Virus record (IMG/VR): IMGVR_UViG_3300045988_039573
Location: 1 to 42,091 of that record
Length of the DNA stretch: 42,091 nt
Reading direction: 5' to 3' (one strand)
Source: a virus
The position numbers and the translations under genes are program-made. The stretch's first letter is position 1, and each line of letters starts with the position of its first letter. The notes under the pieces are model-generated. The model was not told where the DNA came from and did not search any database. It saw nothing but the letters and a program-made list of their open reading frames with translations. Positions 1-42,091 of the stretch are shown one piece after another.

Positions 1-73
1 CTACGCTCAGATCGGCAGCAGCGGCAACTCCGCCAAGATCGGCAGCAGCGGCGACTACGCCAAGATCGGCAGC
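1..73. repeat. Terminal overlap (1-73 = 42019-42091), signature of a circular or terminally redundant assembly
   Basis: Base-by-base comparison of both ends shows an exact 73-nt match that also preserves the reading frame of the repeat protein. Confidence 0.9.
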
Positions 74-187
74 AGCGGCGACTACGCTCAGATCGGCAGC
101 AGCGGCTACTACGCCAAGATCGGCAGCAGCGGCGACTACGCTCAGATCGGCAGCAGCGGCAACTCCGCTCAGATCGAAAGTGCAGGT
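1..187 (+). repeat. 27-bp in-frame tandem repeats (continuation of the array at 41774-42091)
   Basis: Units such as gactacgccaagatcggcagcagcggc encode [D/N/Y][Y/S/C]A[K/Q]IGSSG. About 7 units lie here, the last degenerate (NSAQIESAG). Confidence 0.95.
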
Positions 188-397
188 AAAGATTCGGTTA
201 TCTGCTGCGCAGGTCGCGACTCTGCTGTTAAAGCAAAAGCGGGGAGCTGGATTACTCTTGCCGAATGGGAATATTCCGAAGCCAAGAATAGGTACGTTCC
301 AAAATGCGTTAAGACCGAGTATGTTGACGGCGAGCGGATCAAGGCTGATATATGGTACAAACTTATTGATGGAGAGTTTGCCGAGGTGTCGCTATGA
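2..397 (+). CDS. C-terminal part of the nonapeptide-repeat protein (gene wraps around the circular junction from 41412)
   Basis: Open frame 2 from the window edge. Repeats are followed by ...KDSVICCAGRDSAVKAKAGSWITLAEWEY...DGEFAEVSL and stop TGA 395-397. The frame is continuous with 42019-42091. Confidence 0.8.
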   Translation, partial: YAQIGSSGNSAKIGSSGDYAKIGSSGDYAQIGSSGYYAKIGSSGDYAQIGSSGNSAQIESAGKDSVICCAGRDSAVKAKAGSWITLAEWEYSEAKNRYVPKCVKTEYVDGERIKADIWYKLIDGEFAEVSL

Positions 398-699
398 CAG
401 ACGATGTTATCACTCTGCGAAACCATCTTCGCGTCGGCGCCCAGAACGCGCTACGCCGCTGGCAGCTCTGCGAAATGACCGGCTGGACAGACCGGCACTT
501 GCGCAAGGTGATCGAGGCGGCACGATGCGAGGAGGACGGCGAAGAATACTGCATTATGAACTTTGGCAAGGGCTACTATTTGTCAAACGACCCAGCAGAA
601 GCCGAGGTGCTCCGCAAGATCGAGATGGCGCGGATAGCGTCCATTGTCGGGCGGACATACGGCCTGTCGGAGATGATACGGAAAGCGGGGAGGTCGTAA
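394..699 (+). CDS. Hypothetical early protein (possible winged-helix)
   Basis: 101-aa ORF with ATGA start/stop overlap with the upstream gene. No recognisable motif. Confidence 0.6.
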   Translation: MTDDVITLRNHLRVGAQNALRRWQLCEMTGWTDRHLRKVIEAARCEEDGEEYCIMNFGKGYYLSNDPAEAEVLRKIEMARIASIVGRTYGLSEMIRKAGRS

Positions 700-704
700 T
701 TTAC

Positions 705-875
705 ATGGTTTACAAATGCGAAGCCTGCCACGCGATCTTCTTTGAGCCGTACACTTATCAGGTGCGTGAGAACCTTGACGGCGAGAACGGAATAGAAACG
801 CGGACGGTCGCCGAGTGCCCGTTCTGCGGCGAGGAATGGTTTACGGAGGTGGAAGACGATGCCGAATCTGGATGA
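705..875 (+). CDS. Small zinc-ribbon protein
   Basis: MVYKCEACH...ECPFCGEEW carries two CxxC pairs. The RBS gggagg lies upstream of ATG 705. It is in frame with track ORF 180-875, whose upstream part is junk. Confidence 0.6.
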   Translation: MVYKCEACHAIFFEPYTYQVRENLDGENGIETRTVAECPFCGEEWFTEVEDDAESG

Positions 876-1101
876 CGGCACTTCCGGCTACCTGAAAGGC
901 ACGGCGTCGGTAACGACTTATTTCCCAATCGACCGCAAAGGCACGGCGTACATTGCCTGCGAAGCCTGCCGGTTTTACAGACGGTCAAGCAAGCGCTGCG
1001 GGCTGACGGATGAGGTCATTCCGTGGCCGGACAAATACACCGGGCGAAACTGCCCGCTTACTTTGGAGGAAGAAGAAAATGGAGAACCTTGGAATTTATG
1101 A
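859..1101 (+). CDS. Hypothetical Cys-containing protein
   Basis: 80-aa ORF containing CEACRFY...RCG...NCP. It overlaps both neighbours in operon fashion. Confidence 0.5.
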   Translation: MPNLDDGTSGYLKGTASVTTYFPIDRKGTAYIACEACRFYRRSSKRCGLTDEVIPWPDKYTGRNCPLTLEEEENGEPWNL

Positions 1102-1744
1102 AAGCGTGCGGCAAGTCCCGCCGTCTGCACAGCGCGAAATCCAGGCGGGGAGGCTGAAAGGCAAGACCGACATTAACCCCATGTGGCGCATTAAGGCGCT
1201 GACGGAGCAGTTCGGCCCCTGCGGAATTGGCTGGAAGTACGTTATCACGGATAAGCGGCTGGAGCAGGGCGCGAACAACGAGGTTTCCGCATTTGTGGAC
1301 ATCGATCTTTACATCAAGGTTGATGGCGCGTGGTCAGATGCAATCCCCGGCACAGGCGGCAGCGCGTTTGTTGCCAGTGAACGAAACGGCCTTTACACCT
1401 CTGACGAGTGCTTCAAAATGGCGCTGACCGATGCTATCTCCGTCGCCTGCAAGGCGCTCGGTTTTGGTGCGGATGTGTATTGGGCGAAGGACGCGACCAA
1501 GTACACGCCAGGAACCGCAGAGCAGAAGCCGAGCAAGGAAAAAATGCAGTCCTTCAACCAGGCGTACAAGGAACAGTTTGACTACACCTGCCAAGACTGC
1601 AAGCAGCCAATCACACCGCAGTTCTTTAACGACAAGTTCTATAGCGTGAGCGACATCTCCAAAGGCGCGGTGAAGAAGTACGGCGTTCCGCTCTGCTGGG
1701 GCTGCATGGATAAGAGAAAAGCCAATGAAAGCCCGACTGCATGA
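1079..1744 (+). CDS. Single-strand annealing protein, Rad52/Erf-superfamily-like, with C-terminal zinc ribbon
   Basis: MENLG start follows a GGAGGA RBS. The motif GRLKGKTDINPMWRIKALTEQFGPCGIGW...ALGFGADVYW resembles phage Rad52-like SSAPs. CQDC...CWGC lies at the C-terminus. The context is NinB-like, HNH and SSB genes. Confidence 0.6.
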   Translation: MENLGIYESVRQVPPSAQREIQAGRLKGKTDINPMWRIKALTEQFGPCGIGWKYVITDKRLEQGANNEVSAFVDIDLYIKVDGAWSDAIPGTGGSAFVASERNGLYTSDECFKMALTDAISVACKALGFGADVYWAKDATKYTPGTAEQKPSKEKMQSFNQAYKEQFDYTCQDCKQPITPQFFNDKFYSVSDISKGAVKKYGVPLCWGCMDKRKANESPTA

Positions 1745-2252
1745 TTTATCCCTTGCGCGCGATGGTGCGTATCTGCTCACCATCGCCACGCGGGAGAATA
1801 TCGGGCCGCTGTTTGACGAGCTGCACGAGACAGACGTTGACGTGACCGTGAAGAAGCACCGCGAGAAGCGGAGCCTTGATGCCAATGCGTACTTCTGGGT
1901 TCTGGTTGACCGGCTGGCCGAAAAGACCCGAATTCCCAAGACGGATATTTACCGGAGATACATTCGGGAGATCGGCGGCAATCATGAAATGGTCTGCGTG
2001 ATCGATTCAGCCGTGAAAAAGTTGCGGAACGGGTGGGAACACAATGGGCTTGGCTGGCAGACGGATACCATGCCAAGTAGGATCCCCGGCTGCACCAACG
2101 TGATTTTGTACTACGGCTCCAGCACCTACAACACCAGGCAAATGTCACATTTGATCGATATGGCGGTGCAGGACTGCCAGGAGCAAAACATCGAGACCCT
2201 GTCTCCGGAGAAGCTGGCAGGGATGATGGAGGAATGGCGATGCACAAAATGA
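1725..2252 (+). CDS. NinB/Orf-like recombination mediator (N-terminal domain type of 'HNHc_6' proteins)
   Basis: KRSLDANAYFWVLVDRLAEK resembles the lambda NinB RSLDQN..LW motif. The gene sits directly upstream of an HNH gene. Confidence 0.5.
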   Translation: MKARLHDLSLARDGAYLLTIATRENIGPLFDELHETDVDVTVKKHREKRSLDANAYFWVLVDRLAEKTRIPKTDIYRRYIREIGGNHEMVCVIDSAVKKLRNGWEHNGLGWQTDTMPSRIPGCTNVILYYGSSTYNTRQMSHLIDMAVQDCQEQNIETLSPEKLAGMMEEWRCTK

Positions 2253-2554
2253 CAAAGGCCACGTCCATCCCCAAAAGCGTCAAGGAGGCCGTATACGAGC
2301 GCGACGGCGGGCGCTGCATCCTCTGCGGGCGGAACAACGGGGAGCCTGTAGCGCACGTTATACGGCGCTCGCAGGGCGGCAGAGGCATCGAGCAGAACAT
2401 CGTGACGCTCTGCCCCTCCTGCCACCGAGCCTTTGACGAGGGGCCGCAGAGGACGGCGCTATACGCCTGCATCGTCGGCTACCTCAAAGCGAAATATCCC
2501 GGCTGGACACGGGAGAACATGATTTACAGAAAAAACAGGGAGGAATTGAAATGA
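2234..2554 (+). CDS. HNH endonuclease
   Basis: Contains CILCG...HVIRRSQGGRGIEQNIVTLCPSCH, i.e. His-Asn-His plus two CxxC pairs. Confidence 0.85.
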   Translation: MAMHKMTKATSIPKSVKEAVYERDGGRCILCGRNNGEPVAHVIRRSQGGRGIEQNIVTLCPSCHRAFDEGPQRTALYACIVGYLKAKYPGWTRENMIYRKNREELK

Positions 2555-2949
2555 GCTTGAACAGGATCAACGTCATGGGACGCATTGGAAAGGACCTTGA
2601 GCTGCGCCGCACGCAGAGCGGCAAGGCGGTCACCAGTTTCCCCATCGCCGTCGACCGCGACGGCAAGGATGCCGGAACGGACTGGTTTGATGTGGTCGCG
2701 TGGGAGCGCACGGCGGAGTTTGCCGCGCAATACTGCGCCAAGGGGCGCAAGGTGGTGGTGGACGGTCGCTTGCAGGCGCGAGACTGGACCGGCAAGGACG
2801 GCAATAAGCGCCGCTCGGTCGAGATCATCGCCAATAGTGTGTACTTTGCCGACAGCAAGCCGCAGGAGGGACCCGCCGCATACAGCGTCGCATCAAGCAG
2901 CCCGGGCGAGCTTACAGAGATCGAGGATGACGGCGACCTCCCGTTTTGA
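2551..2949 (+). CDS. ssb: Single-stranded DNA-binding protein
   Basis: OB-fold N-terminus (MSLNRINVMGRIGKDLELRRTQSGKAV..F.IAV) and an acidic tail ending DDGDLPF. Confidence 0.95.
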   Translation: MSLNRINVMGRIGKDLELRRTQSGKAVTSFPIAVDRDGKDAGTDWFDVVAWERTAEFAAQYCAKGRKVVVDGRLQARDWTGKDGNKRRSVEIIANSVYFADSKPQEGPAAYSVASSSPGELTEIEDDGDLPF

Positions 2950-2961
2950 TGGAGGTGCAGC

Positions 2962-3108
2962 ATGAGATACGAGGTGCATATCGCTTCACCGCACGAAAAG
3001 GCGGTCATTGTTTTGCCTGAAGTGTCCGAGAGTGACGCGACCGATATTGCAGAGGTCATGACGCGATACGGTGCGACGGTTTCCCTGCTGGCAAAGCCGA
3101 AGGAGTAA
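2962..3108 (+). CDS. Hypothetical small protein (48 aa)
   Basis: ATG follows a ggaggtg RBS. Translation is MRYEVHISSPHEKAVIVLPEVSESDATDIAEVMTRYGATVSLLAKPKE. It is not in the ORF track because it is under 60 aa. Confidence 0.5.
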   Translation: MRYEVHIASPHEKAVIVLPEVSESDATDIAEVMTRYGATVSLLAKPKE

Positions 3109-3112
3109 AGCG

Positions 3113-3700
3113 ATGGAGCGTAATCAATTCACTTTTTACCGAAGTTACAGGGACGCGCTACGAGCGCTCAACGCAAAAGACTTTAAGGCCGTTGTGCTGG
3201 CAATCTGCGATTATGCGCTTGATGAAAGCGAGCCATGTCTTTCTGGAGTCCCCTGCGCTGTTTTCACTTTGATTCGTCCAACGTTGGACAGTGGTCGCAA
3301 CAAAGCAGCGAATCGGCAGAACAAAACGAAAACAAAAGAAGAACAAAATGGGAACAAATCGGAACAAACTCGCAAGGAGAAAGAGGGGGAGAAAGAGAGA
3401 GAGAAAGAGAACGATAGTTCTCTCTCTATATCTCTCTCACGAAAGGTTCCCACGTTTGACGAGGTTGCCGAATATGCCAAGCTTCGCGGAGGGCTTATTG
3501 ATCCTAAACCGTTCTACGAGTTCTATTCTGTCGCCGGGTGGAGGGACACCGAGGGCAAGCCGGTCTACAACTGGCAACAGAAATTCCAGCTTTGGGAAAA
3601 ACGCGAGCTGGAGAAGAAAGGGGGCGCGATGAATGGATATGGTCACGATACTGGAAGAGATGCGAAAAAATGGAACGTCCCCGGAGCCGTCAATCTCTGA
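3113..3700 (+). CDS. Replisome organizer / DnaD-like phage replication protein
   Basis: The N-terminus QFTFYRSYRDALRALNAKDF looks like DUF6291. A K/E-rich linker follows. The C-terminus FDEVAEYAKLRG..DPKPFYEFY..GWRD..GKPV.NWQQK resembles the conserved phage C-terminus. Confidence 0.65.
   Translation: MERNQFTFYRSYRDALRALNAKDFKAVVLAICDYALDESEPCLSGVPCAVFTLIRPTLDSGRNKAANRQNKTKTKEEQNGNKSEQTRKEKEGEKEREKENDSSLSISLSRKVPTFDEVAEYAKLRGGLIDPKPFYEFYSVAGWRDTEGKPVYNWQQKFQLWEKRELEKKGGAMNGYGHDTGRDAKKWNVPGAVNL
3319..3427. promoter_or_regulatory. Candidate replication origin inside the organizer gene (phased iterons plus inverted repeat)
   Basis: GAACAAA occurs at 3319, 3341, 3352 and 3362, with degenerate AAACAAA near 3330, i.e. 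every 10-11 bp. A purine tract and the hairpin GAGAAC-GATA-GTTCTC (3402-3427) follow. Confidence 0.4.
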
Positions 3701-4358
3701 CGAATGCCCACTTTGCGGCGGCGTTGGATACACCGTGCGGAGGTCAGCAGACGGAAACGCGGAGTACCGGGAGTGCGAATGCTCCATCCGCAAAAGGAAT
3801 CTGCAACGCATCGAAAGAAGCGGGCTTAAAGAGCTTTTGCAGAGATGCACGATGGAGAACTATCGCGCGACTGAGCCGTGGCAGAAGCAGGCCAAAGAGG
3901 CAGCGGAACGCTATCTTGCCGATTGGCGCGGAAGATGGTTTTACGCCGGAGGAAGCCCCGGCAGCGGGAAAACGCACCTTTGCACGGCGATGTGCGGGAA
4001 GCTCATGGATGCCGGATTACCGGTGCGCTATGTGCAATGGCGTGCGGATATTCCAGCCATCAAAGCAAAGGTCAACGATGCCGAGGCATATCAAGACGCC
4101 ATTGATCCGCTGAAAAGCGTCAAGGTGCTGTACATCGACGATTTTCTCAAGGGAACGGCGACAGAGGCCGATCGCAACATTGCGTTTGATCTGCTCAATG
4201 CGCGGTATATCAAGCCAAGCCTTGTGACAATCATCAGCTCCGAGTGGACGATCTCGCGCGTGCTGGACTGGGACGAGGCGATAGGCTCGCGCATTGCGGA
4301 ACGGTCGAAAGGCTGCGTACTGAATATTACCGGGGCCAAAAACTACCGGCTGAAATGA
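3633..4358 (+). CDS. DnaC/IstB-like AAA+ helicase loader with N-terminal zinc finger
   Basis: CPLCGGVGY...CEC, then Walker A GSPGSGKTHL and Walker B VLYIDDF. The start may be 3633 or 3660. Confidence 0.8.
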   Translation: MDMVTILEEMRKNGTSPEPSISDECPLCGGVGYTVRRSADGNAEYRECECSIRKRNLQRIERSGLKELLQRCTMENYRATEPWQKQAKEAAERYLADWRGRWFYAGGSPGSGKTHLCTAMCGKLMDAGLPVRYVQWRADIPAIKAKVNDAEAYQDAIDPLKSVKVLYIDDFLKGTATEADRNIAFDLLNARYIKPSLVTIISSEWTISRVLDWDEAIGSRIAERSKGCVLNITGAKNYRLK

Positions 4359-4381
4359 AAGAATACCCGTTAGGAGGAGAC

Positions 4382-5461
4382 ATGACAGAATACACCAACA
4401 CGCCGATCCTGCCCGAGAAAGCAAAAGAGCTGATGTCCCTTGACACCGAGTACAAGGAGATCATCACCTACGGCAAGATCGAGGAGTGGTTCACGGCATG
4501 GGACGGGAAAGTCTATGTGAGCTTTTCCGGCGGCAAGGATTCAACCGTGCTGGCCTACCTTGCCGCAAACTGGCTCTCACATTTCCGCACGCCGCCGTGG
4601 CCGCTGAACCTCGTATTTGTCAATACGGGGCTGGAATATCCAGAAATTCAGAAGTTCGTAAACGAATATACGGACTGGCTGCGGAAGAAGTTTCCTCGCG
4701 TGACGATCAACCTTACTCGGCTGCGCCCGAAGATGAACATTCGACAGGTGGTGACGAAGTACGGGTACAGCATCGTGAGCAAAGAGGTGGCCGCGTATGT
4801 CGAAGAAGCACGGGTAAAACCGGACGGACGTTCTGCGGCTCGACTTCGTGGAGAATACGTGAGAAGTAACGGAACTCCAAGCGAATTTAACTGTCAAAAG
4901 TGGGAGTATCTTTTATTCGCGCCATTCGCAATATCATCAAGATGCTGTGCGGTAATGAAAAAGCAACCCATGAACGGCTATGCGAGAAAAACGCAACGTG
5001 TCCCTACTATGGCTACAATGGCGCAGGAAAGCAGGTTAAGAACGAAGGCGTGGTTAAAAACTGGGTGCAATGCGTTTGAAGGTAAACATCCCACGGGAAA
5101 GCCCATGAGCTTTTGGACGGAGCAGGACGTGCTGCGGTTCATCGTAGACCGAGAGCTACCTATCGCAAGTGTCTACGGCGAAATTGTAGCCAGCGACGGC
5201 GAGAACGACTACACGGAAACGCTGATCGACTGCAAGCTGCACTGCACGGGCTGCCAACGCACGGGCTGCATGTTCTGCGGATTTGGCGCGCACCTCGAAA
5301 AGGGCGAGAACCGTTTCGAGCGAATGAAGCACACGCACCCAAAGCATTATGAGTTCTGCATCGGCGGCGGGGAGTTTGCCCCCGCGGATGGGCTATGGAA
5401 ACCCAACGAAAAGGGGCTCGGCTATGGTCGAGTGCTCGACTATATCGGAGTGAGGTATTGA
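4382..5461 (+). CDS. PAPS-reductase-family (PP-loop ATPase) protein with C-terminal Cys cluster
   Basis: SFSGGKDS PP-loop and C-terminal CTGCQRTGCMFCGFG. ATG 4382 follows an AGGAGG RBS. An alternative in-frame ATG lies at 4355 (ATGA overlap). Confidence 0.75.
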   Translation: MTEYTNTPILPEKAKELMSLDTEYKEIITYGKIEEWFTAWDGKVYVSFSGGKDSTVLAYLAANWLSHFRTPPWPLNLVFVNTGLEYPEIQKFVNEYTDWLRKKFPRVTINLTRLRPKMNIRQVVTKYGYSIVSKEVAAYVEEARVKPDGRSAARLRGEYVRSNGTPSEFNCQKWEYLLFAPFAISSRCCAVMKKQPMNGYARKTQRVPTMATMAQESRLRTKAWLKTGCNAFEGKHPTGKPMSFWTEQDVLRFIVDRELPIASVYGEIVASDGENDYTETLIDCKLHCTGCQRTGCMFCGFGAHLEKGENRFERMKHTHPKHYEFCIGGGEFAPADGLWKPNEKGLGYGRVLDYIGVRY

Positions 5462-5462
5462 G

Positions 5463-5924
5463 ATGAAGGGAGGAACTATGAGAGATCAAAAACTCGTAAA
5501 TGCGCTGCGTGAGCACGCAGAATGGGCGGAGGGGAACCAGTGGGAAACGCCGATCACGCTGGGCGACGATCTGGCGGAAGCCGCTGACCGGATGGAGAAT
5601 CAAAACGCACACATCGCGGCGCTCCAGCAGGGAATCGAGAAGCTGAGGGGGCAGAACGAGCAACTGCGGGAAGCGGCTGCGCTGGTGGCCAAGAAGAGTG
5701 CGGAGCTGCTTGAGCGGCGCTGGATCCCGGTGACGGAGCGGCTGCCGGAGGTGTGGCGTAACGATGAGACTGCGGAGCTTGTGAACTACATGATTTACAG
5801 CCCTGATTTTGGCGTGGACATCGGCAATTATCACGCAAAGGCGAAAAAGTGGCTCTGCATGGCTCTGCCTTGCACCGTCACCCACTGGATGCCACTGCCG
5901 TCAGGCCCGGAGGTGGAATTATGA
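5463..5924 (+). CDS. DUF551-type protein
   Basis: The C-terminal WIPVTERLPE....THWMPLP pattern is typical of DUF551, with a coiled-coil N-terminus. Confidence 0.6.
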   Translation: MKGGTMRDQKLVNALREHAEWAEGNQWETPITLGDDLAEAADRMENQNAHIAALQQGIEKLRGQNEQLREAAALVAKKSAELLERRWIPVTERLPEVWRNDETAELVNYMIYSPDFGVDIGNYHAKAKKWLCMALPCTVTHWMPLPSGPEVEL

Positions 5925-6211
5925 AAAAATGCACTGGTGAAAACTGCCCCATGCAGATCGGCTATGACGTTGAAAACTGCGCCGCAATCGAAGAGTGCCC
6001 ATATCGCACGTGGCCCGTTACCATTGCCGACTGGATTCGGAGCATGACAGACAACGAGCTGGCCGGGGTGCTATACAATTTCCGAATGGATCGCATCACG
6101 AAAGACCTCTCTGGTGTTTCGACAATGCCAGCAGATTGGAAAGAAATTAAAAAATGGCTTGAAACCCCGTGGGATGGCAAGGCTCAGAATGGAGGGAATG
6201 AGGATGGCTAA
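5921..6211 (+). CDS. Hypothetical protein
   Basis: MKKCTGENCPMQ... has an ATGA overlap with the upstream gene. The upstream part of track ORF 5849-6211 was discarded. Confidence 0.5.
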   Translation: MKKCTGENCPMQIGYDVENCAAIEECPYRTWPVTIADWIRSMTDNELAGVLYNFRMDRITKDLSGVSTMPADWKEIKKWLETPWDGKAQNGGNEDG

Positions 6212-6695
6212 TGTTAATTGCCTGCGTTGTCGCTTTAGGCATGAGGACAACGGAAACTGTACTGCGGTCGGCGGGTTCTGCACGGCGATTGCGGCTGCCC
6301 ACTGCCCGCTGCTGCGGGAATATTTGGACACAGAACTGACGCCGGAGGAAATCGACATGGATCACGAAGCCGCAGAGCAGCTCCGCCGTCTGTGCCGAGA
6401 CTGCGATCTTGACCGGTTGGAGAAACTGGCCGAGGCCGACAGAGACGGGCGCGTGGTGATACCGCCGTGCAAGGCGGGAGATACGGTGTATGAGGTTACA
6501 AGTCGAAAAACCATAAGCGAATACCGAGTAAAGGCAATTCGCGTGGAATTGTTTTGTACATTCATTGAATGGGATATCGTAGCCGGGTTTGTTGATAAAT
6601 CCATTTTCGGCGTACCGGTTGATGAAATCGGCAAGACCGTATTCCTCACCCGCGAGGAGGCGGATAAAGCATTGGAGGCGATGAAGGATGAATAA
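6204..6695 (+). CDS. Hypothetical Cys-rich protein
   Basis: MANVNCLRCRF... starts by overlapping the upstream stop. 163 aa with no recognised domain. Confidence 0.5.
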   Translation: MANVNCLRCRFRHEDNGNCTAVGGFCTAIAAAHCPLLREYLDTELTPEEIDMDHEAAEQLRRLCRDCDLDRLEKLAEADRDGRVVIPPCKAGDTVYEVTSRKTISEYRVKAIRVELFCTFIEWDIVAGFVDKSIFGVPVDEIGKTVFLTREEADKALEAMKDE

Positions 6696-7128
6696 AGCTG
6701 TTATGCTGAGCATCCGCCCGCAGTGGTGCGAGAAGATTGCCAGCGGCGAAAAGACGATTGAGGTGCGAAAGACCCGCCCGAAGCTGGAAACGCCGTTTAA
6801 GTGCTATATCTACTGCACGAACAATAACACCGACAACAACCCAAGGAATATATGGCGGAGAAAAGACCGCACAGGCTTTGAACATATTTTGAATGGCAAA
6901 GTCATTGGCGAATTTTCGTGTGATAGCATATTCCCAATCTGGGACGGATATGCGGGAAACAATGGGGATGATTGCTTGTCCTTTGATGAAAGAGAGAACT
7001 ATCTTAACGGTGAAATGGGGTATGGTTGGCACATATCCGACCTTGTGATTTACGATAAGCTGAGATATCTGGGCGAGTTTGGGATAAATAGACCGTCGCA
7101 GAGCTGGCGCTATGTAGAGGAGTGCTGA
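6688..7128 (+). CDS. ASCH (PUA-like) domain protein
   Basis: MLSIRPQWCEKIASGEKTIEVRKTRP matches the typical ASCH N-terminal pattern. Confidence 0.65.
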   Translation: MNKAVMLSIRPQWCEKIASGEKTIEVRKTRPKLETPFKCYIYCTNNNTDNNPRNIWRRKDRTGFEHILNGKVIGEFSCDSIFPIWDGYAGNNGDDCLSFDERENYLNGEMGYGWHISDLVIYDKLRYLGEFGINRPSQSWRYVEEC

Positions 7129-7176
7129 TAATGGGCGAATACATTAAGCGAGAAGCACTGAGGGGGCGAAGCGGCG

Positions 7177-7374
7177 ATGTATGTCCTTGAGTACAAATCG
7201 CTCTACATTCCACACGAGGAGCTGACTAAAAATCGCACGTTCCAAAGCTACCGGTGGAAGCAGTACGCTATGTGTGAGGAGCGCGGGCCGCTGGAACAAA
7301 TTAGGGCTGCGCAGAAAAGGCCGGAGGATTGGAGAATTATCCCACCCGCCGGAAGCATGGAACAGGAGGGCTGA
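7177..7374 (+). CDS. Hypothetical protein (65 aa)
   Basis: ORF with a GGGGG RBS about 10 nt upstream. The next gene starts 1 nt after its stop. Confidence 0.4.
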   Translation: MYVLEYKSLYIPHEELTKNRTFQSYRWKQYAMCEERGPLEQIRAAQKRPEDWRIIPPAGSMEQEG

Positions 7375-7509
7375 ATGGCTGAATACAAAATCTGCTTTAG
7401 CGTGGCTGGGGCGTTCGGCGCTCAAATCAGTTTTGAGGCAAAACCCGGCGTATCCTATGAGGACGCTGCGGCGTCTATGGTGAAAGCTAATGTGGATAAG
7501 ATTGCTTGA
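7375..7509 (+). CDS. Hypothetical small protein (44 aa)
   Basis: ATG follows an aggaggg RBS. Translation is MAEYKICFSVAGAFGAQISFEAKPGVSYEDAAASMVKANVDKIA. Confidence 0.4.
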   Translation: MAEYKICFSVAGAFGAQISFEAKPGVSYEDAAASMVKANVDKIA

Positions 7510-7566
7510 AATTTTAGACCCCCGTGAGGCGCTCATGGAGGCAAGGCTTAAAAAGGAGTCCGGCGC

Positions 7567-7695
7567 ATGATCCGCATCATCATCGACATCGAAGACCACG
7601 GCGACAAGCTCGCCACGAAGGAATCCGTCGCAATGGCGCTTGAACAGTTTGGCAAGGTGCGCGTCGTTCTCGTATCGGACGGGAGGGAAAAATGA
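7567..7695 (+). CDS. Hypothetical small protein (42 aa)
   Basis: ATG follows an aaggag RBS. Translation begins MIRIIIDIEDHGDKLATKESVAMALEQFGKVRVVLVSDGREK. The stop overlaps the next ATG (ATGA). Confidence 0.45.
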   Translation: MIRIIIDIEDHGDKLATKESVAMALEQFGKVRVVLVSDGREK

Positions 7696-8099
7696 GCCTG
7701 ACGGCATCTGACCTTGCACGTCTCGGGCCTGCGGCACAAAAACAGGTGGTTGAAAAGGTGCTTGCTCAAAAAACGGGCAAGTACCACAACCGCAAAACCG
7801 TGCGGCATGGCATTACGTTTGACAGCAAGCACGAGGCAGATCGCTACGATGAGCTGCGGCTGCTTTTGAAAGCGGGGGAAATACACGATTTGAAGCTGCA
7901 GCAGACATACAAGCTCGTGGGGGTGCAGAGAACGCCAACAGGAGCCGCTGTGAGGGCAGTAACATACATCGCCGACTTCGTGTATACCCGCGGCGGGAAA
8001 ACGATTGTAGAGGACGCAAAGGGCTTTAAGACAAAGGACTATATCATCAAGAAAAAACTAATGCTGGAGCGATTCGGCATCTGGGTGGAGGAAGTGTAA
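7692..8099 (+). CDS. DUF1064-type putative Holliday-junction resolvase / PD-(D/E)XK nuclease
   Basis: NRKTVRHGITFDSKHEADRYDEL......YIADF.Y.....IVEDAKG matches the DUF1064 pattern. Confidence 0.6.
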   Translation: MSLTASDLARLGPAAQKQVVEKVLAQKTGKYHNRKTVRHGITFDSKHEADRYDELRLLLKAGEIHDLKLQQTYKLVGVQRTPTGAAVRAVTYIADFVYTRGGKTIVEDAKGFKTKDYIIKKKLMLERFGIWVEEV

Positions 8100-8321
8100 A
8101 TGGCAAATCAAAGCGAAACACTCTGCTGGACCTGTAAGAACGCCTGCGGAAAATGCCCTTGGTCGGGATGCGACAAGGAAACGCGGAAGCTGAAGTGGCA
8201 GCCGGTGGAAGGTTGGCACGCGATCAGAACAAAGGTTTTGATGAATTCTTGCGGCGGCGCTCGTAGGCATTACGAAACAAGCTACATTGTCACGGCTTGT
8301 CCGCAGTACGAGGTGGGATGA
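8100..8321 (+). CDS. Small Cys-rich protein (possible late regulator)
   Basis: Contains LCWTCKNACGKCPW. It lies in the regulator cluster that precedes the packaging genes. Confidence 0.5.
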   Translation: MANQSETLCWTCKNACGKCPWSGCDKETRKLKWQPVEGWHAIRTKVLMNSCGGARRHYETSYIVTACPQYEVG

Positions 8322-8322
8322 T

Positions 8323-8511
8323 ATGAGCTGCTTTAACTGTCAGGAGCGGCACGTCGGCTGTCATTCGACATGTGAGCGATATGCTGCGTGGCTGCAAGAA
8401 AAGAAAGAGGCAAAAAGCAACGAAACGGCCAGCGTAGCCGAAGAAAGCGCGATGATCAATTACATTCAAAGGTCAAAAGACCGATACAAACGGAGGGTGG
8501 GGAGAAAATGA
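8323..8511 (+). CDS. Small Cys/His-rich protein
   Basis: MSCFNCQERHVGCHSTCERY follows a gaggtggg RBS. The upstream part of track ORF 8287-8511 was discarded. Confidence 0.5.
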   Translation: MSCFNCQERHVGCHSTCERYAAWLQEKKEAKSNETASVAEESAMINYIQRSKDRYKRRVGRK

Positions 8512-8723
8512 TCGAATATCCCTATTGCGTCTATCCGGCGCTGAAAAAGGTTTTCTGCGAGCGGCAGTACACGCGCCGCCAGCTTGCCGATGCGGTAGGC
8601 ATTTCCAAAAGCAACATCTGGTGGTGGCTGTCTGGCAACAATCAGCACACCATCGACGTGATCAAAGGCATCCTCAGAGAAAGCGGCCTGACGTTTGAGG
8701 AAGCGTTCGGAGGTGCGGAATGA
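8508..8723 (+). CDS. HTH DNA-binding protein
   Basis: YTRRQLADAVGISKSNIWWWLSG is a helix-turn-helix. The start has an ATGA overlap with the upstream gene. Confidence 0.6.
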   Translation: MIEYPYCVYPALKKVFCERQYTRRQLADAVGISKSNIWWWLSGNNQHTIDVIKGILRESGLTFEEAFGGAE

Positions 8724-8923
8724 AGGTAGGCGACAAGGTGCGGGCGCAGTTTATGACGGTGCCGGAGGAGTTTCCGGGCAAGGCGCGCGGCGAAAAGCTG
8801 TACCCGATCCGCGCCGGCGTGGTGACGTACATCTATCCGCAGAGGCGCTATGTGACCGTGGCGATCATGGTAGACGGCAAGGAGATCAAAGAGAGTTTCC
8901 GACCGGAGGAGGTGCTGGCATGA
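8720..8923 (+). CDS. Hypothetical protein (67 aa)
   Basis: ORF with ATGA overlaps on both sides, consistent with operon packing. Confidence 0.5.
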   Translation: MKVGDKVRAQFMTVPEEFPGKARGEKLYPIRAGVVTYIYPQRRYVTVAIMVDGKEIKESFRPEEVLA

Positions 8924-9159
8924 ACGCGTTTCCCGAGCGCTTGAAGCGCTTGCGGGAGAGAAAGAGAATAAAGCAATATGTCTTATCTGAACTGTGCGGA
9001 CTGCACCGTGACGCGGTGAGGCGGTACGAGGCAGGGGAGGCTACGCCCACAACGGACGCATTGGAAAGCATTGCTGACAAGTTCGGGGTGTCGGTCGATT
9101 ATCTGCTCGGACGGACGGATAATCCGATGACCGTGGACGATTATCTAAAAAAATTTTGA
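8920..9159 (+). CDS. XRE-family HTH regulator
   Basis: FPERLKRLRERKRIKQYVLSELCGLHRDAVRRYEAGEATPTTDALESIADKFGVSVDYLLGRTD is a canonical XRE HTH. Confidence 0.8.
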   Translation: MNAFPERLKRLRERKRIKQYVLSELCGLHRDAVRRYEAGEATPTTDALESIADKFGVSVDYLLGRTDNPMTVDDYLKKF

Positions 9160-9162
9160 AAA

Positions 9163-9180
9163 TTCCCCTTTTAAGGGGAA
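9163..9180 (+). terminator. Hairpin directly after the XRE gene
   Basis: TTCCCCTT-TT-AAGGGGAA immediately follows the stop codon. Downstream sequence is A-rich, so the function is weak or bidirectional. Confidence 0.4.
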
Positions 9181-9205
9181 AAATAAGAAAATCCTATGCA
9201 AAAAT

Positions 9206-9246
9206 AGAGGCGTGATGGGGCGAGGCTCTTCACGCCTCTGCTTTTT
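9206..9246 (+). terminator. Rho-independent terminator closing the early/regulatory operon
   Basis: A 10-bp stem AGAGGCGTGA / TCACGCCTCT is followed by GCTTTTT. Confidence 0.7.
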
Positions 9247-9270
9247 CATCTGTTTTCTCCCCCCTTGATA

Positions 9271-10030
9271 GCCCGCCCTTCGGGGCGGGCGGTTGAGGGC
9301 AATATGCGGCATAGGTGCCCCGTAAGGGGAGACCACAGCGAGTGACGGGGACTTTCCCTGAAGCGCTAAAGCAGGGCGGGACTGCAATGCCGTACCAATC
9401 ACACAAGCGGGCGAGGAAGCGCGAGAAGTTAAGTACACACAAGCTGTGGCCACAGCGGCGGACAGTTAATCCGCAAAAACAGTGTGCGGCTGATGAAAAG
9501 GCGCAGCGCAGTGTGATTGTGCTGGCAGCTCGGAAAGACGAGCACCCACCCCCTCAATGCAGACGTAGCTCAGTCGGTAGAGCACCGCGCCAGGAGGTAT
9601 GTCGTTGGTTCGAGTCCCACCGTCTGCACCATAGGCGTGACCTCTTGCCTCGCAGCCGCACGGAGCGTAAGCCTGCGGAAGTGGTCTTTCCTGTGCGCTG
9701 TACGAAAGCGGCAGGACGAAGAAATTTATGTATTGGCTGGCACCGGCTTTGTAAAGATGAACGGATGCGACCGACGTACCGGCGCAGGGCTGAAAAGTTC
9801 CGTGGGATACCGGCATTGCTGCACTCTGCGCGAGTGCCGAGGCGTTCAATGGATGTGGTGTGGTGGCGGCAATCGTATGATTAGGCCGCTGTGTAAGCAA
9901 TTCAAACAGAGCGCAATGCCGGAACCCTGTGAAAAGACTAACGCCCAATGTGGGCGGCGTTGTAGCCCATCGGGGCGGGTAAAGTCTGCTATGTAAGGCC
10001 AAGGGGCGGGGGCTGGTAGCAAAAAACGAA
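9271..10030 (+). ncRNA. Candidate large structured RNA (GOLLD/ROOL-like or novel) or structured leader of the late operon
   Basis: No credible ORF is present. The + strand carries dense hairpins with UUCG and GNRA loops, nested helices, and a 10-nt long-range complement (9810-9819 with 9913-9922). A tRNA-like module is embedded. Confidence 0.4.
9559..9631 (+). tRNA. tRNA-like module with non-canonical, shortened anticodon arm (pseudo-tRNA or structural domain)
   Basis: Perfect 7-bp acceptor GCAGACG/CGTCTGC plus ACCA. D arm is GCTC-AGTCGGTA-GAGC. T arm is GTTGG-TTCGAGT-CCCAC with one mismatch. Only 19 nt lie between the D and T arms, with at best ACC/GGT pairing. Confidence 0.6.
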
Positions 10031-10043
10031 AGGAAGTGAGCGT

Positions 10044-10457
10044 ATGGCTGGCGGAGCGCCAAGAAAATGGAAAAGCGTAAAGGCAATGCAGGAAGCTATT
10101 GACGTTTACTTCAAAAGGTGCGCAGGCGAACCGTTTATCGGAGATGACGGCTGCGCTGTGCGAGATAAGTACGGGGTGCCGATTATCATCAACGCAAAGC
10201 CGCCGACAATCACAGGGCTTGCATTGGCGCTTGGATTCACAGGGAGACAAGCGCTGCTGGATTATCAAGCAAGACCGGAGTTCGCGGACACGGTTACGCG
10301 CGCGAAGTCACGCTGCGAGGAATACGCCGAATCTCGGCTCTACGACAAAGACGGTGCGAACGGCGCGAAATTCTCGCTTGGCTGTAATTTTGGGTGGCGT
10401 GAAATGAACGAGACAAAAATAAGCACGGATTCCGTCAAGGTGGTTATTGATGTCTGA
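10044..10457 (+). CDS. terS: Terminase small subunit
   Basis: PPTITGLALALGF..RQALLDY......TRAKSRCEEYAE..L......GAKFSLGCNFGW is the typical TerS pattern. The gene is directly upstream of terL. Confidence 0.8.
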   Translation: MAGGAPRKWKSVKAMQEAIDVYFKRCAGEPFIGDDGCAVRDKYGVPIIINAKPPTITGLALALGFTGRQALLDYQARPEFADTVTRAKSRCEEYAESRLYDKDGANGAKFSLGCNFGWREMNETKISTDSVKVVIDV

Positions 10458-11688
10458 TATTCTCTTGTCAGAAAAAATCGGCTCGGCTTTTTACGATGTG
10501 GCTCACGATGTGTTTCATCATGGGCACACGCACTACGATTTTAGCGGCGGGAGAGGTTCGCTGAAGTCGTCCACGGTGTCTGTGCTCGTCCCCCTGCTGC
10601 TAATAAACAATCCAGGCACGCACGCGCTCGTGCTGCGCAAGGTGGCAAATACGATCCGCGATAGCGTTTATGCGCAGTACATTTGGGCAATCGGGGAGCT
10701 TGGCATGGCAGCGTATTGGGAAGCAAAGGTTTCCCCAATGGAGCTGATCTATAAGCCGACAGGCCAGAAGATTATGTTTCGCGGTGCTGACGACCCCATG
10801 AAAATCAAATCTATCAAAGTGCCATTTGGGTATATCGCGGTGACGCACTTTGAAGAAAAAGACCAGTTTGCTGGACGCGCGGAAATCCGAAACATTTTAC
10901 AGTCCACCATGCGCGGAGGCTCGGTGTTCTGGGATTTTGAGAGCTATAACCCGCCTATCTCGCGTGACAACTGGGCGAACAAGGACAGTTTGGAGGAACG
11001 CGCCGACCGCTTGTGCCACAAGTCAACGTACTTGCAAGCCCCGCCTGAGTGGCTGGGACAGCAGTTTATCGATGAGGCGGAACACTTAAAAGAGACGGAC
11101 GAGCGTGCATATCAGCACGAATATCTCGGCATTCCGGTCGGAACGGGCGGCAACGTGTTTGACAAGCTGGAACTGCGGGAGATCACCGATGAAGAAGTAA
11201 AAAGTTTCGACCGCATCTATCAAGGGGTGGACTTTGGCTGGTTCCCCGACCCGTTCGCTTTTATTCGGCTGCATTATGATCGGGCGCGAGAGACCATCTA
11301 TCTGCTGGACGAGATTTATCAAAACAAATTATCCAACGAGCAAAGCGCGACAATGATTAAGCAGCGCGGATATAACAACATCAGGACGGTCTGCGACAGC
11401 GCCGAGCCGAAGAGTGTTGCTGATCTCCGCGCAATGGGGCTGCCTGCGTATGAAGCGGTCAAAGGCCCCGGCTCCGTGGACTATGGCATGAAGTTTTTGC
11501 AGCGGAGAACAATCGTCATTGACAGGCGACGCACACCAAACGCTTACAATGAGTTTGTTGGATACGAATACGAACGAAACAAAGACGGCGACATTATCAG
11601 CGGATACCCGGACGAGAACAATCACCTGATTGACGCGACGAGGTATGCGTTAGAGCCTGTCAGTCGCAGAATGGGAGTTATTGCATGA
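10447..11688 (+). CDS. terL: Terminase large subunit (PBSX/Terminase_3-like)
   Basis: Walker A GGRGSLKS, 413 aa, and a C-terminal nuclease-like region (NHLIDATRYAL). Confidence 0.9.
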   Translation: MMSDILLSEKIGSAFYDVAHDVFHHGHTHYDFSGGRGSLKSSTVSVLVPLLLINNPGTHALVLRKVANTIRDSVYAQYIWAIGELGMAAYWEAKVSPMELIYKPTGQKIMFRGADDPMKIKSIKVPFGYIAVTHFEEKDQFAGRAEIRNILQSTMRGGSVFWDFESYNPPISRDNWANKDSLEERADRLCHKSTYLQAPPEWLGQQFIDEAEHLKETDERAYQHEYLGIPVGTGGNVFDKLELREITDEEVKSFDRIYQGVDFGWFPDPFAFIRLHYDRARETIYLLDEIYQNKLSNEQSATMIKQRGYNNIRTVCDSAEPKSVADLRAMGLPAYEAVKGPGSVDYGMKFLQRRTIVIDRRRTPNAYNEFVGYEYERNKDGDIISGYPDENNHLIDATRYALEPVSRRMGVIA

Positions 11689-13115
11689 GTAGTGCAGTTA
11701 TCCAAAAGCTAAAAGAACTGGGCTATACGACGATCCCGGAAGAGTTTTATAGCCAAGTTGACCTCTGGAAGTCCTGGTATGTTGGGAAAGTAAAGAATTT
11801 TCACAGATACCGAGAATATAACGGGCATGAGTGGGTGAAAAAGAAGCGGTCTTCGCTCGGAATGGGAAAGAAAGTTTGCGAAGATTGGGCAAATTTGCTC
11901 ATGAACGAAAAGGTTAAAATCACGCTTGAAGGCGAAAAAGAACAGAAATTCATTGACCGCATTTTGGAAGAAAACAACTTTACAGTAAAAGCAAACGAAA
12001 TGCAGGAAATGAAGTCCGCGCTCGGAACGGTTGCATATGTACCGCGCGTCATTGGCCAGAAAGTAAACGACTACGACGCTCCGATTCCCGGAAGTGCGGA
12101 AGACATTGCAATCGACTATGTGACGATGGAGCACATTTACCCGCTTTCATGGCGAAATGGCGTGATTACAGAGTGCGCATTTGATAGTGTTGTAACACGG
12201 TTCGGACATCAGTATTTGTTCCTGCAAATCTTTAAAAAAGAGCGAACCGGCAAATACACAATCGAAAACAGCATTTATCTGTACGAGAACGAAACGCTGT
12301 CGGAAGTTAGCCTTGCATCCGTTGATGGCTTTGAGCGTATCCCGCGTGTCGTCCATACAGGGAGCGCAGAAAAACAGTTTGTGATTGATCGACCGAACAT
12401 CGCCAACAATTTTGATTATCTCTTGCCTGTCGGCGTCCCTGTTTATGCAAATGCTCTTGATGTGCTGGAAAACGTAGACAAGGCGTTTAACTGCTATGGC
12501 AACGAGTTTGACAATGGCGCGTTGCTGCTGATGGTAAAAATGCCAGCAACAAGGTATGAGGACGGAAAACCGACCTTGAACAATAACGATAGCAGATTTT
12601 ACCTTCTCCCAGAGGACACACAGCAAGGGAACGTTGTTGAACCAATTTCCCCACAGTTAAGAACGCAGCAGTTAAATATCGGGTTGCAAGACCAGCTCAA
12701 TATTCTTTCCAGCAAGTGCGGGTTTGGCGAGACCTATTATCGTTTTAGTGGCGATAGCATTGCCACGGCTACGCAGGTCATCAGTGAGAATAGCACCATG
12801 TTCCGCACGATCAAGAAGCATGAAATTATCCTCGAGCAGGCATTGACTGAGTTGTGCCGTGTTCTTCTCCGGCTTGGGAATACTGCAATGAATGCAGGGC
12901 TTGACGAAAATGTAGAAATCTCCATCGACTTTGATGATTCCATCATTGAGGACAAGCAGACCGATTTTTCCCGCGATATGCAACTTTTGACAGCTGGCAT
13001 TATGAACGATTGGGAGTTCCGCATGAAGTGGATGAACGAGGATGAGGCGACCGCAAAAGCGGCGCTGCCGAAGATGCAGGACATGACAACCGAAGGACAA
13101 CAGGAGGTAGAGTAA
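11685..13115 (+). CDS. Portal protein (SPP1 gp6-like)
   Basis: 476 aa, placed immediately after terL with an ATGA overlap. Size and position are typical of a portal. Confidence 0.8.
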   Translation: MSSAVIQKLKELGYTTIPEEFYSQVDLWKSWYVGKVKNFHRYREYNGHEWVKKKRSSLGMGKKVCEDWANLLMNEKVKITLEGEKEQKFIDRILEENNFTVKANEMQEMKSALGTVAYVPRVIGQKVNDYDAPIPGSAEDIAIDYVTMEHIYPLSWRNGVITECAFDSVVTRFGHQYLFLQIFKKERTGKYTIENSIYLYENETLSEVSLASVDGFERIPRVVHTGSAEKQFVIDRPNIANNFDYLLPVGVPVYANALDVLENVDKAFNCYGNEFDNGALLLMVKMPATRYEDGKPTLNNNDSRFYLLPEDTQQGNVVEPISPQLRTQQLNIGLQDQLNILSSKCGFGETYYRFSGDSIATATQVISENSTMFRTIKKHEIILEQALTELCRVLLRLGNTAMNAGLDENVEISIDFDDSIIEDKQTDFSRDMQLLTAGIMNDWEFRMKWMNEDEATAKAALPKMQDMTTEGQQEVE

Positions 13116-13654
13116 TGGGCGGCAGAGGCGGAGCTGGTGGCGGCATTAGAGCCGGAGAATTTGGGCGTGGGCGCGGTATGAGCCTTGCGCGGTTTTTGTC
13201 ACAGCAGGATATTAACCGAGCAAACGCTTCGTCTGTCACTGATATGGGCGATATTATCAGGCGCACATTTGAGCGCAACGCTGCTGAAATCAATGGGCTT
13301 GAGCTGTCGGACGCTGAAAAGAAAGACGCCGTAAAGCAGATGGCAACTCTCGCAACAACGGCGCTCAAAACGGCGGCAGGAGCAGTCAATCCTTATGCAA
13401 GTGGGCCTGCACGCCTGACAACGGCGCAGAAAACAGGAAGCGCCGCAGACAGAGCTGCAAGAGCGCGCGGTGAAATGGATAGCTACATGCGGAAATTGCG
13501 TGACCAGTCCAGTAAAAACCGCAAAGCAGCAGAAAACAAGGCGTTTTCCAATGCCTTTGTAACAGCGCAAAAGTCCGGCGCGTTGGAAGTTACGGTAAAC
13601 GGAAAGAAATACCGCAGGGCTAACAAGCGCAGCGGTACATGGAGACCTGTTTAA
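13115..13654 (+). CDS. Hypothetical Gly/Arg-rich N-terminus protein (MGGRG...), basic
   Basis: The start overlaps the portal stop (TAATG). The N-terminus is MGGRGGAGGGIRAGEFGRGRG, and the remainder is Ala/Lys/Arg-rich. Confidence 0.6.
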   Translation: MGGRGGAGGGIRAGEFGRGRGMSLARFLSQQDINRANASSVTDMGDIIRRTFERNAAEINGLELSDAEKKDAVKQMATLATTALKTAAGAVNPYASGPARLTTAQKTGSAADRAARARGEMDSYMRKLRDQSSKNRKAAENKAFSNAFVTAQKSGALEVTVNGKKYRRANKRSGTWRPV

Positions 13655-14040
13655 TGGGCGGACGCGGCGCAAGTAGCGGCATGAGCGAAAAGGGCAAGCC
13701 TTACGGGAGCGAGTTTAGGACGCTTCTAAAAGCTGGGAACGTAAAGTTTGTAAAGCAAAATGCGGCATTGAACGCAAAAGACCCATTGGAAACTATGACT
13801 AAAGGGCGCATTTACGCAACGATAAACGATGAGGGCAAAATAAATGCAATCAGCTATTACGGTGCAGATGGAAAGCGCATAAAAACAATCAATCTCTTAC
13901 ATAGCCATGAACAATTCAAGGGAGAGCACACGCACATCGGGTATTATCACGATGAGGGCGGCACAAGGGGATTGACTGCGGATGAAAAGAAGCTGGTTGC
14001 ATTCGTAAAAAAGGCTTGGTATAATAGGCATAGCAAGTAG
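13654..14040 (+). CDS. Hypothetical protein with the same MGGRG N-terminus
   Basis: TAATG overlap with the upstream gene. The N-terminus is MGGRGASSGMSEKGKPYG and the C-terminus is His-rich (HSHEQFKGEHTHIGYYHDEGG). Confidence 0.6.
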   Translation: MGGRGASSGMSEKGKPYGSEFRTLLKAGNVKFVKQNAALNAKDPLETMTKGRIYATINDEGKINAISYYGADGKRIKTINLLHSHEQFKGEHTHIGYYHDEGGTRGLTADEKKLVAFVKKAWYNRHSK

Positions 14041-14099
14041 TCGTATAGGGTGATTACACCGTGACTGCGGGAACTCCGGTTAGAATCCGGGCGCTTGCT

Positions 14100-14142
14100 A
14101 TGCCGTAAGGTACAGAAATGTATCTTGCGGCATTTTTGTTTT
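14100..14142 (+). terminator. Rho-independent terminator inside the head module
   Basis: A 10-bp stem ATGCCGTAAG / CTTGCGGCAT (one G-U pair) is followed by TTTTGTTTT. Confidence 0.65.
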
Positions 14143-14153
14143 CTGGGGGATTT

Positions 14154-14801
14154 ATGATTAACTTTGAAAATCTTGACAAGTTCACATTCCTCGGCGTGGG
14201 CAAGTACGATATTCCGCAGATCGAGCCGGTCAAGGCATACCCACAAGGTGAGTTTGTCCCCGTGAATTACCATTACACAGCGAAAGACACGAAAAGCAAG
14301 ATTGTGCATTTCTTCGTGGACGATTACCAGTTCATTCGATATTGGAACACGCCGGACAAATACATTCCGAAACTGTCGCAGTTTGCGGCAGTGTGCGCGC
14401 CGGACTTCTCCACCTACACGGATATGCCGCTGGCGATGCAGATATACAACCATTACCGGAAACACTGGCTAGCGGCGTACTGGCAGCTGCACGGCATGAC
14501 GGTATACCCATCTATTTCATGGAGTGACGAGGATAGTTACGATTGGTGCTTTGATGGTGAGCCTGTCGGCGGAATAGTGGCGGTTAGTTCGGTTGGCACA
14601 CAGCAGAATAAAGAAAGCAAGCGTCTGTTTCTTCGCGGCTACGAGGAAATGATGAAACGGCTTTCACCGGAATGGGTGATATTCTACGGGAAAGTGCCGG
14701 AAGAATGCGATTGGAATGTAATCCGCGTTCAGCCGCACTATGACAATATTGTGAAACGGAGGAAAGCAAATGAAATATCCGTTTCAGCCGGAAGTTCTTG
14801 A
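14154..14801 (+). CDS. DUF4417 domain protein
   Basis: HFFVDDYQF.RYWN.P.KY...L..F..V..PDFS.Y.DMP...QI.N.YR..W matches the DUF4417 pattern. The MINFEN start follows a GGGGGA RBS. Confidence 0.65.
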   Translation: MINFENLDKFTFLGVGKYDIPQIEPVKAYPQGEFVPVNYHYTAKDTKSKIVHFFVDDYQFIRYWNTPDKYIPKLSQFAAVCAPDFSTYTDMPLAMQIYNHYRKHWLAAYWQLHGMTVYPSISWSDEDSYDWCFDGEPVGGIVAVSSVGTQQNKESKRLFLRGYEEMMKRLSPEWVIFYGKVPEECDWNVIRVQPHYDNIVKRRKANEISVSAGSS

Positions 14802-15942
14802 CGCGCTGCCGGAAGAACTGGCAGAGCTGTTCCGGGCGCTTGAAATATCGTTGCTGGAGGAAATCTGCTCCCGGCTGAAAGCTGCGGGTGAGCTAAACGA
14901 GGCAACAGTGCAGGACATCCGGGCGCTGCGGTCACACGGCATCGATCTAAAAGAGATTGAGAAAGCAATTCGCAAAACTTCCGGTATCAGCGAATCGAAG
15001 TTGAATGAGCTGCTTGACGATGTTGTAAAGCGCAACCAAAAGTATTACACCGAGTTGATTGACCTTGCGCACATCACACAGCCGGAAACGCTGGTAAGCA
15101 TAGAAGATACTTGGGCGATATACGAGCAGACGAAGCAAACACTGCGCAACATAACGCGCTCAATGGGCTTTTTAGTGAACGCTGGCCGCACAATGCTACC
15201 CCCCGCCAAGGCGTACCATTGGGCTTTAGATGCTGCTACGTTGAAAGTAGAAAGCGGGGCTATTTCTTATGGGCAAGCCATCAAAGACGCCGTTAGGGAG
15301 CTTGCAAGTGGCGGCCTGCTCGTGGTGGACTATGAGAGCGGACACCGTGACCATGTAGACGTAGCTGTCCGGCGTGCCGTAATGACAGGCGTATCGCAGC
15401 TGTGCAGTAAGTACACGGAGCAAGCGGCGGAATACTTAGAAACGCCGTATTATGAAGTGTCTGCCCACGCCGGGGCGCGTGATGTGCCGGGGCGGTCGCC
15501 CTGGTCATCGCACAAGGACTGGCAAGGCAAAGTGTATTCCACACGCAGCGGCGACATCTATCCAAACATTTACGAGGTCTGCGGTCTGGGTGCTGTGGAT
15601 GGCCTGGAAGGAGCTAACTGCCGCCACCGCCGTTTCCCCTGGGTGGAGGGCGTAAGTGAGCGCACATACAATGACGAACAGCTTGAGCATATCGACGATG
15701 GTTTGGGCTGTACGTTTGAGGGCAAGACCTATACGGCATACGAGGCCACGCAGGAGCAACGGCGCGTTGAACGCGAGGTGCGTAAGCTAAAGCGCGAAAA
15801 AGCCGCTTACAAGGCCGCAGGATTGCGCGAAGAAGAACAGGCGGTAAACATACGGCTACGGCGGTTAAACGCCAAATACAAGGCGTTCAGCGCGGCGGCA
15901 GGGCTGCCGGAGCAGTGGGAGAGAACGAAGGTGCTGTATTGA
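14770..15942 (+). CDS. Head morphogenesis protein, MuF / SPP1 gp7 family
   Basis: 390 aa with the conserved core ...SAHAGARDVPGRSPWSSHKDWQGKVYS...ANCRHRRFPW, placed between portal and scaffold. Confidence 0.8.
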   Translation: MKYPFQPEVLDALPEELAELFRALEISLLEEICSRLKAAGELNEATVQDIRALRSHGIDLKEIEKAIRKTSGISESKLNELLDDVVKRNQKYYTELIDLAHITQPETLVSIEDTWAIYEQTKQTLRNITRSMGFLVNAGRTMLPPAKAYHWALDAATLKVESGAISYGQAIKDAVRELASGGLLVVDYESGHRDHVDVAVRRAVMTGVSQLCSKYTEQAAEYLETPYYEVSAHAGARDVPGRSPWSSHKDWQGKVYSTRSGDIYPNIYEVCGLGAVDGLEGANCRHRRFPWVEGVSERTYNDEQLEHIDDGLGCTFEGKTYTAYEATQEQRRVEREVRKLKREKAAYKAAGLREEEQAVNIRLRRLNAKYKAFSAAAGLPEQWERTKVLY

Positions 15943-16024
15943 ATTGGGAAGAAGCCAGAAAGGCAACCGAATTTTGTAATACGCAGCGGGGAATGACGCT
16001 GTGGAAATAAAAGGAGACGAAACT

Positions 16025-16507
16025 ATGACTTTTGATGAAATACTGGCTGACCCTACCTATAAGGCGGAGTTTGACAGGCGAATCACAAAGGCACTTTCGA
16101 CTGTCCAGAGCAAGCTGGACGCGGAAGTGGAGAAGAACAAGCAGTTTGCGGCGAACGGCAGCGCGGAAACGGAAGCGCTCAAAAAGGAGATCGAGGGCTA
16201 CAAGTCCAAGATTGCCGATTATGACTACGCAGATGTGATTCGTAAGACGCTTGCTGAAAAGGGCGTGAAATTCAGCTCTAAAGCTGCGGAAAAGGCATAT
16301 TTGGCAGACCTGAAAGCAAAGCACCTTGAAATCAAGGACGGTGCGCTTGATGGATTTGACGAATGGCACAAGGCGCAAGTCAGCGCCGATCCGTCCGCGT
16401 TCCAAGACGGCGTAAAAATCGACTGGTCCGCTGCTGTTGGCAGCGGCGAAAAGAAAACAGATACCAATGCCGCGATGAACAATCTGATTCGCGGCGCACT
16501 CAAGTAA
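16025..16507 (+). CDS. Scaffolding protein
   Basis: Acidic, coiled-coil-rich 160-aa protein directly upstream of the capsid gene. ATG follows an AAGGAG RBS. Confidence 0.7.
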   Translation: MTFDEILADPTYKAEFDRRITKALSTVQSKLDAEVEKNKQFAANGSAETEALKKEIEGYKSKIADYDYADVIRKTLAEKGVKFSSKAAEKAYLADLKAKHLEIKDGALDGFDEWHKAQVSADPSAFQDGVKIDWSAAVGSGEKKTDTNAAMNNLIRGALK

Positions 16508-16525
16508 CGAAAAGGAGATTATAAC

Positions 16526-17737
16526 ATGGAAAGTATTGATCGTTCCGCACTTTCCGGCCTTATCCCGGAACCCGTAACCCGCGAAATCATGCAGGGCGCT
16601 ATCGCCGAATCTGCAGTTCTTCGTATGGGTCGCAGACTGGCAAATATGTCCAGTAAGACGCAGACCATTAACGTGCTCGACGCGCTTCCCTCTGCGTATT
16701 TTGTCAACGGCGAAGCCACTGACGGCGGCGCTGGTGAGGCATTCAAGCAGACCACAAAGATGGCGTGGGACAAGAAGAAGCTGTACGCCGAGGAGATCGC
16801 TGTTATCGTCCCCATCCCTGAAGCCGCTTTGGATGATGCGGACTATGACATTTGGGGCGAGGTCAAGCCCCGTCTGACCGAGGCTTTCGGTAAGGTCATC
16901 GACGCCGCTATCCTGTTCGGCACCAACAAGCCCAGCACTTGGCGCACCGGCGTTGTGCCCGCTGCCATCGCTGCCGGTAACGGCGTGCCCGTCGGCACCA
17001 GCGTGTTCGATGACATCATGGGCGAGAACGGCCTGATCTCCAAGGTTGAGCTGGACGGCTTCAACCCCAACGGCGTGATGTCCGCTATCCAGATGCGCGG
17101 CAAGCTGCGCGGCCTGAAGGACACCACCGGCCAGCCCATCTTTAAGTCCGATATGCAGGGCGCTACCCGTTACGGTCTGGACGGCATGGATATGTACTTC
17201 CCGATGAACGGCGCGTTTGACCCCAATCAGGCGCAGATGATCGTCGGCGACTGGAGCCAGCTGGTGTACGCCATCCGTCAGGACATGACTTTCAAGATCT
17301 TCACCGAGGGCGTGATTCAGGATCCCGCTACCAAGGCCATTACCTACAACCTGATGCAGAACGACATGGTCGCGCTCCGCGCCGTCATGCGTCTGGGCTG
17401 GGAGATCGCCAACCCCGTCAACGCCTACAACGTGGACAAGGCCAATCCGTTCCCGTTCTCCGTGTACGGAAAGGGCGGCGACATCTCCGCTGTTACCGTC
17501 TCGCCCGCTACCGCGACTATGGCAAAGGGCGACAGCAAGGCATTTACTGCTGCCGTTACCGGCGAGGGCATTATCAACGGTGAGGTCGAGTGGAGCCAGA
17601 ATGGCACGAAGTCCAAGATCAGCGAAGACGGCTTGCTGACCATCGACTCCGCTGAGACTAAGACCAGTATCACCGTCACGGCCAAGTCCAAGCAGGACGG
17701 CACCAAGACCGGCACTGCTACCGTTACCGTTTCTTGA
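16526..17737 (+). CDS. Major capsid protein (HK97-fold type) with C-terminal Ig-like (Big_2-type) domain
   Basis: 403 aa with a strong RBS and typical position. The C-terminal VTVSPATATMAKGDSKAFTAAVTG...TVTAKS...TATVTV looks like Big_2. Confidence 0.85.
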   Translation: MESIDRSALSGLIPEPVTREIMQGAIAESAVLRMGRRLANMSSKTQTINVLDALPSAYFVNGEATDGGAGEAFKQTTKMAWDKKKLYAEEIAVIVPIPEAALDDADYDIWGEVKPRLTEAFGKVIDAAILFGTNKPSTWRTGVVPAAIAAGNGVPVGTSVFDDIMGENGLISKVELDGFNPNGVMSAIQMRGKLRGLKDTTGQPIFKSDMQGATRYGLDGMDMYFPMNGAFDPNQAQMIVGDWSQLVYAIRQDMTFKIFTEGVIQDPATKAITYNLMQNDMVALRAVMRLGWEIANPVNAYNVDKANPFPFSVYGKGGDISAVTVSPATATMAKGDSKAFTAAVTGEGIINGEVEWSQNGTKSKISEDGLLTIDSAETKTSITVTAKSKQDGTKTGTATVTVS

Positions 17738-17757
17738 TATGAAAGGAGCTGACCCGT

Positions 17758-18189
17758 ATGACATACGCTGATTATACATACTACGCCGGAATCTATGTGG
17801 GTTCTGTGAGCGAGGAAGATTTTCCGCGTCTGGCTGTTCGGGCCAGCTCTTTCCTCGACTACTACACGATGGGGAAAGCTGAAAGCCACGCCGATTTGGA
17901 TGCGGTAAAGATGTGCTGCTGTGCGTTGATCGACCAGTACGCTTTGCTGGATGCGGCGCAGAAGGCGGCGACAAAAAGCCTTGCCAATGCAGGCGACCCG
18001 GAAACCAAGAGCGAATCGGTAGGCAGCTATTCCCGCACGCTCACGACCGGTGGCGAAGCGGCAAAGTCTGTGCTGGATGCGGCAAGCACCAGTAAACAAA
18101 TGCTTGCAAACCTGTGCAATGAGTATCTGGCGCATACCGGACTTTTGTATCGGGGAGGTGACTGCAAATGTACGCTCCCCACGCTGTAA
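17758..18189 (+). CDS. Head-tail connector / adaptor (gp6-like)
   Basis: MTYADYTYYAGIY.G....EDFPRLA.RASSFLDYYT is the typical N-terminus of Phage_connect_1-type proteins. Confidence 0.65.
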   Translation: MTYADYTYYAGIYVGSVSEEDFPRLAVRASSFLDYYTMGKAESHADLDAVKMCCCALIDQYALLDAAQKAATKSLANAGDPETKSESVGSYSRTLTTGGEAAKSVLDAASTSKQMLANLCNEYLAHTGLLYRGGDCKCTLPTL

Positions 18190-18617
18190 CGATCTACAAC
18201 TCCGTCAAGGAAACCGACCCGGCAACATTTAAGGACGTTACTAAGCTCTATGTCACGATTTTACGCGGCGTGCTGTGTGAAGCGTCAAAGGGCGCAAATG
18301 TGCGCAAGACTGGGTTAGAGGGCGCGGATGCGGTCAACCTGTATATCCCGTTTTCCGTAGAAGCAATAGACGTAGCGACGGGTAAGCCCAAGAAATACGT
18401 CGGGCCGCAGGAGTTTTACCGTGCCACAGATAAGGCCGGACTGTGGACGCTTTCAGTCAGCGGCAACGGTGGGGTTACGTTTTTCATCAAGGGCGAGTTT
18501 ATCACCGACAAGGAAGATGTGGCGCTTTCACAGGATAACTGTTGGAATCTGACAAAGGTAGATGCAATGGACTTTGGCAGCGAAGATATGCAGCATTGGG
18601 AATGCGGAGGCGTATGA
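18168..18617 (+). CDS. Putative head-closure protein
   Basis: 149-aa ORF in the connector block. The call rests on position only. Confidence 0.45.
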   Translation: MYAPHAVTIYNSVKETDPATFKDVTKLYVTILRGVLCEASKGANVRKTGLEGADAVNLYIPFSVEAIDVATGKPKKYVGPQEFYRATDKAGLWTLSVSGNGGVTFFIKGEFITDKEDVALSQDNCWNLTKVDAMDFGSEDMQHWECGGV

Positions 18618-18618
18618 G

Positions 18619-19062
18619 ATGGCGCTGAAATTTACCATCAACGTCTCTGGCATGGATGCAGTCAAAGAATCCATTGCAAACGCTTGCAGTCGCGCAGAAC
18701 ACACGCTTGCGGTACAGGTGGCAAAAGATACCGCGCCATTTGTCCCGATGCGCACAGGATCGTTGAAGACGCGGACGCGGGTATCCGGAAACGAGATTAT
18801 CTACCCCGGCCCATACGCTCGGTATCTCTATTACGGCAAGCTGTACGTTGATCCGCTGACGGGAAGTTCCTATGCGAGAAAAGGCGTAACAAAAGTTCCG
18901 GCGGTGCCTGAGAAAGACCTGAAGTTTTGGCATCCAAATACATCTTCGCACTGGTTTGAAGTGTCGAAAGCTCAAAACCTCCCAAAGTGGCTACGTGTAG
19001 CAGAAAAGGCGGTAAAGAATGATCTCCAAAGAAAAGACCGTAACGCTTGCGTCAAGCGTTGA
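18619..19062 (+). CDS. HK97 gp10-like neck / tail-completion protein
   Basis: AKDTAPFVPMRTGSLK...YPGPYARYLYYG matches the gp10-family pattern. ATG lies 1 nt after the upstream stop. Confidence 0.6.
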   Translation: MALKFTINVSGMDAVKESIANACSRAEHTLAVQVAKDTAPFVPMRTGSLKTRTRVSGNEIIYPGPYARYLYYGKLYVDPLTGSSYARKGVTKVPAVPEKDLKFWHPNTSSHWFEVSKAQNLPKWLRVAEKAVKNDLQRKDRNACVKR

Positions 19063-19483
19063 AAAATCCGATCTCGACCGCCTTGTATTGATTTGGGCAA
19101 ACAAATGCCCCAATATCCCTGATAACGTGGAACTGATCAAGTACGAGTATTTCGCGGCGAAAACGGTAGGCATGGCGCTTTCGTCCGTGCAAGGCGCTGT
19201 TATCACCAAGAAGTATATCTGCGGCGGGTATCAGGCGGAGTATTCGTTTGAAATCCACTACCAGATCGCGCCTCCGGGGACAAGCGATGACACGCGCTTA
19301 AAGGCAGTCGAGGCTTTAAACAAATTTGCGGACTGGGCCAACACACAGCGCCCGGACATTGGAGAGGGGAGACGCGCCCTGCGCGTAGAGACAGCGGCTT
19401 TTGCGTCGTATCTCGGCGCAACCAGCGACAAATACGAGGACTATATGGTTCCTCTTAAACTAACATACGAGGTGAATGTATAA
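19019..19483 (+). CDS. Putative tail terminator protein
   Basis: 154-aa ORF immediately upstream of the major tail protein. The call is positional. Confidence 0.45.
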   Translation: MISKEKTVTLASSVEKSDLDRLVLIWANKCPNIPDNVELIKYEYFAAKTVGMALSSVQGAVITKKYICGGYQAEYSFEIHYQIAPPGTSDDTRLKAVEALNKFADWANTQRPDIGEGRRALRVETAAFASYLGATSDKYEDYMVPLKLTYEVNV

Positions 19484-20004
19484 TGGCAGATTTAACTTTT
19501 GCGACCTCCGAAGGCCAGACCATTGACCGCGAGCTTTTGATTGCGTATCTGAATACCGGCACGTCATCGGCTCCCGTTTGGAGCGCCATCGGTAAGCGCG
19601 TGGAAGATTCCACCGAGGAAATGGACTGGGGGCAGGAGAGCAAGCAGGACATTCTCGGCAACACCTTTACCACCATGAAAAAGCCCGTTATCACGCAGAC
19701 GTTTGACCCGATTCCTTTGGATGCGGGTGACGCGGCGGCGGTCAAGATGTGGAATCTTGCGGTCAAAGATCACGACGCGCAGGCGCTTGCCAATCAGGAC
19801 ATGATGATTGGCCACTTCTACGCCACGAGCGGCGACGCGAAGTTTGCCGAGCGCTATGATTCCTGCGCAATTGCGGTCACGTCCATCGGCGGCGACGGCG
19901 GCGGCACGCTCAACATTGCGAGCGAGATCACTTACGGCGGCAATCGGACGCTTGGCACGATTACCAAGAGCGCCAGCGGCGTGACCTTTACGGCAGATAC
20001 CTAA
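19483..20004 (+). CDS. Major tail protein
   Basis: 173 aa, placed before the chaperone/TMP genes. The N-terminus MADLTFATSEGQTIDRELLIAYLNTGT... is typical of siphovirus tail tube proteins. Confidence 0.75.
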   Translation: MADLTFATSEGQTIDRELLIAYLNTGTSSAPVWSAIGKRVEDSTEEMDWGQESKQDILGNTFTTMKKPVITQTFDPIPLDAGDAAAVKMWNLAVKDHDAQALANQDMMIGHFYATSGDAKFAERYDSCAIAVTSIGGDGGGTLNIASEITYGGNRTLGTITKSASGVTFTADT

Positions 20005-20011
20005 AGACAAA

Positions 20012-20033
20012 GGGGCGGGCATAGACCCGCCCC
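20012..20033 (+). terminator. GC-rich stem-loop after the major tail gene (attenuator-type)
   Basis: GGGGCGGG-CATAGA-CCCGCCCC with a poor U-tract, so probably a partial terminator or stabiliser. Confidence 0.45.
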
Positions 20034-20048
20034 AATTTGGAGGATATT

Positions 20049-20483
20049 ATGAGCGAAATTATTTCCATCAATTCCGGTGTAGTCCGAAAGACGCTTGAAA
20101 CGACGGATGGCAAGACCTGTGAGCTGGCCTTTAACGCGACGGACAGCACCTTCGTGGAGAAGCTGTTCAACGCCTTTGATACGCTCGACAAAAAGCAGGA
20201 AGCGTACAAGGCGGAGGTCGAAAAGACCGCAAACAAGCGAGAGGTGTTCGAGACGGCCCGCAAGATGGACGAGGAGATGCGCGACATCATCGGCGAAGTC
20301 TTTGGCTTCGACATCTGCTCGGCTCTGTTTGGAGGCATGAACGTGTACGCGCTGGCGGACGGCCTGCCTGTTTGGGCCAACCTGATGCTCGCCATCATGG
20401 ATGAGGTGGATACTGCATTCTCCCGTGAGCAGAAGGCGACCAATCCGCGCATCAGCAAGTACACGAAGAAGTATCACAAGTGA
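20049..20483 (+). CDS. Tail assembly chaperone (Gp14-like)
   Basis: Acidic 144-aa protein between the tail tube and TMP genes. The MSEII start follows a GGAGGA RBS. Confidence 0.6.
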   Translation: MSEIISINSGVVRKTLETTDGKTCELAFNATDSTFVEKLFNAFDTLDKKQEAYKAEVEKTANKREVFETARKMDEEMRDIIGEVFGFDICSALFGGMNVYALADGLPVWANLMLAIMDEVDTAFSREQKATNPRISKYTKKYHK

Positions 20484-21028
20484 GATACGACCTTCCGACT
20501 GCCGTAGAGGTGAACGGTACGGAATACCCGATCCGAACGGATTTTCGGGACATCCTGACCATCATTGAAGCGCTCTCCGACGCAGAGTTGAGCGAGCAGG
20601 AAAAGGCCGAAACGATGCTCGACATTTTCTACCCGGACTTTGAGACGATGCCGCCGGACGATTACGAAGAAGCGATAAAGCAATGCGCTCTGTTCATCAA
20701 TTGCGGCGATGGCCCGCGAGACGAAAAGCGCGGGCCGAAGCTGATGGACTGGCAGCAGGATTTCCCGCTGCTCGTGGCTCCAATCAATCGTGTGCTCGGC
20801 AAAGAGGTGCGATCTGTGGACTATCTGCACTGGTGGACGTGGATCGCGGCGTATCAGGAGATTGGGGACTGCACCTTTGCGCAGGTCGTTGCTATCCGCA
20901 GCAAGCGGGCAAAGGGGAAAAAGCTCGATAAGAGCGAGCAGGAATTTTACAAGCAGAACCGACAGCTGGTAGATTTCAAGCGACAGTACACGGAGCAGGA
21001 CAAAGATGTCATCAGTCGTTGGGTGTGA
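20480..21028 (+). CDS. Phage Gp15-family protein
   Basis: YPIRTDFRDIL.I.....D.ELS..EK......IFY...........A......F matches the A118 Gp15-type pattern. The GTG start overlaps the upstream stop (GTGA). Confidence 0.65.
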   Translation: MRYDLPTAVEVNGTEYPIRTDFRDILTIIEALSDAELSEQEKAETMLDIFYPDFETMPPDDYEEAIKQCALFINCGDGPRDEKRGPKLMDWQQDFPLLVAPINRVLGKEVRSVDYLHWWTWIAAYQEIGDCTFAQVVAIRSKRAKGKKLDKSEQEFYKQNRQLVDFKRQYTEQDKDVISRWV

Positions 21029-21052
21029 AAAACCGCCCTCCGAAGAAGGCGG
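21028..21052 (-). terminator. Strong minus-strand terminator for the moron gene
   Basis: On the minus strand, CCGCCTTC-TTCG-GAGGGCGG (8 bp, UUCG loop) is followed by TTTTT. Confidence 0.7.
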
Positions 21053-21058
21053 CAAAAT

Positions 21059-21658
21059 TCAAGCGTTTGGCATAACGGAAACCGTGTTGCTTGTTTCAAG
21101 TGTGTTGTAGTTTTTAGAGTCTAAAACATTCAGCTTAAACTCGACATTTGATATTTCGCTTAATGGGGTTTCACAAAAAACAACAAATGACGCTCTCACA
21201 TTTTTGGAAGGAAGTGCCGTAATCGGCAAGCCCGAACCGCTTTGACAATGCGTATTATCCACATAAACATCATCGAGCAAATAGGTGCATTCCTCGCCCC
21301 CGATGTTGCTGATTTTTATATCAATGTAAAAACAGCCAGTCAATCCGCTTGCTTCCCAGCATTTTAAATATTCGGCGGTGTAATTATCTCCACTAAATGT
21401 AATTGCATCCGTTTCATCTTTTAAATCCTGGGTTTCGTCACTAAGAGGATTTGGCGCTATGGACGAAACGCTATTTGCATTTGACGCTTCTGAGCCATCC
21501 GATGTTGGAAGAGATACGCATACAACAAAAAGAACAAAGAATGTGGCAAGGGATATTAAAGCGATATTCTTCCTCTTTTTCCTGATTGCAAGGATAACCA
21601 AAGTGAGCAATGAGACAACAAACCCTGCGATACTTAACAAGCCTAAAATAGCAATCAT
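21059..21658 (-). CDS. Moron: two-TM membrane protein with beta-sandwich (DUF4352-like) ectodomain
   Basis: MIAILGLLSIAGFVVSLLTLVILAIRKKRKNIALISLATFFVLFVVCVSL, followed by a Ser/Asn-rich linker and a beta-rich domain. The RBS is AAGGAGGG. The gene is visibly AT-rich and on the opposite strand to all flanking genes. Confidence 0.75.
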   Translation of the reverse strand: MIAILGLLSIAGFVVSLLTLVILAIRKKRKNIALISLATFFVLFVVCVSLPTSDGSEASNANSVSSIAPNPLSDETQDLKDETDAITFSGDNYTAEYLKCWEASGLTGCFYIDIKISNIGGEECTYLLDDVYVDNTHCQSGSGLPITALPSKNVRASFVVFCETPLSEISNVEFKLNVLDSKNYNTLETSNTVSVMPNA

Positions 21659-21677
21659 TTTAATCCCTCCTTTTATC

Positions 21678-21705
21678 AGAATAGCACATAAAAAATAAAA
21701 CGCAA
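21678..21705 (-). promoter_or_regulatory. Putative promoter of the moron (extended -10)
   Basis: The minus strand reads TTGCGT-N16-TATTCT, with TGC immediately 5' of the -10. It lies about 20 nt upstream of the RBS. Confidence 0.4.
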
Positions 21706-21725
21706 GTAGAAAGTGTGGTGATTTT

Positions 21726-24152
21726 GTGGCGAATGCAGACGGTTCTGTTGTTATCAATACGGAATTAGACGCGAAAAACGCGCAAAAAGAATTGACTGCG
21801 CTTGAAAAAAAGATTGATGCACTCAATGAAAAAATCAGCGACAAAAAGCAGGAGCAAATGCCCTTGGTTGAGCAGTCTAAGCAGATCGCAGCAAACCTCG
21901 ATGCAGCCAAAGCCCAGCTTGACCAAATGCGGAACGGTGACGAGTTTTACACGGCTGGCGCAATAAAGGAGCAAGAGCAAACAGTAAAAGCTCTTCAAAA
22001 AGAGTGGGATTCCGTGCAGAACAAAGTAGAGCGCATGGATACCTCGATTGCGCGAGACACGCGAAGCCTTGAGCGCATGACTAATAGAGCCGGAGATTTG
22101 TCTAAACAAATTATGGCAGCAAAAGAAAACGCCAAAGGGATTTCTCCGGCGGCACAGGCAGCCAGTAAACAAATGGACAAATTTGTGAGCCACATTAAAA
22201 CGCTCGCCAAAAGAGTGCTTGTTTTTTCGCTTATTACCAAAGCTCTCAGAACGTTAAAGAGCTATATGTGGAGCGCGATCCAGACCAACGATAAGGCGAT
22301 GGCGGCGGTCGCCAAGCTGAAAGGAGCGTTGCGAACGCTGGCCCAGCCGATCGTCAACGTGGTCGTTCCGGCGTTTACCGTGCTCGTCAATGTCATCACG
22401 CGCGTGGTCAACGCCATATCCGAGCTGGTCTCCATGATCTTTGGAACGACTGCCGAGGAATCTGCAAAGGCAGCGGAAAGCCTTTACGAAGAATCGGACG
22501 CGCTGGACAAGACCGGGAAGTCTGCAAAAAAGGCAAGCAAATCCCTTGCGTCGTTCGATGAAATCAACAAATTGTCGGGAAGTCAGGAAGAGAATAAAGC
22601 CCCGGACTTCTCAACCGGCATCAACGACCAGCTTAGTGCCATCATGGAGTTGTTTACCGGCGCGGCCCTGCTGGCGATCGGTGCGGCGTTGGCGTTCTCC
22701 GGCGTAAATGTCCCTCTCGGCATTGGGCTGATGGCGATGGGTGCGCTTGCCATTTGGGGTGCGGTCAGCACCGACTGGAGCGCGATCCAAAATGCTTTGA
22801 AAGGGCCGATCGGAGCTGTTACGGGCATCTTGTCCGCGGCCCTGCTGGCGATTGGCGCGATTATCCTGTTCTCCGGGGCTAACATTCCTCTTGGCTTGGC
22901 GCTCATGGTCGCCGGAGCGATAGGCTTGGCGACGGCGGTAGCGGCAAATTGGGACACGATCAAAGCACTTTTACAAGGCCCCCTCGGCATCGTTACTGCG
23001 ATCATCAGCTTCGCGCTCCTTGAGATCGGCGCTATCCTGTTGTTCTCCGGTGCGAACATCCCGCTTGGCCTCGGCTTAATGGTCGTGGGCGCGATGGGAA
23101 TGGCGGCGGTCATTGCGGCGAATTGGGACACCATCAAGGCATTGCTTCAAGGCCCTATCGGAGCTGTCACGGCGATGCTCTCAGCGTCCTTGCTCGTTCT
23201 CGGCGCTGTGCTGGCTTTCAGCGGCGCAAATGTTCCGATCGGCCTCGGCCTTATGATTGCGGGCGCAATTGGGCTGGCGACGGCGGTAGCGGCAAATTGG
23301 GACACGATCCAGACCGCCTTGCAAGGCCCCATCGGCGCAATCACGGCGCTCGTCAGCAGCGCACTGCTCGTACTCGGCATCATCCTGACCCTGACCGGCG
23401 TTGCACTTCCAATCGGCATTGGGCTGATCGCTGCCGGAGCGGTCGGGTTGGTCGCTACGGTCGCGGTCAACTGGAACGCTATCACCGAATACCTCGGCGG
23501 CCCAATCGCGGCGATCATTTCGCTGGTCAGCGGCGCTCTGCTCGTCTTAGGTGTTCTTCTGGTGTTTACCGGCGTGGGCATCCCGCTCGGAATGGGCATG
23601 ATCGTTGCGGGCGCGGCGGGCCTCGCGTCGGTAGCGGTAGTCAATTGGGACTACCTGAAGAACAAGCTTAGTGAGACGTGGGACGGCATCAAGGAGTGGT
23701 GGAACGCCAACGTCGCCAAATACTTTACGATCGAGTATTGGCAGGACTTGGGCAAAAACATCATCGACGGATTGCTGAATGGCTTGAAATCCGCATTTGA
23801 AAGCGTCAAGTCTTGGGCATCCGGCGCGATGGACACCATCAAAAGCGCATTTACCGGCGGCTCAGTCAAGACCAGTATGCCGCCCATTAATTCCGCTTCC
23901 ATCCCCCGTTTGGCGACCGGCGCGGTCATTCCCCCGAACAGGGAATTTCTTGCGGTGCTCGGCGACCAAAAGCAGGGCAACAACATCGAGGCTCCCGCTG
24001 CTGCTATCGAGGCGGCGGTGGCGCGCGGCATGGCGCAGTATGGCGGCGGCAACCAGACGGCGATCCTCAAGATCGGCGAACAGGAACTGGGACGCATTAT
24101 CTTCAAGCTCAACAAGGATCAGACGCAACGTGTCGGCATCCAAGTGACCTAA
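21726..24152 (+). CDS. Tape measure protein
   Basis: 808 aa with a GTG start, coiled-coil N-terminus, six hydrophobic Gly/Ala-rich repeats and a conserved C-terminus (LATGAVIPPNREFLAVLGDQ). Confidence 0.85.
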   Translation: MANADGSVVINTELDAKNAQKELTALEKKIDALNEKISDKKQEQMPLVEQSKQIAANLDAAKAQLDQMRNGDEFYTAGAIKEQEQTVKALQKEWDSVQNKVERMDTSIARDTRSLERMTNRAGDLSKQIMAAKENAKGISPAAQAASKQMDKFVSHIKTLAKRVLVFSLITKALRTLKSYMWSAIQTNDKAMAAVAKLKGALRTLAQPIVNVVVPAFTVLVNVITRVVNAISELVSMIFGTTAEESAKAAESLYEESDALDKTGKSAKKASKSLASFDEINKLSGSQEENKAPDFSTGINDQLSAIMELFTGAALLAIGAALAFSGVNVPLGIGLMAMGALAIWGAVSTDWSAIQNALKGPIGAVTGILSAALLAIGAIILFSGANIPLGLALMVAGAIGLATAVAANWDTIKALLQGPLGIVTAIISFALLEIGAILLFSGANIPLGLGLMVVGAMGMAAVIAANWDTIKALLQGPIGAVTAMLSASLLVLGAVLAFSGANVPIGLGLMIAGAIGLATAVAANWDTIQTALQGPIGAITALVSSALLVLGIILTLTGVALPIGIGLIAAGAVGLVATVAVNWNAITEYLGGPIAAIISLVSGALLVLGVLLVFTGVGIPLGMGMIVAGAAGLASVAVVNWDYLKNKLSETWDGIKEWWNANVAKYFTIEYWQDLGKNIIDGLLNGLKSAFESVKSWASGAMDTIKSAFTGGSVKTSMPPINSASIPRLATGAVIPPNREFLAVLGDQKQGNNIEAPAAAIEAAVARGMAQYGGGNQTAILKIGEQELGRIIFKLNKDQTQRVGIQVT
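22640..23680 (+). repeat. Six tandem 174-bp (58-aa) coding repeats inside the TMP
   Basis: The conserved Trp codon in (N/D)W(D/N/S) recurs at about 22775, 22949, 23123, 23297, 23471 and 23645. The unit is GANIPLGLGLM.AGAIGLATAVAANWDTI...LQGPIGA.TA..S..LL. Confidence 0.85.
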
Positions 24153-24162
24153 GGCGGTGGCT

Positions 24163-24561
24163 ATGAATTACATCAAACTCAATGGGACATCGTTTGATGT
24201 CAACGTAGCAATATCCAAATACAACGAGAACTTCAATGTTTTGGACGGAGAGAATGCCGGACGTTCTAAAGACACCGGGCGAATGATTCGCGATGTGCTC
24301 GGAACGTACATCGGGCACAAGATCACGGTGTTTCGCCGAGGCGATGATTACCAGAGCTATGACGCATTTTGGAACTACCTGAAGGCTCATTCGGTGGATG
24401 ACTCCGTGCTACTCGAAGCGGCGGATGGAAACACGACAATTTCTTATCGGGCGTATTATACGAGCGCTTCGCACGACATTGAAAAGGTCGAAAACGGCGT
24501 GAATTACTGGGGAGAGATCGAGATCCATTTCATCCCCATTGCGCCTCAGATCACACCGTAA
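24163..24561 (+). CDS. Small tail protein (possible distal tail component)
   Basis: 132-aa ORF directly after the TMP, starting at ATG 24163 after an AAGGCGG RBS. The call is positional. Confidence 0.45.
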   Translation: MNYIKLNGTSFDVNVAISKYNENFNVLDGENAGRSKDTGRMIRDVLGTYIGHKITVFRRGDDYQSYDAFWNYLKAHSVDDSVLLEAADGNTTISYRAYYTSASHDIEKVENGVNYWGEIEIHFIPIAPQITP

Positions 24562-24570
24562 GGAGGGCTT

Positions 24571-26709
24571 ATGGACTATATTTTGATCGGCTCTTACCAA
24601 TTCGACCGCGTCGCATCAAAAGACGATATGCGCCTGGATTACTGCTCAACATACCGAGAGGTCGAGTTGGATGAAAGCATCCTGTCTTTTGACACCATGA
24701 ACGCTGAGGTATGCACGACTACGGTAGGCGCGCAGCTTTCCGCGTTGCCGGATAACACGCCTGTTATTATTTATCGAAACGATAAAGTCTTTACAAGGTT
24801 TGTTAAGCGGAGCATTTCGCGCATCGGGCCAAGCACATATCAGATCGTGGGGCGCTCTCCGATGGGCGCGCTTACAAACATGAAGCACCGCGGCGGCATC
24901 TACACGGGCGAGACCGTCGCCGAGGTCGTCACCGACATATGCGGGAACATCCCTGTTTTAGTCAAAAGCATTTTTGCCGAAATTAAGCTTTACGGTTGGC
25001 TTCCATACGCGGACGGGAAATCGCGCTCGGCAAGAGACAACCTCGCACAAGTTCTTTTTGCCATCGGCGCATATCTCGGGACAGATTTGAATGGCGTTTT
25101 GCGCGTTGATCCACTATGGGACGGAACGGCATCGATAATTGATGATGGGCGCCCCTATACGGGCGGAACGGCCAACTATGATCCGCCCGTCTCCGCTGTG
25201 ACGGTGGCGGAGCACCAGTATGTCGCGGGAGCGGAAGAAAAGGAGCTATTTTCCGGTACGGCGCAGAATGGCGACATCATTACCTTCTCCGAGCCGATGC
25301 ACTCGCTTTTGGCGAACGGCTTTTCCATTCTCGAGAGCGGGGCGAACTACGCAAAAATCTCTGCCGGAACGGGAACTCTCAAGGGAAAGGCATATATCCA
25401 CAACACACGCCTTGTGACAAGGACGGTCACAAAAGACGTGCCTGAGAATGTGGAGTCCTTTTTGGACGCAACACTCGTCTCCCTTGTCAATTCCTCCGCT
25501 GTCGCCAAAAGGCTGGCAGACTATTATAAATGCCGAGAGACCATCACCAACGGCATTGTAAGCGGGCAGGAAAAGCCCGGACATGTGGTCAGCGTCTATC
25601 ACCCCTACGATAAAAAGATGGTCTCTGCGTGCATCGTGAGCCTTGACACGACCATGAGCGGCACACTCAAGAGCGAAATGGCGGCGCTCGTCGGCTTTCT
25701 GCCCCCGCAGCCGGAAACCACGGAATACTACGACGAGCGCGTACTGCTCACCGGCTCCGGCGAGTGGGAATCAGTAATAGACGGTGAAATTCGTGTTGTG
25801 GTTATTGGCGGCGGCGAAACGGGCGCAAGCGGAAGCGCAGGCAGCTCGGCAGGCATTTCTTCGCAGTCCAAAAGCGGGTCATCCGGCTCCTATTCCGGTT
25901 CGTCCGCCGGTCAAGGCGGCGAAGGCGGCGAGGGTGGCTCCGGCGGAAAAATTTTAATCGCATCGCTAAATGTAATAACCGGGCAAAAATTTCAATATGC
26001 GGCTGCACAGCCTGCCGGAAACAGCACATTTGGGGAATTGTCAAGCGCGTCCGGTGAAGCCTCAGCCGATGGCTATTATGATTTGGTGACGCAAACTTTT
26101 TTCGGTCGAAAAGGCGCGAACGGTATAAAGGGTGGAAACGGAGGTTCCCCCGGAAATAACGGTCAAGCAGTCGGCGATTATCTCGGGGGCTACGGGATCA
26201 ACAGCAAAACGGTAAGACAAACCAAGTACGGGACATCGGGAACTGTAACGGCAAACGGATGGGGCGGCGGCGGTGCTGCACAAGGAGCAAACGGCGCGAC
26301 TTCGGCAGGAGAGGTCTATATCAACCTATACGGCGAGTTCAATTCGAATGATCCCTCTCAAAGCGTTGTTACGCTTAGCGGCAACTGTTCAGGCGGCGGC
26401 AAAGGCGCAAACGGAGCCAACGGAAATGACGGCGAAAACTATGGCGACGGCGGAGACGGCGGTCACGGCGGCGGTGGTGCCGGTGCAGTCGGTACGCTCA
26501 GCATGTCGTTTTCGCCATCCGGCAAAAATCCGAAAACAGAAACGGGCGGAGCATGGGCGACCGGCGGCTCTGCGGGCGCAGGCGGCGCAGGCAAGCCCGG
26601 CTGCATCATCATTTACTACCGCAAGAAAAAAGAGCTTCAGTCCGGCCCGCTCGTGACCAGCAACAACCTTGGCCTGCTCGATTCCCTCGGGCGGAGAATG
26701 ATCGTTTAA
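24571..26709 (+). CDS. Tail tip / baseplate protein with C-terminal glycine-rich domain
   Basis: 712 aa. The C-terminal third is Gly/Ser/Ala-rich (GGGETGASGSAGSS...GGEGGEGGSGG...GGGGAGAVG), as in glycine-rich minor tail proteins. Confidence 0.6.
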   Translation: MDYILIGSYQFDRVASKDDMRLDYCSTYREVELDESILSFDTMNAEVCTTTVGAQLSALPDNTPVIIYRNDKVFTRFVKRSISRIGPSTYQIVGRSPMGALTNMKHRGGIYTGETVAEVVTDICGNIPVLVKSIFAEIKLYGWLPYADGKSRSARDNLAQVLFAIGAYLGTDLNGVLRVDPLWDGTASIIDDGRPYTGGTANYDPPVSAVTVAEHQYVAGAEEKELFSGTAQNGDIITFSEPMHSLLANGFSILESGANYAKISAGTGTLKGKAYIHNTRLVTRTVTKDVPENVESFLDATLVSLVNSSAVAKRLADYYKCRETITNGIVSGQEKPGHVVSVYHPYDKKMVSACIVSLDTTMSGTLKSEMAALVGFLPPQPETTEYYDERVLLTGSGEWESVIDGEIRVVVIGGGETGASGSAGSSAGISSQSKSGSSGSYSGSSAGQGGEGGEGGSGGKILIASLNVITGQKFQYAAAQPAGNSTFGELSSASGEASADGYYDLVTQTFFGRKGANGIKGGNGGSPGNNGQAVGDYLGGYGINSKTVRQTKYGTSGTVTANGWGGGGAAQGANGATSAGEVYINLYGEFNSNDPSQSVVTLSGNCSGGGKGANGANGNDGENYGDGGDGGHGGGGAGAVGTLSMSFSPSGKNPKTETGGAWATGGSAGAGGAGKPGCIIIYYRKKKELQSGPLVTSNNLGLLDSLGRRMIV

Positions 26710-26719
26710 GGAGGTTTTT

Positions 26720-26893
26720 ATGCCGAACGATTATTACACCATGCTCTACACCGGCGAGAAGACCGACGAGCTATTGCAGCGCGTGGACGAGGGCGAGATC
26801 ATCATCCCCTCCTCGACGGCGGGCAGCACGAAAAAATTCAAGCTGACGGTGGACGACACCGGCGCCGTCAGCGCAACGGAGGTGACGACGTAA
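26720..26893 (+). CDS. Hypothetical small tail-module protein (57 aa)
   Basis: ATG follows an aaggagg RBS. The N-terminus is MPNDYYTMLYTGEKTDELLQRVDEGEIIIP.... The stop overlaps the next ATG (TAATG). Confidence 0.5.
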   Translation: MPNDYYTMLYTGEKTDELLQRVDEGEIIIPSSTAGSTKKFKLTVDDTGAVSATEVTT

Positions 26894-27189
26894 TGGTACA
26901 GGGCGACGCTTACTCCATCGACGTGGAGATCACCAACGAGGGCCAGACGCTCAGCCCCCCGGCCGTCTCTCTGGTCGAGATCGCGCTGCTGAACCTCGTC
27001 AAGACCTATCCGGGCGATGTCACGTTTTCCGACGGCAAATTTCACTTTCCCCTCACGCAGACGGAGACATTCGGGCTTCCGACCGTCTGCCCCATGCAGG
27101 TGCGCGTGAAGTTCCCGAGCGGCGACGTGATCGGCTCGGAAATGCAGCGCCTTGACGTCAAGCGTGCGCTGAGTAGGAAGGTGATCTGA
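26893..27189 (+). CDS. Hypothetical tail-module protein
   Basis: 98-aa ORF, translationally coupled on both sides. Confidence 0.5.
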   Translation: MVQGDAYSIDVEITNEGQTLSPPAVSLVEIALLNLVKTYPGDVTFSDGKFHFPLTQTETFGLPTVCPMQVRVKFPSGDVIGSEMQRLDVKRALSRKVI

Positions 27190-27437
27190 TGGTCACGTTC
27201 GAGTTGACGCAGAAAACGGCGCTCTCGGTAGCGTTTGACGTCACCATCCGCGGGGACGGCGGAGGCGAGCCGTATGACGGCCCATATACCGTGACGCCCG
27301 GCTTTGAGACGCAGGAGCTTGCCACAAAGGACAAGATTCTGAAAGACAATGTGACCGTTGATCCCATTGCAGTCGCCCGTGTGGAAAACCCCGCGGGCGG
27401 AAAAACAATTTTTATCGGAGGTATTTTCAATGGCTGA
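27189..27437 (+). CDS. Hypothetical fibre-associated protein
   Basis: 82-aa ORF. It contains PYTVTPGFETQELATKDKILKDNVTVDPI, a motif that recurs in the next gene. Confidence 0.5.
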   Translation: MVTFELTQKTALSVAFDVTIRGDGGGEPYDGPYTVTPGFETQELATKDKILKDNVTVDPIAVARVENPAGGKTIFIGGIFNG

Positions 27438-28020
27438 AAATCAGTACAACAGCAAAATCGTACTCTCGAGCGGCGAAGTCCTCATGGACCTCACTCAGGA
27501 CACCGTGGTCGCGGACAAGCTCCTCAAGGGCTTTACCGCGCACGGCAAGGACGGCGCACCCATCACCGGCTCATGCGAGTTTGACGCGGACACCAGCGAT
27601 GCCACCGCGGGCGCGGCGGAAATTCTGGACAGCAAGACAGCCTATGTCACTGGCAGCAAGGTCACCGGCACCATGCCAAACAATGGGGCAAAGACGCTCA
27701 GCATCACGGAAAAGGGCAAGCCGGTCACCATCCCTCAGGGCTACCACGACGGCAGCGGCAAGGCGCAGATCGACGCAGCCGAAGAGGCGAAGCTGATCCC
27801 CGCCAACATCCGCGAGGGCATCACCGTCCTCGGCGTGCTCGGCACGATGTCCGGCAGCGAGGGAATGAAGCCGCAGGCCAAGAGCGTCACGCCCACGTTT
27901 GCCTCGCAGGAGGTCCTGCCCGACGAGGGATTCAACTGCCTCTCCTCCGTTACGGTGGCGGCGATTCCCATTGCCTACACCGACAATGCGCAGGGAGGCA
28001 AGACGGTCACTATCGGCTGA
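27430..28020 (+). CDS. Tail fibre-like protein
   Basis: The MAENQYNSKIVLSSGEVLMDLTQDTV start is paralogous to the N-terminus of the next gene. VTPTFASQEVLPDEGFNCLSSVTVAAIP is a fibre-type motif. Confidence 0.55.
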   Translation: MAENQYNSKIVLSSGEVLMDLTQDTVVADKLLKGFTAHGKDGAPITGSCEFDADTSDATAGAAEILDSKTAYVTGSKVTGTMPNNGAKTLSITEKGKPVTIPQGYHDGSGKAQIDAAEEAKLIPANIREGITVLGVLGTMSGSEGMKPQAKSVTPTFASQEVLPDEGFNCLSSVTVAAIPIAYTDNAQGGKTVTIG

Positions 28021-28031
28021 GGAGGTGCGGC

Positions 28032-28520
28032 ATGGCTAACAACAAAGTCCAGCTCAGCGACGGAACAGTTCTGCTTGACCTGACCGGGGACACCGTAACG
28101 CCGGAGACGCTTATGTCCGGTGCCACCGCGCACGACGCAGCGGGAAATCGGATCAACGGCGCGGTTGCGCCTGTCCGATACGATGTTGCTCAGGATCTGA
28201 CACCCGCCCAAAAAGAACAGGCGCGGGACAACATCGGGGCATCTGCAATTGTGACCATGCACAAGGTGACGCTGACGGTGGCAGGGTGGGATTCCAGTAC
28301 CAAGAAGCAGACGGTGATAGTTTCCGGTGTCCTCGCTGATGGAACAAAGCAGAGGGTGATCTGTTCCCCCGTTGACGAAAGCTATGACAGCGCGTGGAAT
28401 ACCTGCTATGTGCAGTGCGTCGGCCACGGGGCGGATTCTCTGACCTTCCAGTGTGATGAGATCCCGACGGCAGCCGTGGAGGTTTTCGTTTCCATCCAGC
28501 CGGTCAGCTTTGCATCGTGA
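28032..28520 (+). CDS. Tail fibre-like protein (paralogous N-terminus)
   Basis: MANNKVQLSDGTVLLDLTGDTVTPETLMSGATAHDAAGNRINGA aligns by eye with residues 9-50 of the 27430 gene product. Confidence 0.55.
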   Translation: MANNKVQLSDGTVLLDLTGDTVTPETLMSGATAHDAAGNRINGAVAPVRYDVAQDLTPAQKEQARDNIGASAIVTMHKVTLTVAGWDSSTKKQTVIVSGVLADGTKQRVICSPVDESYDSAWNTCYVQCVGHGADSLTFQCDEIPTAAVEVFVSIQPVSFAS

Positions 28521-28529
28521 GGTGATGGC

Positions 28530-29579
28530 ATGATCGTAAACTATCCAAGGATGAGACGCCGTGCAGCGTGGCCAGATGACCTCGATACAGCATTAGAATT
28601 TGCATCGGCAAATCCATTTTCTATTTCGGCTCCACTTAATTGGGATGGCAAATTAGAATATACTAACGGAAGCGGATGGAAAACGTGGGATGGCAGCGAT
28701 ATTGCTTCCGGTAAAATCGAAAACAATCATTGCATTTATCTCAGAGGAATTGGGAATTCAAAAATAACCGGAGAATCTTCCAACCGCGCAAAGTGGAACA
28801 TTAGCGGGACAAATATCATCTGCAACGGGGATATCGACCTCCTATTAGACTATTCGCTCGTAAAAAGCGGGAATCTCCCCTCAATGGCGAACTACTGCTA
28901 CGCCTACATGTTCTATGGTTGCACGAGCCTCACGGCAGCACCGTCGCTGCCCGCAACTACACTGGCGAGCTACTGCTACTTCTCCATGTTCTATGGTTGC
29001 ACGAGCCTCACAACAGCACCGTCGCTGCCTGCAACTACGCTGGCGAACTACTGCTACTTCTTCATATTCCAAGGTTGTACGAGCCTCACAACAGCACCGT
29101 CACTGCCTGCAACTACGCTGGCGAGCAACTGCTACGCCTACATGTTCCAACGTTGCACGAGCCTCACAACAGCACCGTCGCTGCCTGCAACTACGCTGGC
29201 GAGCGACTGCTACCGCTACATGTTTTCCGGCTGTACGAGCCTCACAACAGCACCGTCACTGCCTGCAACTACGCTGGCGAGCAACTGCTACCGCTACATG
29301 TTCCAAAGTTGCGCGAGCCTCACAACAGCACCGTCGCTGCCTGCAACTACGCTGGCGAGCGACTGCTACCGCTACATGTTCCAAGGTTGCACAAAAATCA
29401 AACTATCCACAACGGCGTCCGGAACATATACCAAGTCGTACCGCATACCCAAAAACGGAACCGGGACAACAGCTTCCGGTGCGCTCGATAGTATGTTTGC
29501 CAATACGGGAGGCACGTTCAAGGGGACACCGGAAATCAACACCACCTACTATTTGGACAAGTCCAACACCATTGTGTGA
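28530..29579 (+). CDS. Leucine-rich-repeat (BspA/LRR_5-like) protein, putative receptor-binding protein
   Basis: Six and a half 26-aa repeats of CY.YMF.GCTSLTTAPSLPATTLAS. The gene is the last in the tail module. Confidence 0.7.
   Translation: MIVNYPRMRRRAAWPDDLDTALEFASANPFSISAPLNWDGKLEYTNGSGWKTWDGSDIASGKIENNHCIYLRGIGNSKITGESSNRAKWNISGTNIICNGDIDLLLDYSLVKSGNLPSMANYCYAYMFYGCTSLTAAPSLPATTLASYCYFSMFYGCTSLTTAPSLPATTLANYCYFFIFQGCTSLTTAPSLPATTLASNCYAYMFQRCTSLTTAPSLPATTLASDCYRYMFSGCTSLTTAPSLPATTLASNCYRYMFQSCASLTTAPSLPATTLASDCYRYMFQGCTKIKLSTTASGTYTKSYRIPKNGTGTTASGALDSMFANTGGTFKGTPEINTTYYLDKSNTIV
28875..29395 (+). repeat. 78-bp tandem coding repeats (LRR units)
   Basis: gcaccgtcg recurs at 28938 and 29016, then every 78 bp. 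The units are nearly identical at nucleotide level. Confidence 0.9.
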
Positions 29580-29647
29580 AGGAGATCATCGGCGAGAAAT
29601 ACACCGATGATAAATAAATTTTGAACGAAGAAAAGGAGAACAAAACT

Positions 29648-29905
29648 ATGACTACTACTCGTATCGCATCCGACGGCAAGCCCATCAAGGTCACGGGCAT
29701 CCCCGCTGGCTTGAGCGAAAACTCGGGCATCAAGAACAGCATCGTGCAGCCCGTCATGGCGCGCGACCTTTCCCGTGCCGGCACGGAGGTATATGTCGCC
29801 CCCTGCTACAAGCTCACCTACGACGAGGACGGCTACTGCGTCAAGATGACGACCTGCGCCATCCCCGAGGACATCGCGGAAAAGCTCGCGGAGCTGAACA
29901 AGTAA
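29648..29905 (+). CDS. Hypothetical protein (85 aa)
   Basis: ATG follows an AAAGGAG RBS. The upstream TTG of the track ORF was rejected. Confidence 0.55.
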   Translation: MTTTRIASDGKPIKVTGIPAGLSENSGIKNSIVQPVMARDLSRAGTEVYVAPCYKLTYDEDGYCVKMTTCAIPEDIAEKLAELNK

Positions 29906-29910
29906 ACAGG

Positions 29911-29928
29911 GCGGGGGCTATCCCCCGC
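29911..29928 (+). terminator. GC stem-loop after the tail module (weak terminator)
   Basis: GCGGGGG-CTAT-CCCCCGC with no clear U-tract. Confidence 0.35.
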
Positions 29929-29957
29929 TCTATCCTAAGGAAAGAGAGACAACGCCT

Positions 29958-30248
29958 ATGGAAGATTTGGCTGTAAAGCTGCAGGAGGTCAAGGACCGCT
30001 CGCTCCGAAACGAGGGGCGCATCAAGCAGTTAGAGGTAGATCAGCGGGCGCTGAATGAATTGGCGCTGTCGGTCAAAGAGCTGGCGACCGACCAGACGAA
30101 CATGAAGGAGGACATCGGCGAGATCAAGGCCAATGTGCGGAGCCTGACGGCCGTGCCGTCCAAACGCTGGGAGAAGGTCGTGGAGCTGATGATCGCGACC
30201 GTCGTGGGCGCGTTCATGGCGTGGCTTTTGACAGGGGGCGCGGTATGA
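29958..30248 (+). CDS. XhlA-like lysis-associated protein
   Basis: Coiled-coil N-terminus plus a single C-terminal TM (VVELMIATVVGAFMAWLLTGG). It heads the lysis cassette, as in PBSX xhlA. Confidence 0.6.
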   Translation: MEDLAVKLQEVKDRSLRNEGRIKQLEVDQRALNELALSVKELATDQTNMKEDIGEIKANVRSLTAVPSKRWEKVVELMIATVVGAFMAWLLTGGAV

Positions 30249-30952
30249 GGGACATCAAAGGCTCCACCTCAGAGGAAATCCGCATGATAAAGGCCATCCA
30301 GCGCTCCGTCGGGGCGCTGGACAACGGCTGGATCGGAAACCAGACTTTGAGCGACATCGCCGCAAAGCTCGGCGCGGACTGCTTCCCGCTCAACGTCGAG
30401 CTGTATGGACAGCCCTGCATCCTCGCGCGGGACATCGAGCCCGTCAATATGAGCGGTCCGCTGCCGAAAAACGCGATCTCGGGGAGCTTTTCTTGGCAGG
30501 GCGCGCCGTGCAGCATCCTGGTGCGCGGCGGCAAGGTCGTGCGCGACTGGAGCTGTCACTATCCCCGCCCTGAGAGCGTGCTCTACAAGACCACGGACGG
30601 CGCGGTGCGCATTGCCCGCGTGTCCTCGGCGGCGGCGCTGGGTGACGTCGTGTGGGCGGTCGGTGGTATGGGATTGCTCGGCAATTATAACCCTGCCGCA
30701 GAAGGCTTCACAGGGGCGTACAGCGACGTGCTGCGCAAGACCAACCACACCGTCCTTGGCTACAAGGGCGGGCTGCTCTACGGCTTTTACTGCCGCAGCA
30801 TGACCGCGCAGCAGGTCAACGCCTTTTGTCGGGACAAGCTCAAGCTGGAATACGCCGTTATGCTCGACGGCGGGCACGTCGCCGCCATCAACGGCGCGTG
30901 TAATAAAATCAACACACAGACGCGGCAGTTCTATGCCGTGCGGTTTCTGTAA
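30245..30952 (+). CDS. Phosphodiester glycosidase (NAGPA/DUF2233)-like wall hydrolase with N-terminal PG-binding-like segment
   Basis: NHTVLGYKGGLLYGFYCRSMTAQQVNAFCRDKLKLEYAVMLDGGHVAAIN resembles the R.A.G...G.L......MT..E......LG...A.NLDGG signature. The start has an ATGA overlap. Confidence 0.5.
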   Translation: MRDIKGSTSEEIRMIKAIQRSVGALDNGWIGNQTLSDIAAKLGADCFPLNVELYGQPCILARDIEPVNMSGPLPKNAISGSFSWQGAPCSILVRGGKVVRDWSCHYPRPESVLYKTTDGAVRIARVSSAAALGDVVWAVGGMGLLGNYNPAAEGFTGAYSDVLRKTNHTVLGYKGGLLYGFYCRSMTAQQVNAFCRDKLKLEYAVMLDGGHVAAINGACNKINTQTRQFYAVRFL

Positions 30953-30963
30953 AGGAGGCAAAA

Positions 30964-31152
30964 ATGCAAAATCGAATTGCCAATCTTCTCACGGTCAAGA
31001 GCATCGTGACCATCGTGCTCACGGCGGTTTTCTCGGTGCTTGCCCTGCGCGGCAGCATCAGCGGGACGGAGTTTCTGACGATCTTCACGACCATCATCGC
31101 CTTCTACTTCGGCACGCAGACCGAAAAGAAGAAAAATGAAGAGGTTTCTTGA
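30964..31152 (+). CDS. Holin (two TM)
   Basis: 62 aa with two hydrophobic helices and a charged tail (TEKKKNEEVS). It lies directly upstream of, and overlaps, the endolysin gene. Confidence 0.7.
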   Translation: MQNRIANLLTVKSIVTIVLTAVFSVLALRGSISGTEFLTIFTTIIAFYFGTQTEKKKNEEVS

Positions 31153-31798
31153 GACCCTGACCGCGTGGGAGAGGTCCGTGCGCGGCGATGCGGTGCACAA
31201 GCGCATCGTGGACGCCTACAACAGCTTTCTGCCCCATCCGCGCGGCTACAAGCTGACCTACACCGACGACTACTGCGCGGCGATGGTGAGCGCGGCGGCG
31301 ATCCTCTGCGGCCTAACGGAGGTCATTCCCATCGAGTGCAGCTGCGGCGAGCAAATGCGCTGGTATCAAGCGCGCGGCCAATGGATTGAGGACGATGCGC
31401 ACGTCCCCCAAATCGGCGAGCAGGTGTTTTACTACTGGAACGACCGCAAGGACTACGCCCTCACGGACTGCACCGGCGCGCCCAACCACACGGGCATCGT
31501 GACCGCCTGTGACGATCAGAGCTTCACGGTGTTCGAGGGCAACAAGGGTAAAGCTCACGAGTGCGGCTATCGGACGTTGGAAATCAACGGGCGGTATATT
31601 CGTGGCTTCGGCGTGCCGAAATACCCCGCGGACAAGACCGTGCTCACACGCGGCGACAAGGGCGCGGAAGTCAAGAAATTGCAGGAATTTCTCAATGTCT
31701 GCGGGTACGAGCTGGACGTGGACGGTTCATTCGGCTCCGCGACGCAGAAGGCATGGGGAGAATATGTTTACGCATACCTCGGGAAAATTCTAAATTAA
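31136..31798 (+). CDS. Endolysin: CHAP/Amidase_5-type cysteine peptidase plus C-terminal PG_binding_1 domain
   Basis: Candidate catalytic residues are Cys (DDYCAAMVSAA) and His (PNHTGIVTA...FEGN). The C-terminal LTRGDKGAEVKKLQEFLNVCGYELDVDGSFGSATQKA is a PG-binding repeat. Confidence 0.8.
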   Translation: MKRFLETLTAWERSVRGDAVHKRIVDAYNSFLPHPRGYKLTYTDDYCAAMVSAAAILCGLTEVIPIECSCGEQMRWYQARGQWIEDDAHVPQIGEQVFYYWNDRKDYALTDCTGAPNHTGIVTACDDQSFTVFEGNKGKAHECGYRTLEINGRYIRGFGVPKYPADKTVLTRGDKGAEVKKLQEFLNVCGYELDVDGSFGSATQKAWGEYVYAYLGKILN

Positions 31799-31865
31799 CG
31801 AAAGGAAAACGGGCGGGAGGCATGCCTCCCCTCGCGTGAGCGCTCTGCAAGCCCCGGCGCACAGC

Positions 31866-32102
31866 ATGGACAAGCAGCACCGAGCGATCCGGGCAAAATT
31901 ATCCTCTATGGCCCCGCGGCGGGCCGTGGCATACATTCGGTCTTTTGAGCTTCCACCCGACGAAATGGCGTGCCTCGTCGAGTGCGACGTGCGGGGCCGC
32001 TCCTGCGTACAGGTGGCATTTGAAATGAATCTGTCGCCGGATACGGTCAAAAAGTATCGCCGAAAGGCGTACCGCAAAATCGCATCGGAAGTCTTTGAAT
32101 AG
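31866..32102 (+). CDS. Sigma-70 region-4-like HTH protein
   Basis: LPPDEMACLVECDVRGRSCVQVAFEMNLSPDTVKKYRRKAYRKI matches a region 4 / LuxR-type HTH. The ATG at 31866 was preferred over the GTG at 31836. Confidence 0.6.
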   Translation: MDKQHRAIRAKLSSMAPRRAVAYIRSFELPPDEMACLVECDVRGRSCVQVAFEMNLSPDTVKKYRRKAYRKIASEVFE

Positions 32103-32140
32103 GAAAAGAGCTTCACCAAACGGTGAGGCTCTTTTCCTTT
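32103..32140 (+). terminator. Rho-independent terminator
   Basis: A 15-bp stem GAAAAGAGCTTCACC / GGTGAGGCTCTTTTC (one G-U pair) is followed by a T-rich tail. Confidence 0.7.
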
Positions 32141-32249
32141 ATGGGAAGGGTATGAATGACGCATGGAGCACGTCGTGACAAAAAATTAGCATATTCCGTC
32201 AGAATTTGCAAGCGCAATCGTTCGACGAATTTCGCCGTACACTTTTCAT

Positions 32250-32283
32250 CCCCTTTTCCGGCACTTTGGAAAAGGGGTTTTCT
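32250..32283 (+). terminator. Second rho-independent terminator-like hairpin
   Basis: CCCCTTTTCC-N8-GGAAAAGGGG is followed by TTTTC. Confidence 0.6.
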
Positions 32284-32316
32284 TGTACCATAAAGGCAGA
32301 AAAGGAGGTGCGCTGT

Positions 32317-32439
32317 ATGTACGAACGGCTTTTAGCATTGGGCTTCACCGAGCAGATGGCGAGGGATATTTTGGTGCTGTTCCCCGAGCCGGACGAGCTG
32401 CGCACCTATGTCTATTTCGCGGAGCTGCTGCATGTATAG
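32317..32439 (+). CDS. Hypothetical small protein (40 aa)
   Basis: ATG follows an AAGGAGG RBS. Translation is MYERLLALGFTEQMARDILVLFPEPDELRTYVYFAELLHV. Confidence 0.5.
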   Translation: MYERLLALGFTEQMARDILVLFPEPDELRTYVYFAELLHV

Positions 32440-32812
32440 CTATTATAATCCGTCGCCTTATGGCAAGAACGTGGGGGACTGCACCGTCCGGGCGATCTCC
32501 AAAGCGACCGGAAAAGACTGGGGTGAAACGTATCTCGCGCTCGCCATACAAGGCTACTTAGACGGTGACATGCCGTCGGCCAATGCGACCTGGGGCGCGT
32601 ATCTGCACTCCCTCGGTTATCGGCGCTACATCGTGCCGGACACCTGCCCGCTGTGCTATACCGTCGAGCAGTTTGCGGACGAGCATCCGGCAGGCACATA
32701 CATTTTAGCCCTGTCCGGTCATGTGGTGTGCGTGCAGGACGGGACGATCTTTGACTCGTGGGACAGCAGCAATGAGACTGTGATTTATTTTTGGGTAAAG
32801 GAGACTGAATGA
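32432..32812 (+). CDS. Conserved hypothetical protein, possible papain-like Cys/His fold
   Basis: NVGDCTVRAISKATGKDW...TYILALSGHVVCVQDG..FDSWDS has the Cys...His...D arrangement of small cysteine-peptidase-like proteins. No firm family assignment. Confidence 0.45.
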   Translation: MYSYYNPSPYGKNVGDCTVRAISKATGKDWGETYLALAIQGYLDGDMPSANATWGAYLHSLGYRRYIVPDTCPLCYTVEQFADEHPAGTYILALSGHVVCVQDGTIFDSWDSSNETVIYFWVKETE

Positions 32813-32813
32813 C

Positions 32814-33245
32814 ATGGCTTTTAATCCGTACTATCAAAACCCTTATTATCCACAGCCGATGCCGGATAACCTTATGCAGATGCGGCAGCAGCAGATGATG
32901 CAGCCTGCTCCGCCTCCCATGCCGCAAAATCCTGTTGCGACCGGCGGCGTGCAATGGGTGAGCAGCGAGCAGGAGGCGAGAGGCTACCTGATCGCGCCCA
33001 ACTCCGCCGTAGCGCTGTGGGATTCCACCGCTCCAACTGTGTACCTCAAGCAGTCCGACGCAAGCGGCAAGCCAACGCTCAAGATTTACGACCTCGTAGA
33101 GCGCGCAGAAACGCCCCGTACGGCTCCGCAGGAAAAGGGCGTGGAATTTGTCACCCGCGAGGAGTTCGACCGTCTGGCGGCGCTTGTGGGCGAAATAAAG
33201 GGCAAGAAGAAGCGTAAGGTCGAGGAGGACGAGGACGATGAGTAA
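32814..33245 (+). CDS. Pro/Gln-rich N-terminus protein with acidic/basic tail
   Basis: MAFNPYYQNPYYPQPMPDNLMQMRQQQMMQPAPPPMPQNP, then a globular core and KGKKKRKVEEDEDDE. Confidence 0.6.
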   Translation: MAFNPYYQNPYYPQPMPDNLMQMRQQQMMQPAPPPMPQNPVATGGVQWVSSEQEARGYLIAPNSAVALWDSTAPTVYLKQSDASGKPTLKIYDLVERAETPRTAPQEKGVEFVTREEFDRLAALVGEIKGKKKRKVEEDEDDE

Positions 33246-33456
33246 TCCCTTTATGACCGCGCTTGGCGGCGGGCAAATGCCGGGGCCGGTAGGCCAGTTC
33301 CAGCGCATGATGCAGCAGTTCCAGCAGTTCAAGGCGAATTTTCAAGGTGACCCAAAAGCGGAGGTCGAAAAGCTCTTGCAAAGCGGCAAACTCTCGCAGG
33401 CGCAGTTAAACCAGTTACAGCAGATGGCAAAGCAGTTTCAAAGCCTGATGCAGTAA
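33238..33456 (+). CDS. Gln-rich small protein
   Basis: 72 aa. QFQRMMQQFQQFKANFQGDPKAEVEKLLQSGKLSQAQLNQLQQMAKQFQSLMQ. The start overlaps the end of the upstream gene by 8 nt. Confidence 0.6.
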   Translation: MSNPFMTALGGGQMPGPVGQFQRMMQQFQQFKANFQGDPKAEVEKLLQSGKLSQAQLNQLQQMAKQFQSLMQ

Positions 33457-33522
33457 TCATCAACATAAATCAACATCGTGGCCACGATTTGATGAATAAA
33501 AATTTTTCAAAGGAGTGATACT

Positions 33523-34296
33523 ATGTCTCTTTCTGACGGCGGCGTTCAGGCCACTATGCCTGTTGCGCCAACCGGCATGATGAACAGCGGCTTTGGCGGC
33601 TTCGGCGGTGATGGCGCGTGGTGGATCATCATTCTTTTCCTGTTTGTTTTCTGCGGCTGGGGCGGCAATGGCTGGGGCAACAACGGCAATTCCGGCGGCG
33701 TGGTCGACGGCTATGTGCTGACCTCTGATTTTGCCAATGTCGAGCGCAAGATCGACAGTGTAAATCAGGGTCTTTGCGACGGATTCTACCAGCAGGCGCA
33801 GCTTGTCAACGGCACCAACATGGCGATGGCAAACGGCTTTGCACAGGCCGAGCTTTCCCGCAGCAACCAACAGGCGGCGCTGATGCAGCAGCTCAACGCC
33901 ATGCAGATGCAGGCCGCGAATTGCTGCTGCGAAAACCGTGCGGCTATCGCGCAGGTGCGCTATGACATGGCGACGCAGGCGTGCGACACGCGCAACACCG
34001 TGCAGAACGCCACGCGCGACATCATTGACGCGATGAACAGCGGGTTCCGCGGCATCGACCAGCGTCTAACCGCGCAGGAGATCGCTGCGAAGGACGCGAA
34101 GATTGCTGAACAGAACCAGCGTCTTTTTGCTGCTGACCTCGCGGCCTCTCAGGCTGCTCAGACGCTTGATATGCGCAACTATGTTAGCGCACAGTTCGCG
34201 TATTACAACCCGCGCCCCGTTCCTTCTTTTGAGGTTCCTGCACCTTATCAGTACGGGGGTTGCGGCTGCGGCTGCAATCAGGGCTGCGGCTGCTGA
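33523..34296 (+). CDS. Membrane-anchored coiled-coil protein with Gly/Trp-rich N-terminus and Cys-Gly C-terminus
   Basis: GFGGFGGDGAWWIIILFLFVFCGWGGNGWGNNGNSGG (TM), internal CCCENR, a Gln/Ala-rich coiled coil, and a C-terminal GGCGCGCNQGCGC. ATG follows an AAAGGAG RBS. Confidence 0.7.
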   Translation: MSLSDGGVQATMPVAPTGMMNSGFGGFGGDGAWWIIILFLFVFCGWGGNGWGNNGNSGGVVDGYVLTSDFANVERKIDSVNQGLCDGFYQQAQLVNGTNMAMANGFAQAELSRSNQQAALMQQLNAMQMQAANCCCENRAAIAQVRYDMATQACDTRNTVQNATRDIIDAMNSGFRGIDQRLTAQEIAAKDAKIAEQNQRLFAADLAASQAAQTLDMRNYVSAQFAYYNPRPVPSFEVPAPYQYGGCGCGCNQGCGC

Positions 34297-34325
34297 CAAC
34301 TGCATAGCATAGCTTTTTGTTGGCG

Positions 34326-34347
34326 ATTTTGTTGACGTCAACAAAAT
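34326..34347. promoter_or_regulatory. 22-bp perfect palindrome
   Basis: ATTTTGTTGACGTCAACAAAAT equals its own reverse complement. It lies in the intergenic gap after the 33523 gene. Confidence 0.5.
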
Positions 34348-34377
34348 GTTCGGCCCCGTGCCGATACTGACAACAAC

Positions 34378-34410
34378 GCGGCGGGGCTATTGCCTCGCCG
34401 CTGTATTTTT
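34378..34410 (+). terminator. Rho-independent terminator
   Basis: GCGGCGGGGC-TATT-GCCTCGCCGC (one G-U pair) is followed by TGTATTTTT. Confidence 0.7.
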
Positions 34411-34426
34411 AGAAAGGACTGAACTC

Positions 34427-34642
34427 ATGAAAACGATTGACGAGCTGAAACAAGAATTTGTAGACCATCTTGCTGCTATGGATAAGTCCGAAATGAGCAT
34501 GGTCGAACTCGCAAACTATGCCGATCTGCTGCATAAGGCGGACGCTCTTTTCAAGCCAAGCTATACAGATGTACTTGCATCCGGCTTCATTCCCCCTTTT
34601 GCGGCAACTACTTGGAAAAAGGAGGAGAAGAAAAATGGCTGA
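34427..34642 (+). CDS. Hypothetical protein (71 aa)
   Basis: The MKTIDELKQEF... start was chosen downstream of the terminator that the longer track ORF (34346) would span. Confidence 0.5.
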   Translation: MKTIDELKQEFVDHLAAMDKSEMSMVELANYADLLHKADALFKPSYTDVLASGFIPPFAATTWKKEEKKNG

Positions 34643-35057
34643 ATATAGTAATTCCACTATTGTTTCTGTTGCTGCTGGGCAAAACGTCCCGCTGACCGAA
34701 ACGGCGGTCAACAGCAAGCCCTGTATCGTGCATCGCCAGGGCGCAGGCATTGTCACGCTGCGCGGCCTCACCAATCAAAACCGCGCCCTGTTTCGGGTCT
34801 CCTTTGGCGGCAACATCGCTATTCCCACCGGAGGCACGGTTGAGGCCATCACGGCGGCGCTTGCCATCAACGGAGAGCCGTTGACCAGTGCAACGGCGAC
34901 TGTCACGCCTGCGGCGGTAGAGAACTACTTTAACATTTATGTTTCCGCACAGGTCTGCGTCCCGAAAGGCTGCTGCCTGACGGTCGCAATGGAAAACACC
35001 AGCACTCAGGCCGTCAACTTCGCCAACTCGAACCTGACGGTTGAGAGAATCGCGTGA
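34635..35057 (+). CDS. C1q/TNF-like jelly-roll protein resembling the BclA C-terminal domain
   Basis: All-beta pattern: ..VSVAAGQNVPL...IVHRQGAGIVTLRG....ALFRVSFGGNIAIPTGGTVEAITAALAINGEPLTSATATVTPAAVENYFNIYVSAQVCVPKG.CLTVAMENTSTQAVNFANSNLTVERIA. The RBS is AGGAGG. Confidence 0.5.
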   Translation: MAEYSNSTIVSVAAGQNVPLTETAVNSKPCIVHRQGAGIVTLRGLTNQNRALFRVSFGGNIAIPTGGTVEAITAALAINGEPLTSATATVTPAAVENYFNIYVSAQVCVPKGCCLTVAMENTSTQAVNFANSNLTVERIA

Positions 35058-35070
35058 AAGGAGAATGGAC

Positions 35071-35496
35071 ATGAGTAAGAAAGCAATGTATGAGCTTCGC
35101 AATATGCTGTGCGACGAACTCGACGAACTGGCGCGCAAGGGCGATCTGGGTGCGGGCGACCTTGAGATCGCGCACAAGCTAACCGACACCATCAAGAACA
35201 TCGACAAGATCGAGATGATGGAGGACGACGGTTATTCTCGCGACGGAGACTATTCGCGTCGCTATTCCCGCGATGGTGATTATTCCCGCGGCGGCGACTG
35301 GCAGGCCGATATGCGCGGCACTTACGGCAGGGGCAGCTCCTATGCTCGCCGCGGCACGCATTACGTCCGCGGGCACTACAGCCGCGCCGACAGCATGGAG
35401 CACCTGCGCGAGCAGATCAACGACATGATGCGCGAGACGGACGACGACCGCGTAAAGGAAGCGCTGCGGCGTGCCGCGAGCTTGATGGAGGAATAA
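35071..35496 (+). CDS. Hypothetical protein with central (D)GDYSR / Arg-Tyr-Gly repeats
   Basis: Helical ends flank DDGYSRDGDYSRRYSRDGDYSRGGDW...GTYGRGSSYARRGTHYVRGHYSR. ATG lies 7 nt after an AAAGGAG RBS. Confidence 0.6.
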   Translation: MSKKAMYELRNMLCDELDELARKGDLGAGDLEIAHKLTDTIKNIDKIEMMEDDGYSRDGDYSRRYSRDGDYSRGGDWQADMRGTYGRGSSYARRGTHYVRGHYSRADSMEHLREQINDMMRETDDDRVKEALRRAASLMEE

Positions 35497-35510
35497 GGGG
35501 GTGCGTCCCC

Positions 35511-35846
35511 TTGATCGACGAAAACGAGGTCAATCTGTGGATATCGCGGCTTGAGACGGAGGAATCGAGTTGGCCCAATTACCAGAAGCTGGCGGCGCTG
35601 TACATCATCCAAAATCAAAACGCGGCCAAAGAACCGGAAAGACCGATGTTGTATTCGGCATCTCCGGCGCCGGTCAAAGCCTATACGTCTGAAACGGTAG
35701 GCAGCTACGGCGACAGCGATTTTTTGCAGGCCGTCTCCGACATGGCCCCGGCAAGAGCGTGGGAGGTCATGGACGAGCTGATGGACAGCCTTAAAATCGT
35801 CAACGAGCGCGTGTACAACAGCGTGATGCGGAAGCTCGAAAAATGA
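35511..35846 (+). CDS. Hypothetical protein (111 aa, TTG start)
   Basis: This is the only long in-frame ORF here. TTG lies about 9 nt after GGGGG. The RBS sits in the hairpin AAGGGG-GTGCGT-CCCCTT. Confidence 0.45.
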   Translation: MIDENEVNLWISRLETEESSWPNYQKLAALYIIQNQNAAKEPERPMLYSASPAPVKAYTSETVGSYGDSDFLQAVSDMAPARAWEVMDELMDSLKIVNERVYNSVMRKLEK

Positions 35847-35880
35847 GAACACCCCCGTCGTAAGGCGGGGGTGTTCTTTT
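35847..35880 (+). terminator. Rho-independent terminator closing the accessory cassette
   Basis: An 11-bp stem GAACACCCCCG / CGGGGGTGTTC is followed by TTTT. Confidence 0.8.
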
Positions 35881-35920
35881 GGGCATAATTAACCTTTGGG
35901 AACACCAAGGGCAAATATGC

Positions 35921-37219
35921 CTAACGGGGCGTTACAAAAAACGCGCCGTCGTCATCTGCGTCAATTCTCCGGATAAAGCGCGTCCAAAATTCCTTTTTTT
36001 CTTCCCGGGAGTAAGTGTCATATTCAGCAAGTCCATTTCGCAGCGCGTCAAGGTTTGTTTTCGGCTTTTCCTCTACCGCTTCAAGGGATTTTTTCAAGCT
36101 CGCATACTCCTGCTTGTATTCGTCCAGCTCGATCAAGTCGTTAAGATAAAGCGTTTTCAGTTTGCTCATTTTCTTTCGTATCGCGTCCGCGCTTTGCGTG
36201 GGCTTTTTTTCTGCCTTTTTGTAATAGCGATTGTTTCGCTCGGCAATCCCTTCAAGCTCATGCAATAAATAATCTTCCAGCGCGTCTTCGCGGATCCTCT
36301 TTTTGTGCTGGCACGCGGAATTGTCGAGCATGCGGGTCCTGCAACGGTAGTATGTATAAATCTGCTTTGCCGTTTCCGATTGCATCGTTTTCCCACACTC
36401 TTTGCAATGCAACAAGCCGGAGAACAGATAAACGCGATCTGTCTCAACTCCTGCGCAGCGCTGCGACCGCTGGCGGAGAATATCATTTACGATGTCGAAA
36501 TCCTGCTTGCTTATTAGGGCGGGGCAAGCGTTCTCGATGCCGTACACCTCGCCGATATAAAGCCGGTTCCGGAAATAGTTTACATATTTGGTATACGCCC
36601 TGTCAATGCCCCACGTCTCGAGCATATACTTCTTTACGCCCAGCACGCTTTGCAGTCTGATATACGCCGCAAACATATCTCGTGCGGCATCTGCCATATC
36701 GTTATCAATCTGGTATTGCCTGTCCTTAACAATATACCCTAAAGGCGCTTTAGACCCTGCAGGTTGGCCCTTTGCCCGTTTTCCGTCGTTGATAAATTTG
36801 ATCCGCTCGCTTGTGCGGTCGGCCTCGTCCTGCGCGACGGAAAGCATGATATTGACCTTCAATCGCCCGGACGCGGTGCGCGTCTCGTAGTCCTCTTCCG
36901 TCGCTTGCCATGTCACGCCGTATTTGTCAAGCTGTGTCTGTACATCGTAGTATCCCGCGACGTTGCGGAACCAGCGATCGAGTTTAATAAACAAGATCGT
37001 GTCTATTTTCCCCGCTTTGCAATCGTCCAGCAGCCGCAGAAGCGCAGGGCGCTTTTTGTACGGCTTTCGCGCGGATATTCCCGCGTCCTCATATATGCCA
37101 ACCACGGTCATTTCATTCGCTTTGGCATACCTTGTCAGCGCGTCACGTTGCTCTTGTAATGATAGCCCATGCCGCGCCTGCTCCTCGCTCGAGACGCGGA
37201 TATACAATGCCGCTCTCAT
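35921..37219 (-). CDS. int: Large serine recombinase (integrase)
   Basis: MRAALYIRVSSEEQ contains the nucleophile Ser motif. Resolvase and recombinase domains follow, then the zinc ribbon CKECGKTM...YYRCRTR...ACQ and a coiled coil. The RBS is GGAGGGGGG. The 19-codon upstream extension in the track was rejected. Confidence 0.9.
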   Translation of the reverse strand: MRAALYIRVSSEEQARHGLSLQEQRDALTRYAKANEMTVVGIYEDAGISARKPYKKRPALLRLLDDCKAGKIDTILFIKLDRWFRNVAGYYDVQTQLDKYGVTWQATEEDYETRTASGRLKVNIMLSVAQDEADRTSERIKFINDGKRAKGQPAGSKAPLGYIVKDRQYQIDNDMADAARDMFAAYIRLQSVLGVKKYMLETWGIDRAYTKYVNYFRNRLYIGEVYGIENACPALISKQDFDIVNDILRQRSQRCAGVETDRVYLFSGLLHCKECGKTMQSETAKQIYTYYRCRTRMLDNSACQHKKRIREDALEDYLLHELEGIAERNNRYYKKAEKKPTQSADAIRKKMSKLKTLYLNDLIELDEYKQEYASLKKSLEAVEEKPKTNLDALRNGLAEYDTYSREEKKEFWTRFIRRIDADDDGAFFVTPR

Positions 37220-37635
37220 CGAACCCCCCTCCAAAATCCGTAATCTATGCAATGGAAATCGATATACACGCACCACGCAGCGAGAAAAACGGTGATGAGG
37301 AACAATATAGCAATCACGCCGTTTCGGATACGCACGCCGCGCCGCATGATCTCAATCATGTCCGCTTTTGCGTCAACATGGCGTTCCAGCTCATCGTTGC
37401 GCGCCTGCAATGTCTCCTCGTTCCTGGTCAACCGTTCGGAAATCCCGAACGCTTCATCAAGCGATATTCCAAGCGCTTTGCAGATCGGCGCGACGGTGTA
37501 GATGGACGGAGATTTCGAAAACTTGGAAAAGAAGTTCTGCACGGTGGACAGCGGTACGCCGGAAGCGTCGGAAATGTCTTGATAGGTCAGTTTCAATTCT
37601 TCTTTACGGATTCTACACACTTCTTGAATATTCAT
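37216..37635 (-). CDS. XRE-type HTH regulator with coiled coil and C-terminal transmembrane anchor
   Basis: LTYQDISDASGVPLSTVQNFFSK is an HTH. VIAILFLITVFLAAWCVYIDF is a TM segment. The stop overlaps the integrase ATG (ATGA). Confidence 0.7.
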   Translation of the reverse strand: MNIQEVCRIRKEELKLTYQDISDASGVPLSTVQNFFSKFSKSPSIYTVAPICKALGISLDEAFGISERLTRNEETLQARNDELERHVDAKADMIEIMRRGVRIRNGVIAILFLITVFLAAWCVYIDFHCIDYGFWRGVR

Positions 37636-37799
37636 TTACGCCACCTTAATTTTTTCCGATTTTCGCGCCGCAAAGTCGCAAGATAAGGTCTTGTCGAGCC
37701 ATGTCGAGCGCTGTTTTATTGCAAGGCTTCGGCATTGAATTACCAAGCCAAAGTGGGCTACGGTAAAGACAAGCAGCGGCGGCCGATCCCCGCTGTCTG

Positions 37800-37839
37800 C
37801 AAAAAAGCCCTCGCCGTTGTTGCAGAGGCGGCGAGGGCT
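37800..37839 (-). terminator. Rho-independent terminator (minus strand)
   Basis: On the minus strand, AGCCCTCGCCG-N12-CGGCGAGGGCT is followed by TTTTTT. Confidence 0.75.
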
Positions 37840-37843
37840 AACC

Positions 37844-37987
37844 TTACTTCATACCAAGGAGCTTGCCAAGTTTTCTTTGCCGCCCTGCTTTGGTCGTTGG
37901 GATCCCAGTTCCTTTTGAAATTTTCCTTTTCATCTTCGTGATTCCGAGCGCACGTTTCCAACTAAAGGACAGGCCGGGGATCTTCAT
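37844..37987 (-). CDS. Possible very basic 47-aa peptide
   Basis: MKIPGLSFSWKRALGITKMKRKISKGTGIPTTKAGRQRKLGKLLGMK. The ATG overlaps the upstream stop (TAATG), and the ORF ends 5 nt before the terminator. Confidence 0.35.
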   Translation of the reverse strand: MKIPGLSFSWKRALGITKMKRKISKGTGIPTTKAGRQRKLGKLLGMK

Positions 37988-38457
37988 TATTGATTCACCA
38001 CCCTTTCAACTTTTTCAATCATCTTAGCACATAGATCGCGCCCATGCTTGAGACTTTCTTCCGGCATTTGGTCGGCATACTCGTCAACGATAGCCGCGAT
38101 GCTTTGAGCCTTTTTTACCTGCCCGCGAGATAGGCCGAAAATATGCACAGTTTCTTTTTGGATGTACCGAGAAAGAAAACTGTTTGTATGGGTAGCCTTT
38201 TCGTTTTGTAGCATTTTGGCGCATTCGTTCGGGGAAACCCTTCCACCAGCCATACACTTAGTATCGCCACCTGCGACCTCTGCTATCTGCGCTACGGTTT
38301 GCTCTGCAAGCTTGTACCGGGAAAAGTATGTTTCGATGTTATCCGTATTGGCAATGATGCGAATGCAGTCGGCAAATATTTGCGATTGACGCTTAACAAA
38401 GGCAGTTTCCGCAGCGGTCATTTTTTTCTTGCCGAAAAGCGAGCCTAAAATACCCAT
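37987..38457 (-). CDS. Hypothetical protein (156 aa), lysogeny-region accessory gene
   Basis: Clean ORF in a lower-GC segment with no recognisable motif. Confidence 0.55.
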   Translation of the reverse strand: MGILGSLFGKKKMTAAETAFVKRQSQIFADCIRIIANTDNIETYFSRYKLAEQTVAQIAEVAGGDTKCMAGGRVSPNECAKMLQNEKATHTNSFLSRYIQKETVHIFGLSRGQVKKAQSIAAIVDEYADQMPEESLKHGRDLCAKMIEKVERVVNQ

Positions 38458-38563
38458 TTACGCTTCCCCAATCTTTTGCAAATATTATTATTTTGTTGCA
38501 CAGCGCCGTGCAGCAAACGCCTGTTGTGGGAATAGATATAAATACCGAAAAGGAGGTCGAAGC

Positions 38564-38716
38564 ATGGACGCACAGGTGCAAGCGGCGGTGGCGCTTTATC
38601 TGCTCCTAACGCCGAAGCAGAAAGACGAAATGCTCGCGCTGATTGAGCGCATCCTCGCGGAAGAGGAGCGAAAAATAGCCTTAGAGCTAAACGGAGGGAA
38701 GCAAGATGTTGTGTAA
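38564..38716 (+). CDS. Hypothetical small protein (50 aa)
   Basis: ATG follows an AAAGGAGG RBS. The N-terminus is MDAQVQAAVALYLLLTPKQKDEMLALIERILAEEERK.... Confidence 0.5.
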   Translation: MDAQVQAAVALYLLLTPKQKDEMLALIERILAEEERKIALELNGGKQDVV

Positions 38717-38828
38717 TGACGCGAAATGTGATACAATAAAGTATCAAGAAATGCTAGAAGAAGCCTTTGACCTGATACAAAAGTTATCCGACGAACAACT
38801 TCAAAAAATCATGGAGGCTCTAAAATGA
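38706..38828 (+). CDS. Hypothetical small protein (40 aa)
   Basis: MLCNDAKCDTIKYQEMLEEAFDLIQKLSDEQLQKIMEALK, overlapping both neighbouring genes. Confidence 0.4.
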   Translation: MLCNDAKCDTIKYQEMLEEAFDLIQKLSDEQLQKIMEALK

Positions 38829-39001
38829 AAATTTGGGCGATCAGTAAAGAAAAAGGCGCCGAGTATGAAATCGGTCTGGAATGTGACGGCATGGATCGCG
38901 AGACCGCAATGACCGAGCTTTACCGAATGGCGCGAAACCTGTTTACCGGGGAACTTGAAATGTTCTGGAAAGAGGGCGAAGCCGGAAAGGCCGCATTTTA
39001 A
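38825..39001 (+). CDS. Hypothetical small protein (58 aa)
   Basis: MKIWAISKEKGAEYEIGLECDGMDRETAMTELYRMARNLF.... ATGA coupling upstream. Its stop overlaps the stop of the convergent gene (TTAA). Confidence 0.45.
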   Translation: MKIWAISKEKGAEYEIGLECDGMDRETAMTELYRMARNLFTGELEMFWKEGEAGKAAF

Positions 39002-39369
39002 CCGTTGGCTTTCCGCTTGCACTCGATCACGGCATTTAACTGCTTCAAGATCGCGTCACAATTTGGGCTGAACCGCTCTATCAATCCGCTGAGTTTGTCA
39101 ATTTCGACCGCTATTCCCCCGGTTGCCTTTGCCCGATAAACGGCGACGGCATCGGTCGCGGCATGGAAATCATTCGGAGACGGGTATTTTGCGTAAAGGG
39201 AAACGGCAGATACCATTTTGTCAAAATCGGCATCGCAGGCCGTTTCCTTTTCGTGCGCCCATATTGTTTGCAGCTTCTTTATTTCTGCCTTTGCCGCCTG
39301 TTTTGCAACGACCCATGCGACAATGCCGGAAATAGCAGCACAGCCGAGTGAAATGATGATTTCTTTCAT
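38998..39369 (-). CDS. Membrane-anchored protein co-transcribed with the repressor (possible superinfection exclusion)
   Basis: N-terminal TM MKEIIISLGCAAISGIVAWVVA, with an ATGA overlap with the CI-like gene. Confidence 0.55.
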   Translation of the reverse strand: MKEIIISLGCAAISGIVAWVVAKQAAKAEIKKLQTIWAHEKETACDADFDKMVSAVSLYAKYPSPNDFHAATDAVAVYRAKATGGIAVEIDKLSGLIERFSPNCDAILKQLNAVIECKRKANG

Positions 39370-39758
39370 TGGTCTTCCTCAAAAGCAGCGCGGCCCATTT
39401 TTATAAACCGCTCCAGCTTTTCCGGCGGCAATGACAACACAAACTGAATACCGGCCTTCTGCAACTCCGTATAGCCCTCGCCCTCTGTGGCGGGGGCTTT
39501 TTTTACGCCCTCGGTCTTCGGATCGGGGGCTTTTTTTGCGCCCTGCGGCGGCAGGACGGGAAGATCGTCACCGTCCAGCTCGGCAAGCGTGATGCCGAAA
39601 TGGTCGGCGATCTTCTGGCGGGTTTTTGGATATGGAATGCACTCTCCGGACTGCCAATTCAAAACGCCCTGGTTACTCGCGCCAATTATTTTTGCAAACT
39701 TGTACGCGGTGTATTTCTTTTGCTCCATGCAGTAATTGAAGTTTTGAGTAAATGGCAT
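39366..39758 (-). CDS. CI-like XRE-family repressor
   Basis: YTAYKFAKIIGASNQGVLNWQSGECIPYPKTRQKIADHFGITLAEL is an HTH. The gene faces the switch region. The RBS is GAGGA. Confidence 0.7.
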   Translation of the reverse strand: MPFTQNFNYCMEQKKYTAYKFAKIIGASNQGVLNWQSGECIPYPKTRQKIADHFGITLAELDGDDLPVLPPQGAKKAPDPKTEGVKKAPATEGEGYTELQKAGIQFVLSLPPEKLERFIKMGRAAFEEDQ

Positions 39759-39803
39759 AAATTCAATCCTCTATACTTGTGCAATCCAACGGTCAAGTCT
39801 TTA

Positions 39804-39832
39804 TTGACAAATACTCAAGTCTGGAGTATACT
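39804..39832 (+). promoter_or_regulatory. Sigma-70-type promoter, rightward
   Basis: TTGACA (39804-39809), a 17-nt spacer, then TATACT (39827-39832). TCAAGTCT repeats flank the -35 at 39793 and 39815. Confidence 0.55.
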
Positions 39833-39912
39833 AAAAACCGTGGACAGGCAATAAAAGACCGAACCACCCCGACAAATCGAGCTGGTGAGAAACATATAGT
39901 TGTCGCAAACTT

Positions 39913-39941
39913 AGAGTATCACCATTGCTCCAATTTGTCAA
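39913..39941 (-). promoter_or_regulatory. Putative leftward promoter (extended -10) facing the rightward one
   Basis: The minus strand reads TTGACA-N17-TACTCT, with TGA immediately 5' of the -10. It would transcribe toward the CI-like gene across the rightward promoter. Confidence 0.35.
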
Positions 39942-39970
39942 TAGAATACTCTAATTTTGGAGGTGAAAAA

Positions 39971-40111
39971 GTGAACGCTACTATTAACGAACGGTTGGAG
40001 AACGCTCTGATCGAGGTTGTTGAGAGGTTTTCGAAACAGAGTTCGACCGCCGCAGAGGTGGAAGCTCTTGCAGCGGTCGCACAGGTGTTGGCTGATATGC
40101 AGAAGGGTTAG
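39971..40111 (+). CDS. Hypothetical small protein (46 aa, GTG start)
   Basis: GTG lies 5 nt after a GGAGGTG RBS. The upstream part of track ORF 39779-40111 covers the promoter region and was rejected. Confidence 0.4.
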   Translation: MNATINERLENALIEVVERFSKQSSTAAEVEALAAVAQVLADMQKG

Positions 40112-40290
40112 TTTTTGCTGTTAGACAGGGTCAACAGGCGGTCGTAGATTTCCTCGAAGAAATCAGCAACATTTTTCCCACCGGCTTTGTCGGAAGATGT
40201 TGTTGAGCTTGTCATTTTGGCGATGACGATTTCTTTTGCGGTATCAAACGCATACTTTTCAACAGAATTCAAGATTTCACCCCCTTTCAA
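40108..40290 (-). CDS. Possible small protein (60 aa, TTG start)
   Basis: ORF from the track with poor initiation signals (GGAG only 2 nt from the TTG). It converges on and overlaps the 39971 gene. Confidence 0.3.
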   Translation of the reverse strand: MKGGEILNSVEKYAFDTAKEIVIAKMTSSTTSSDKAGGKNVADFFEEIYDRLLTLSNSKN

Positions 40291-40348
40291 TACTCCATTT
40301 TACCACGCGGGAAGTAAAGGGGGCAATACTTAGAAAGGAGTTAATGAA

Positions 40349-40555
40349 TTGAGTTTTCCTGAAAATCTGGCTCGACTGCAAACTGAGCGCGGCGAGACGA
40401 ATTATCGTCTTGCAAAAGAAATCGACGTATCGCAGACGTCGATCAAAAACTGGAAAGAGAGCGTGTGCCACCCGCACCCGCGCCAAGTCAAGAAGCTGGC
40501 AAAGCACTACGGCGTGACCGTGGACGCGCTTCTAAAATCCAGCGACGGGCAGTAA
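40349..40555 (+). CDS. Cro-like XRE-family HTH protein
   Basis: FPENLARLQTERGETNYRLAKEIDVSQTSIKNWKESVCHPHPRQVKKLAKHYGVTVDALL. The TTG start lies 8 nt after an AAAGGAG RBS. Confidence 0.7.
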   Translation: MSFPENLARLQTERGETNYRLAKEIDVSQTSIKNWKESVCHPHPRQVKKLAKHYGVTVDALLKSSDGQ

Positions 40556-40570
40556 AAAATGCCCCGCCCA

Positions 40571-40604
40571 ATGTTGCAGCATCGAGCGGGGCGGGTGGGA
40601 CAAA
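40571..40604. terminator. GC hairpin, orientation ambiguous
   Basis: CCCGCCC (40572-40578) pairs with GGGCGGG (40598-40604). An A-run lies upstream and no T-run downstream, so it would terminate better on the minus strand. Confidence 0.3.
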
Positions 40605-40661
40605 TCTCACCACAAGATATTGTGTCCGTGCTTATTGTAGCACGGAAGAAAGGAAAAGGCA

Positions 40662-40811
40662 ATGAGAAAAAAGCCAGAGTACAAAATCATTTGGGTCACG
40701 CCGCCTGACCCTGTAAAGCTGGGGACGATCATGGGCGAGATTTACGCACGCGGTCGCGGCCTTGAGTTTGTCGGCCTTGTGCCGAACGAGAAGAGGGGAG
40801 AAAAGGAATGA
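40662..40811 (+). CDS. Hypothetical small protein (49 aa)
   Basis: ATG follows a GGAAAAGG RBS. Translation is MRKKPEYKIIWVTPPDPVKLGTIMGEIYARGRGLEFVGLVPNEKRGEKE. Confidence 0.4.
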   Translation: MRKKPEYKIIWVTPPDPVKLGTIMGEIYARGRGLEFVGLVPNEKRGEKE

Positions 40812-40894
40812 ACACACTGTTTATCTTTATCGGCATCGGCACCGTGACGCATTGGTTTATGCGGGCGCTGGACAAGCTGGAGGGCAGGGCATGA
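40808..40894 (+). CDS. Possible 28-aa hydrophobic peptide
   Basis: MNTLFIFIGIGTVTHWFMRALDKLEGRA, with ATGA overlaps on both sides. Confidence 0.35.
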   Translation: MNTLFIFIGIGTVTHWFMRALDKLEGRA

Positions 40895-41418
40895 GGCGCG
40901 ACCGACGCACACGCGAGCAGCGCAAGGCCGACGCCTCGGCTCGCATCGCCGCCGTTTTCCTGTTCCTCGCGGCGCTGCTGATCCTCTTTGCGGTGCTGAC
41001 GGTCAAAACCACCGGGCAGCCGTACAAGGGCGAGCCGCCGGTCATCGAGGGCAAGCTCCCCGGCGAGGACACGCCCGCAGAAGGATGCGCGGAACTTACC
41101 ATCGGCGAGCCGCTTGGCGAATTTAAGCTGACCGCATATTGCCCATGTGTGAAGTGCTGCGGCAAGACGGACGGCATCACGGCGACCGGCACGACCGCCA
41201 CCGAGGGGCGAACGATTGCAGTTGACCCTCGCGTGATTCCTTACGGCTCCACCGTCACGATCTACTTTGCCGACGGCACGAGCCATACATACACCGCCGA
41301 GGACTGCGGCGGCGCGATCAAGGAAAACCGCATCGACGTGTTCTTTGACGACCATCAGGCCGCGCGGGAGTTTGGCGTCCAAACCGCTTACGTTTATATG
41401 GAGGAAAACAATGGATAA
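40891..41418 (+). CDS. Membrane-anchored 3D-domain (RlpA/MltA-like double-psi beta-barrel) protein
   Basis: N-terminal TM AAVFLFLAALLILFAVL. FKLTAYCPCVKCCGKTDGITATGT.A..GRTIAVDP.VIPYGS...........YTAED.GGAIK..RIDVFF is the canonical 3D domain. Confidence 0.8.
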   Translation: MRRDRRTREQRKADASARIAAVFLFLAALLILFAVLTVKTTGQPYKGEPPVIEGKLPGEDTPAEGCAELTIGEPLGEFKLTAYCPCVKCCGKTDGITATGTTATEGRTIAVDPRVIPYGSTVTIYFADGTSHTYTAEDCGGAIKENRIDVFFDDHQAAREFGVQTAYVYMEENNG

Positions 41419-42091
41419 TTTGAACGGCTACAAAGCCTTTGACCCCGGCATGATCTGCAAAGGGAAACAGTATCAGGAAAACACAGACTATGAAGAAGAG
41501 GGCGGCAAGATTTGTGAAAAAGGTATGATGCATTATTGCGTTAATCCTTTTGATGTGCTTAATTTTTACCCGCTTGTAAATGATAGCGGAAAAATCAGCG
41601 ACTTTGCAGCAGTCGAATCTTTAGAAGAGCCTGTATCGGGTGATGACGGGAAATTTGCCACGAAAAAGCTTCACATTGGCATAAAGCTTGGCTTGGCAGG
41701 ATTTGTTAACGCCTGCATCGATTATATCAAGAAAGAAACAATTGTAAACGCGCCAAGCTCAACTGTTGAAAGCGACTCCGCTCAGATCAGCAGCAGCGGC
41801 AACTCCGCCAAGATCGGCAGCAGCGGCGACTACGCCAAGATCGGCAGCAGCGGCTACTACGCCAAGATCGGCAGCAGCGGCTACTACGCCAAGATCGGCA
41901 GCAGCGGCAACTACGCTCAGATCGGCAGCAGCGGCGACTACGCTCAGATCGGCAGCAGCGGCAACTCCGCTCAGATCGGCAGCAGCGGCGACTGCGCCAA
42001 GATCGGCAGCAGCGGCGACTACGCTCAGATCGGCAGCAGCGGCAACTCCGCCAAGATCGGCAGCAGCGGCGACTACGCCAAGATCGGCAGC
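41412..42091 (+). CDS. Nonapeptide-repeat protein, N-terminal part. The frame is interrupted at 41462-41468, and the gene continues across the junction to 2-397
   Basis: ATG 41412 gives MDNLNGYKAFDPGMICKG in frame 0, with a stop at 41526-41528. The -1 frame, open from 41444, gives GKQYQENTDYEEEGGKICEKGMMHYCVNPFDVLNFYP... and then the repeats. Together they read as one conserved N-terminal domain. Confidence 0.6.
41774..42091 (+). repeat. 27-bp in-frame tandem repeats encoding [D/N/Y][Y/S/C]A[K/Q]IGSSG
   Basis: About 12 units lie here. After removing the 73-nt overlap, about 16 units exist on the circular molecule. Confidence 0.95.

Follow-up and report, generated by a model that had tools for sequence, protein, structure and literature searches.

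GOLLD (RF01998) is an RNA of phages and prophages that lies beside tRNA islands and whose function is unknown; it is modular, with conserved and variable parts, and its variable 5′ region sometimes holds tRNAs (PMC12286853). In many members it exceeds 800 nt and forms one conserved unit. ROOL (RF03087), which averages 581 nt, occurs near tRNAs in the phages and prophages of Firmicutes, is possibly co-transcribed with these tRNAs, and has no known function; its fold is complex and multi-helical (PMC5737381, PMC12286853), modeled with six multistem junctions along with three pseudoknots over about 580 nt. The formation of homo-oligomeric nanocages has been described for both ROOL and GOLLD (PMC12286853). 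The drum (RF02958) and skipping-rope (RF02924) RNAs are small, highly conserved, of unknown function and not typical of 5′ untranslated regions (PMC5737381). What the phage RNAs kept beside tRNAs do is a long-standing puzzle.

Here, we analyzed a 42,091-nt stretch of phage DNA, the IMG/VR virus record IMGVR_UViG_3300045988_039573 (hereafter, the window), and focused on the interval 9160–10043. As the first-pass annotation had placed it, this interval sits at the early/late boundary of the phage genome, just 5′ of the terminase small subunit gene terS (ORF 10044–10457; Pfam GP3_package at 1e-19, PHROG terminase small subunit). The terL gene (start at 10447) and the portal gene (start at 11685) follow downstream in the same orientation. 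On the other side, the regulatory (HTH) operon is closed, again as annotated, by a terminator-like hairpin and U-run at about 9206–9247, and 9160–9250 folds with −37.1 kcal/mol (z = −5.5). This block is common to only 7–13 related loci and is thus a separate mosaic block. The UUCG hairpin that follows is very stable (−30.6 kcal/mol, z = −4.8; none of 200 shuffles equaled it) and is seen in only about 13 related loci. A promoter scan between the terminator (about 9247) and the first conserved module (9306) detected no sigma-70-like promoter. The motif CAATAT, which precedes two of the modules described below (A and T), was discarded as a candidate −10 element, since it lies right against position +1 of their tRNA-like stems.

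At the level of sequence comparison, the interval is a string of conserved structured-RNA modules, two of them tRNA-shaped, that are shuffled independently of one another; we denote them A, a, T, C, D and Z in their order along the + strand (Table 1). The context resembles that reported for GOLLD and ROOL, namely phages and tRNA islands (PMC12286853, PMC5737381), as had been suggested for this locus: T lies inside the interval, and real tRNAs flank its homologs. Like GOLLD, the interval is modular and combines variable with conserved parts. Membership in either class, also suggested, was not borne out. Neither model matched in the window at its gathering score or in 9100–10100 at E ≤ 10 with permissive filters, and neither matched at gathering score in 26 related loci. 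Of the full Rfam set, the tRNA family matched the interval (at T), and no GOLLD, ROOL, ribozyme, riboswitch or leader family did. The architecture differs as well: the largest coherent unit, the C–D RNA (9632–9925), is about 295 nt and the modules assort independently, whereas GOLLD is a single conserved unit, and unlike in ROOL, which has other helices, conservation of the core nucleotides is very high here. In related phages (L167, L114 and L091), drum and skipping-rope RNAs share the slot directly 5′ of A; in 9100–10100 of the window neither was found at E ≤ 10, and the UUCG hairpin stands upstream of A instead.

Table 1. Positions of the RNA modules, their helices and the bordering elements upstream of terS in the window
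Feature	Position	Strand	Remarks
End of HTH operon	9163–9249	+	Hairpin 9163–9180; intrinsic-terminator-like hairpin, core 9206–9240, then U-run (terminator scan)
16-bp hairpin, UUCG tetraloop	9262–9299	+	No U-run after it; from fold
Module A, tRNA-shaped four-way junction (cloverleaf)	9306–9397	+	RNAalifold and single-sequence MFE agree
A, P1	9306–9312 with 9387–9393	+	7 bp
A, P2, GNRA loop	9314–9334	+	
A, P3	9336–9372	+	
A, P4	9376–9386	+	Stacked directly on P1
A, ACCA tail	9394–9397	+	U at position −1 of A
Module a, domain of about 120 nt	9398–9518	+	Closing helix about 9398–9404 with 9512–9518
Small hairpin GCUCG-GAAAGA-CGAGC (9528–9543), between a and T	9523–9548	+	Exact complement
Module T, tRNA-like element	9559–9631	+	7-bp acceptor stem, D arm, T arm, encoded ACCA
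Module C, 5′ domain of C–D RNA	9632–9805	+	Starts directly after CCA of T
C, invariant hairpin	9689–9716	+	
C, long-range helix CACGG/CCGUG	9659–9663 with 9800–9804	+	
Module D, 3′ domain of C–D RNA	9806–9925	+	Closed by the 10-bp long-range helix
Small hairpin CGCCCA-AUG-UGGGCG	9942–9956	+	Exact complement; kept in window-type loci
Module Z, structured leader	9958–10026	+	Ends just 5′ of ribosome-binding site
terS ribosome-binding site (AAGGAAGUGA) and ATG	10031–10046	+	First gene of packaging/late operon

The first-pass annotation saw no credible gene in the gap upstream of terS, and we agree. Long frames are open on both strands, for example a 189-aa ORF at 9315–9884, and similar frames are retained in close homologs because nucleotide identity is high. 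These frames overlap one another, as already noted from the ORF list, and also overlap the tRNA-like element. The variable alignment columns lack 3-nt periodicity or any third-position bias (58, 61 and 54 by codon phase, p = 0.81), and homologs are separated by frame-breaking indels of 1, 2 and 4 nt and by wholesale module swaps. With the coding signal absent in periodicity, indels and module arrangement alike, we give a protein-coding interval next to no probability. Gene callers are likely to render these RNA elements as spurious Arg/Cys/Pro-rich ORFs.

The real evidence for structure comes from several hundred related contigs of gut phages and gut metagenomes, in which base pairs have changed in a compensatory manner. 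The gap had been called hairpin-dense, and the hairpins themselves hold up: all 12 complementary pairs listed are exact, a second copy of GCAATGCCG is present at 9384–9392, and most of the listed helices are validated by covariation in homologs. Their density, however, is not beyond chance in this GC-rich DNA. The minimum free energy of 9297–10030 does not differ significantly from that of shuffled sequences (z = −0.61 on the + strand and −0.06 on the − strand), and a 10-nt inverted repeat appears by chance in 117 of 500 shuffles; we therefore dropped hairpin density as evidence. The whole region folds to a lower energy on the + strand (−285.5 vs −252 kcal/mol), and some single modules out-fold their own shuffles (A, z = −2.7; a, z = −2.2; D, z = −2.3). 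Compensatory changes were found in A, a, the T stems, D and Z; GNRA and UUCG tetraloops are present, and G-U pairs are common. Covariation, G-U pairs and the lack of coding periodicity together identify the interval as non-coding, + strand-specific structured RNA, as originally proposed.

These observations also bear on conservation at the DNA level, for instance as a pac/cos or other terminase site, as a late promoter or activator region, or as a linker at a recombination hot spot. Such roles would fit the location directly 5′ of terS, the mosaic boundaries where A starts and Z ends, and a nucleotide identity of 95–98%, above that of the flanking genes. Yet compensatory substitutions, strand-specific G-U pairs and RNA tetraloops are unexpected for duplex-DNA sites, and C–D also occurs in tRNA arrays away from terminase genes. 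Moreover, terS is of the P22 gp3 type, and headful packagers of this type usually carry the pac site inside terS. We consider a DNA site highly improbable.

Module A combines a 7-bp stem, a stacked helix and an NCCA end, as in tRNA, with long P2 and P3 helices containing conserved internal loops, which are unlike tRNA. Covariance model R1 recovers A in 100 of 100 A-containing loci (44–124 bits). Across the alignment, 98.2% of cells are paired and six pairs show compensatory change (0 of 500 shuffles), a covariation signal that is thin in A, as in the core of C, where the homologs are 95–98% identical and were collected with exact-match patterns from these same modules. The fold is specific to the + strand (z = −2.7 vs −0.5 on the − strand), with frequent G-U pairs. 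Of 119 distinct copies, 99 end in NCCA; where the tail is ACAA, it precedes AT-rich, terminator-like sequence in 8 of 10 cases. About 68% of copies have U at −1. No Rfam family matched A at E ≤ 10, including the tRNA-clan models, nor did ARAGORN call it, and a covariance-model search of the C-only loci found no divergent copies of A. Compared by eye, the topology of A does not fit a hammerhead or twister-sister core, candidates for which Rfam was likewise negative and which were rejected.

Module a, which follows A in about 45 loci, encloses a conserved core (AGCGGGCGAGGAAGCG ... GGCGCAGCGCAG) within its closing helix. In an alignment of 33 distinct sequences, 99.2% of cells are paired, and compensatory change is seen at 12 of the 25 pairs predicted. 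The small hairpin between a and T (−11.9 kcal/mol, z = −2.3) is conserved with L002-type loci.

That a tRNA-like module is embedded in the gap was confirmed by the Rfam tRNA model RF00005, which matches positions 9559–9628 on the + strand over its full length with 45.1 bits (gathering score 29). This module, T, is devoid of an anticodon arm, in place of which stands the stretch CCGCGCCAGGAGGUAUG; the alignment to RF00005 sets 12 nt against the model's 15 there, with low posterior probability. One U-C mismatch interrupts the T stem, ARAGORN calls no tRNA or tmRNA in the window, and homologs of 81–84 nt receive inconsistent calls (Gly-ccc, Cys-gca, Asp-atc and Phe-aaa); T holds no readable anticodon stem-loop of a decoding tRNA. 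In the T family (84 distinct sequences), the acceptor and T stems stay paired through compensatory changes, and the acceptor, D and T arms are near-invariant, while the anticodon arm is freely replaced: the center is swapped for at least 12 unrelated inserts, giving total lengths of 64–117 nt. This is the pattern expected if only the part recognized by RNase P is under selection. Of 104 copies, 93 have U before the acceptor stem. The insert seen most often leaves AGGAGGU exposed, a complement of the 3′ end of 16S rRNA. A small ORF in T (AGGAGG-U-AUG, an 11-aa peptide) was rejected, its 1-nt spacing being too short for initiation.

Of 72 aligned sequences of the C–D RNA, 71 start directly 3′ of a CCA, the preceding module being either T or A, and the metagenomic copies of C fall into two 5′ sequence classes, nearly all of which follow NCCA. 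At the 5′ end of C, two mutually exclusive pairings are kept in both classes. The helix CACGG/CCGUG shows only one-sided changes (G-C/G-U or A-U/G-U) and is broken in 1 of 145 sequences; since the core of C is mostly invariant, covariation can assess few of its helices. In D, the 10-bp long-range complement that had been picked out by eye (9810–9819 with 9913–9922) proved to be a helix with changes on both sides in 9 of 10 pairs (9 of 9 in an alternative register), and the hairpin 9865–9890 has four compensatory pairs. Over the whole C–D structure, 98.9% of cells are paired, and the covariation score is 0.193, compared with 0.02–0.06 when the partners are slid. RNAalifold, applied to 145 sequences, indicates a possible long-range contact between C and D (9647–9656 with 9855–9864). 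On contigs of 60–90 kb, T-C-D also occurs within tRNA arrays (Thr, T-C-D, Gly, Met).

Across about 330 related loci, the modules occur separately and in other orders, contrary to the initial view of one giant RNA. Among the matches listed, the architectures are AZ (36), CD (29), TAZ (26), TC (24), TCD (14) and AaZ (13), and the full AaTCDZ order of the window is confined, among the same matches, to two near-identical contigs. Z lies between 44 and about 890 nt from A, and five or more alternative inserts are found between the two; the minimal A+Z form measures 163 nt. In relatives, drum or skipping-rope RNAs adjoin A, real tRNAs are interspersed, and other cassettes share the slot. Some of them have, in the cassette that separates A from Z, a promoter in antisense orientation together with a bidirectional terminator, so that some versions cannot be one sense precursor. 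Were the interval a divergent member of GOLLD and ROOL or their sister class, acting as a single unit, for example in an RNA-only assembly, this would account for a contiguous run of about 730 nt of structured RNA that contains a tRNA-like element, for the phage setting by tRNA islands that both known classes share (PMC12286853, PMC5737381), for the tRNAs that the 5′ region of GOLLD can hold, and for the possible C–D contact. Besides the negative searches with both models, what speaks against it is that large numbers of loci have A without C or C without A, that each module has its own closing helix, and that no covariation links the modules beyond that between C and D. We judge a single giant RNA very unlikely.

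A better account of the window is that 9306–10026 is a + strand island of phage non-coding RNAs, punctuated by tRNA-shaped modules and ending in Z as a leader, a reading to which we give about an even chance of being right as a whole. The island is co-oriented with terS and terL and would be transcribed in the same direction, probably as one precursor running into the late mRNA. T and A would serve as the punctuation: both have the features of RNase P substrates, namely a 7-bp acceptor-like stem coaxial with a second helix, an encoded 3′ NCCA and, in most copies, U at −1; like punctuation elements, they lie immediately next to other RNAs. We infer that host RNase P cuts at the 5′ ends of T and A and that tRNA 3′-end maturation cuts after the CCA. 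Four RNAs, presumably stable, would thereby be released, A of about 92 nt, a of about 120 nt, T of about 73 nt and C–D of about 295 nt, the 5′ end of the last falling exactly after a CCA, and the terS mRNA would keep Z as its structured 5′ leader. Processing of this kind has analogs in the mascRNA of MALAT1 and in the tRNA punctuation model of mitochondria; further analogs are the domain of the bacterial Y RNA YrlA that resembles tRNA, and the small stable RNAs of phage T4's tRNA cluster. The loops and junctions of A are conserved far beyond what a processing signal needs, and punctuation therefore cannot be its whole function.

Alternatively, T and A could be tRNA mimics or decoys directed against host defenses that target tRNAs, or could capture a tRNA-binding host factor, and the variable anticodon-arm region of T would then reflect an arms race. 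Phage tRNAs can counter anticodon nucleases. T keeps the top half of a tRNA with its many unrelated inserts, of which the commonest exposes AGGAGGU, A is tRNA-shaped with a CCA tail and very strongly conserved loops, and the slot behaves as a variable cassette island. A decoy for an anticodon nuclease should, however, keep the anticodon stem-loop that is missing from the T of the window, neighborhood clustering linked no defense or anti-defense gene specifically to the elements, and relaxed constraint outside the RNase P recognition surface explains the variability more simply. We regard a decoy role as unlikely.

The leader interpretation of the gap, raised in the first-pass annotation for the structured region in general, fits only the last module, Z. 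In the window, Z is preceded by a small hairpin (9942–9956) that is terminator-like when read on the − strand. The first hairpin of Z varies in length and sequence (GCCC-AUCG-GGGC in the window), and the stem UGCUAU/GUAGCA, which encloses a GGCC...GGCU hairpin with the G-rich loop AAGGGGCGGG, stays paired through a swap of C-G to U-A or U-G (11 + 11 of 49 distinct sequences). In 81 loci, Z is followed at about 10–25 nt by the start of a + strand ORF that has a ribosome-binding site; these ORFs belong to 12 unrelated protein families. Nucleotide identity with two related loci (L038 and L081) ends at 10026. No expression platform was found for Z: there is no + strand terminator after it, and its conserved helices stop short of the ribosome-binding site, which itself differs among loci. 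A relative without Z (L022) has an analogous GGCC hairpin with a G-rich loop in the same place.

Structured RNA also opens the late transcription unit of other phages, in lambda 6S/tR′ and HK022 put, and Z likewise adjoins the first late gene. There is no sequence or Rfam similarity to these elements, however, no downstream terminator that could be overridden was seen, and most modules here are also found away from late genes. The entire island could act mainly in cis on the terS mRNA, as a leader of the late/packaging operon working by antitermination, riboswitch-like control or control of translation or stability. Its location directly between the terminated early operon and terS, the constant abutment of Z on the ribosome-binding site of whichever gene comes first downstream, regardless of family, the equivalent hairpin in the Z-less relative, and the switch-like look of the exclusive pairings at the 5′ end of C are all compatible with this. 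Against it, A, T and C–D are found far from Z or without it, C–D lies within tRNA arrays that have no late gene beside them, the A-to-Z distance is anything but constant, and no terminator/antiterminator pair follows A, C or Z in the window. We assign a low probability to an island that is mainly a leader; the leader reading probably holds for Z only, where it is already part of the punctuated-island explanation.

The elements are present in several hundred human-gut phage and metagenome contigs, with at least 118–119 loci per scan; in the comparison with cultured phages, the modules were shared only by three unannotated “Bacteriophage sp.” fecal contigs. Clustering of the + strand ORFs within 3 kb of an element in 327 loci revealed no RNA-related protein partner, and what recurred was limited to packaging genes, HU-like genes and spurious ORFs of GC-rich sequence. 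A description of these elements was found neither in the literature on phage structured RNAs, ROOL/GOLLD and drum/skipping-rope, a comparison lying outside the candidates of Fremin et al. (10,006 viral RNAs, PMC10690425), nor in a full-text literature search, in which the diagnostic sequence strings of the modules returned no paper.

By context, as phage RNAs beside tRNAs, A, a and C–D appear to be of the same kind as GOLLD, ROOL, drum and skipping-rope. More tentatively, gut Oscillospiraceae-type phages might maintain a hypervariable RNA cassette locus before their packaging genes, in which CCA-ended tRNA-shaped RNAs release hitherto undescribed RNA classes with roles of their own; the A cloverleaf, the a domain and C–D, kept at 95–98% identity across otherwise diverged phages, would be such classes. 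Rather than being mere leaders, these RNAs might mimic tRNAs against host tRNA-directed immunity, capture host factors or form RNA-only assemblies like those of ROOL and GOLLD.

If this is right, several new, widespread and strongly conserved classes would join GOLLD, ROOL, drum and skipping-rope, and the elements would be relevant to the annotation of the gut virome. The mosaic layout offers a testable handle on how such RNAs may be produced, that is, by excision from a precursor by the host tRNA-processing machinery, and the natural deletion series that the phages provide (A+Z only, A-a-Z and T-C-D) is available for functional work.

The island of modules that lies ahead of the small terminase gene (9306-10026, + strand) is part of a tailed-phage genome segment, in the same orientation as the downstream terS, terL and portal genes (table). 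We detected no sigma-70-like promoter in the scanned interval 9247-9306. The first-pass annotation had proposed that 9160-10043 is non-coding and harbors a candidate giant structured RNA, possibly of the GOLLD/ROOL type, with an embedded tRNA-like element, and all the complementary segments listed in its support are exact at their positions. Protein coding is excluded, because variable alignment columns fall evenly among the codon phases (58/61/54, p = 0.81), without periodicity, and homologues often differ by frame-breaking indels (1, 2 or 4 nt).

Features of the phage segment and of the RNA island
Feature	Position (nt)	Remark
DUF1064/Holliday-junction-resolvase-like gene	7692-8099	upstream of island
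Small HTH regulators	8505-8723; 8920-9159	upstream of island
Terminator-like hairpin and U-run	~9206-9247	closes upstream operon
Block A	9297-9398	tRNA-shaped four-way junction
A, P1	9306-9312 with 9387-9393	closing stem, 7 bp
A, P2	9314-9334	GNRA loop
A, P3	9336-9372	conserved internal loop, variable tip
A, P4	9376-9386	stacked directly on P1; ACCA tail follows
Block a	9399-9528	domain after A
Block T	9557-9631	tRNA-like
Rfam tRNA match	9559-9628 (+)	45.1 bits (gathering score 29)
Block C	9632-9805	with D, RNA of ~295 nt
Block D	9806 to ~9925	
Block Z	9958-10026	leader before ribosome-binding site
terS	10044-10457	downstream; Pfam GP3_package
terL	10447-11688	downstream
Portal gene	11685-13115	downstream
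SpF41_sRNA (RF02435) match	14028-14134 (+)	53.3 bits (gathering score 52)

On thermodynamics alone, structure is not beyond chance: the minimum free energy of the 734-nt + strand (-285.5 kcal/mol) is 0.6 sd below that of dinucleotide shuffles, that of the - strand is -252 kcal/mol (z = -0.06), and a 10-nt inverted repeat occurs in 117 of 500 shuffles. Folded as single pieces, module A reaches z = -2.7 on the + strand versus -0.5 on the - strand, and a, D and the 9262-9299 hairpin reach -2.2, -2.3 and -4.8, respectively. The evidence that we consider decisive for a structured RNA is comparative. Covariation among homologues, which the first-pass annotation had named as a check, was found as compensatory changes in A, a, the stems of T and D, and the Z stem keeps its pairing through substitutions. 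A role at the DNA level, as a pac/cos site or promoter, would leave these compensatory changes unexplained. The alignments also contain several pairs that are G-U in most or all members and would be C-A mismatches if read on the other strand. As for the - strand, the 9942-9956 hairpin is terminator-like by scan and the 9163-9180 hairpin is, by eye, followed by a U-rich run, with no - strand gene apparent near either.

The covariance model of module A recovers 100 of 100 A-loci and nothing else. In an alignment of 66 distinct sequences, pairing holds in 98.2% of cells, with compensatory changes at six pairs (versus 0 of 500 shuffles); in the raw alignment, for example, GCCCC-GUAA-GGGG is replaced by AGCCU-GAAU-AGGC or GCCUC-GCAA-GAGG. 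P1, P4 and the basal part of P3 are invariant, in part since the search pattern lay there, and the loops are conserved far beyond the need of a mere cleavage signal. In module a, 12 of 25 pairs are compensatory and 99.2% of cells pair, and in C-D 98.9% pair, with a covariation score of 0.193 versus 0.02-0.06 with slid partners. All nine pairs of the D closing helix, the 10-nt long-range complement of the first-pass annotation, change on both sides, as do four pairs of the D hairpin at 9865-9890, and the C core is nearly invariant and so offers little variation by which to judge its helices. Within C, GCAG (9652-9655) can pair with UUGC (9645-9648) or CUGC (9673-9676), and a second sequence class has all three segments swapped coherently (CCGC/GCGG/CCGC), so that both mutually exclusive pairings are kept and 9645-9677 could be a switch. 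Furthermore, in D of the window type the closing helix and first hairpin (9806-9840, 9911-9926) resemble P1, P2 and the 3' tail of A (9301-9334, 9384-9397), with GAUACCGGCAUUGCUGCACUC versus AUAUGCGGCAUAGGUGCCCC and GCAAUGCCGGAACC versus GCAAUGCCGUACCA, a likeness that may reflect paralogy of the modules or recombination between them and that accounts for the second GCAAUGCCG copy noted earlier.

At gathering score, Rfam yields two matches in the whole window, the tRNA match to T and the borderline SpF41 match, which is unrelated to the island and lies in a short gap between two head-region ORFs (13639-14040 and 14118-14801). T lacks an anticodon arm; ARAGORN finds no tRNA or tmRNA in the window and assigns the T homologues inconsistent anticodons at lengths of 81-84 nt. 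Within the T family, covariation is seen in the acceptor and T stems, and at least 12 unrelated inserts take the place of the sequence that separates the D arm from the T arm. The commonest insert form is that of the window (9584-9603, in place of the anticodon arm); it contains CCAGGAGGUAUG, which includes a perfect Shine-Dalgarno sequence and, 1 nt further on, an AUG. Selection seems to maintain the acceptor arm and the D and T arms of T, with the anticodon arm drifting or swapped, as would be expected of an element kept for tRNA-processing enzymes and not for decoding; combined with the established substrate recognition of RNase P, this pattern points to T as a processing-recognition element. 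T and A each have an acceptor-type stem of 7 bp and encode an NCCA tail, which is ACCA in T; in A, NCCA is present in 99 of 119 distinct copies, and eight of the ten "ACAA" exceptions precede the AT-rich terminator cassette. The nucleotide before position +1 is U in 93 of the 104 copies of T and in ~68% of those of A. In 71 of 72 aligned sequences C-D directly follows a CCA, with either T or A as the upstream module, and almost all of 112 full-length metagenomic C-D copies have NCCA at the start point. T and A could possibly be tRNA-mimic decoys, which would be compatible with processing at both; no linked defence-related gene was found.

Among GenBank phages, blastn identified three unannotated human-fecal phage contigs with 87-92% identity, each to a different sub-segment (9557-10024, 9514-9805 and 9302-9435), whose flanking genes do not align to the window at the DNA level. 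Exact-pattern scans of IMG/VR found a C-module 23-mer at 87 loci and an A-module 33-mer at at least 118, and a gapped C-core pattern occurs in at least 119 human-gut metagenome contigs; A is present in only three species-representative genomes, all Clostridia MAGs, two labelled Oscillospiraceae. When window positions 9100-10100 were mapped to 208 loci, the blocks proved sharp-edged and assorted as AZ (36), CD (29), TAZ (26), TC (24), TCD (14), A (14), AaZ (13) and others, and the window order A-a-T-C-D-Z recurs only in two near-identical contigs. The shortest A+Z form is 163 nt, and the slot between A and Z has at least five alternative contents: module a (~45 loci), a different module b (~25), C-D (13), none (10) and an AT-rich cassette (8) that carries a terminator acting in both directions and an antisense promoter close to consensus. 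In one such locus (L110, 2900-3700, element on the - strand), the strand antisense to the element carries the promoter, TTGACA-17-TATGAT (sigma-70, 11/12 consensus), and a 16-bp bidirectional terminator that adjoins A, implying a small antisense transcription unit. Real tRNAs are interspersed in the relatives' loci, and drum (RF02958; loci L167, 10186-10291, and L114, 231-336) and skipping-rope (RF02924; L091, 2349-2443) elements end exactly at the start of A, which indicates that they share the same cassette slot. Given that the modules occur separately and assort independently, and that GOLLD and ROOL covariance models found no match in the interval, where only tRNA matched, a single conserved giant RNA is disfavoured; what stands of the initial interpretation is that the RNA is structured and that a tRNA-like element lies within it.

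Z holds a fixed position, ending 10-25 nt before the first gene across 12 unrelated first-gene families. Its first hairpin is variable (UUCG-capped or ~40 nt long), and its 6-bp stem, paired through C-G to U-A/U-G changes, surrounds a GGCC/GGCU hairpin whose loop is G-rich. Over 9100-10026, loci L038 and L081 match the window at 99-100% identity; beyond it they carry a different terS family, so that a recombination breakpoint falls precisely where Z ends (10026/10027). In relatives lacking Z (L022, 3700-3810), an analogous G-rich-loop hairpin, GGCC-AGUGGUGGGA-GGCC, lies ~40 nt upstream of the homologous terS start codon. The reading as a cis-regulatory leader and nothing else suits Z, but it leaves unexplained the modules in tRNA arrays, where T-C-D lies between tRNA-Thr and tRNA-Gly, followed by tRNA-Met, on contigs of 60-90 kb (58-81 kb and classed as viral for L002, L006, L008, L023 and L079), with adjoining HU-like and NifS-/cysteine-desulfurase-like genes. 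We consider it about an even call that + strand transcription passes through the island before it reaches the packaging/late genes, probably in the same transcript, and that RNase P and tRNA 3'-end maturation cut this RNA at T and A; A, a, T and C-D would then be released as separate, stable species, and the late mRNA would retain Z as its structured 5' leader.

The families GOLLD, ROOL, drum and skipping-rope comprise structured RNAs that phages carry beside tRNAs and for which no function is known (PMC5737381, PMC12286853). By context the island is of the same kind, but covariance-model matches failed for all four families, and T alone passes the tRNA model, as "tRNA-like" only. No paper was found by full-text search with six diagnostic strings taken from A, C and Z, a comparison that does not extend to the 10,006 viral RNA candidates of PMC10690425. 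Apart from the tRNA-like T, the island modules would be new RNA classes, matched by none of the catalogued covariance models; they are widespread and highly conserved, and the maturation proposed for them can be tested.

Follow-up and report, generated by a model that had tools for sequence, protein, structure and literature searches.

Cells build spore coats, exosporia and endospore appendages from within, with no secretion step, and the same holds for everything that phages release by lysis. Spore coats typically combine a cysteine enzyme with proteins that are rich in Gln, Tyr and Cys and lack signal peptides. Here, we describe a cassette of ten genes (p1 to p10) carried by a virus (IMG/VR record IMGVR_UViG_3300045988_039573; the whole stretch of 42,091 nucleotides that was analysed is called the window) and weigh what its products might build. 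The cassette is best explained as one self-contained module moving between gut and rumen Clostridia phages, not as separate cargo genes.

Gene content and setting of the cassette

Ten co-directional ORFs lie between a CHAP lysin gene and a serine integrase gene (Table 1). All ten genes of the initial annotation were confirmed as plus-strand ORFs, and automatic gene calls on near-identical contigs agree with them in size (40, 126, 143, 72, 257, 71, 140, 141 and 111 aa). AGGAGG-type ribosome-binding sites precede every cassette gene except p1 (from its ATG) and the translationally coupled p3. Since p3, p4, p5, p6, p8 and p9 each match a PHROG family without known function (E-values from 7e-15 to 7e-53) and p2-p10, with the exception of p7, recur in order across dozens of divergent loci, these are not chance ORFs. 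The GC content of the cassette region (0.53-0.57) is close to the whole-window average of ~0.54, and the cassette is thus not recent foreign DNA.

Elsewhere the window encodes a large terminase, portal, major head protein and tape measure, and its lysis genes outside the cassette specify an XhlA-like protein, a holin-like protein and the CHAP lysin; virion and lysis functions are therefore already covered. As the initial annotation had supposed, searches of Pfam, NCBIfam, PHROGs and PADLOC returned no virion, lysis, replication or defence family for the ten proteins, with the p1 HTH as sole exception. A PDB sequence search of p3, p4, p8, p9 and p10 gave no match, nor did profile searches of Pfam, NCBIfam and PDB recover any family of coat, exosporium or appendage proteins.

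Table 1. Genes and RNA features of the cassette, in window coordinates
Feature	Position	Strand	Description
p1	31836-32102 (GTG) or start 31866 (ATG), start uncertain	+	Sigma-70 region-4 / LuxR-GerE-type HTH, 78-88 aa
Hairpin after p1	32101-32138	+	Terminator-like; -29.1 kcal/mol, z -7.5
Hairpin and T-run	32250-32283	+	Intrinsic-terminator-like; ~35 nt before p2 ribosome-binding site
p2	32317-32439	+	40-aa helical mini-protein; 8-nt overlap with p3 start
p3	32432-32812	+	126-aa papain-like cysteine enzyme (predicted), putative triad C17, H97, D108
p4	32814-33245	+	Pro/Gln/Met/Tyr-rich N-terminus, conserved ~60-aa beta-rich core, 'VTREEF' helix, charged tail
p5	33238-33456	+	72-aa Gln/Met-rich protein; 8-nt overlap with p4 end
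Hairpin/palindrome	33469-33493	+	ATCGTGGCCACGAT core; ~35 nt upstream of p6
p6	33523-34296	+	257-aa single-pass membrane protein; sole membrane protein of cassette
Three-hairpin RNA element	34295-34427	+	Conserved; intergenic, between p6 and p7
p7	34427-34642	+	71-aa helical protein; 8-nt overlap with p8
p8	34635-35057	+	140-aa TNF/C1q-like jelly-roll protein (predicted), Cys-Cys pair C113, C114
p9	35071-35496	+	Two conserved helical ends around Arg/Tyr/Gly/Ser/Asp-rich repeat core
p10	35511-35846, TTG start	+	111-aa helical protein
Bidirectional terminator	35845-35877	.	Between module and convergent serine integrase gene; -29.5 kcal/mol, z -6.7

Conservation and spread of the block

Seven or eight of the genes form a block of fixed order common to thousands of gut and rumen Clostridia phages, and thus a widespread, uncharacterised phage module as opposed to one-off cargo. 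The order p2-p3-p4-p5-p6 and p8-p9-p10 is kept in ~35 of 40 related bacterial-genome loci, and the same block occurs in the lemur-gut phage Dulem virus 33. Ceridwen, a cultured lytic phage of Butyrivibrio fibrisolvens that has no integrase and for which only a lytic cycle has been seen, also carries the full module. Protein identity across module loci falls to ~30% (28-35%), and the relatives of p6 (at least 7,988) and p8 (at least 7,494) are all unnamed. The assembly collection lists 211 blocks with the exact p8 sequence of the window, and two different phage backbones, L054 and L056, share an identical p8. p4 and p6 are the most widely retained pair among loci, and p3 is absent from several loci that retain p4-p6.

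The surroundings of the block vary: flanking lysins are of CHAP, M15_4, PGRP, GH25 or glucosaminidase type, and nearby integrases of serine or tyrosine type. More than 20 loci have the block directly behind holin and lysin genes, whatever the lysin, and in integrated copies it is the final phage segment, with host DNA next. On one host contig GerA and SpoIID adjoin the prophage, indicating that this host forms spores. The blocks of L034, of the L033 prophage (between a minor head protein and a putative major capsid gene) and of the L043 phage (directly 3' of a receptor-binding protein gene) do not lie downstream of lysis genes.

These results support the accessory cargo locus proposed by the initial annotation only in part. 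The position from lysis genes to integrase, and the place of the block as the last before host DNA, agree with that proposal. In place of a loose set of ten strain-specific cargo genes there is a deeply conserved, syntenic module of seven or eight with phage-like GC, and this module also occurs in a lytic phage that lacks an integrase (Ceridwen), among head genes (L033) and after a receptor-binding protein gene (L043).

Predicted proteins and conserved RNA elements

The initial annotation had described p1 as a sigma-70 region-4-like HTH, p3 as papain-like, p4 and p5 as Pro/Gln-rich and Gln-rich, p6 as a TM plus coiled-coil protein with a CCC motif, p8 as a C1q/BclA-C-like jelly roll and p9 as bearing DGDYSR / Arg-Tyr-Gly repeats. 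Our analyses bear these descriptions out, for p3 and p8 at the level of predicted structure (AF2, Foldseek). p1 matched Pfam Sigma70_r4_2 above the curated cut-off (E 1.1e-6; 28.6 bits against 25.7) and GerE just under the GerE cut-off (E 6e-5), and an HMM search placed it in 12 loci. In one of these, a distant phage, a 78-aa Sigma70_r4 protein ends 70 nt 5' of p4, and other variants have a divergently placed Xre-type HTH beside the block. Interchangeable small regulators of either type adjoin the module, and p1 is plausibly its lineage-variable regulator, in line with the dedicated regulator of the initial annotation.

p2, p3, p4 and p5 form a translationally coupled group within the core (p2-p6 and p8-p10), p2 being coupled to p3 through their 8-nt overlap. 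An HMM found p2 in 13 loci, and by eye an ORF of the form 'xxRLxxxG(F/Y)xxxxAxxI' precedes p3 in further loci, Ceridwen among them; a Pfam UBA match of p2 (E 0.075) was not significant. p3 looks like a papain-like Cys-His-Asp enzyme: D16, C17, H97 and D108 do not vary among 50 relatives, the AF2 model reached a pLDDT of 92, and its best Foldseek matches, all weak (best E 0.02), are YopQ (8brf), Josephin-2, the TssM deubiquitinase, CHAP and Tae4. It matches phrog_3754 (E 4e-35) and has relatives in 2,853 clusters at 50% identity. Bacillus and Geobacillus phages carry some of these by themselves in their early regions; in phage Tsamsa one lies among early genes, with an ocr-like anti-restriction gene ~900 bp further downstream. 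Given such solitary relatives, and the loci with p4-p6 that lack p3, p3 may not act on other module proteins.

The first 45 residues of p4 (described from alignment A3; phrog_21718, E 2e-31) include 11 Pro, 8 Gln and 7 Met, and p5 (phrog_22984, E 2e-20) is 24% Gln. p6 (phrog_16490, E 5e-48) begins with a short acidic N-terminus and Gly/Asn-rich flanks around its only hydrophobic segment, WWIIILFLFVFCGW (Kyte-Doolittle 2.0), followed by a long helical Gln/Asn/Ala-rich coiled-coil region with the CCC motif, a PxPxPxY motif, a Cys-Gly tail and the C-terminal GGCGCGCNQGCGC, with 11 Cys in total. Even where identity is down to ~30%, the membrane segment and the CCC motif are retained.

p7, present in only 3 of ~48 loci, had no family match in Pfam or PHROGs and is a lineage-specific insert coupled to p8. 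p8 (phrog_20016, E 7e-53) looks like a TNF/C1q-like jelly roll in a moderately confident model (pLDDT 65 overall and ~75 for residues 38-140, the first 37 residues being unmodelled). Its Foldseek PDB matches are TNF, 4-1BBL, C1q, BxpB (8d02) and ExsFA (7r1m), with probability 1.0 and TM 0.4-0.53; among viruses it matches collagen-repeat, C1q and BclA proteins, and the Cys-Cys pair is invariant (alignment A6). p9 (phrog_28802, E 7.5e-15) has conserved ends, read from alignment A4, and carries its DGDYSR repeats in residues 50-105, a stretch with abundant Arg, Gly, Asp, Tyr and Ser. p10, found in 25 loci including Ceridwen, has a conserved C-terminal motif, 'MDELM...VN.RVY..V..K' (alignment A5).

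The hairpins previously noted are real. The stem at 32250-32277 (-17.6 kcal/mol, z -3.3) is followed by a T-run, and close relatives have a hairpin end and T-run at the same place before p2. The hairpin before p6 (33475-33488 in the initial annotation) is weak when folded by itself (-7 kcal/mol, z -1.9), yet its position is conserved, most loci having the palindrome there in symmetric variants (ATGCGGCCGCAT, ATCTGCGCAGAT, TTTCTGGCCAGAAA and CCGTGCGCACGG). On the other side of p6, three hairpins (34323-34401; -38.1 kcal/mol, z -3.9), the final one terminator-like and just before the next ribosome-binding site, show compensatory changes at 15 of 20 base pairs in 23 loci. A covariance model (R1) found one copy per locus where the element is present, and none in Ceridwen or in loci with short p6-p8 gaps. 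Conserved RNA hairpins lie on both sides of p6, and the block is set off from the lysis genes and the integrase by strong terminators; the one at the integrase end was listed on the minus strand by terminator prediction.

Possible functions of the module

p6 alone contains a hydrophobic segment, and no cassette protein starts with anything resembling a signal peptide, so that the secreted structure suggested by the initial annotation is unlikely in the usual sense; all products but p6 are cytoplasmic, without an export signal. With low confidence, we tentatively favour a module under its own regulation whose products build up, from the cell interior, a coat-like protein complex anchored in the membrane; we call it coat-like by the composition of the proteins, the folds they resemble and their lack of signal peptides, and not by homology. 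This multi-protein complex would form at the cytoplasmic face of the membrane, with p6 as its membrane-anchored coiled-coil scaffold and, given the stabilising or attenuating hairpins on either side of the p6 gene, probably its most plentiful component. p8 would supply an oligomeric jelly-roll unit, p4, p5, p9 and p10 would be low-complexity, self-associating adaptors, and p3, the sole enzyme, would trim or cross-link other module proteins. Cysteines (the CCC and Cys-Gly tail of p6, the Cys-Cys of p8) could lock the assembly through disulfides or bound metal; disulfide locking is questionable in strict anaerobes. We take the host envelope to be where such a complex would work, as part of the phage's own cycle.

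An unlikely but serious alternative is lysogenic-conversion cargo, expressed in lysogens and possibly in sporulating cells, that remodels the cell envelope or spore surface. The block has its own regulators and terminators and ends the phage DNA of integrated copies, one host is spore-forming, p1 falls just short of the GerE cut-off, the p8 fold is as close to BxpB and ExsFA, both exosporium proteins, as to any TNF protein, and the make-up of spore coats outlined above fits. However, the whole module is present in integrase-less, lytic Ceridwen, whose host genus is not known to form spores; the block also sits within a head-gene cluster (L033) and directly after a receptor-binding protein (L043), its phage-like GC and deep conservation are unlike typical cargo genes, and no coat or exosporium family was matched.

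The recurrent place directly after holin and lysin genes, irrespective of lysin type, would suit a late egress accessory in which p6 is spanin-like or membrane-disrupting and its partners aid in breaching an outer layer of the envelope once holin and endolysin have done their work. An N-terminal membrane segment, coiled coil and cysteines, as in p6, are the layout of inner-membrane spanins, and the p4 helix of five members weakly matches the BMFP 'membrane fusogenic' family (best E 0.008, below cut-off). We nevertheless regard this as rather improbable: strong terminators and separate regulators stand between lysin and block, the L033, L034 and L043 blocks are placed elsewhere, the cassette proteins include no lipoprotein partner or signal peptide, most named hosts are single-membrane Clostridia, and seven conserved genes far exceed any known egress system.

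We give little credence to a virion accessory, a capsid decoration or side fibre with p8 as trimeric knob, even though p8 shares the fold at the tips of viral collagen-like fibres and the L033 and L043 blocks adjoin structural genes. Most loci have the block outside structural genes and behind terminators, the p6 membrane segment is highly conserved, the window already holds a complete head and tail gene set, and no PHROG structural category was matched. Just as improbable is a phage-phage or phage-host conflict system (superinfection exclusion, defence or counter-defence). A position at the prophage end beside Xre-type regulators, a membrane protein, the Tsamsa relative of p3 near an anti-restriction gene and the deubiquitinase-type proteases among the p3 fold matches fit such a role, but the single PADLOC match, of p6 to PD-T4-6 (E 0.016), was weak and not significant, Pfam and NCBIfam gave no nuclease, ATPase or nucleotide-signalling domain, low-complexity structural-type proteins prevail, and defence cargo is rarely conserved this deeply across phages. 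A run of chance ORFs or of unrelated single-gene cargo insertions, for which short, low-complexity proteins and several internal hairpins might speak, has practically no probability and is refuted by protein conservation, fixed order and translational coupling across dozens of divergent loci.

A conserved, mobile gene block beside the lysis genes

The window spans the complete genome, about 42 kb long, of a temperate phage of the siphovirus type, and in it ten plus-strand genes (p1–p10, the block or module) lie between a CHAP lysin gene and a serine recombinase gene. All ten ORFs of the initial annotation are present, with gene calls on near-identical contigs yielding a matching set of sizes, and its descriptions of the composition and motifs of the ten proteins are correct. 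AGGAGG-type ribosome-binding sites stand in front of most of p1–p10, and three pairs (p2/p3, p4/p5 and p7/p8) overlap by 8 nt. We corrected the start of p2 to 32317, while the start of p1 is uncertain, being either GTG at 31836 or ATG at 31866. The neighboring lysis block contains two candidate wall-degrading enzymes, and a look-up found no record of the window's exact lysin sequence.

Genes and RNA elements of the window discussed here
Feature	Position	Group or location	Evidence
Large terminase	10447	head/tail genes	
Portal	11685	head/tail genes	
Minor head protein	14770	head/tail genes	
Major head protein	16526	head/tail genes	
Tape measure	21726	head/tail genes	
XhlA-like 'hemolysin'	29958	lysis block, spanning 29958–31798	
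NAGPA-like protein (phosphodiester glycosidase)	30221	lysis block	weak match
62-aa holin-like protein	30964	lysis block	
CHAP + PG-binding lysin	31136–31798	lysis block	
p1	31836–32102	module	
p2	32317–32439	module	
p3	32432–32812	module	
p4	32814–33245	module	
p5	33238–33456	module	
Palindrome/hairpin ATCGTGGCCACGAT	33469–33493	~35 nt upstream of p6	position kept across loci
p6	33523–34296	module	
Three-hairpin intergenic RNA element	34295–34427	between p6 and next gene	covariation
p7	34427–34642	module	
p8	34635–35057	module	
p9	35071–35496	module	
p10	35511–35846	module	
Serine recombinase, convergent to module	35921–37276	lysogeny gene	
Xre-type HTH	37216–37635	lysogeny gene	

A p6 search of bacterial genomes, one for each species, yielded 40 loci, mostly in Oscillospiraceae and other Clostridia bins and many on contigs of about 42 kb. 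The order p3-p4-p5-p6-p8-p9(-p10) is kept in ~35 of the 40 (tBLASTn and iterated HMM searches), at protein identities down to 28–35%, and the same order is found in Dulem virus 33, flanked by genes for a PGRP lysin and an integrase, and in the cultured Butyrivibrio phage Ceridwen (22484–26447, after the lysin). This conserved gene order across divergent loci rules out chance ORFs and unrelated single-gene cargo. Bajarodcaudo virus 5 (L042) and Dulem virus 36 (L043) keep only the most widely conserved core, p4 plus p6, with a p5-like gene between the two in Dulem virus 36. In both phages p6 is followed by the gene for a small Cys-rich beta-protein of another family (L042 9734–10153, L043 9723–10106), with an N-terminal GCGGC followed by CIC; this family has no Pfam match, and a PDB profile search with the L043 protein was empty. 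Less widely kept are p1 (12 loci), p2 (at least 13) and the lineage-specific p7. Of the p6/p7/p8/p9 quartet singled out for a co-occurrence check, p6, p8 and p9 recur in order and p7 is found in only 3 loci.

In a large protein collection p6 has at least 7,988 relatives and p8 at least 7,494, none of them named and amounting to more than 7,400 sequence clusters each, and the window's exact p8 sequence occurs in 211 blocks of the assembly collection. The module is among the commoner unexplained features of human-gut Clostridia phages.

The surroundings of the block vary. The lysin upstream may be of the CHAP, CHAP-amidase, M15_4, PGRP, GH25 or glucosaminidase type, the integrase downstream is of the serine type or one of two tyrosine-type groups, and in integrated copies no phage segment separates the block from the host genes. 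The Lachnospiraceae JLR.KK009 chromosome (L033; prophage near 5.23–5.25 Mb of CP143549) has it between a minor head protein gene and a putative major capsid gene, and in Dulem virus 36 it begins 10 nt after a receptor-binding protein gene. In two loci, L047 and L056, lysin and block are separated by an Xre HTH gene on the opposite strand plus one or two more genes, so that the block must be transcribed on its own there. A p8 identical to that of the window is carried by two backbones, L054 and L056, that differ in lysin (CHAP or M15_4) and in integrase (serine or tyrosine type), suggesting that phages have recently exchanged the module. In other loci the p5|p6 and p6|p8 gaps have taken up extra genes, including an HNH endonuclease in L001 (12873–13424), a C5 DNA methylase in L033 (11033–12148), and inserts with no identity assigned in L002 (10759–11652) and L014 (3045–4073). 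These data establish the region as one conserved, mobile module, which is probably regulated separately.

Its proposed status as a cargo or moron locus holds only in part. Like such loci in temperate Firmicutes phages, the module sits at the junction of lysis genes and attachment site, is bracketed by terminators, has its own regulator and forms the prophage end next to host DNA. Unlike them, it comprises seven or eight conserved genes instead of one or two variable ones, is sometimes located among head or tail genes, and has the same GC content (0.53–0.57) as the rest of the phage; the moron hallmark of atypical base composition and patchy presence is absent, as very divergent phages still carry the block. 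Nor is it restricted to prophages: Ceridwen carries neither an integrase nor an excisionase and was observed only in the lytic cycle (Ceridwen paper). Elsewhere in the window, a minus-strand gene for a membrane-anchored protein (~21059–21660; GC 0.415 versus about 0.54), wedged between the tape measure gene and genes in the tail-chaperone position, has the appearance of classic inserted cargo.

Predicted proteins of the module

All ten proteins were scanned against Pfam, and p1 and p3–p10 also against NCBIfam, PHROGs and PADLOC. Beyond the HTH of p1, there was no significant match in Pfam, NCBIfam or PADLOC, and p3, p4, p5, p6, p8 and p9 fall into PHROG families that are all without function. 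No module protein matched a structural or lysis family in Pfam or PHROGs, in agreement with the earlier statement that none resembles a virion, lysis, replication or known defence protein. PDB profile searches with p3, p4, p8, p9 and p10 gave no match, p2 had only a non-significant Pfam match to UBA (E 0.075), and Pfam searches of 23 p4 relatives and 22 p8 relatives returned only sub-threshold noise, including BMFP on the p4 helix (best E 0.008). Literature searches on exosporium-type or C1q-like proteins in phages and prophages, and on genes downstream of Clostridiales endolysins, turned up nothing on the module, and the Ceridwen paper annotates the module genes as hypothetical. Beside their low-complexity regions, p4, p9 and p10 have conserved folded or helical parts.

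The reading of p8 as a C1q/BclA-like jelly roll is borne out at the level of the predicted fold. Foldseek matched its model with probability 1.0 (E 2e-3 to 7e-3, TM 0.4–0.53) to TNF, 4-1BBL, C1QL2, Cbln1, BxpB and ExsFA, and further to viral C1q, collagen(-fibre knob) and BclA proteins. On this model, which is of moderate confidence (pLDDT 65), p8 is a predicted TNF/C1q-like jelly roll, the fold of TNF/C1q ligands and viral fibre knobs. Unlike TNF and C1q proteins, p8 has no Pfam C1q or TNF match, and the C1q, TNF and exosporium Pfam families were absent for p8 and 22 relatives at E up to 0.5. The relatives retain a Cys-Cys pair (residues 113–114, in the core) and most have further cysteines, with a single Cys near residue 28 in most of them. 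Endospore appendage (Ena) subunits are jelly rolls of 12–17 kDa with a locking Cys-Cys motif (bioRxiv 10.1101/2020.08.21.260141), but there the motif lies in an N-terminal connector, and DUF3992, the family of that subunit, matched neither p8 nor its relatives.

p6 is the sole module protein with a hydrophobic segment, and signal peptides are absent from all ten, so we reject the reading as a Sec-secreted structure. The membrane segment of p6, WWIIILFLF, is almost unchanged at 30% overall identity, and the CCC motif and Cys-Gly tail are kept along with it. Judged from sequence and model, a putative anchored coiled-coil stalk (p6) together with a p8 head would resemble a type II TNF ligand or BclA-type fibre, although in the module stalk and head are separate polypeptides and p8 has no collagen repeat.

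The third protein, p3, has residues D16, C17, H97 and D108 invariant in an alignment of its relatives (A2), and C17, H97 and D108 are at least 90% conserved in a more diverse one (A9). In its model (pLDDT 92), C17 opens helix 16–26, H97 directly precedes strand 98–102, and D108 ends strand 105–108, a Cys-His-Asp arrangement by which p3 is a predicted member of the papain-like cysteine peptidase/transglutaminase-like superfamily. The best Foldseek match is weak (E 0.02, probability 0.91, TM 0.52), followed by Josephin-2, TssM deubiquitinase, CHAP, Tae4 and OTUD3 at E 0.1–2. The family comprises 2,853 clusters at 50% identity, and in Bacillus and Geobacillus phages its members occur alone, among early genes. 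Ten longer p3-family proteins contained no informative domain fusion, and the one protein in which half of p3 is joined to p4 is probably an artefact, caused by the assembly or by a frameshift.

We also considered p3 as a C39 peptidase. Its Cys17/His97/Asp108 spacing is close to Cys17/His96/Asp112 of the ComA peptidase (ComA sequence verified, PDB 8hf4), hhalign puts the two catalytic cysteines in register, and many p6 relatives open with a sequence fitting the leader motif, for example YSLSDIAAATGG and MTPADIAAVTGN (14 of 38 distinct p6 N-termini versus 1 of 1,645 background ORFs). Unlike C39 leader systems, the module has no ABC exporter, and the p6 N-terminus of the window is of another type, MSLSDGGVQATMPVAPTG, that does not fit the motif. 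The leader-like sequence is kept in loci that do not have p3, and the motif does not track p3. With an hhalign probability of 0.2–0.3% against verified ComA peptidase sequences, the assignment is unsupported; p3 had no C39 match in Pfam (E up to 1), no C39 chain in the PDB profile search, and no C39 structure among the 50 Foldseek matches listed.

RNA hairpins and transcription signals

The HTH of p1 scores above threshold for Sigma70_r4_2 (28.6 bits versus a cut-off of 25.7) and below it for GerE (23.0 versus 23.5) and Sigma70_r4 (21.5 versus 24.1) in Pfam. At 78–88 aa and without regions 2 and 3, p1 is not a complete sigma factor; NCBIfam sigma models cover only its last ~47 residues, far under their cut-offs. 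Terminators around the module are clear. We found no convincing sigma-70-type promoter, only one weak plus-strand site (9/12 matches) inside p10, and predicted promoter sites were no more numerous than in shuffled sequence.

Four of the hairpins initially annotated (32101–32138, 32250–32277, 34323–34401 and 35845–35877) fold far better than shuffled sequence. The fifth, a palindrome at 33475–33488, is weak alone, but its position is conserved across loci, and symmetric variants of ATCGTGGCCACGAT retain a central GGCC or GCGC. Downstream of p6, the three-hairpin element shows compensatory changes in 15 of 20 base pairs across 23 loci, and the last of its hairpins is terminator-like and immediately precedes the ribosome-binding site. 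A covariance model detects a single copy in each locus that has the element, adjoining p8 in L002 and p6 in L033, and no second copies; Ceridwen and the loci whose gaps are very short gave no match. Nothing in 29500–38500 exceeded any Rfam gathering score. The element may act as an attenuator or affect mRNA stability, and together with the upstream hairpin it brackets the p6 gene with conserved RNA structure. Flanking structure of this kind commonly marks the subunit made in the greatest amount when an operon has to yield its products at different levels. In L004–L007 and L010, variants without p2, a long hairpin GCCCATACTGGACAC...GTGTTCGGTATGGGC, located ~50 nt upstream of p3, encloses its ribosome-binding site and start codon; this hairpin may control p3 translation.

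Possible roles of the module

We tentatively read the module as encoding a multi-protein assembly that is anchored in the membrane and built from the cytoplasmic side. Such an assembly would explain the absence of export signals and the strong conservation of the one anchor. It would equally explain the jelly-roll subunit, the cysteine patterns, the partners of low complexity, the presence of just one enzyme and the way expression is organised.

The module could instead serve lysogen or spore-surface conversion. Its proteins are small and without signal peptides, as in spore coat, exosporium (BxpB/ExsFA, BclA) and Ena systems, and it likewise combines a ~15 kDa jelly roll with conserved cysteines including a Cys-Cys pair (p8), partners rich in Gln, Tyr, Gly and Cys, a cysteine enzyme (p3) and a GerE-like small HTH (p1). 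Unlike those systems, it has no membership in their sequence families (DUF3992, coat, exosporium) and is phage-encoded, including by Ceridwen on a Butyrivibrio host. That host, which is not known to form spores, weakens the spore reading.

A role in egress, as a lysis accessory, would match the position of the module next to the lysis genes, and p6 shares with spanins (lambda Rz/Rz1) an N-terminal membrane anchor, a coiled coil and cysteines. In contrast to spanins, p6 has no lipoprotein partner, no other module protein has a signal peptide or hydrophobic N-terminus, and six further conserved genes accompany it under their own terminators and regulators; the hosts are mostly single-membrane bacteria, unlike the spanin setting. 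We therefore do not class p6 as a spanin, although its type II/coiled-coil layout fits, and the terminators and alternative block positions further weaken a lysis role. The block's occasional place among head or tail genes would suit a virion accessory, a reading that the membrane protein p6 weakens. A conflict system is a further alternative, weakened by the lack of any defence-type domain in the module; the sole PADLOC match, of p6 to PD-T4-6 (E 0.016), is insignificant.

A more specific form of the membrane-anchored assembly, which we regard as unlikely, is that gut-Clostridia phages carry a kit for a cross-linked protein coat or fibre, built in the cell and deposited on the cell, the spore or released particles. 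The kit would combine a membrane anchor with jelly-roll subunits, adaptors of low complexity and a processing enzyme, and would work like spore-coat or endospore-appendage assembly while belonging to the virus; the hairpin element between p6 and p8 would control stoichiometry. We know of no phage-encoded coat or fibre material of this kind.

Because the module moves as a unit and keeps its gene order and RNA hairpins over deep divergence, it must matter to these phages. Its function is directly testable, as it is carried by the cultured phage Ceridwen (Butyrivibrio fibrisolvens DSM 3071) and, as a prophage copy, by the sequenced isolate Lachnospiraceae JLR.KK009. A function for the module would be a function for seven or eight large unnamed phage protein families; the coat-like reading, if true, would mean a new kind of virus-built material, whereas a decoration or exclusion module would bring a modest gain in annotation.

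Three further observations concern the phages themselves. The early region of the window contains a PAPS-reductase-like gene (4244–5461; phrog_424, auxiliary/host-takeover category), and its tail genes end with a BspA-type leucine-rich-repeat protein (28530–29579) that may be an adhesin or receptor-binding protein. On a 160-kb host contig (L050, 12773–13873), the end of the prophage overlaps a short gene of the GerA family and adjoins SpoIID, and this phage may have inserted in a spore-germination receptor gene.
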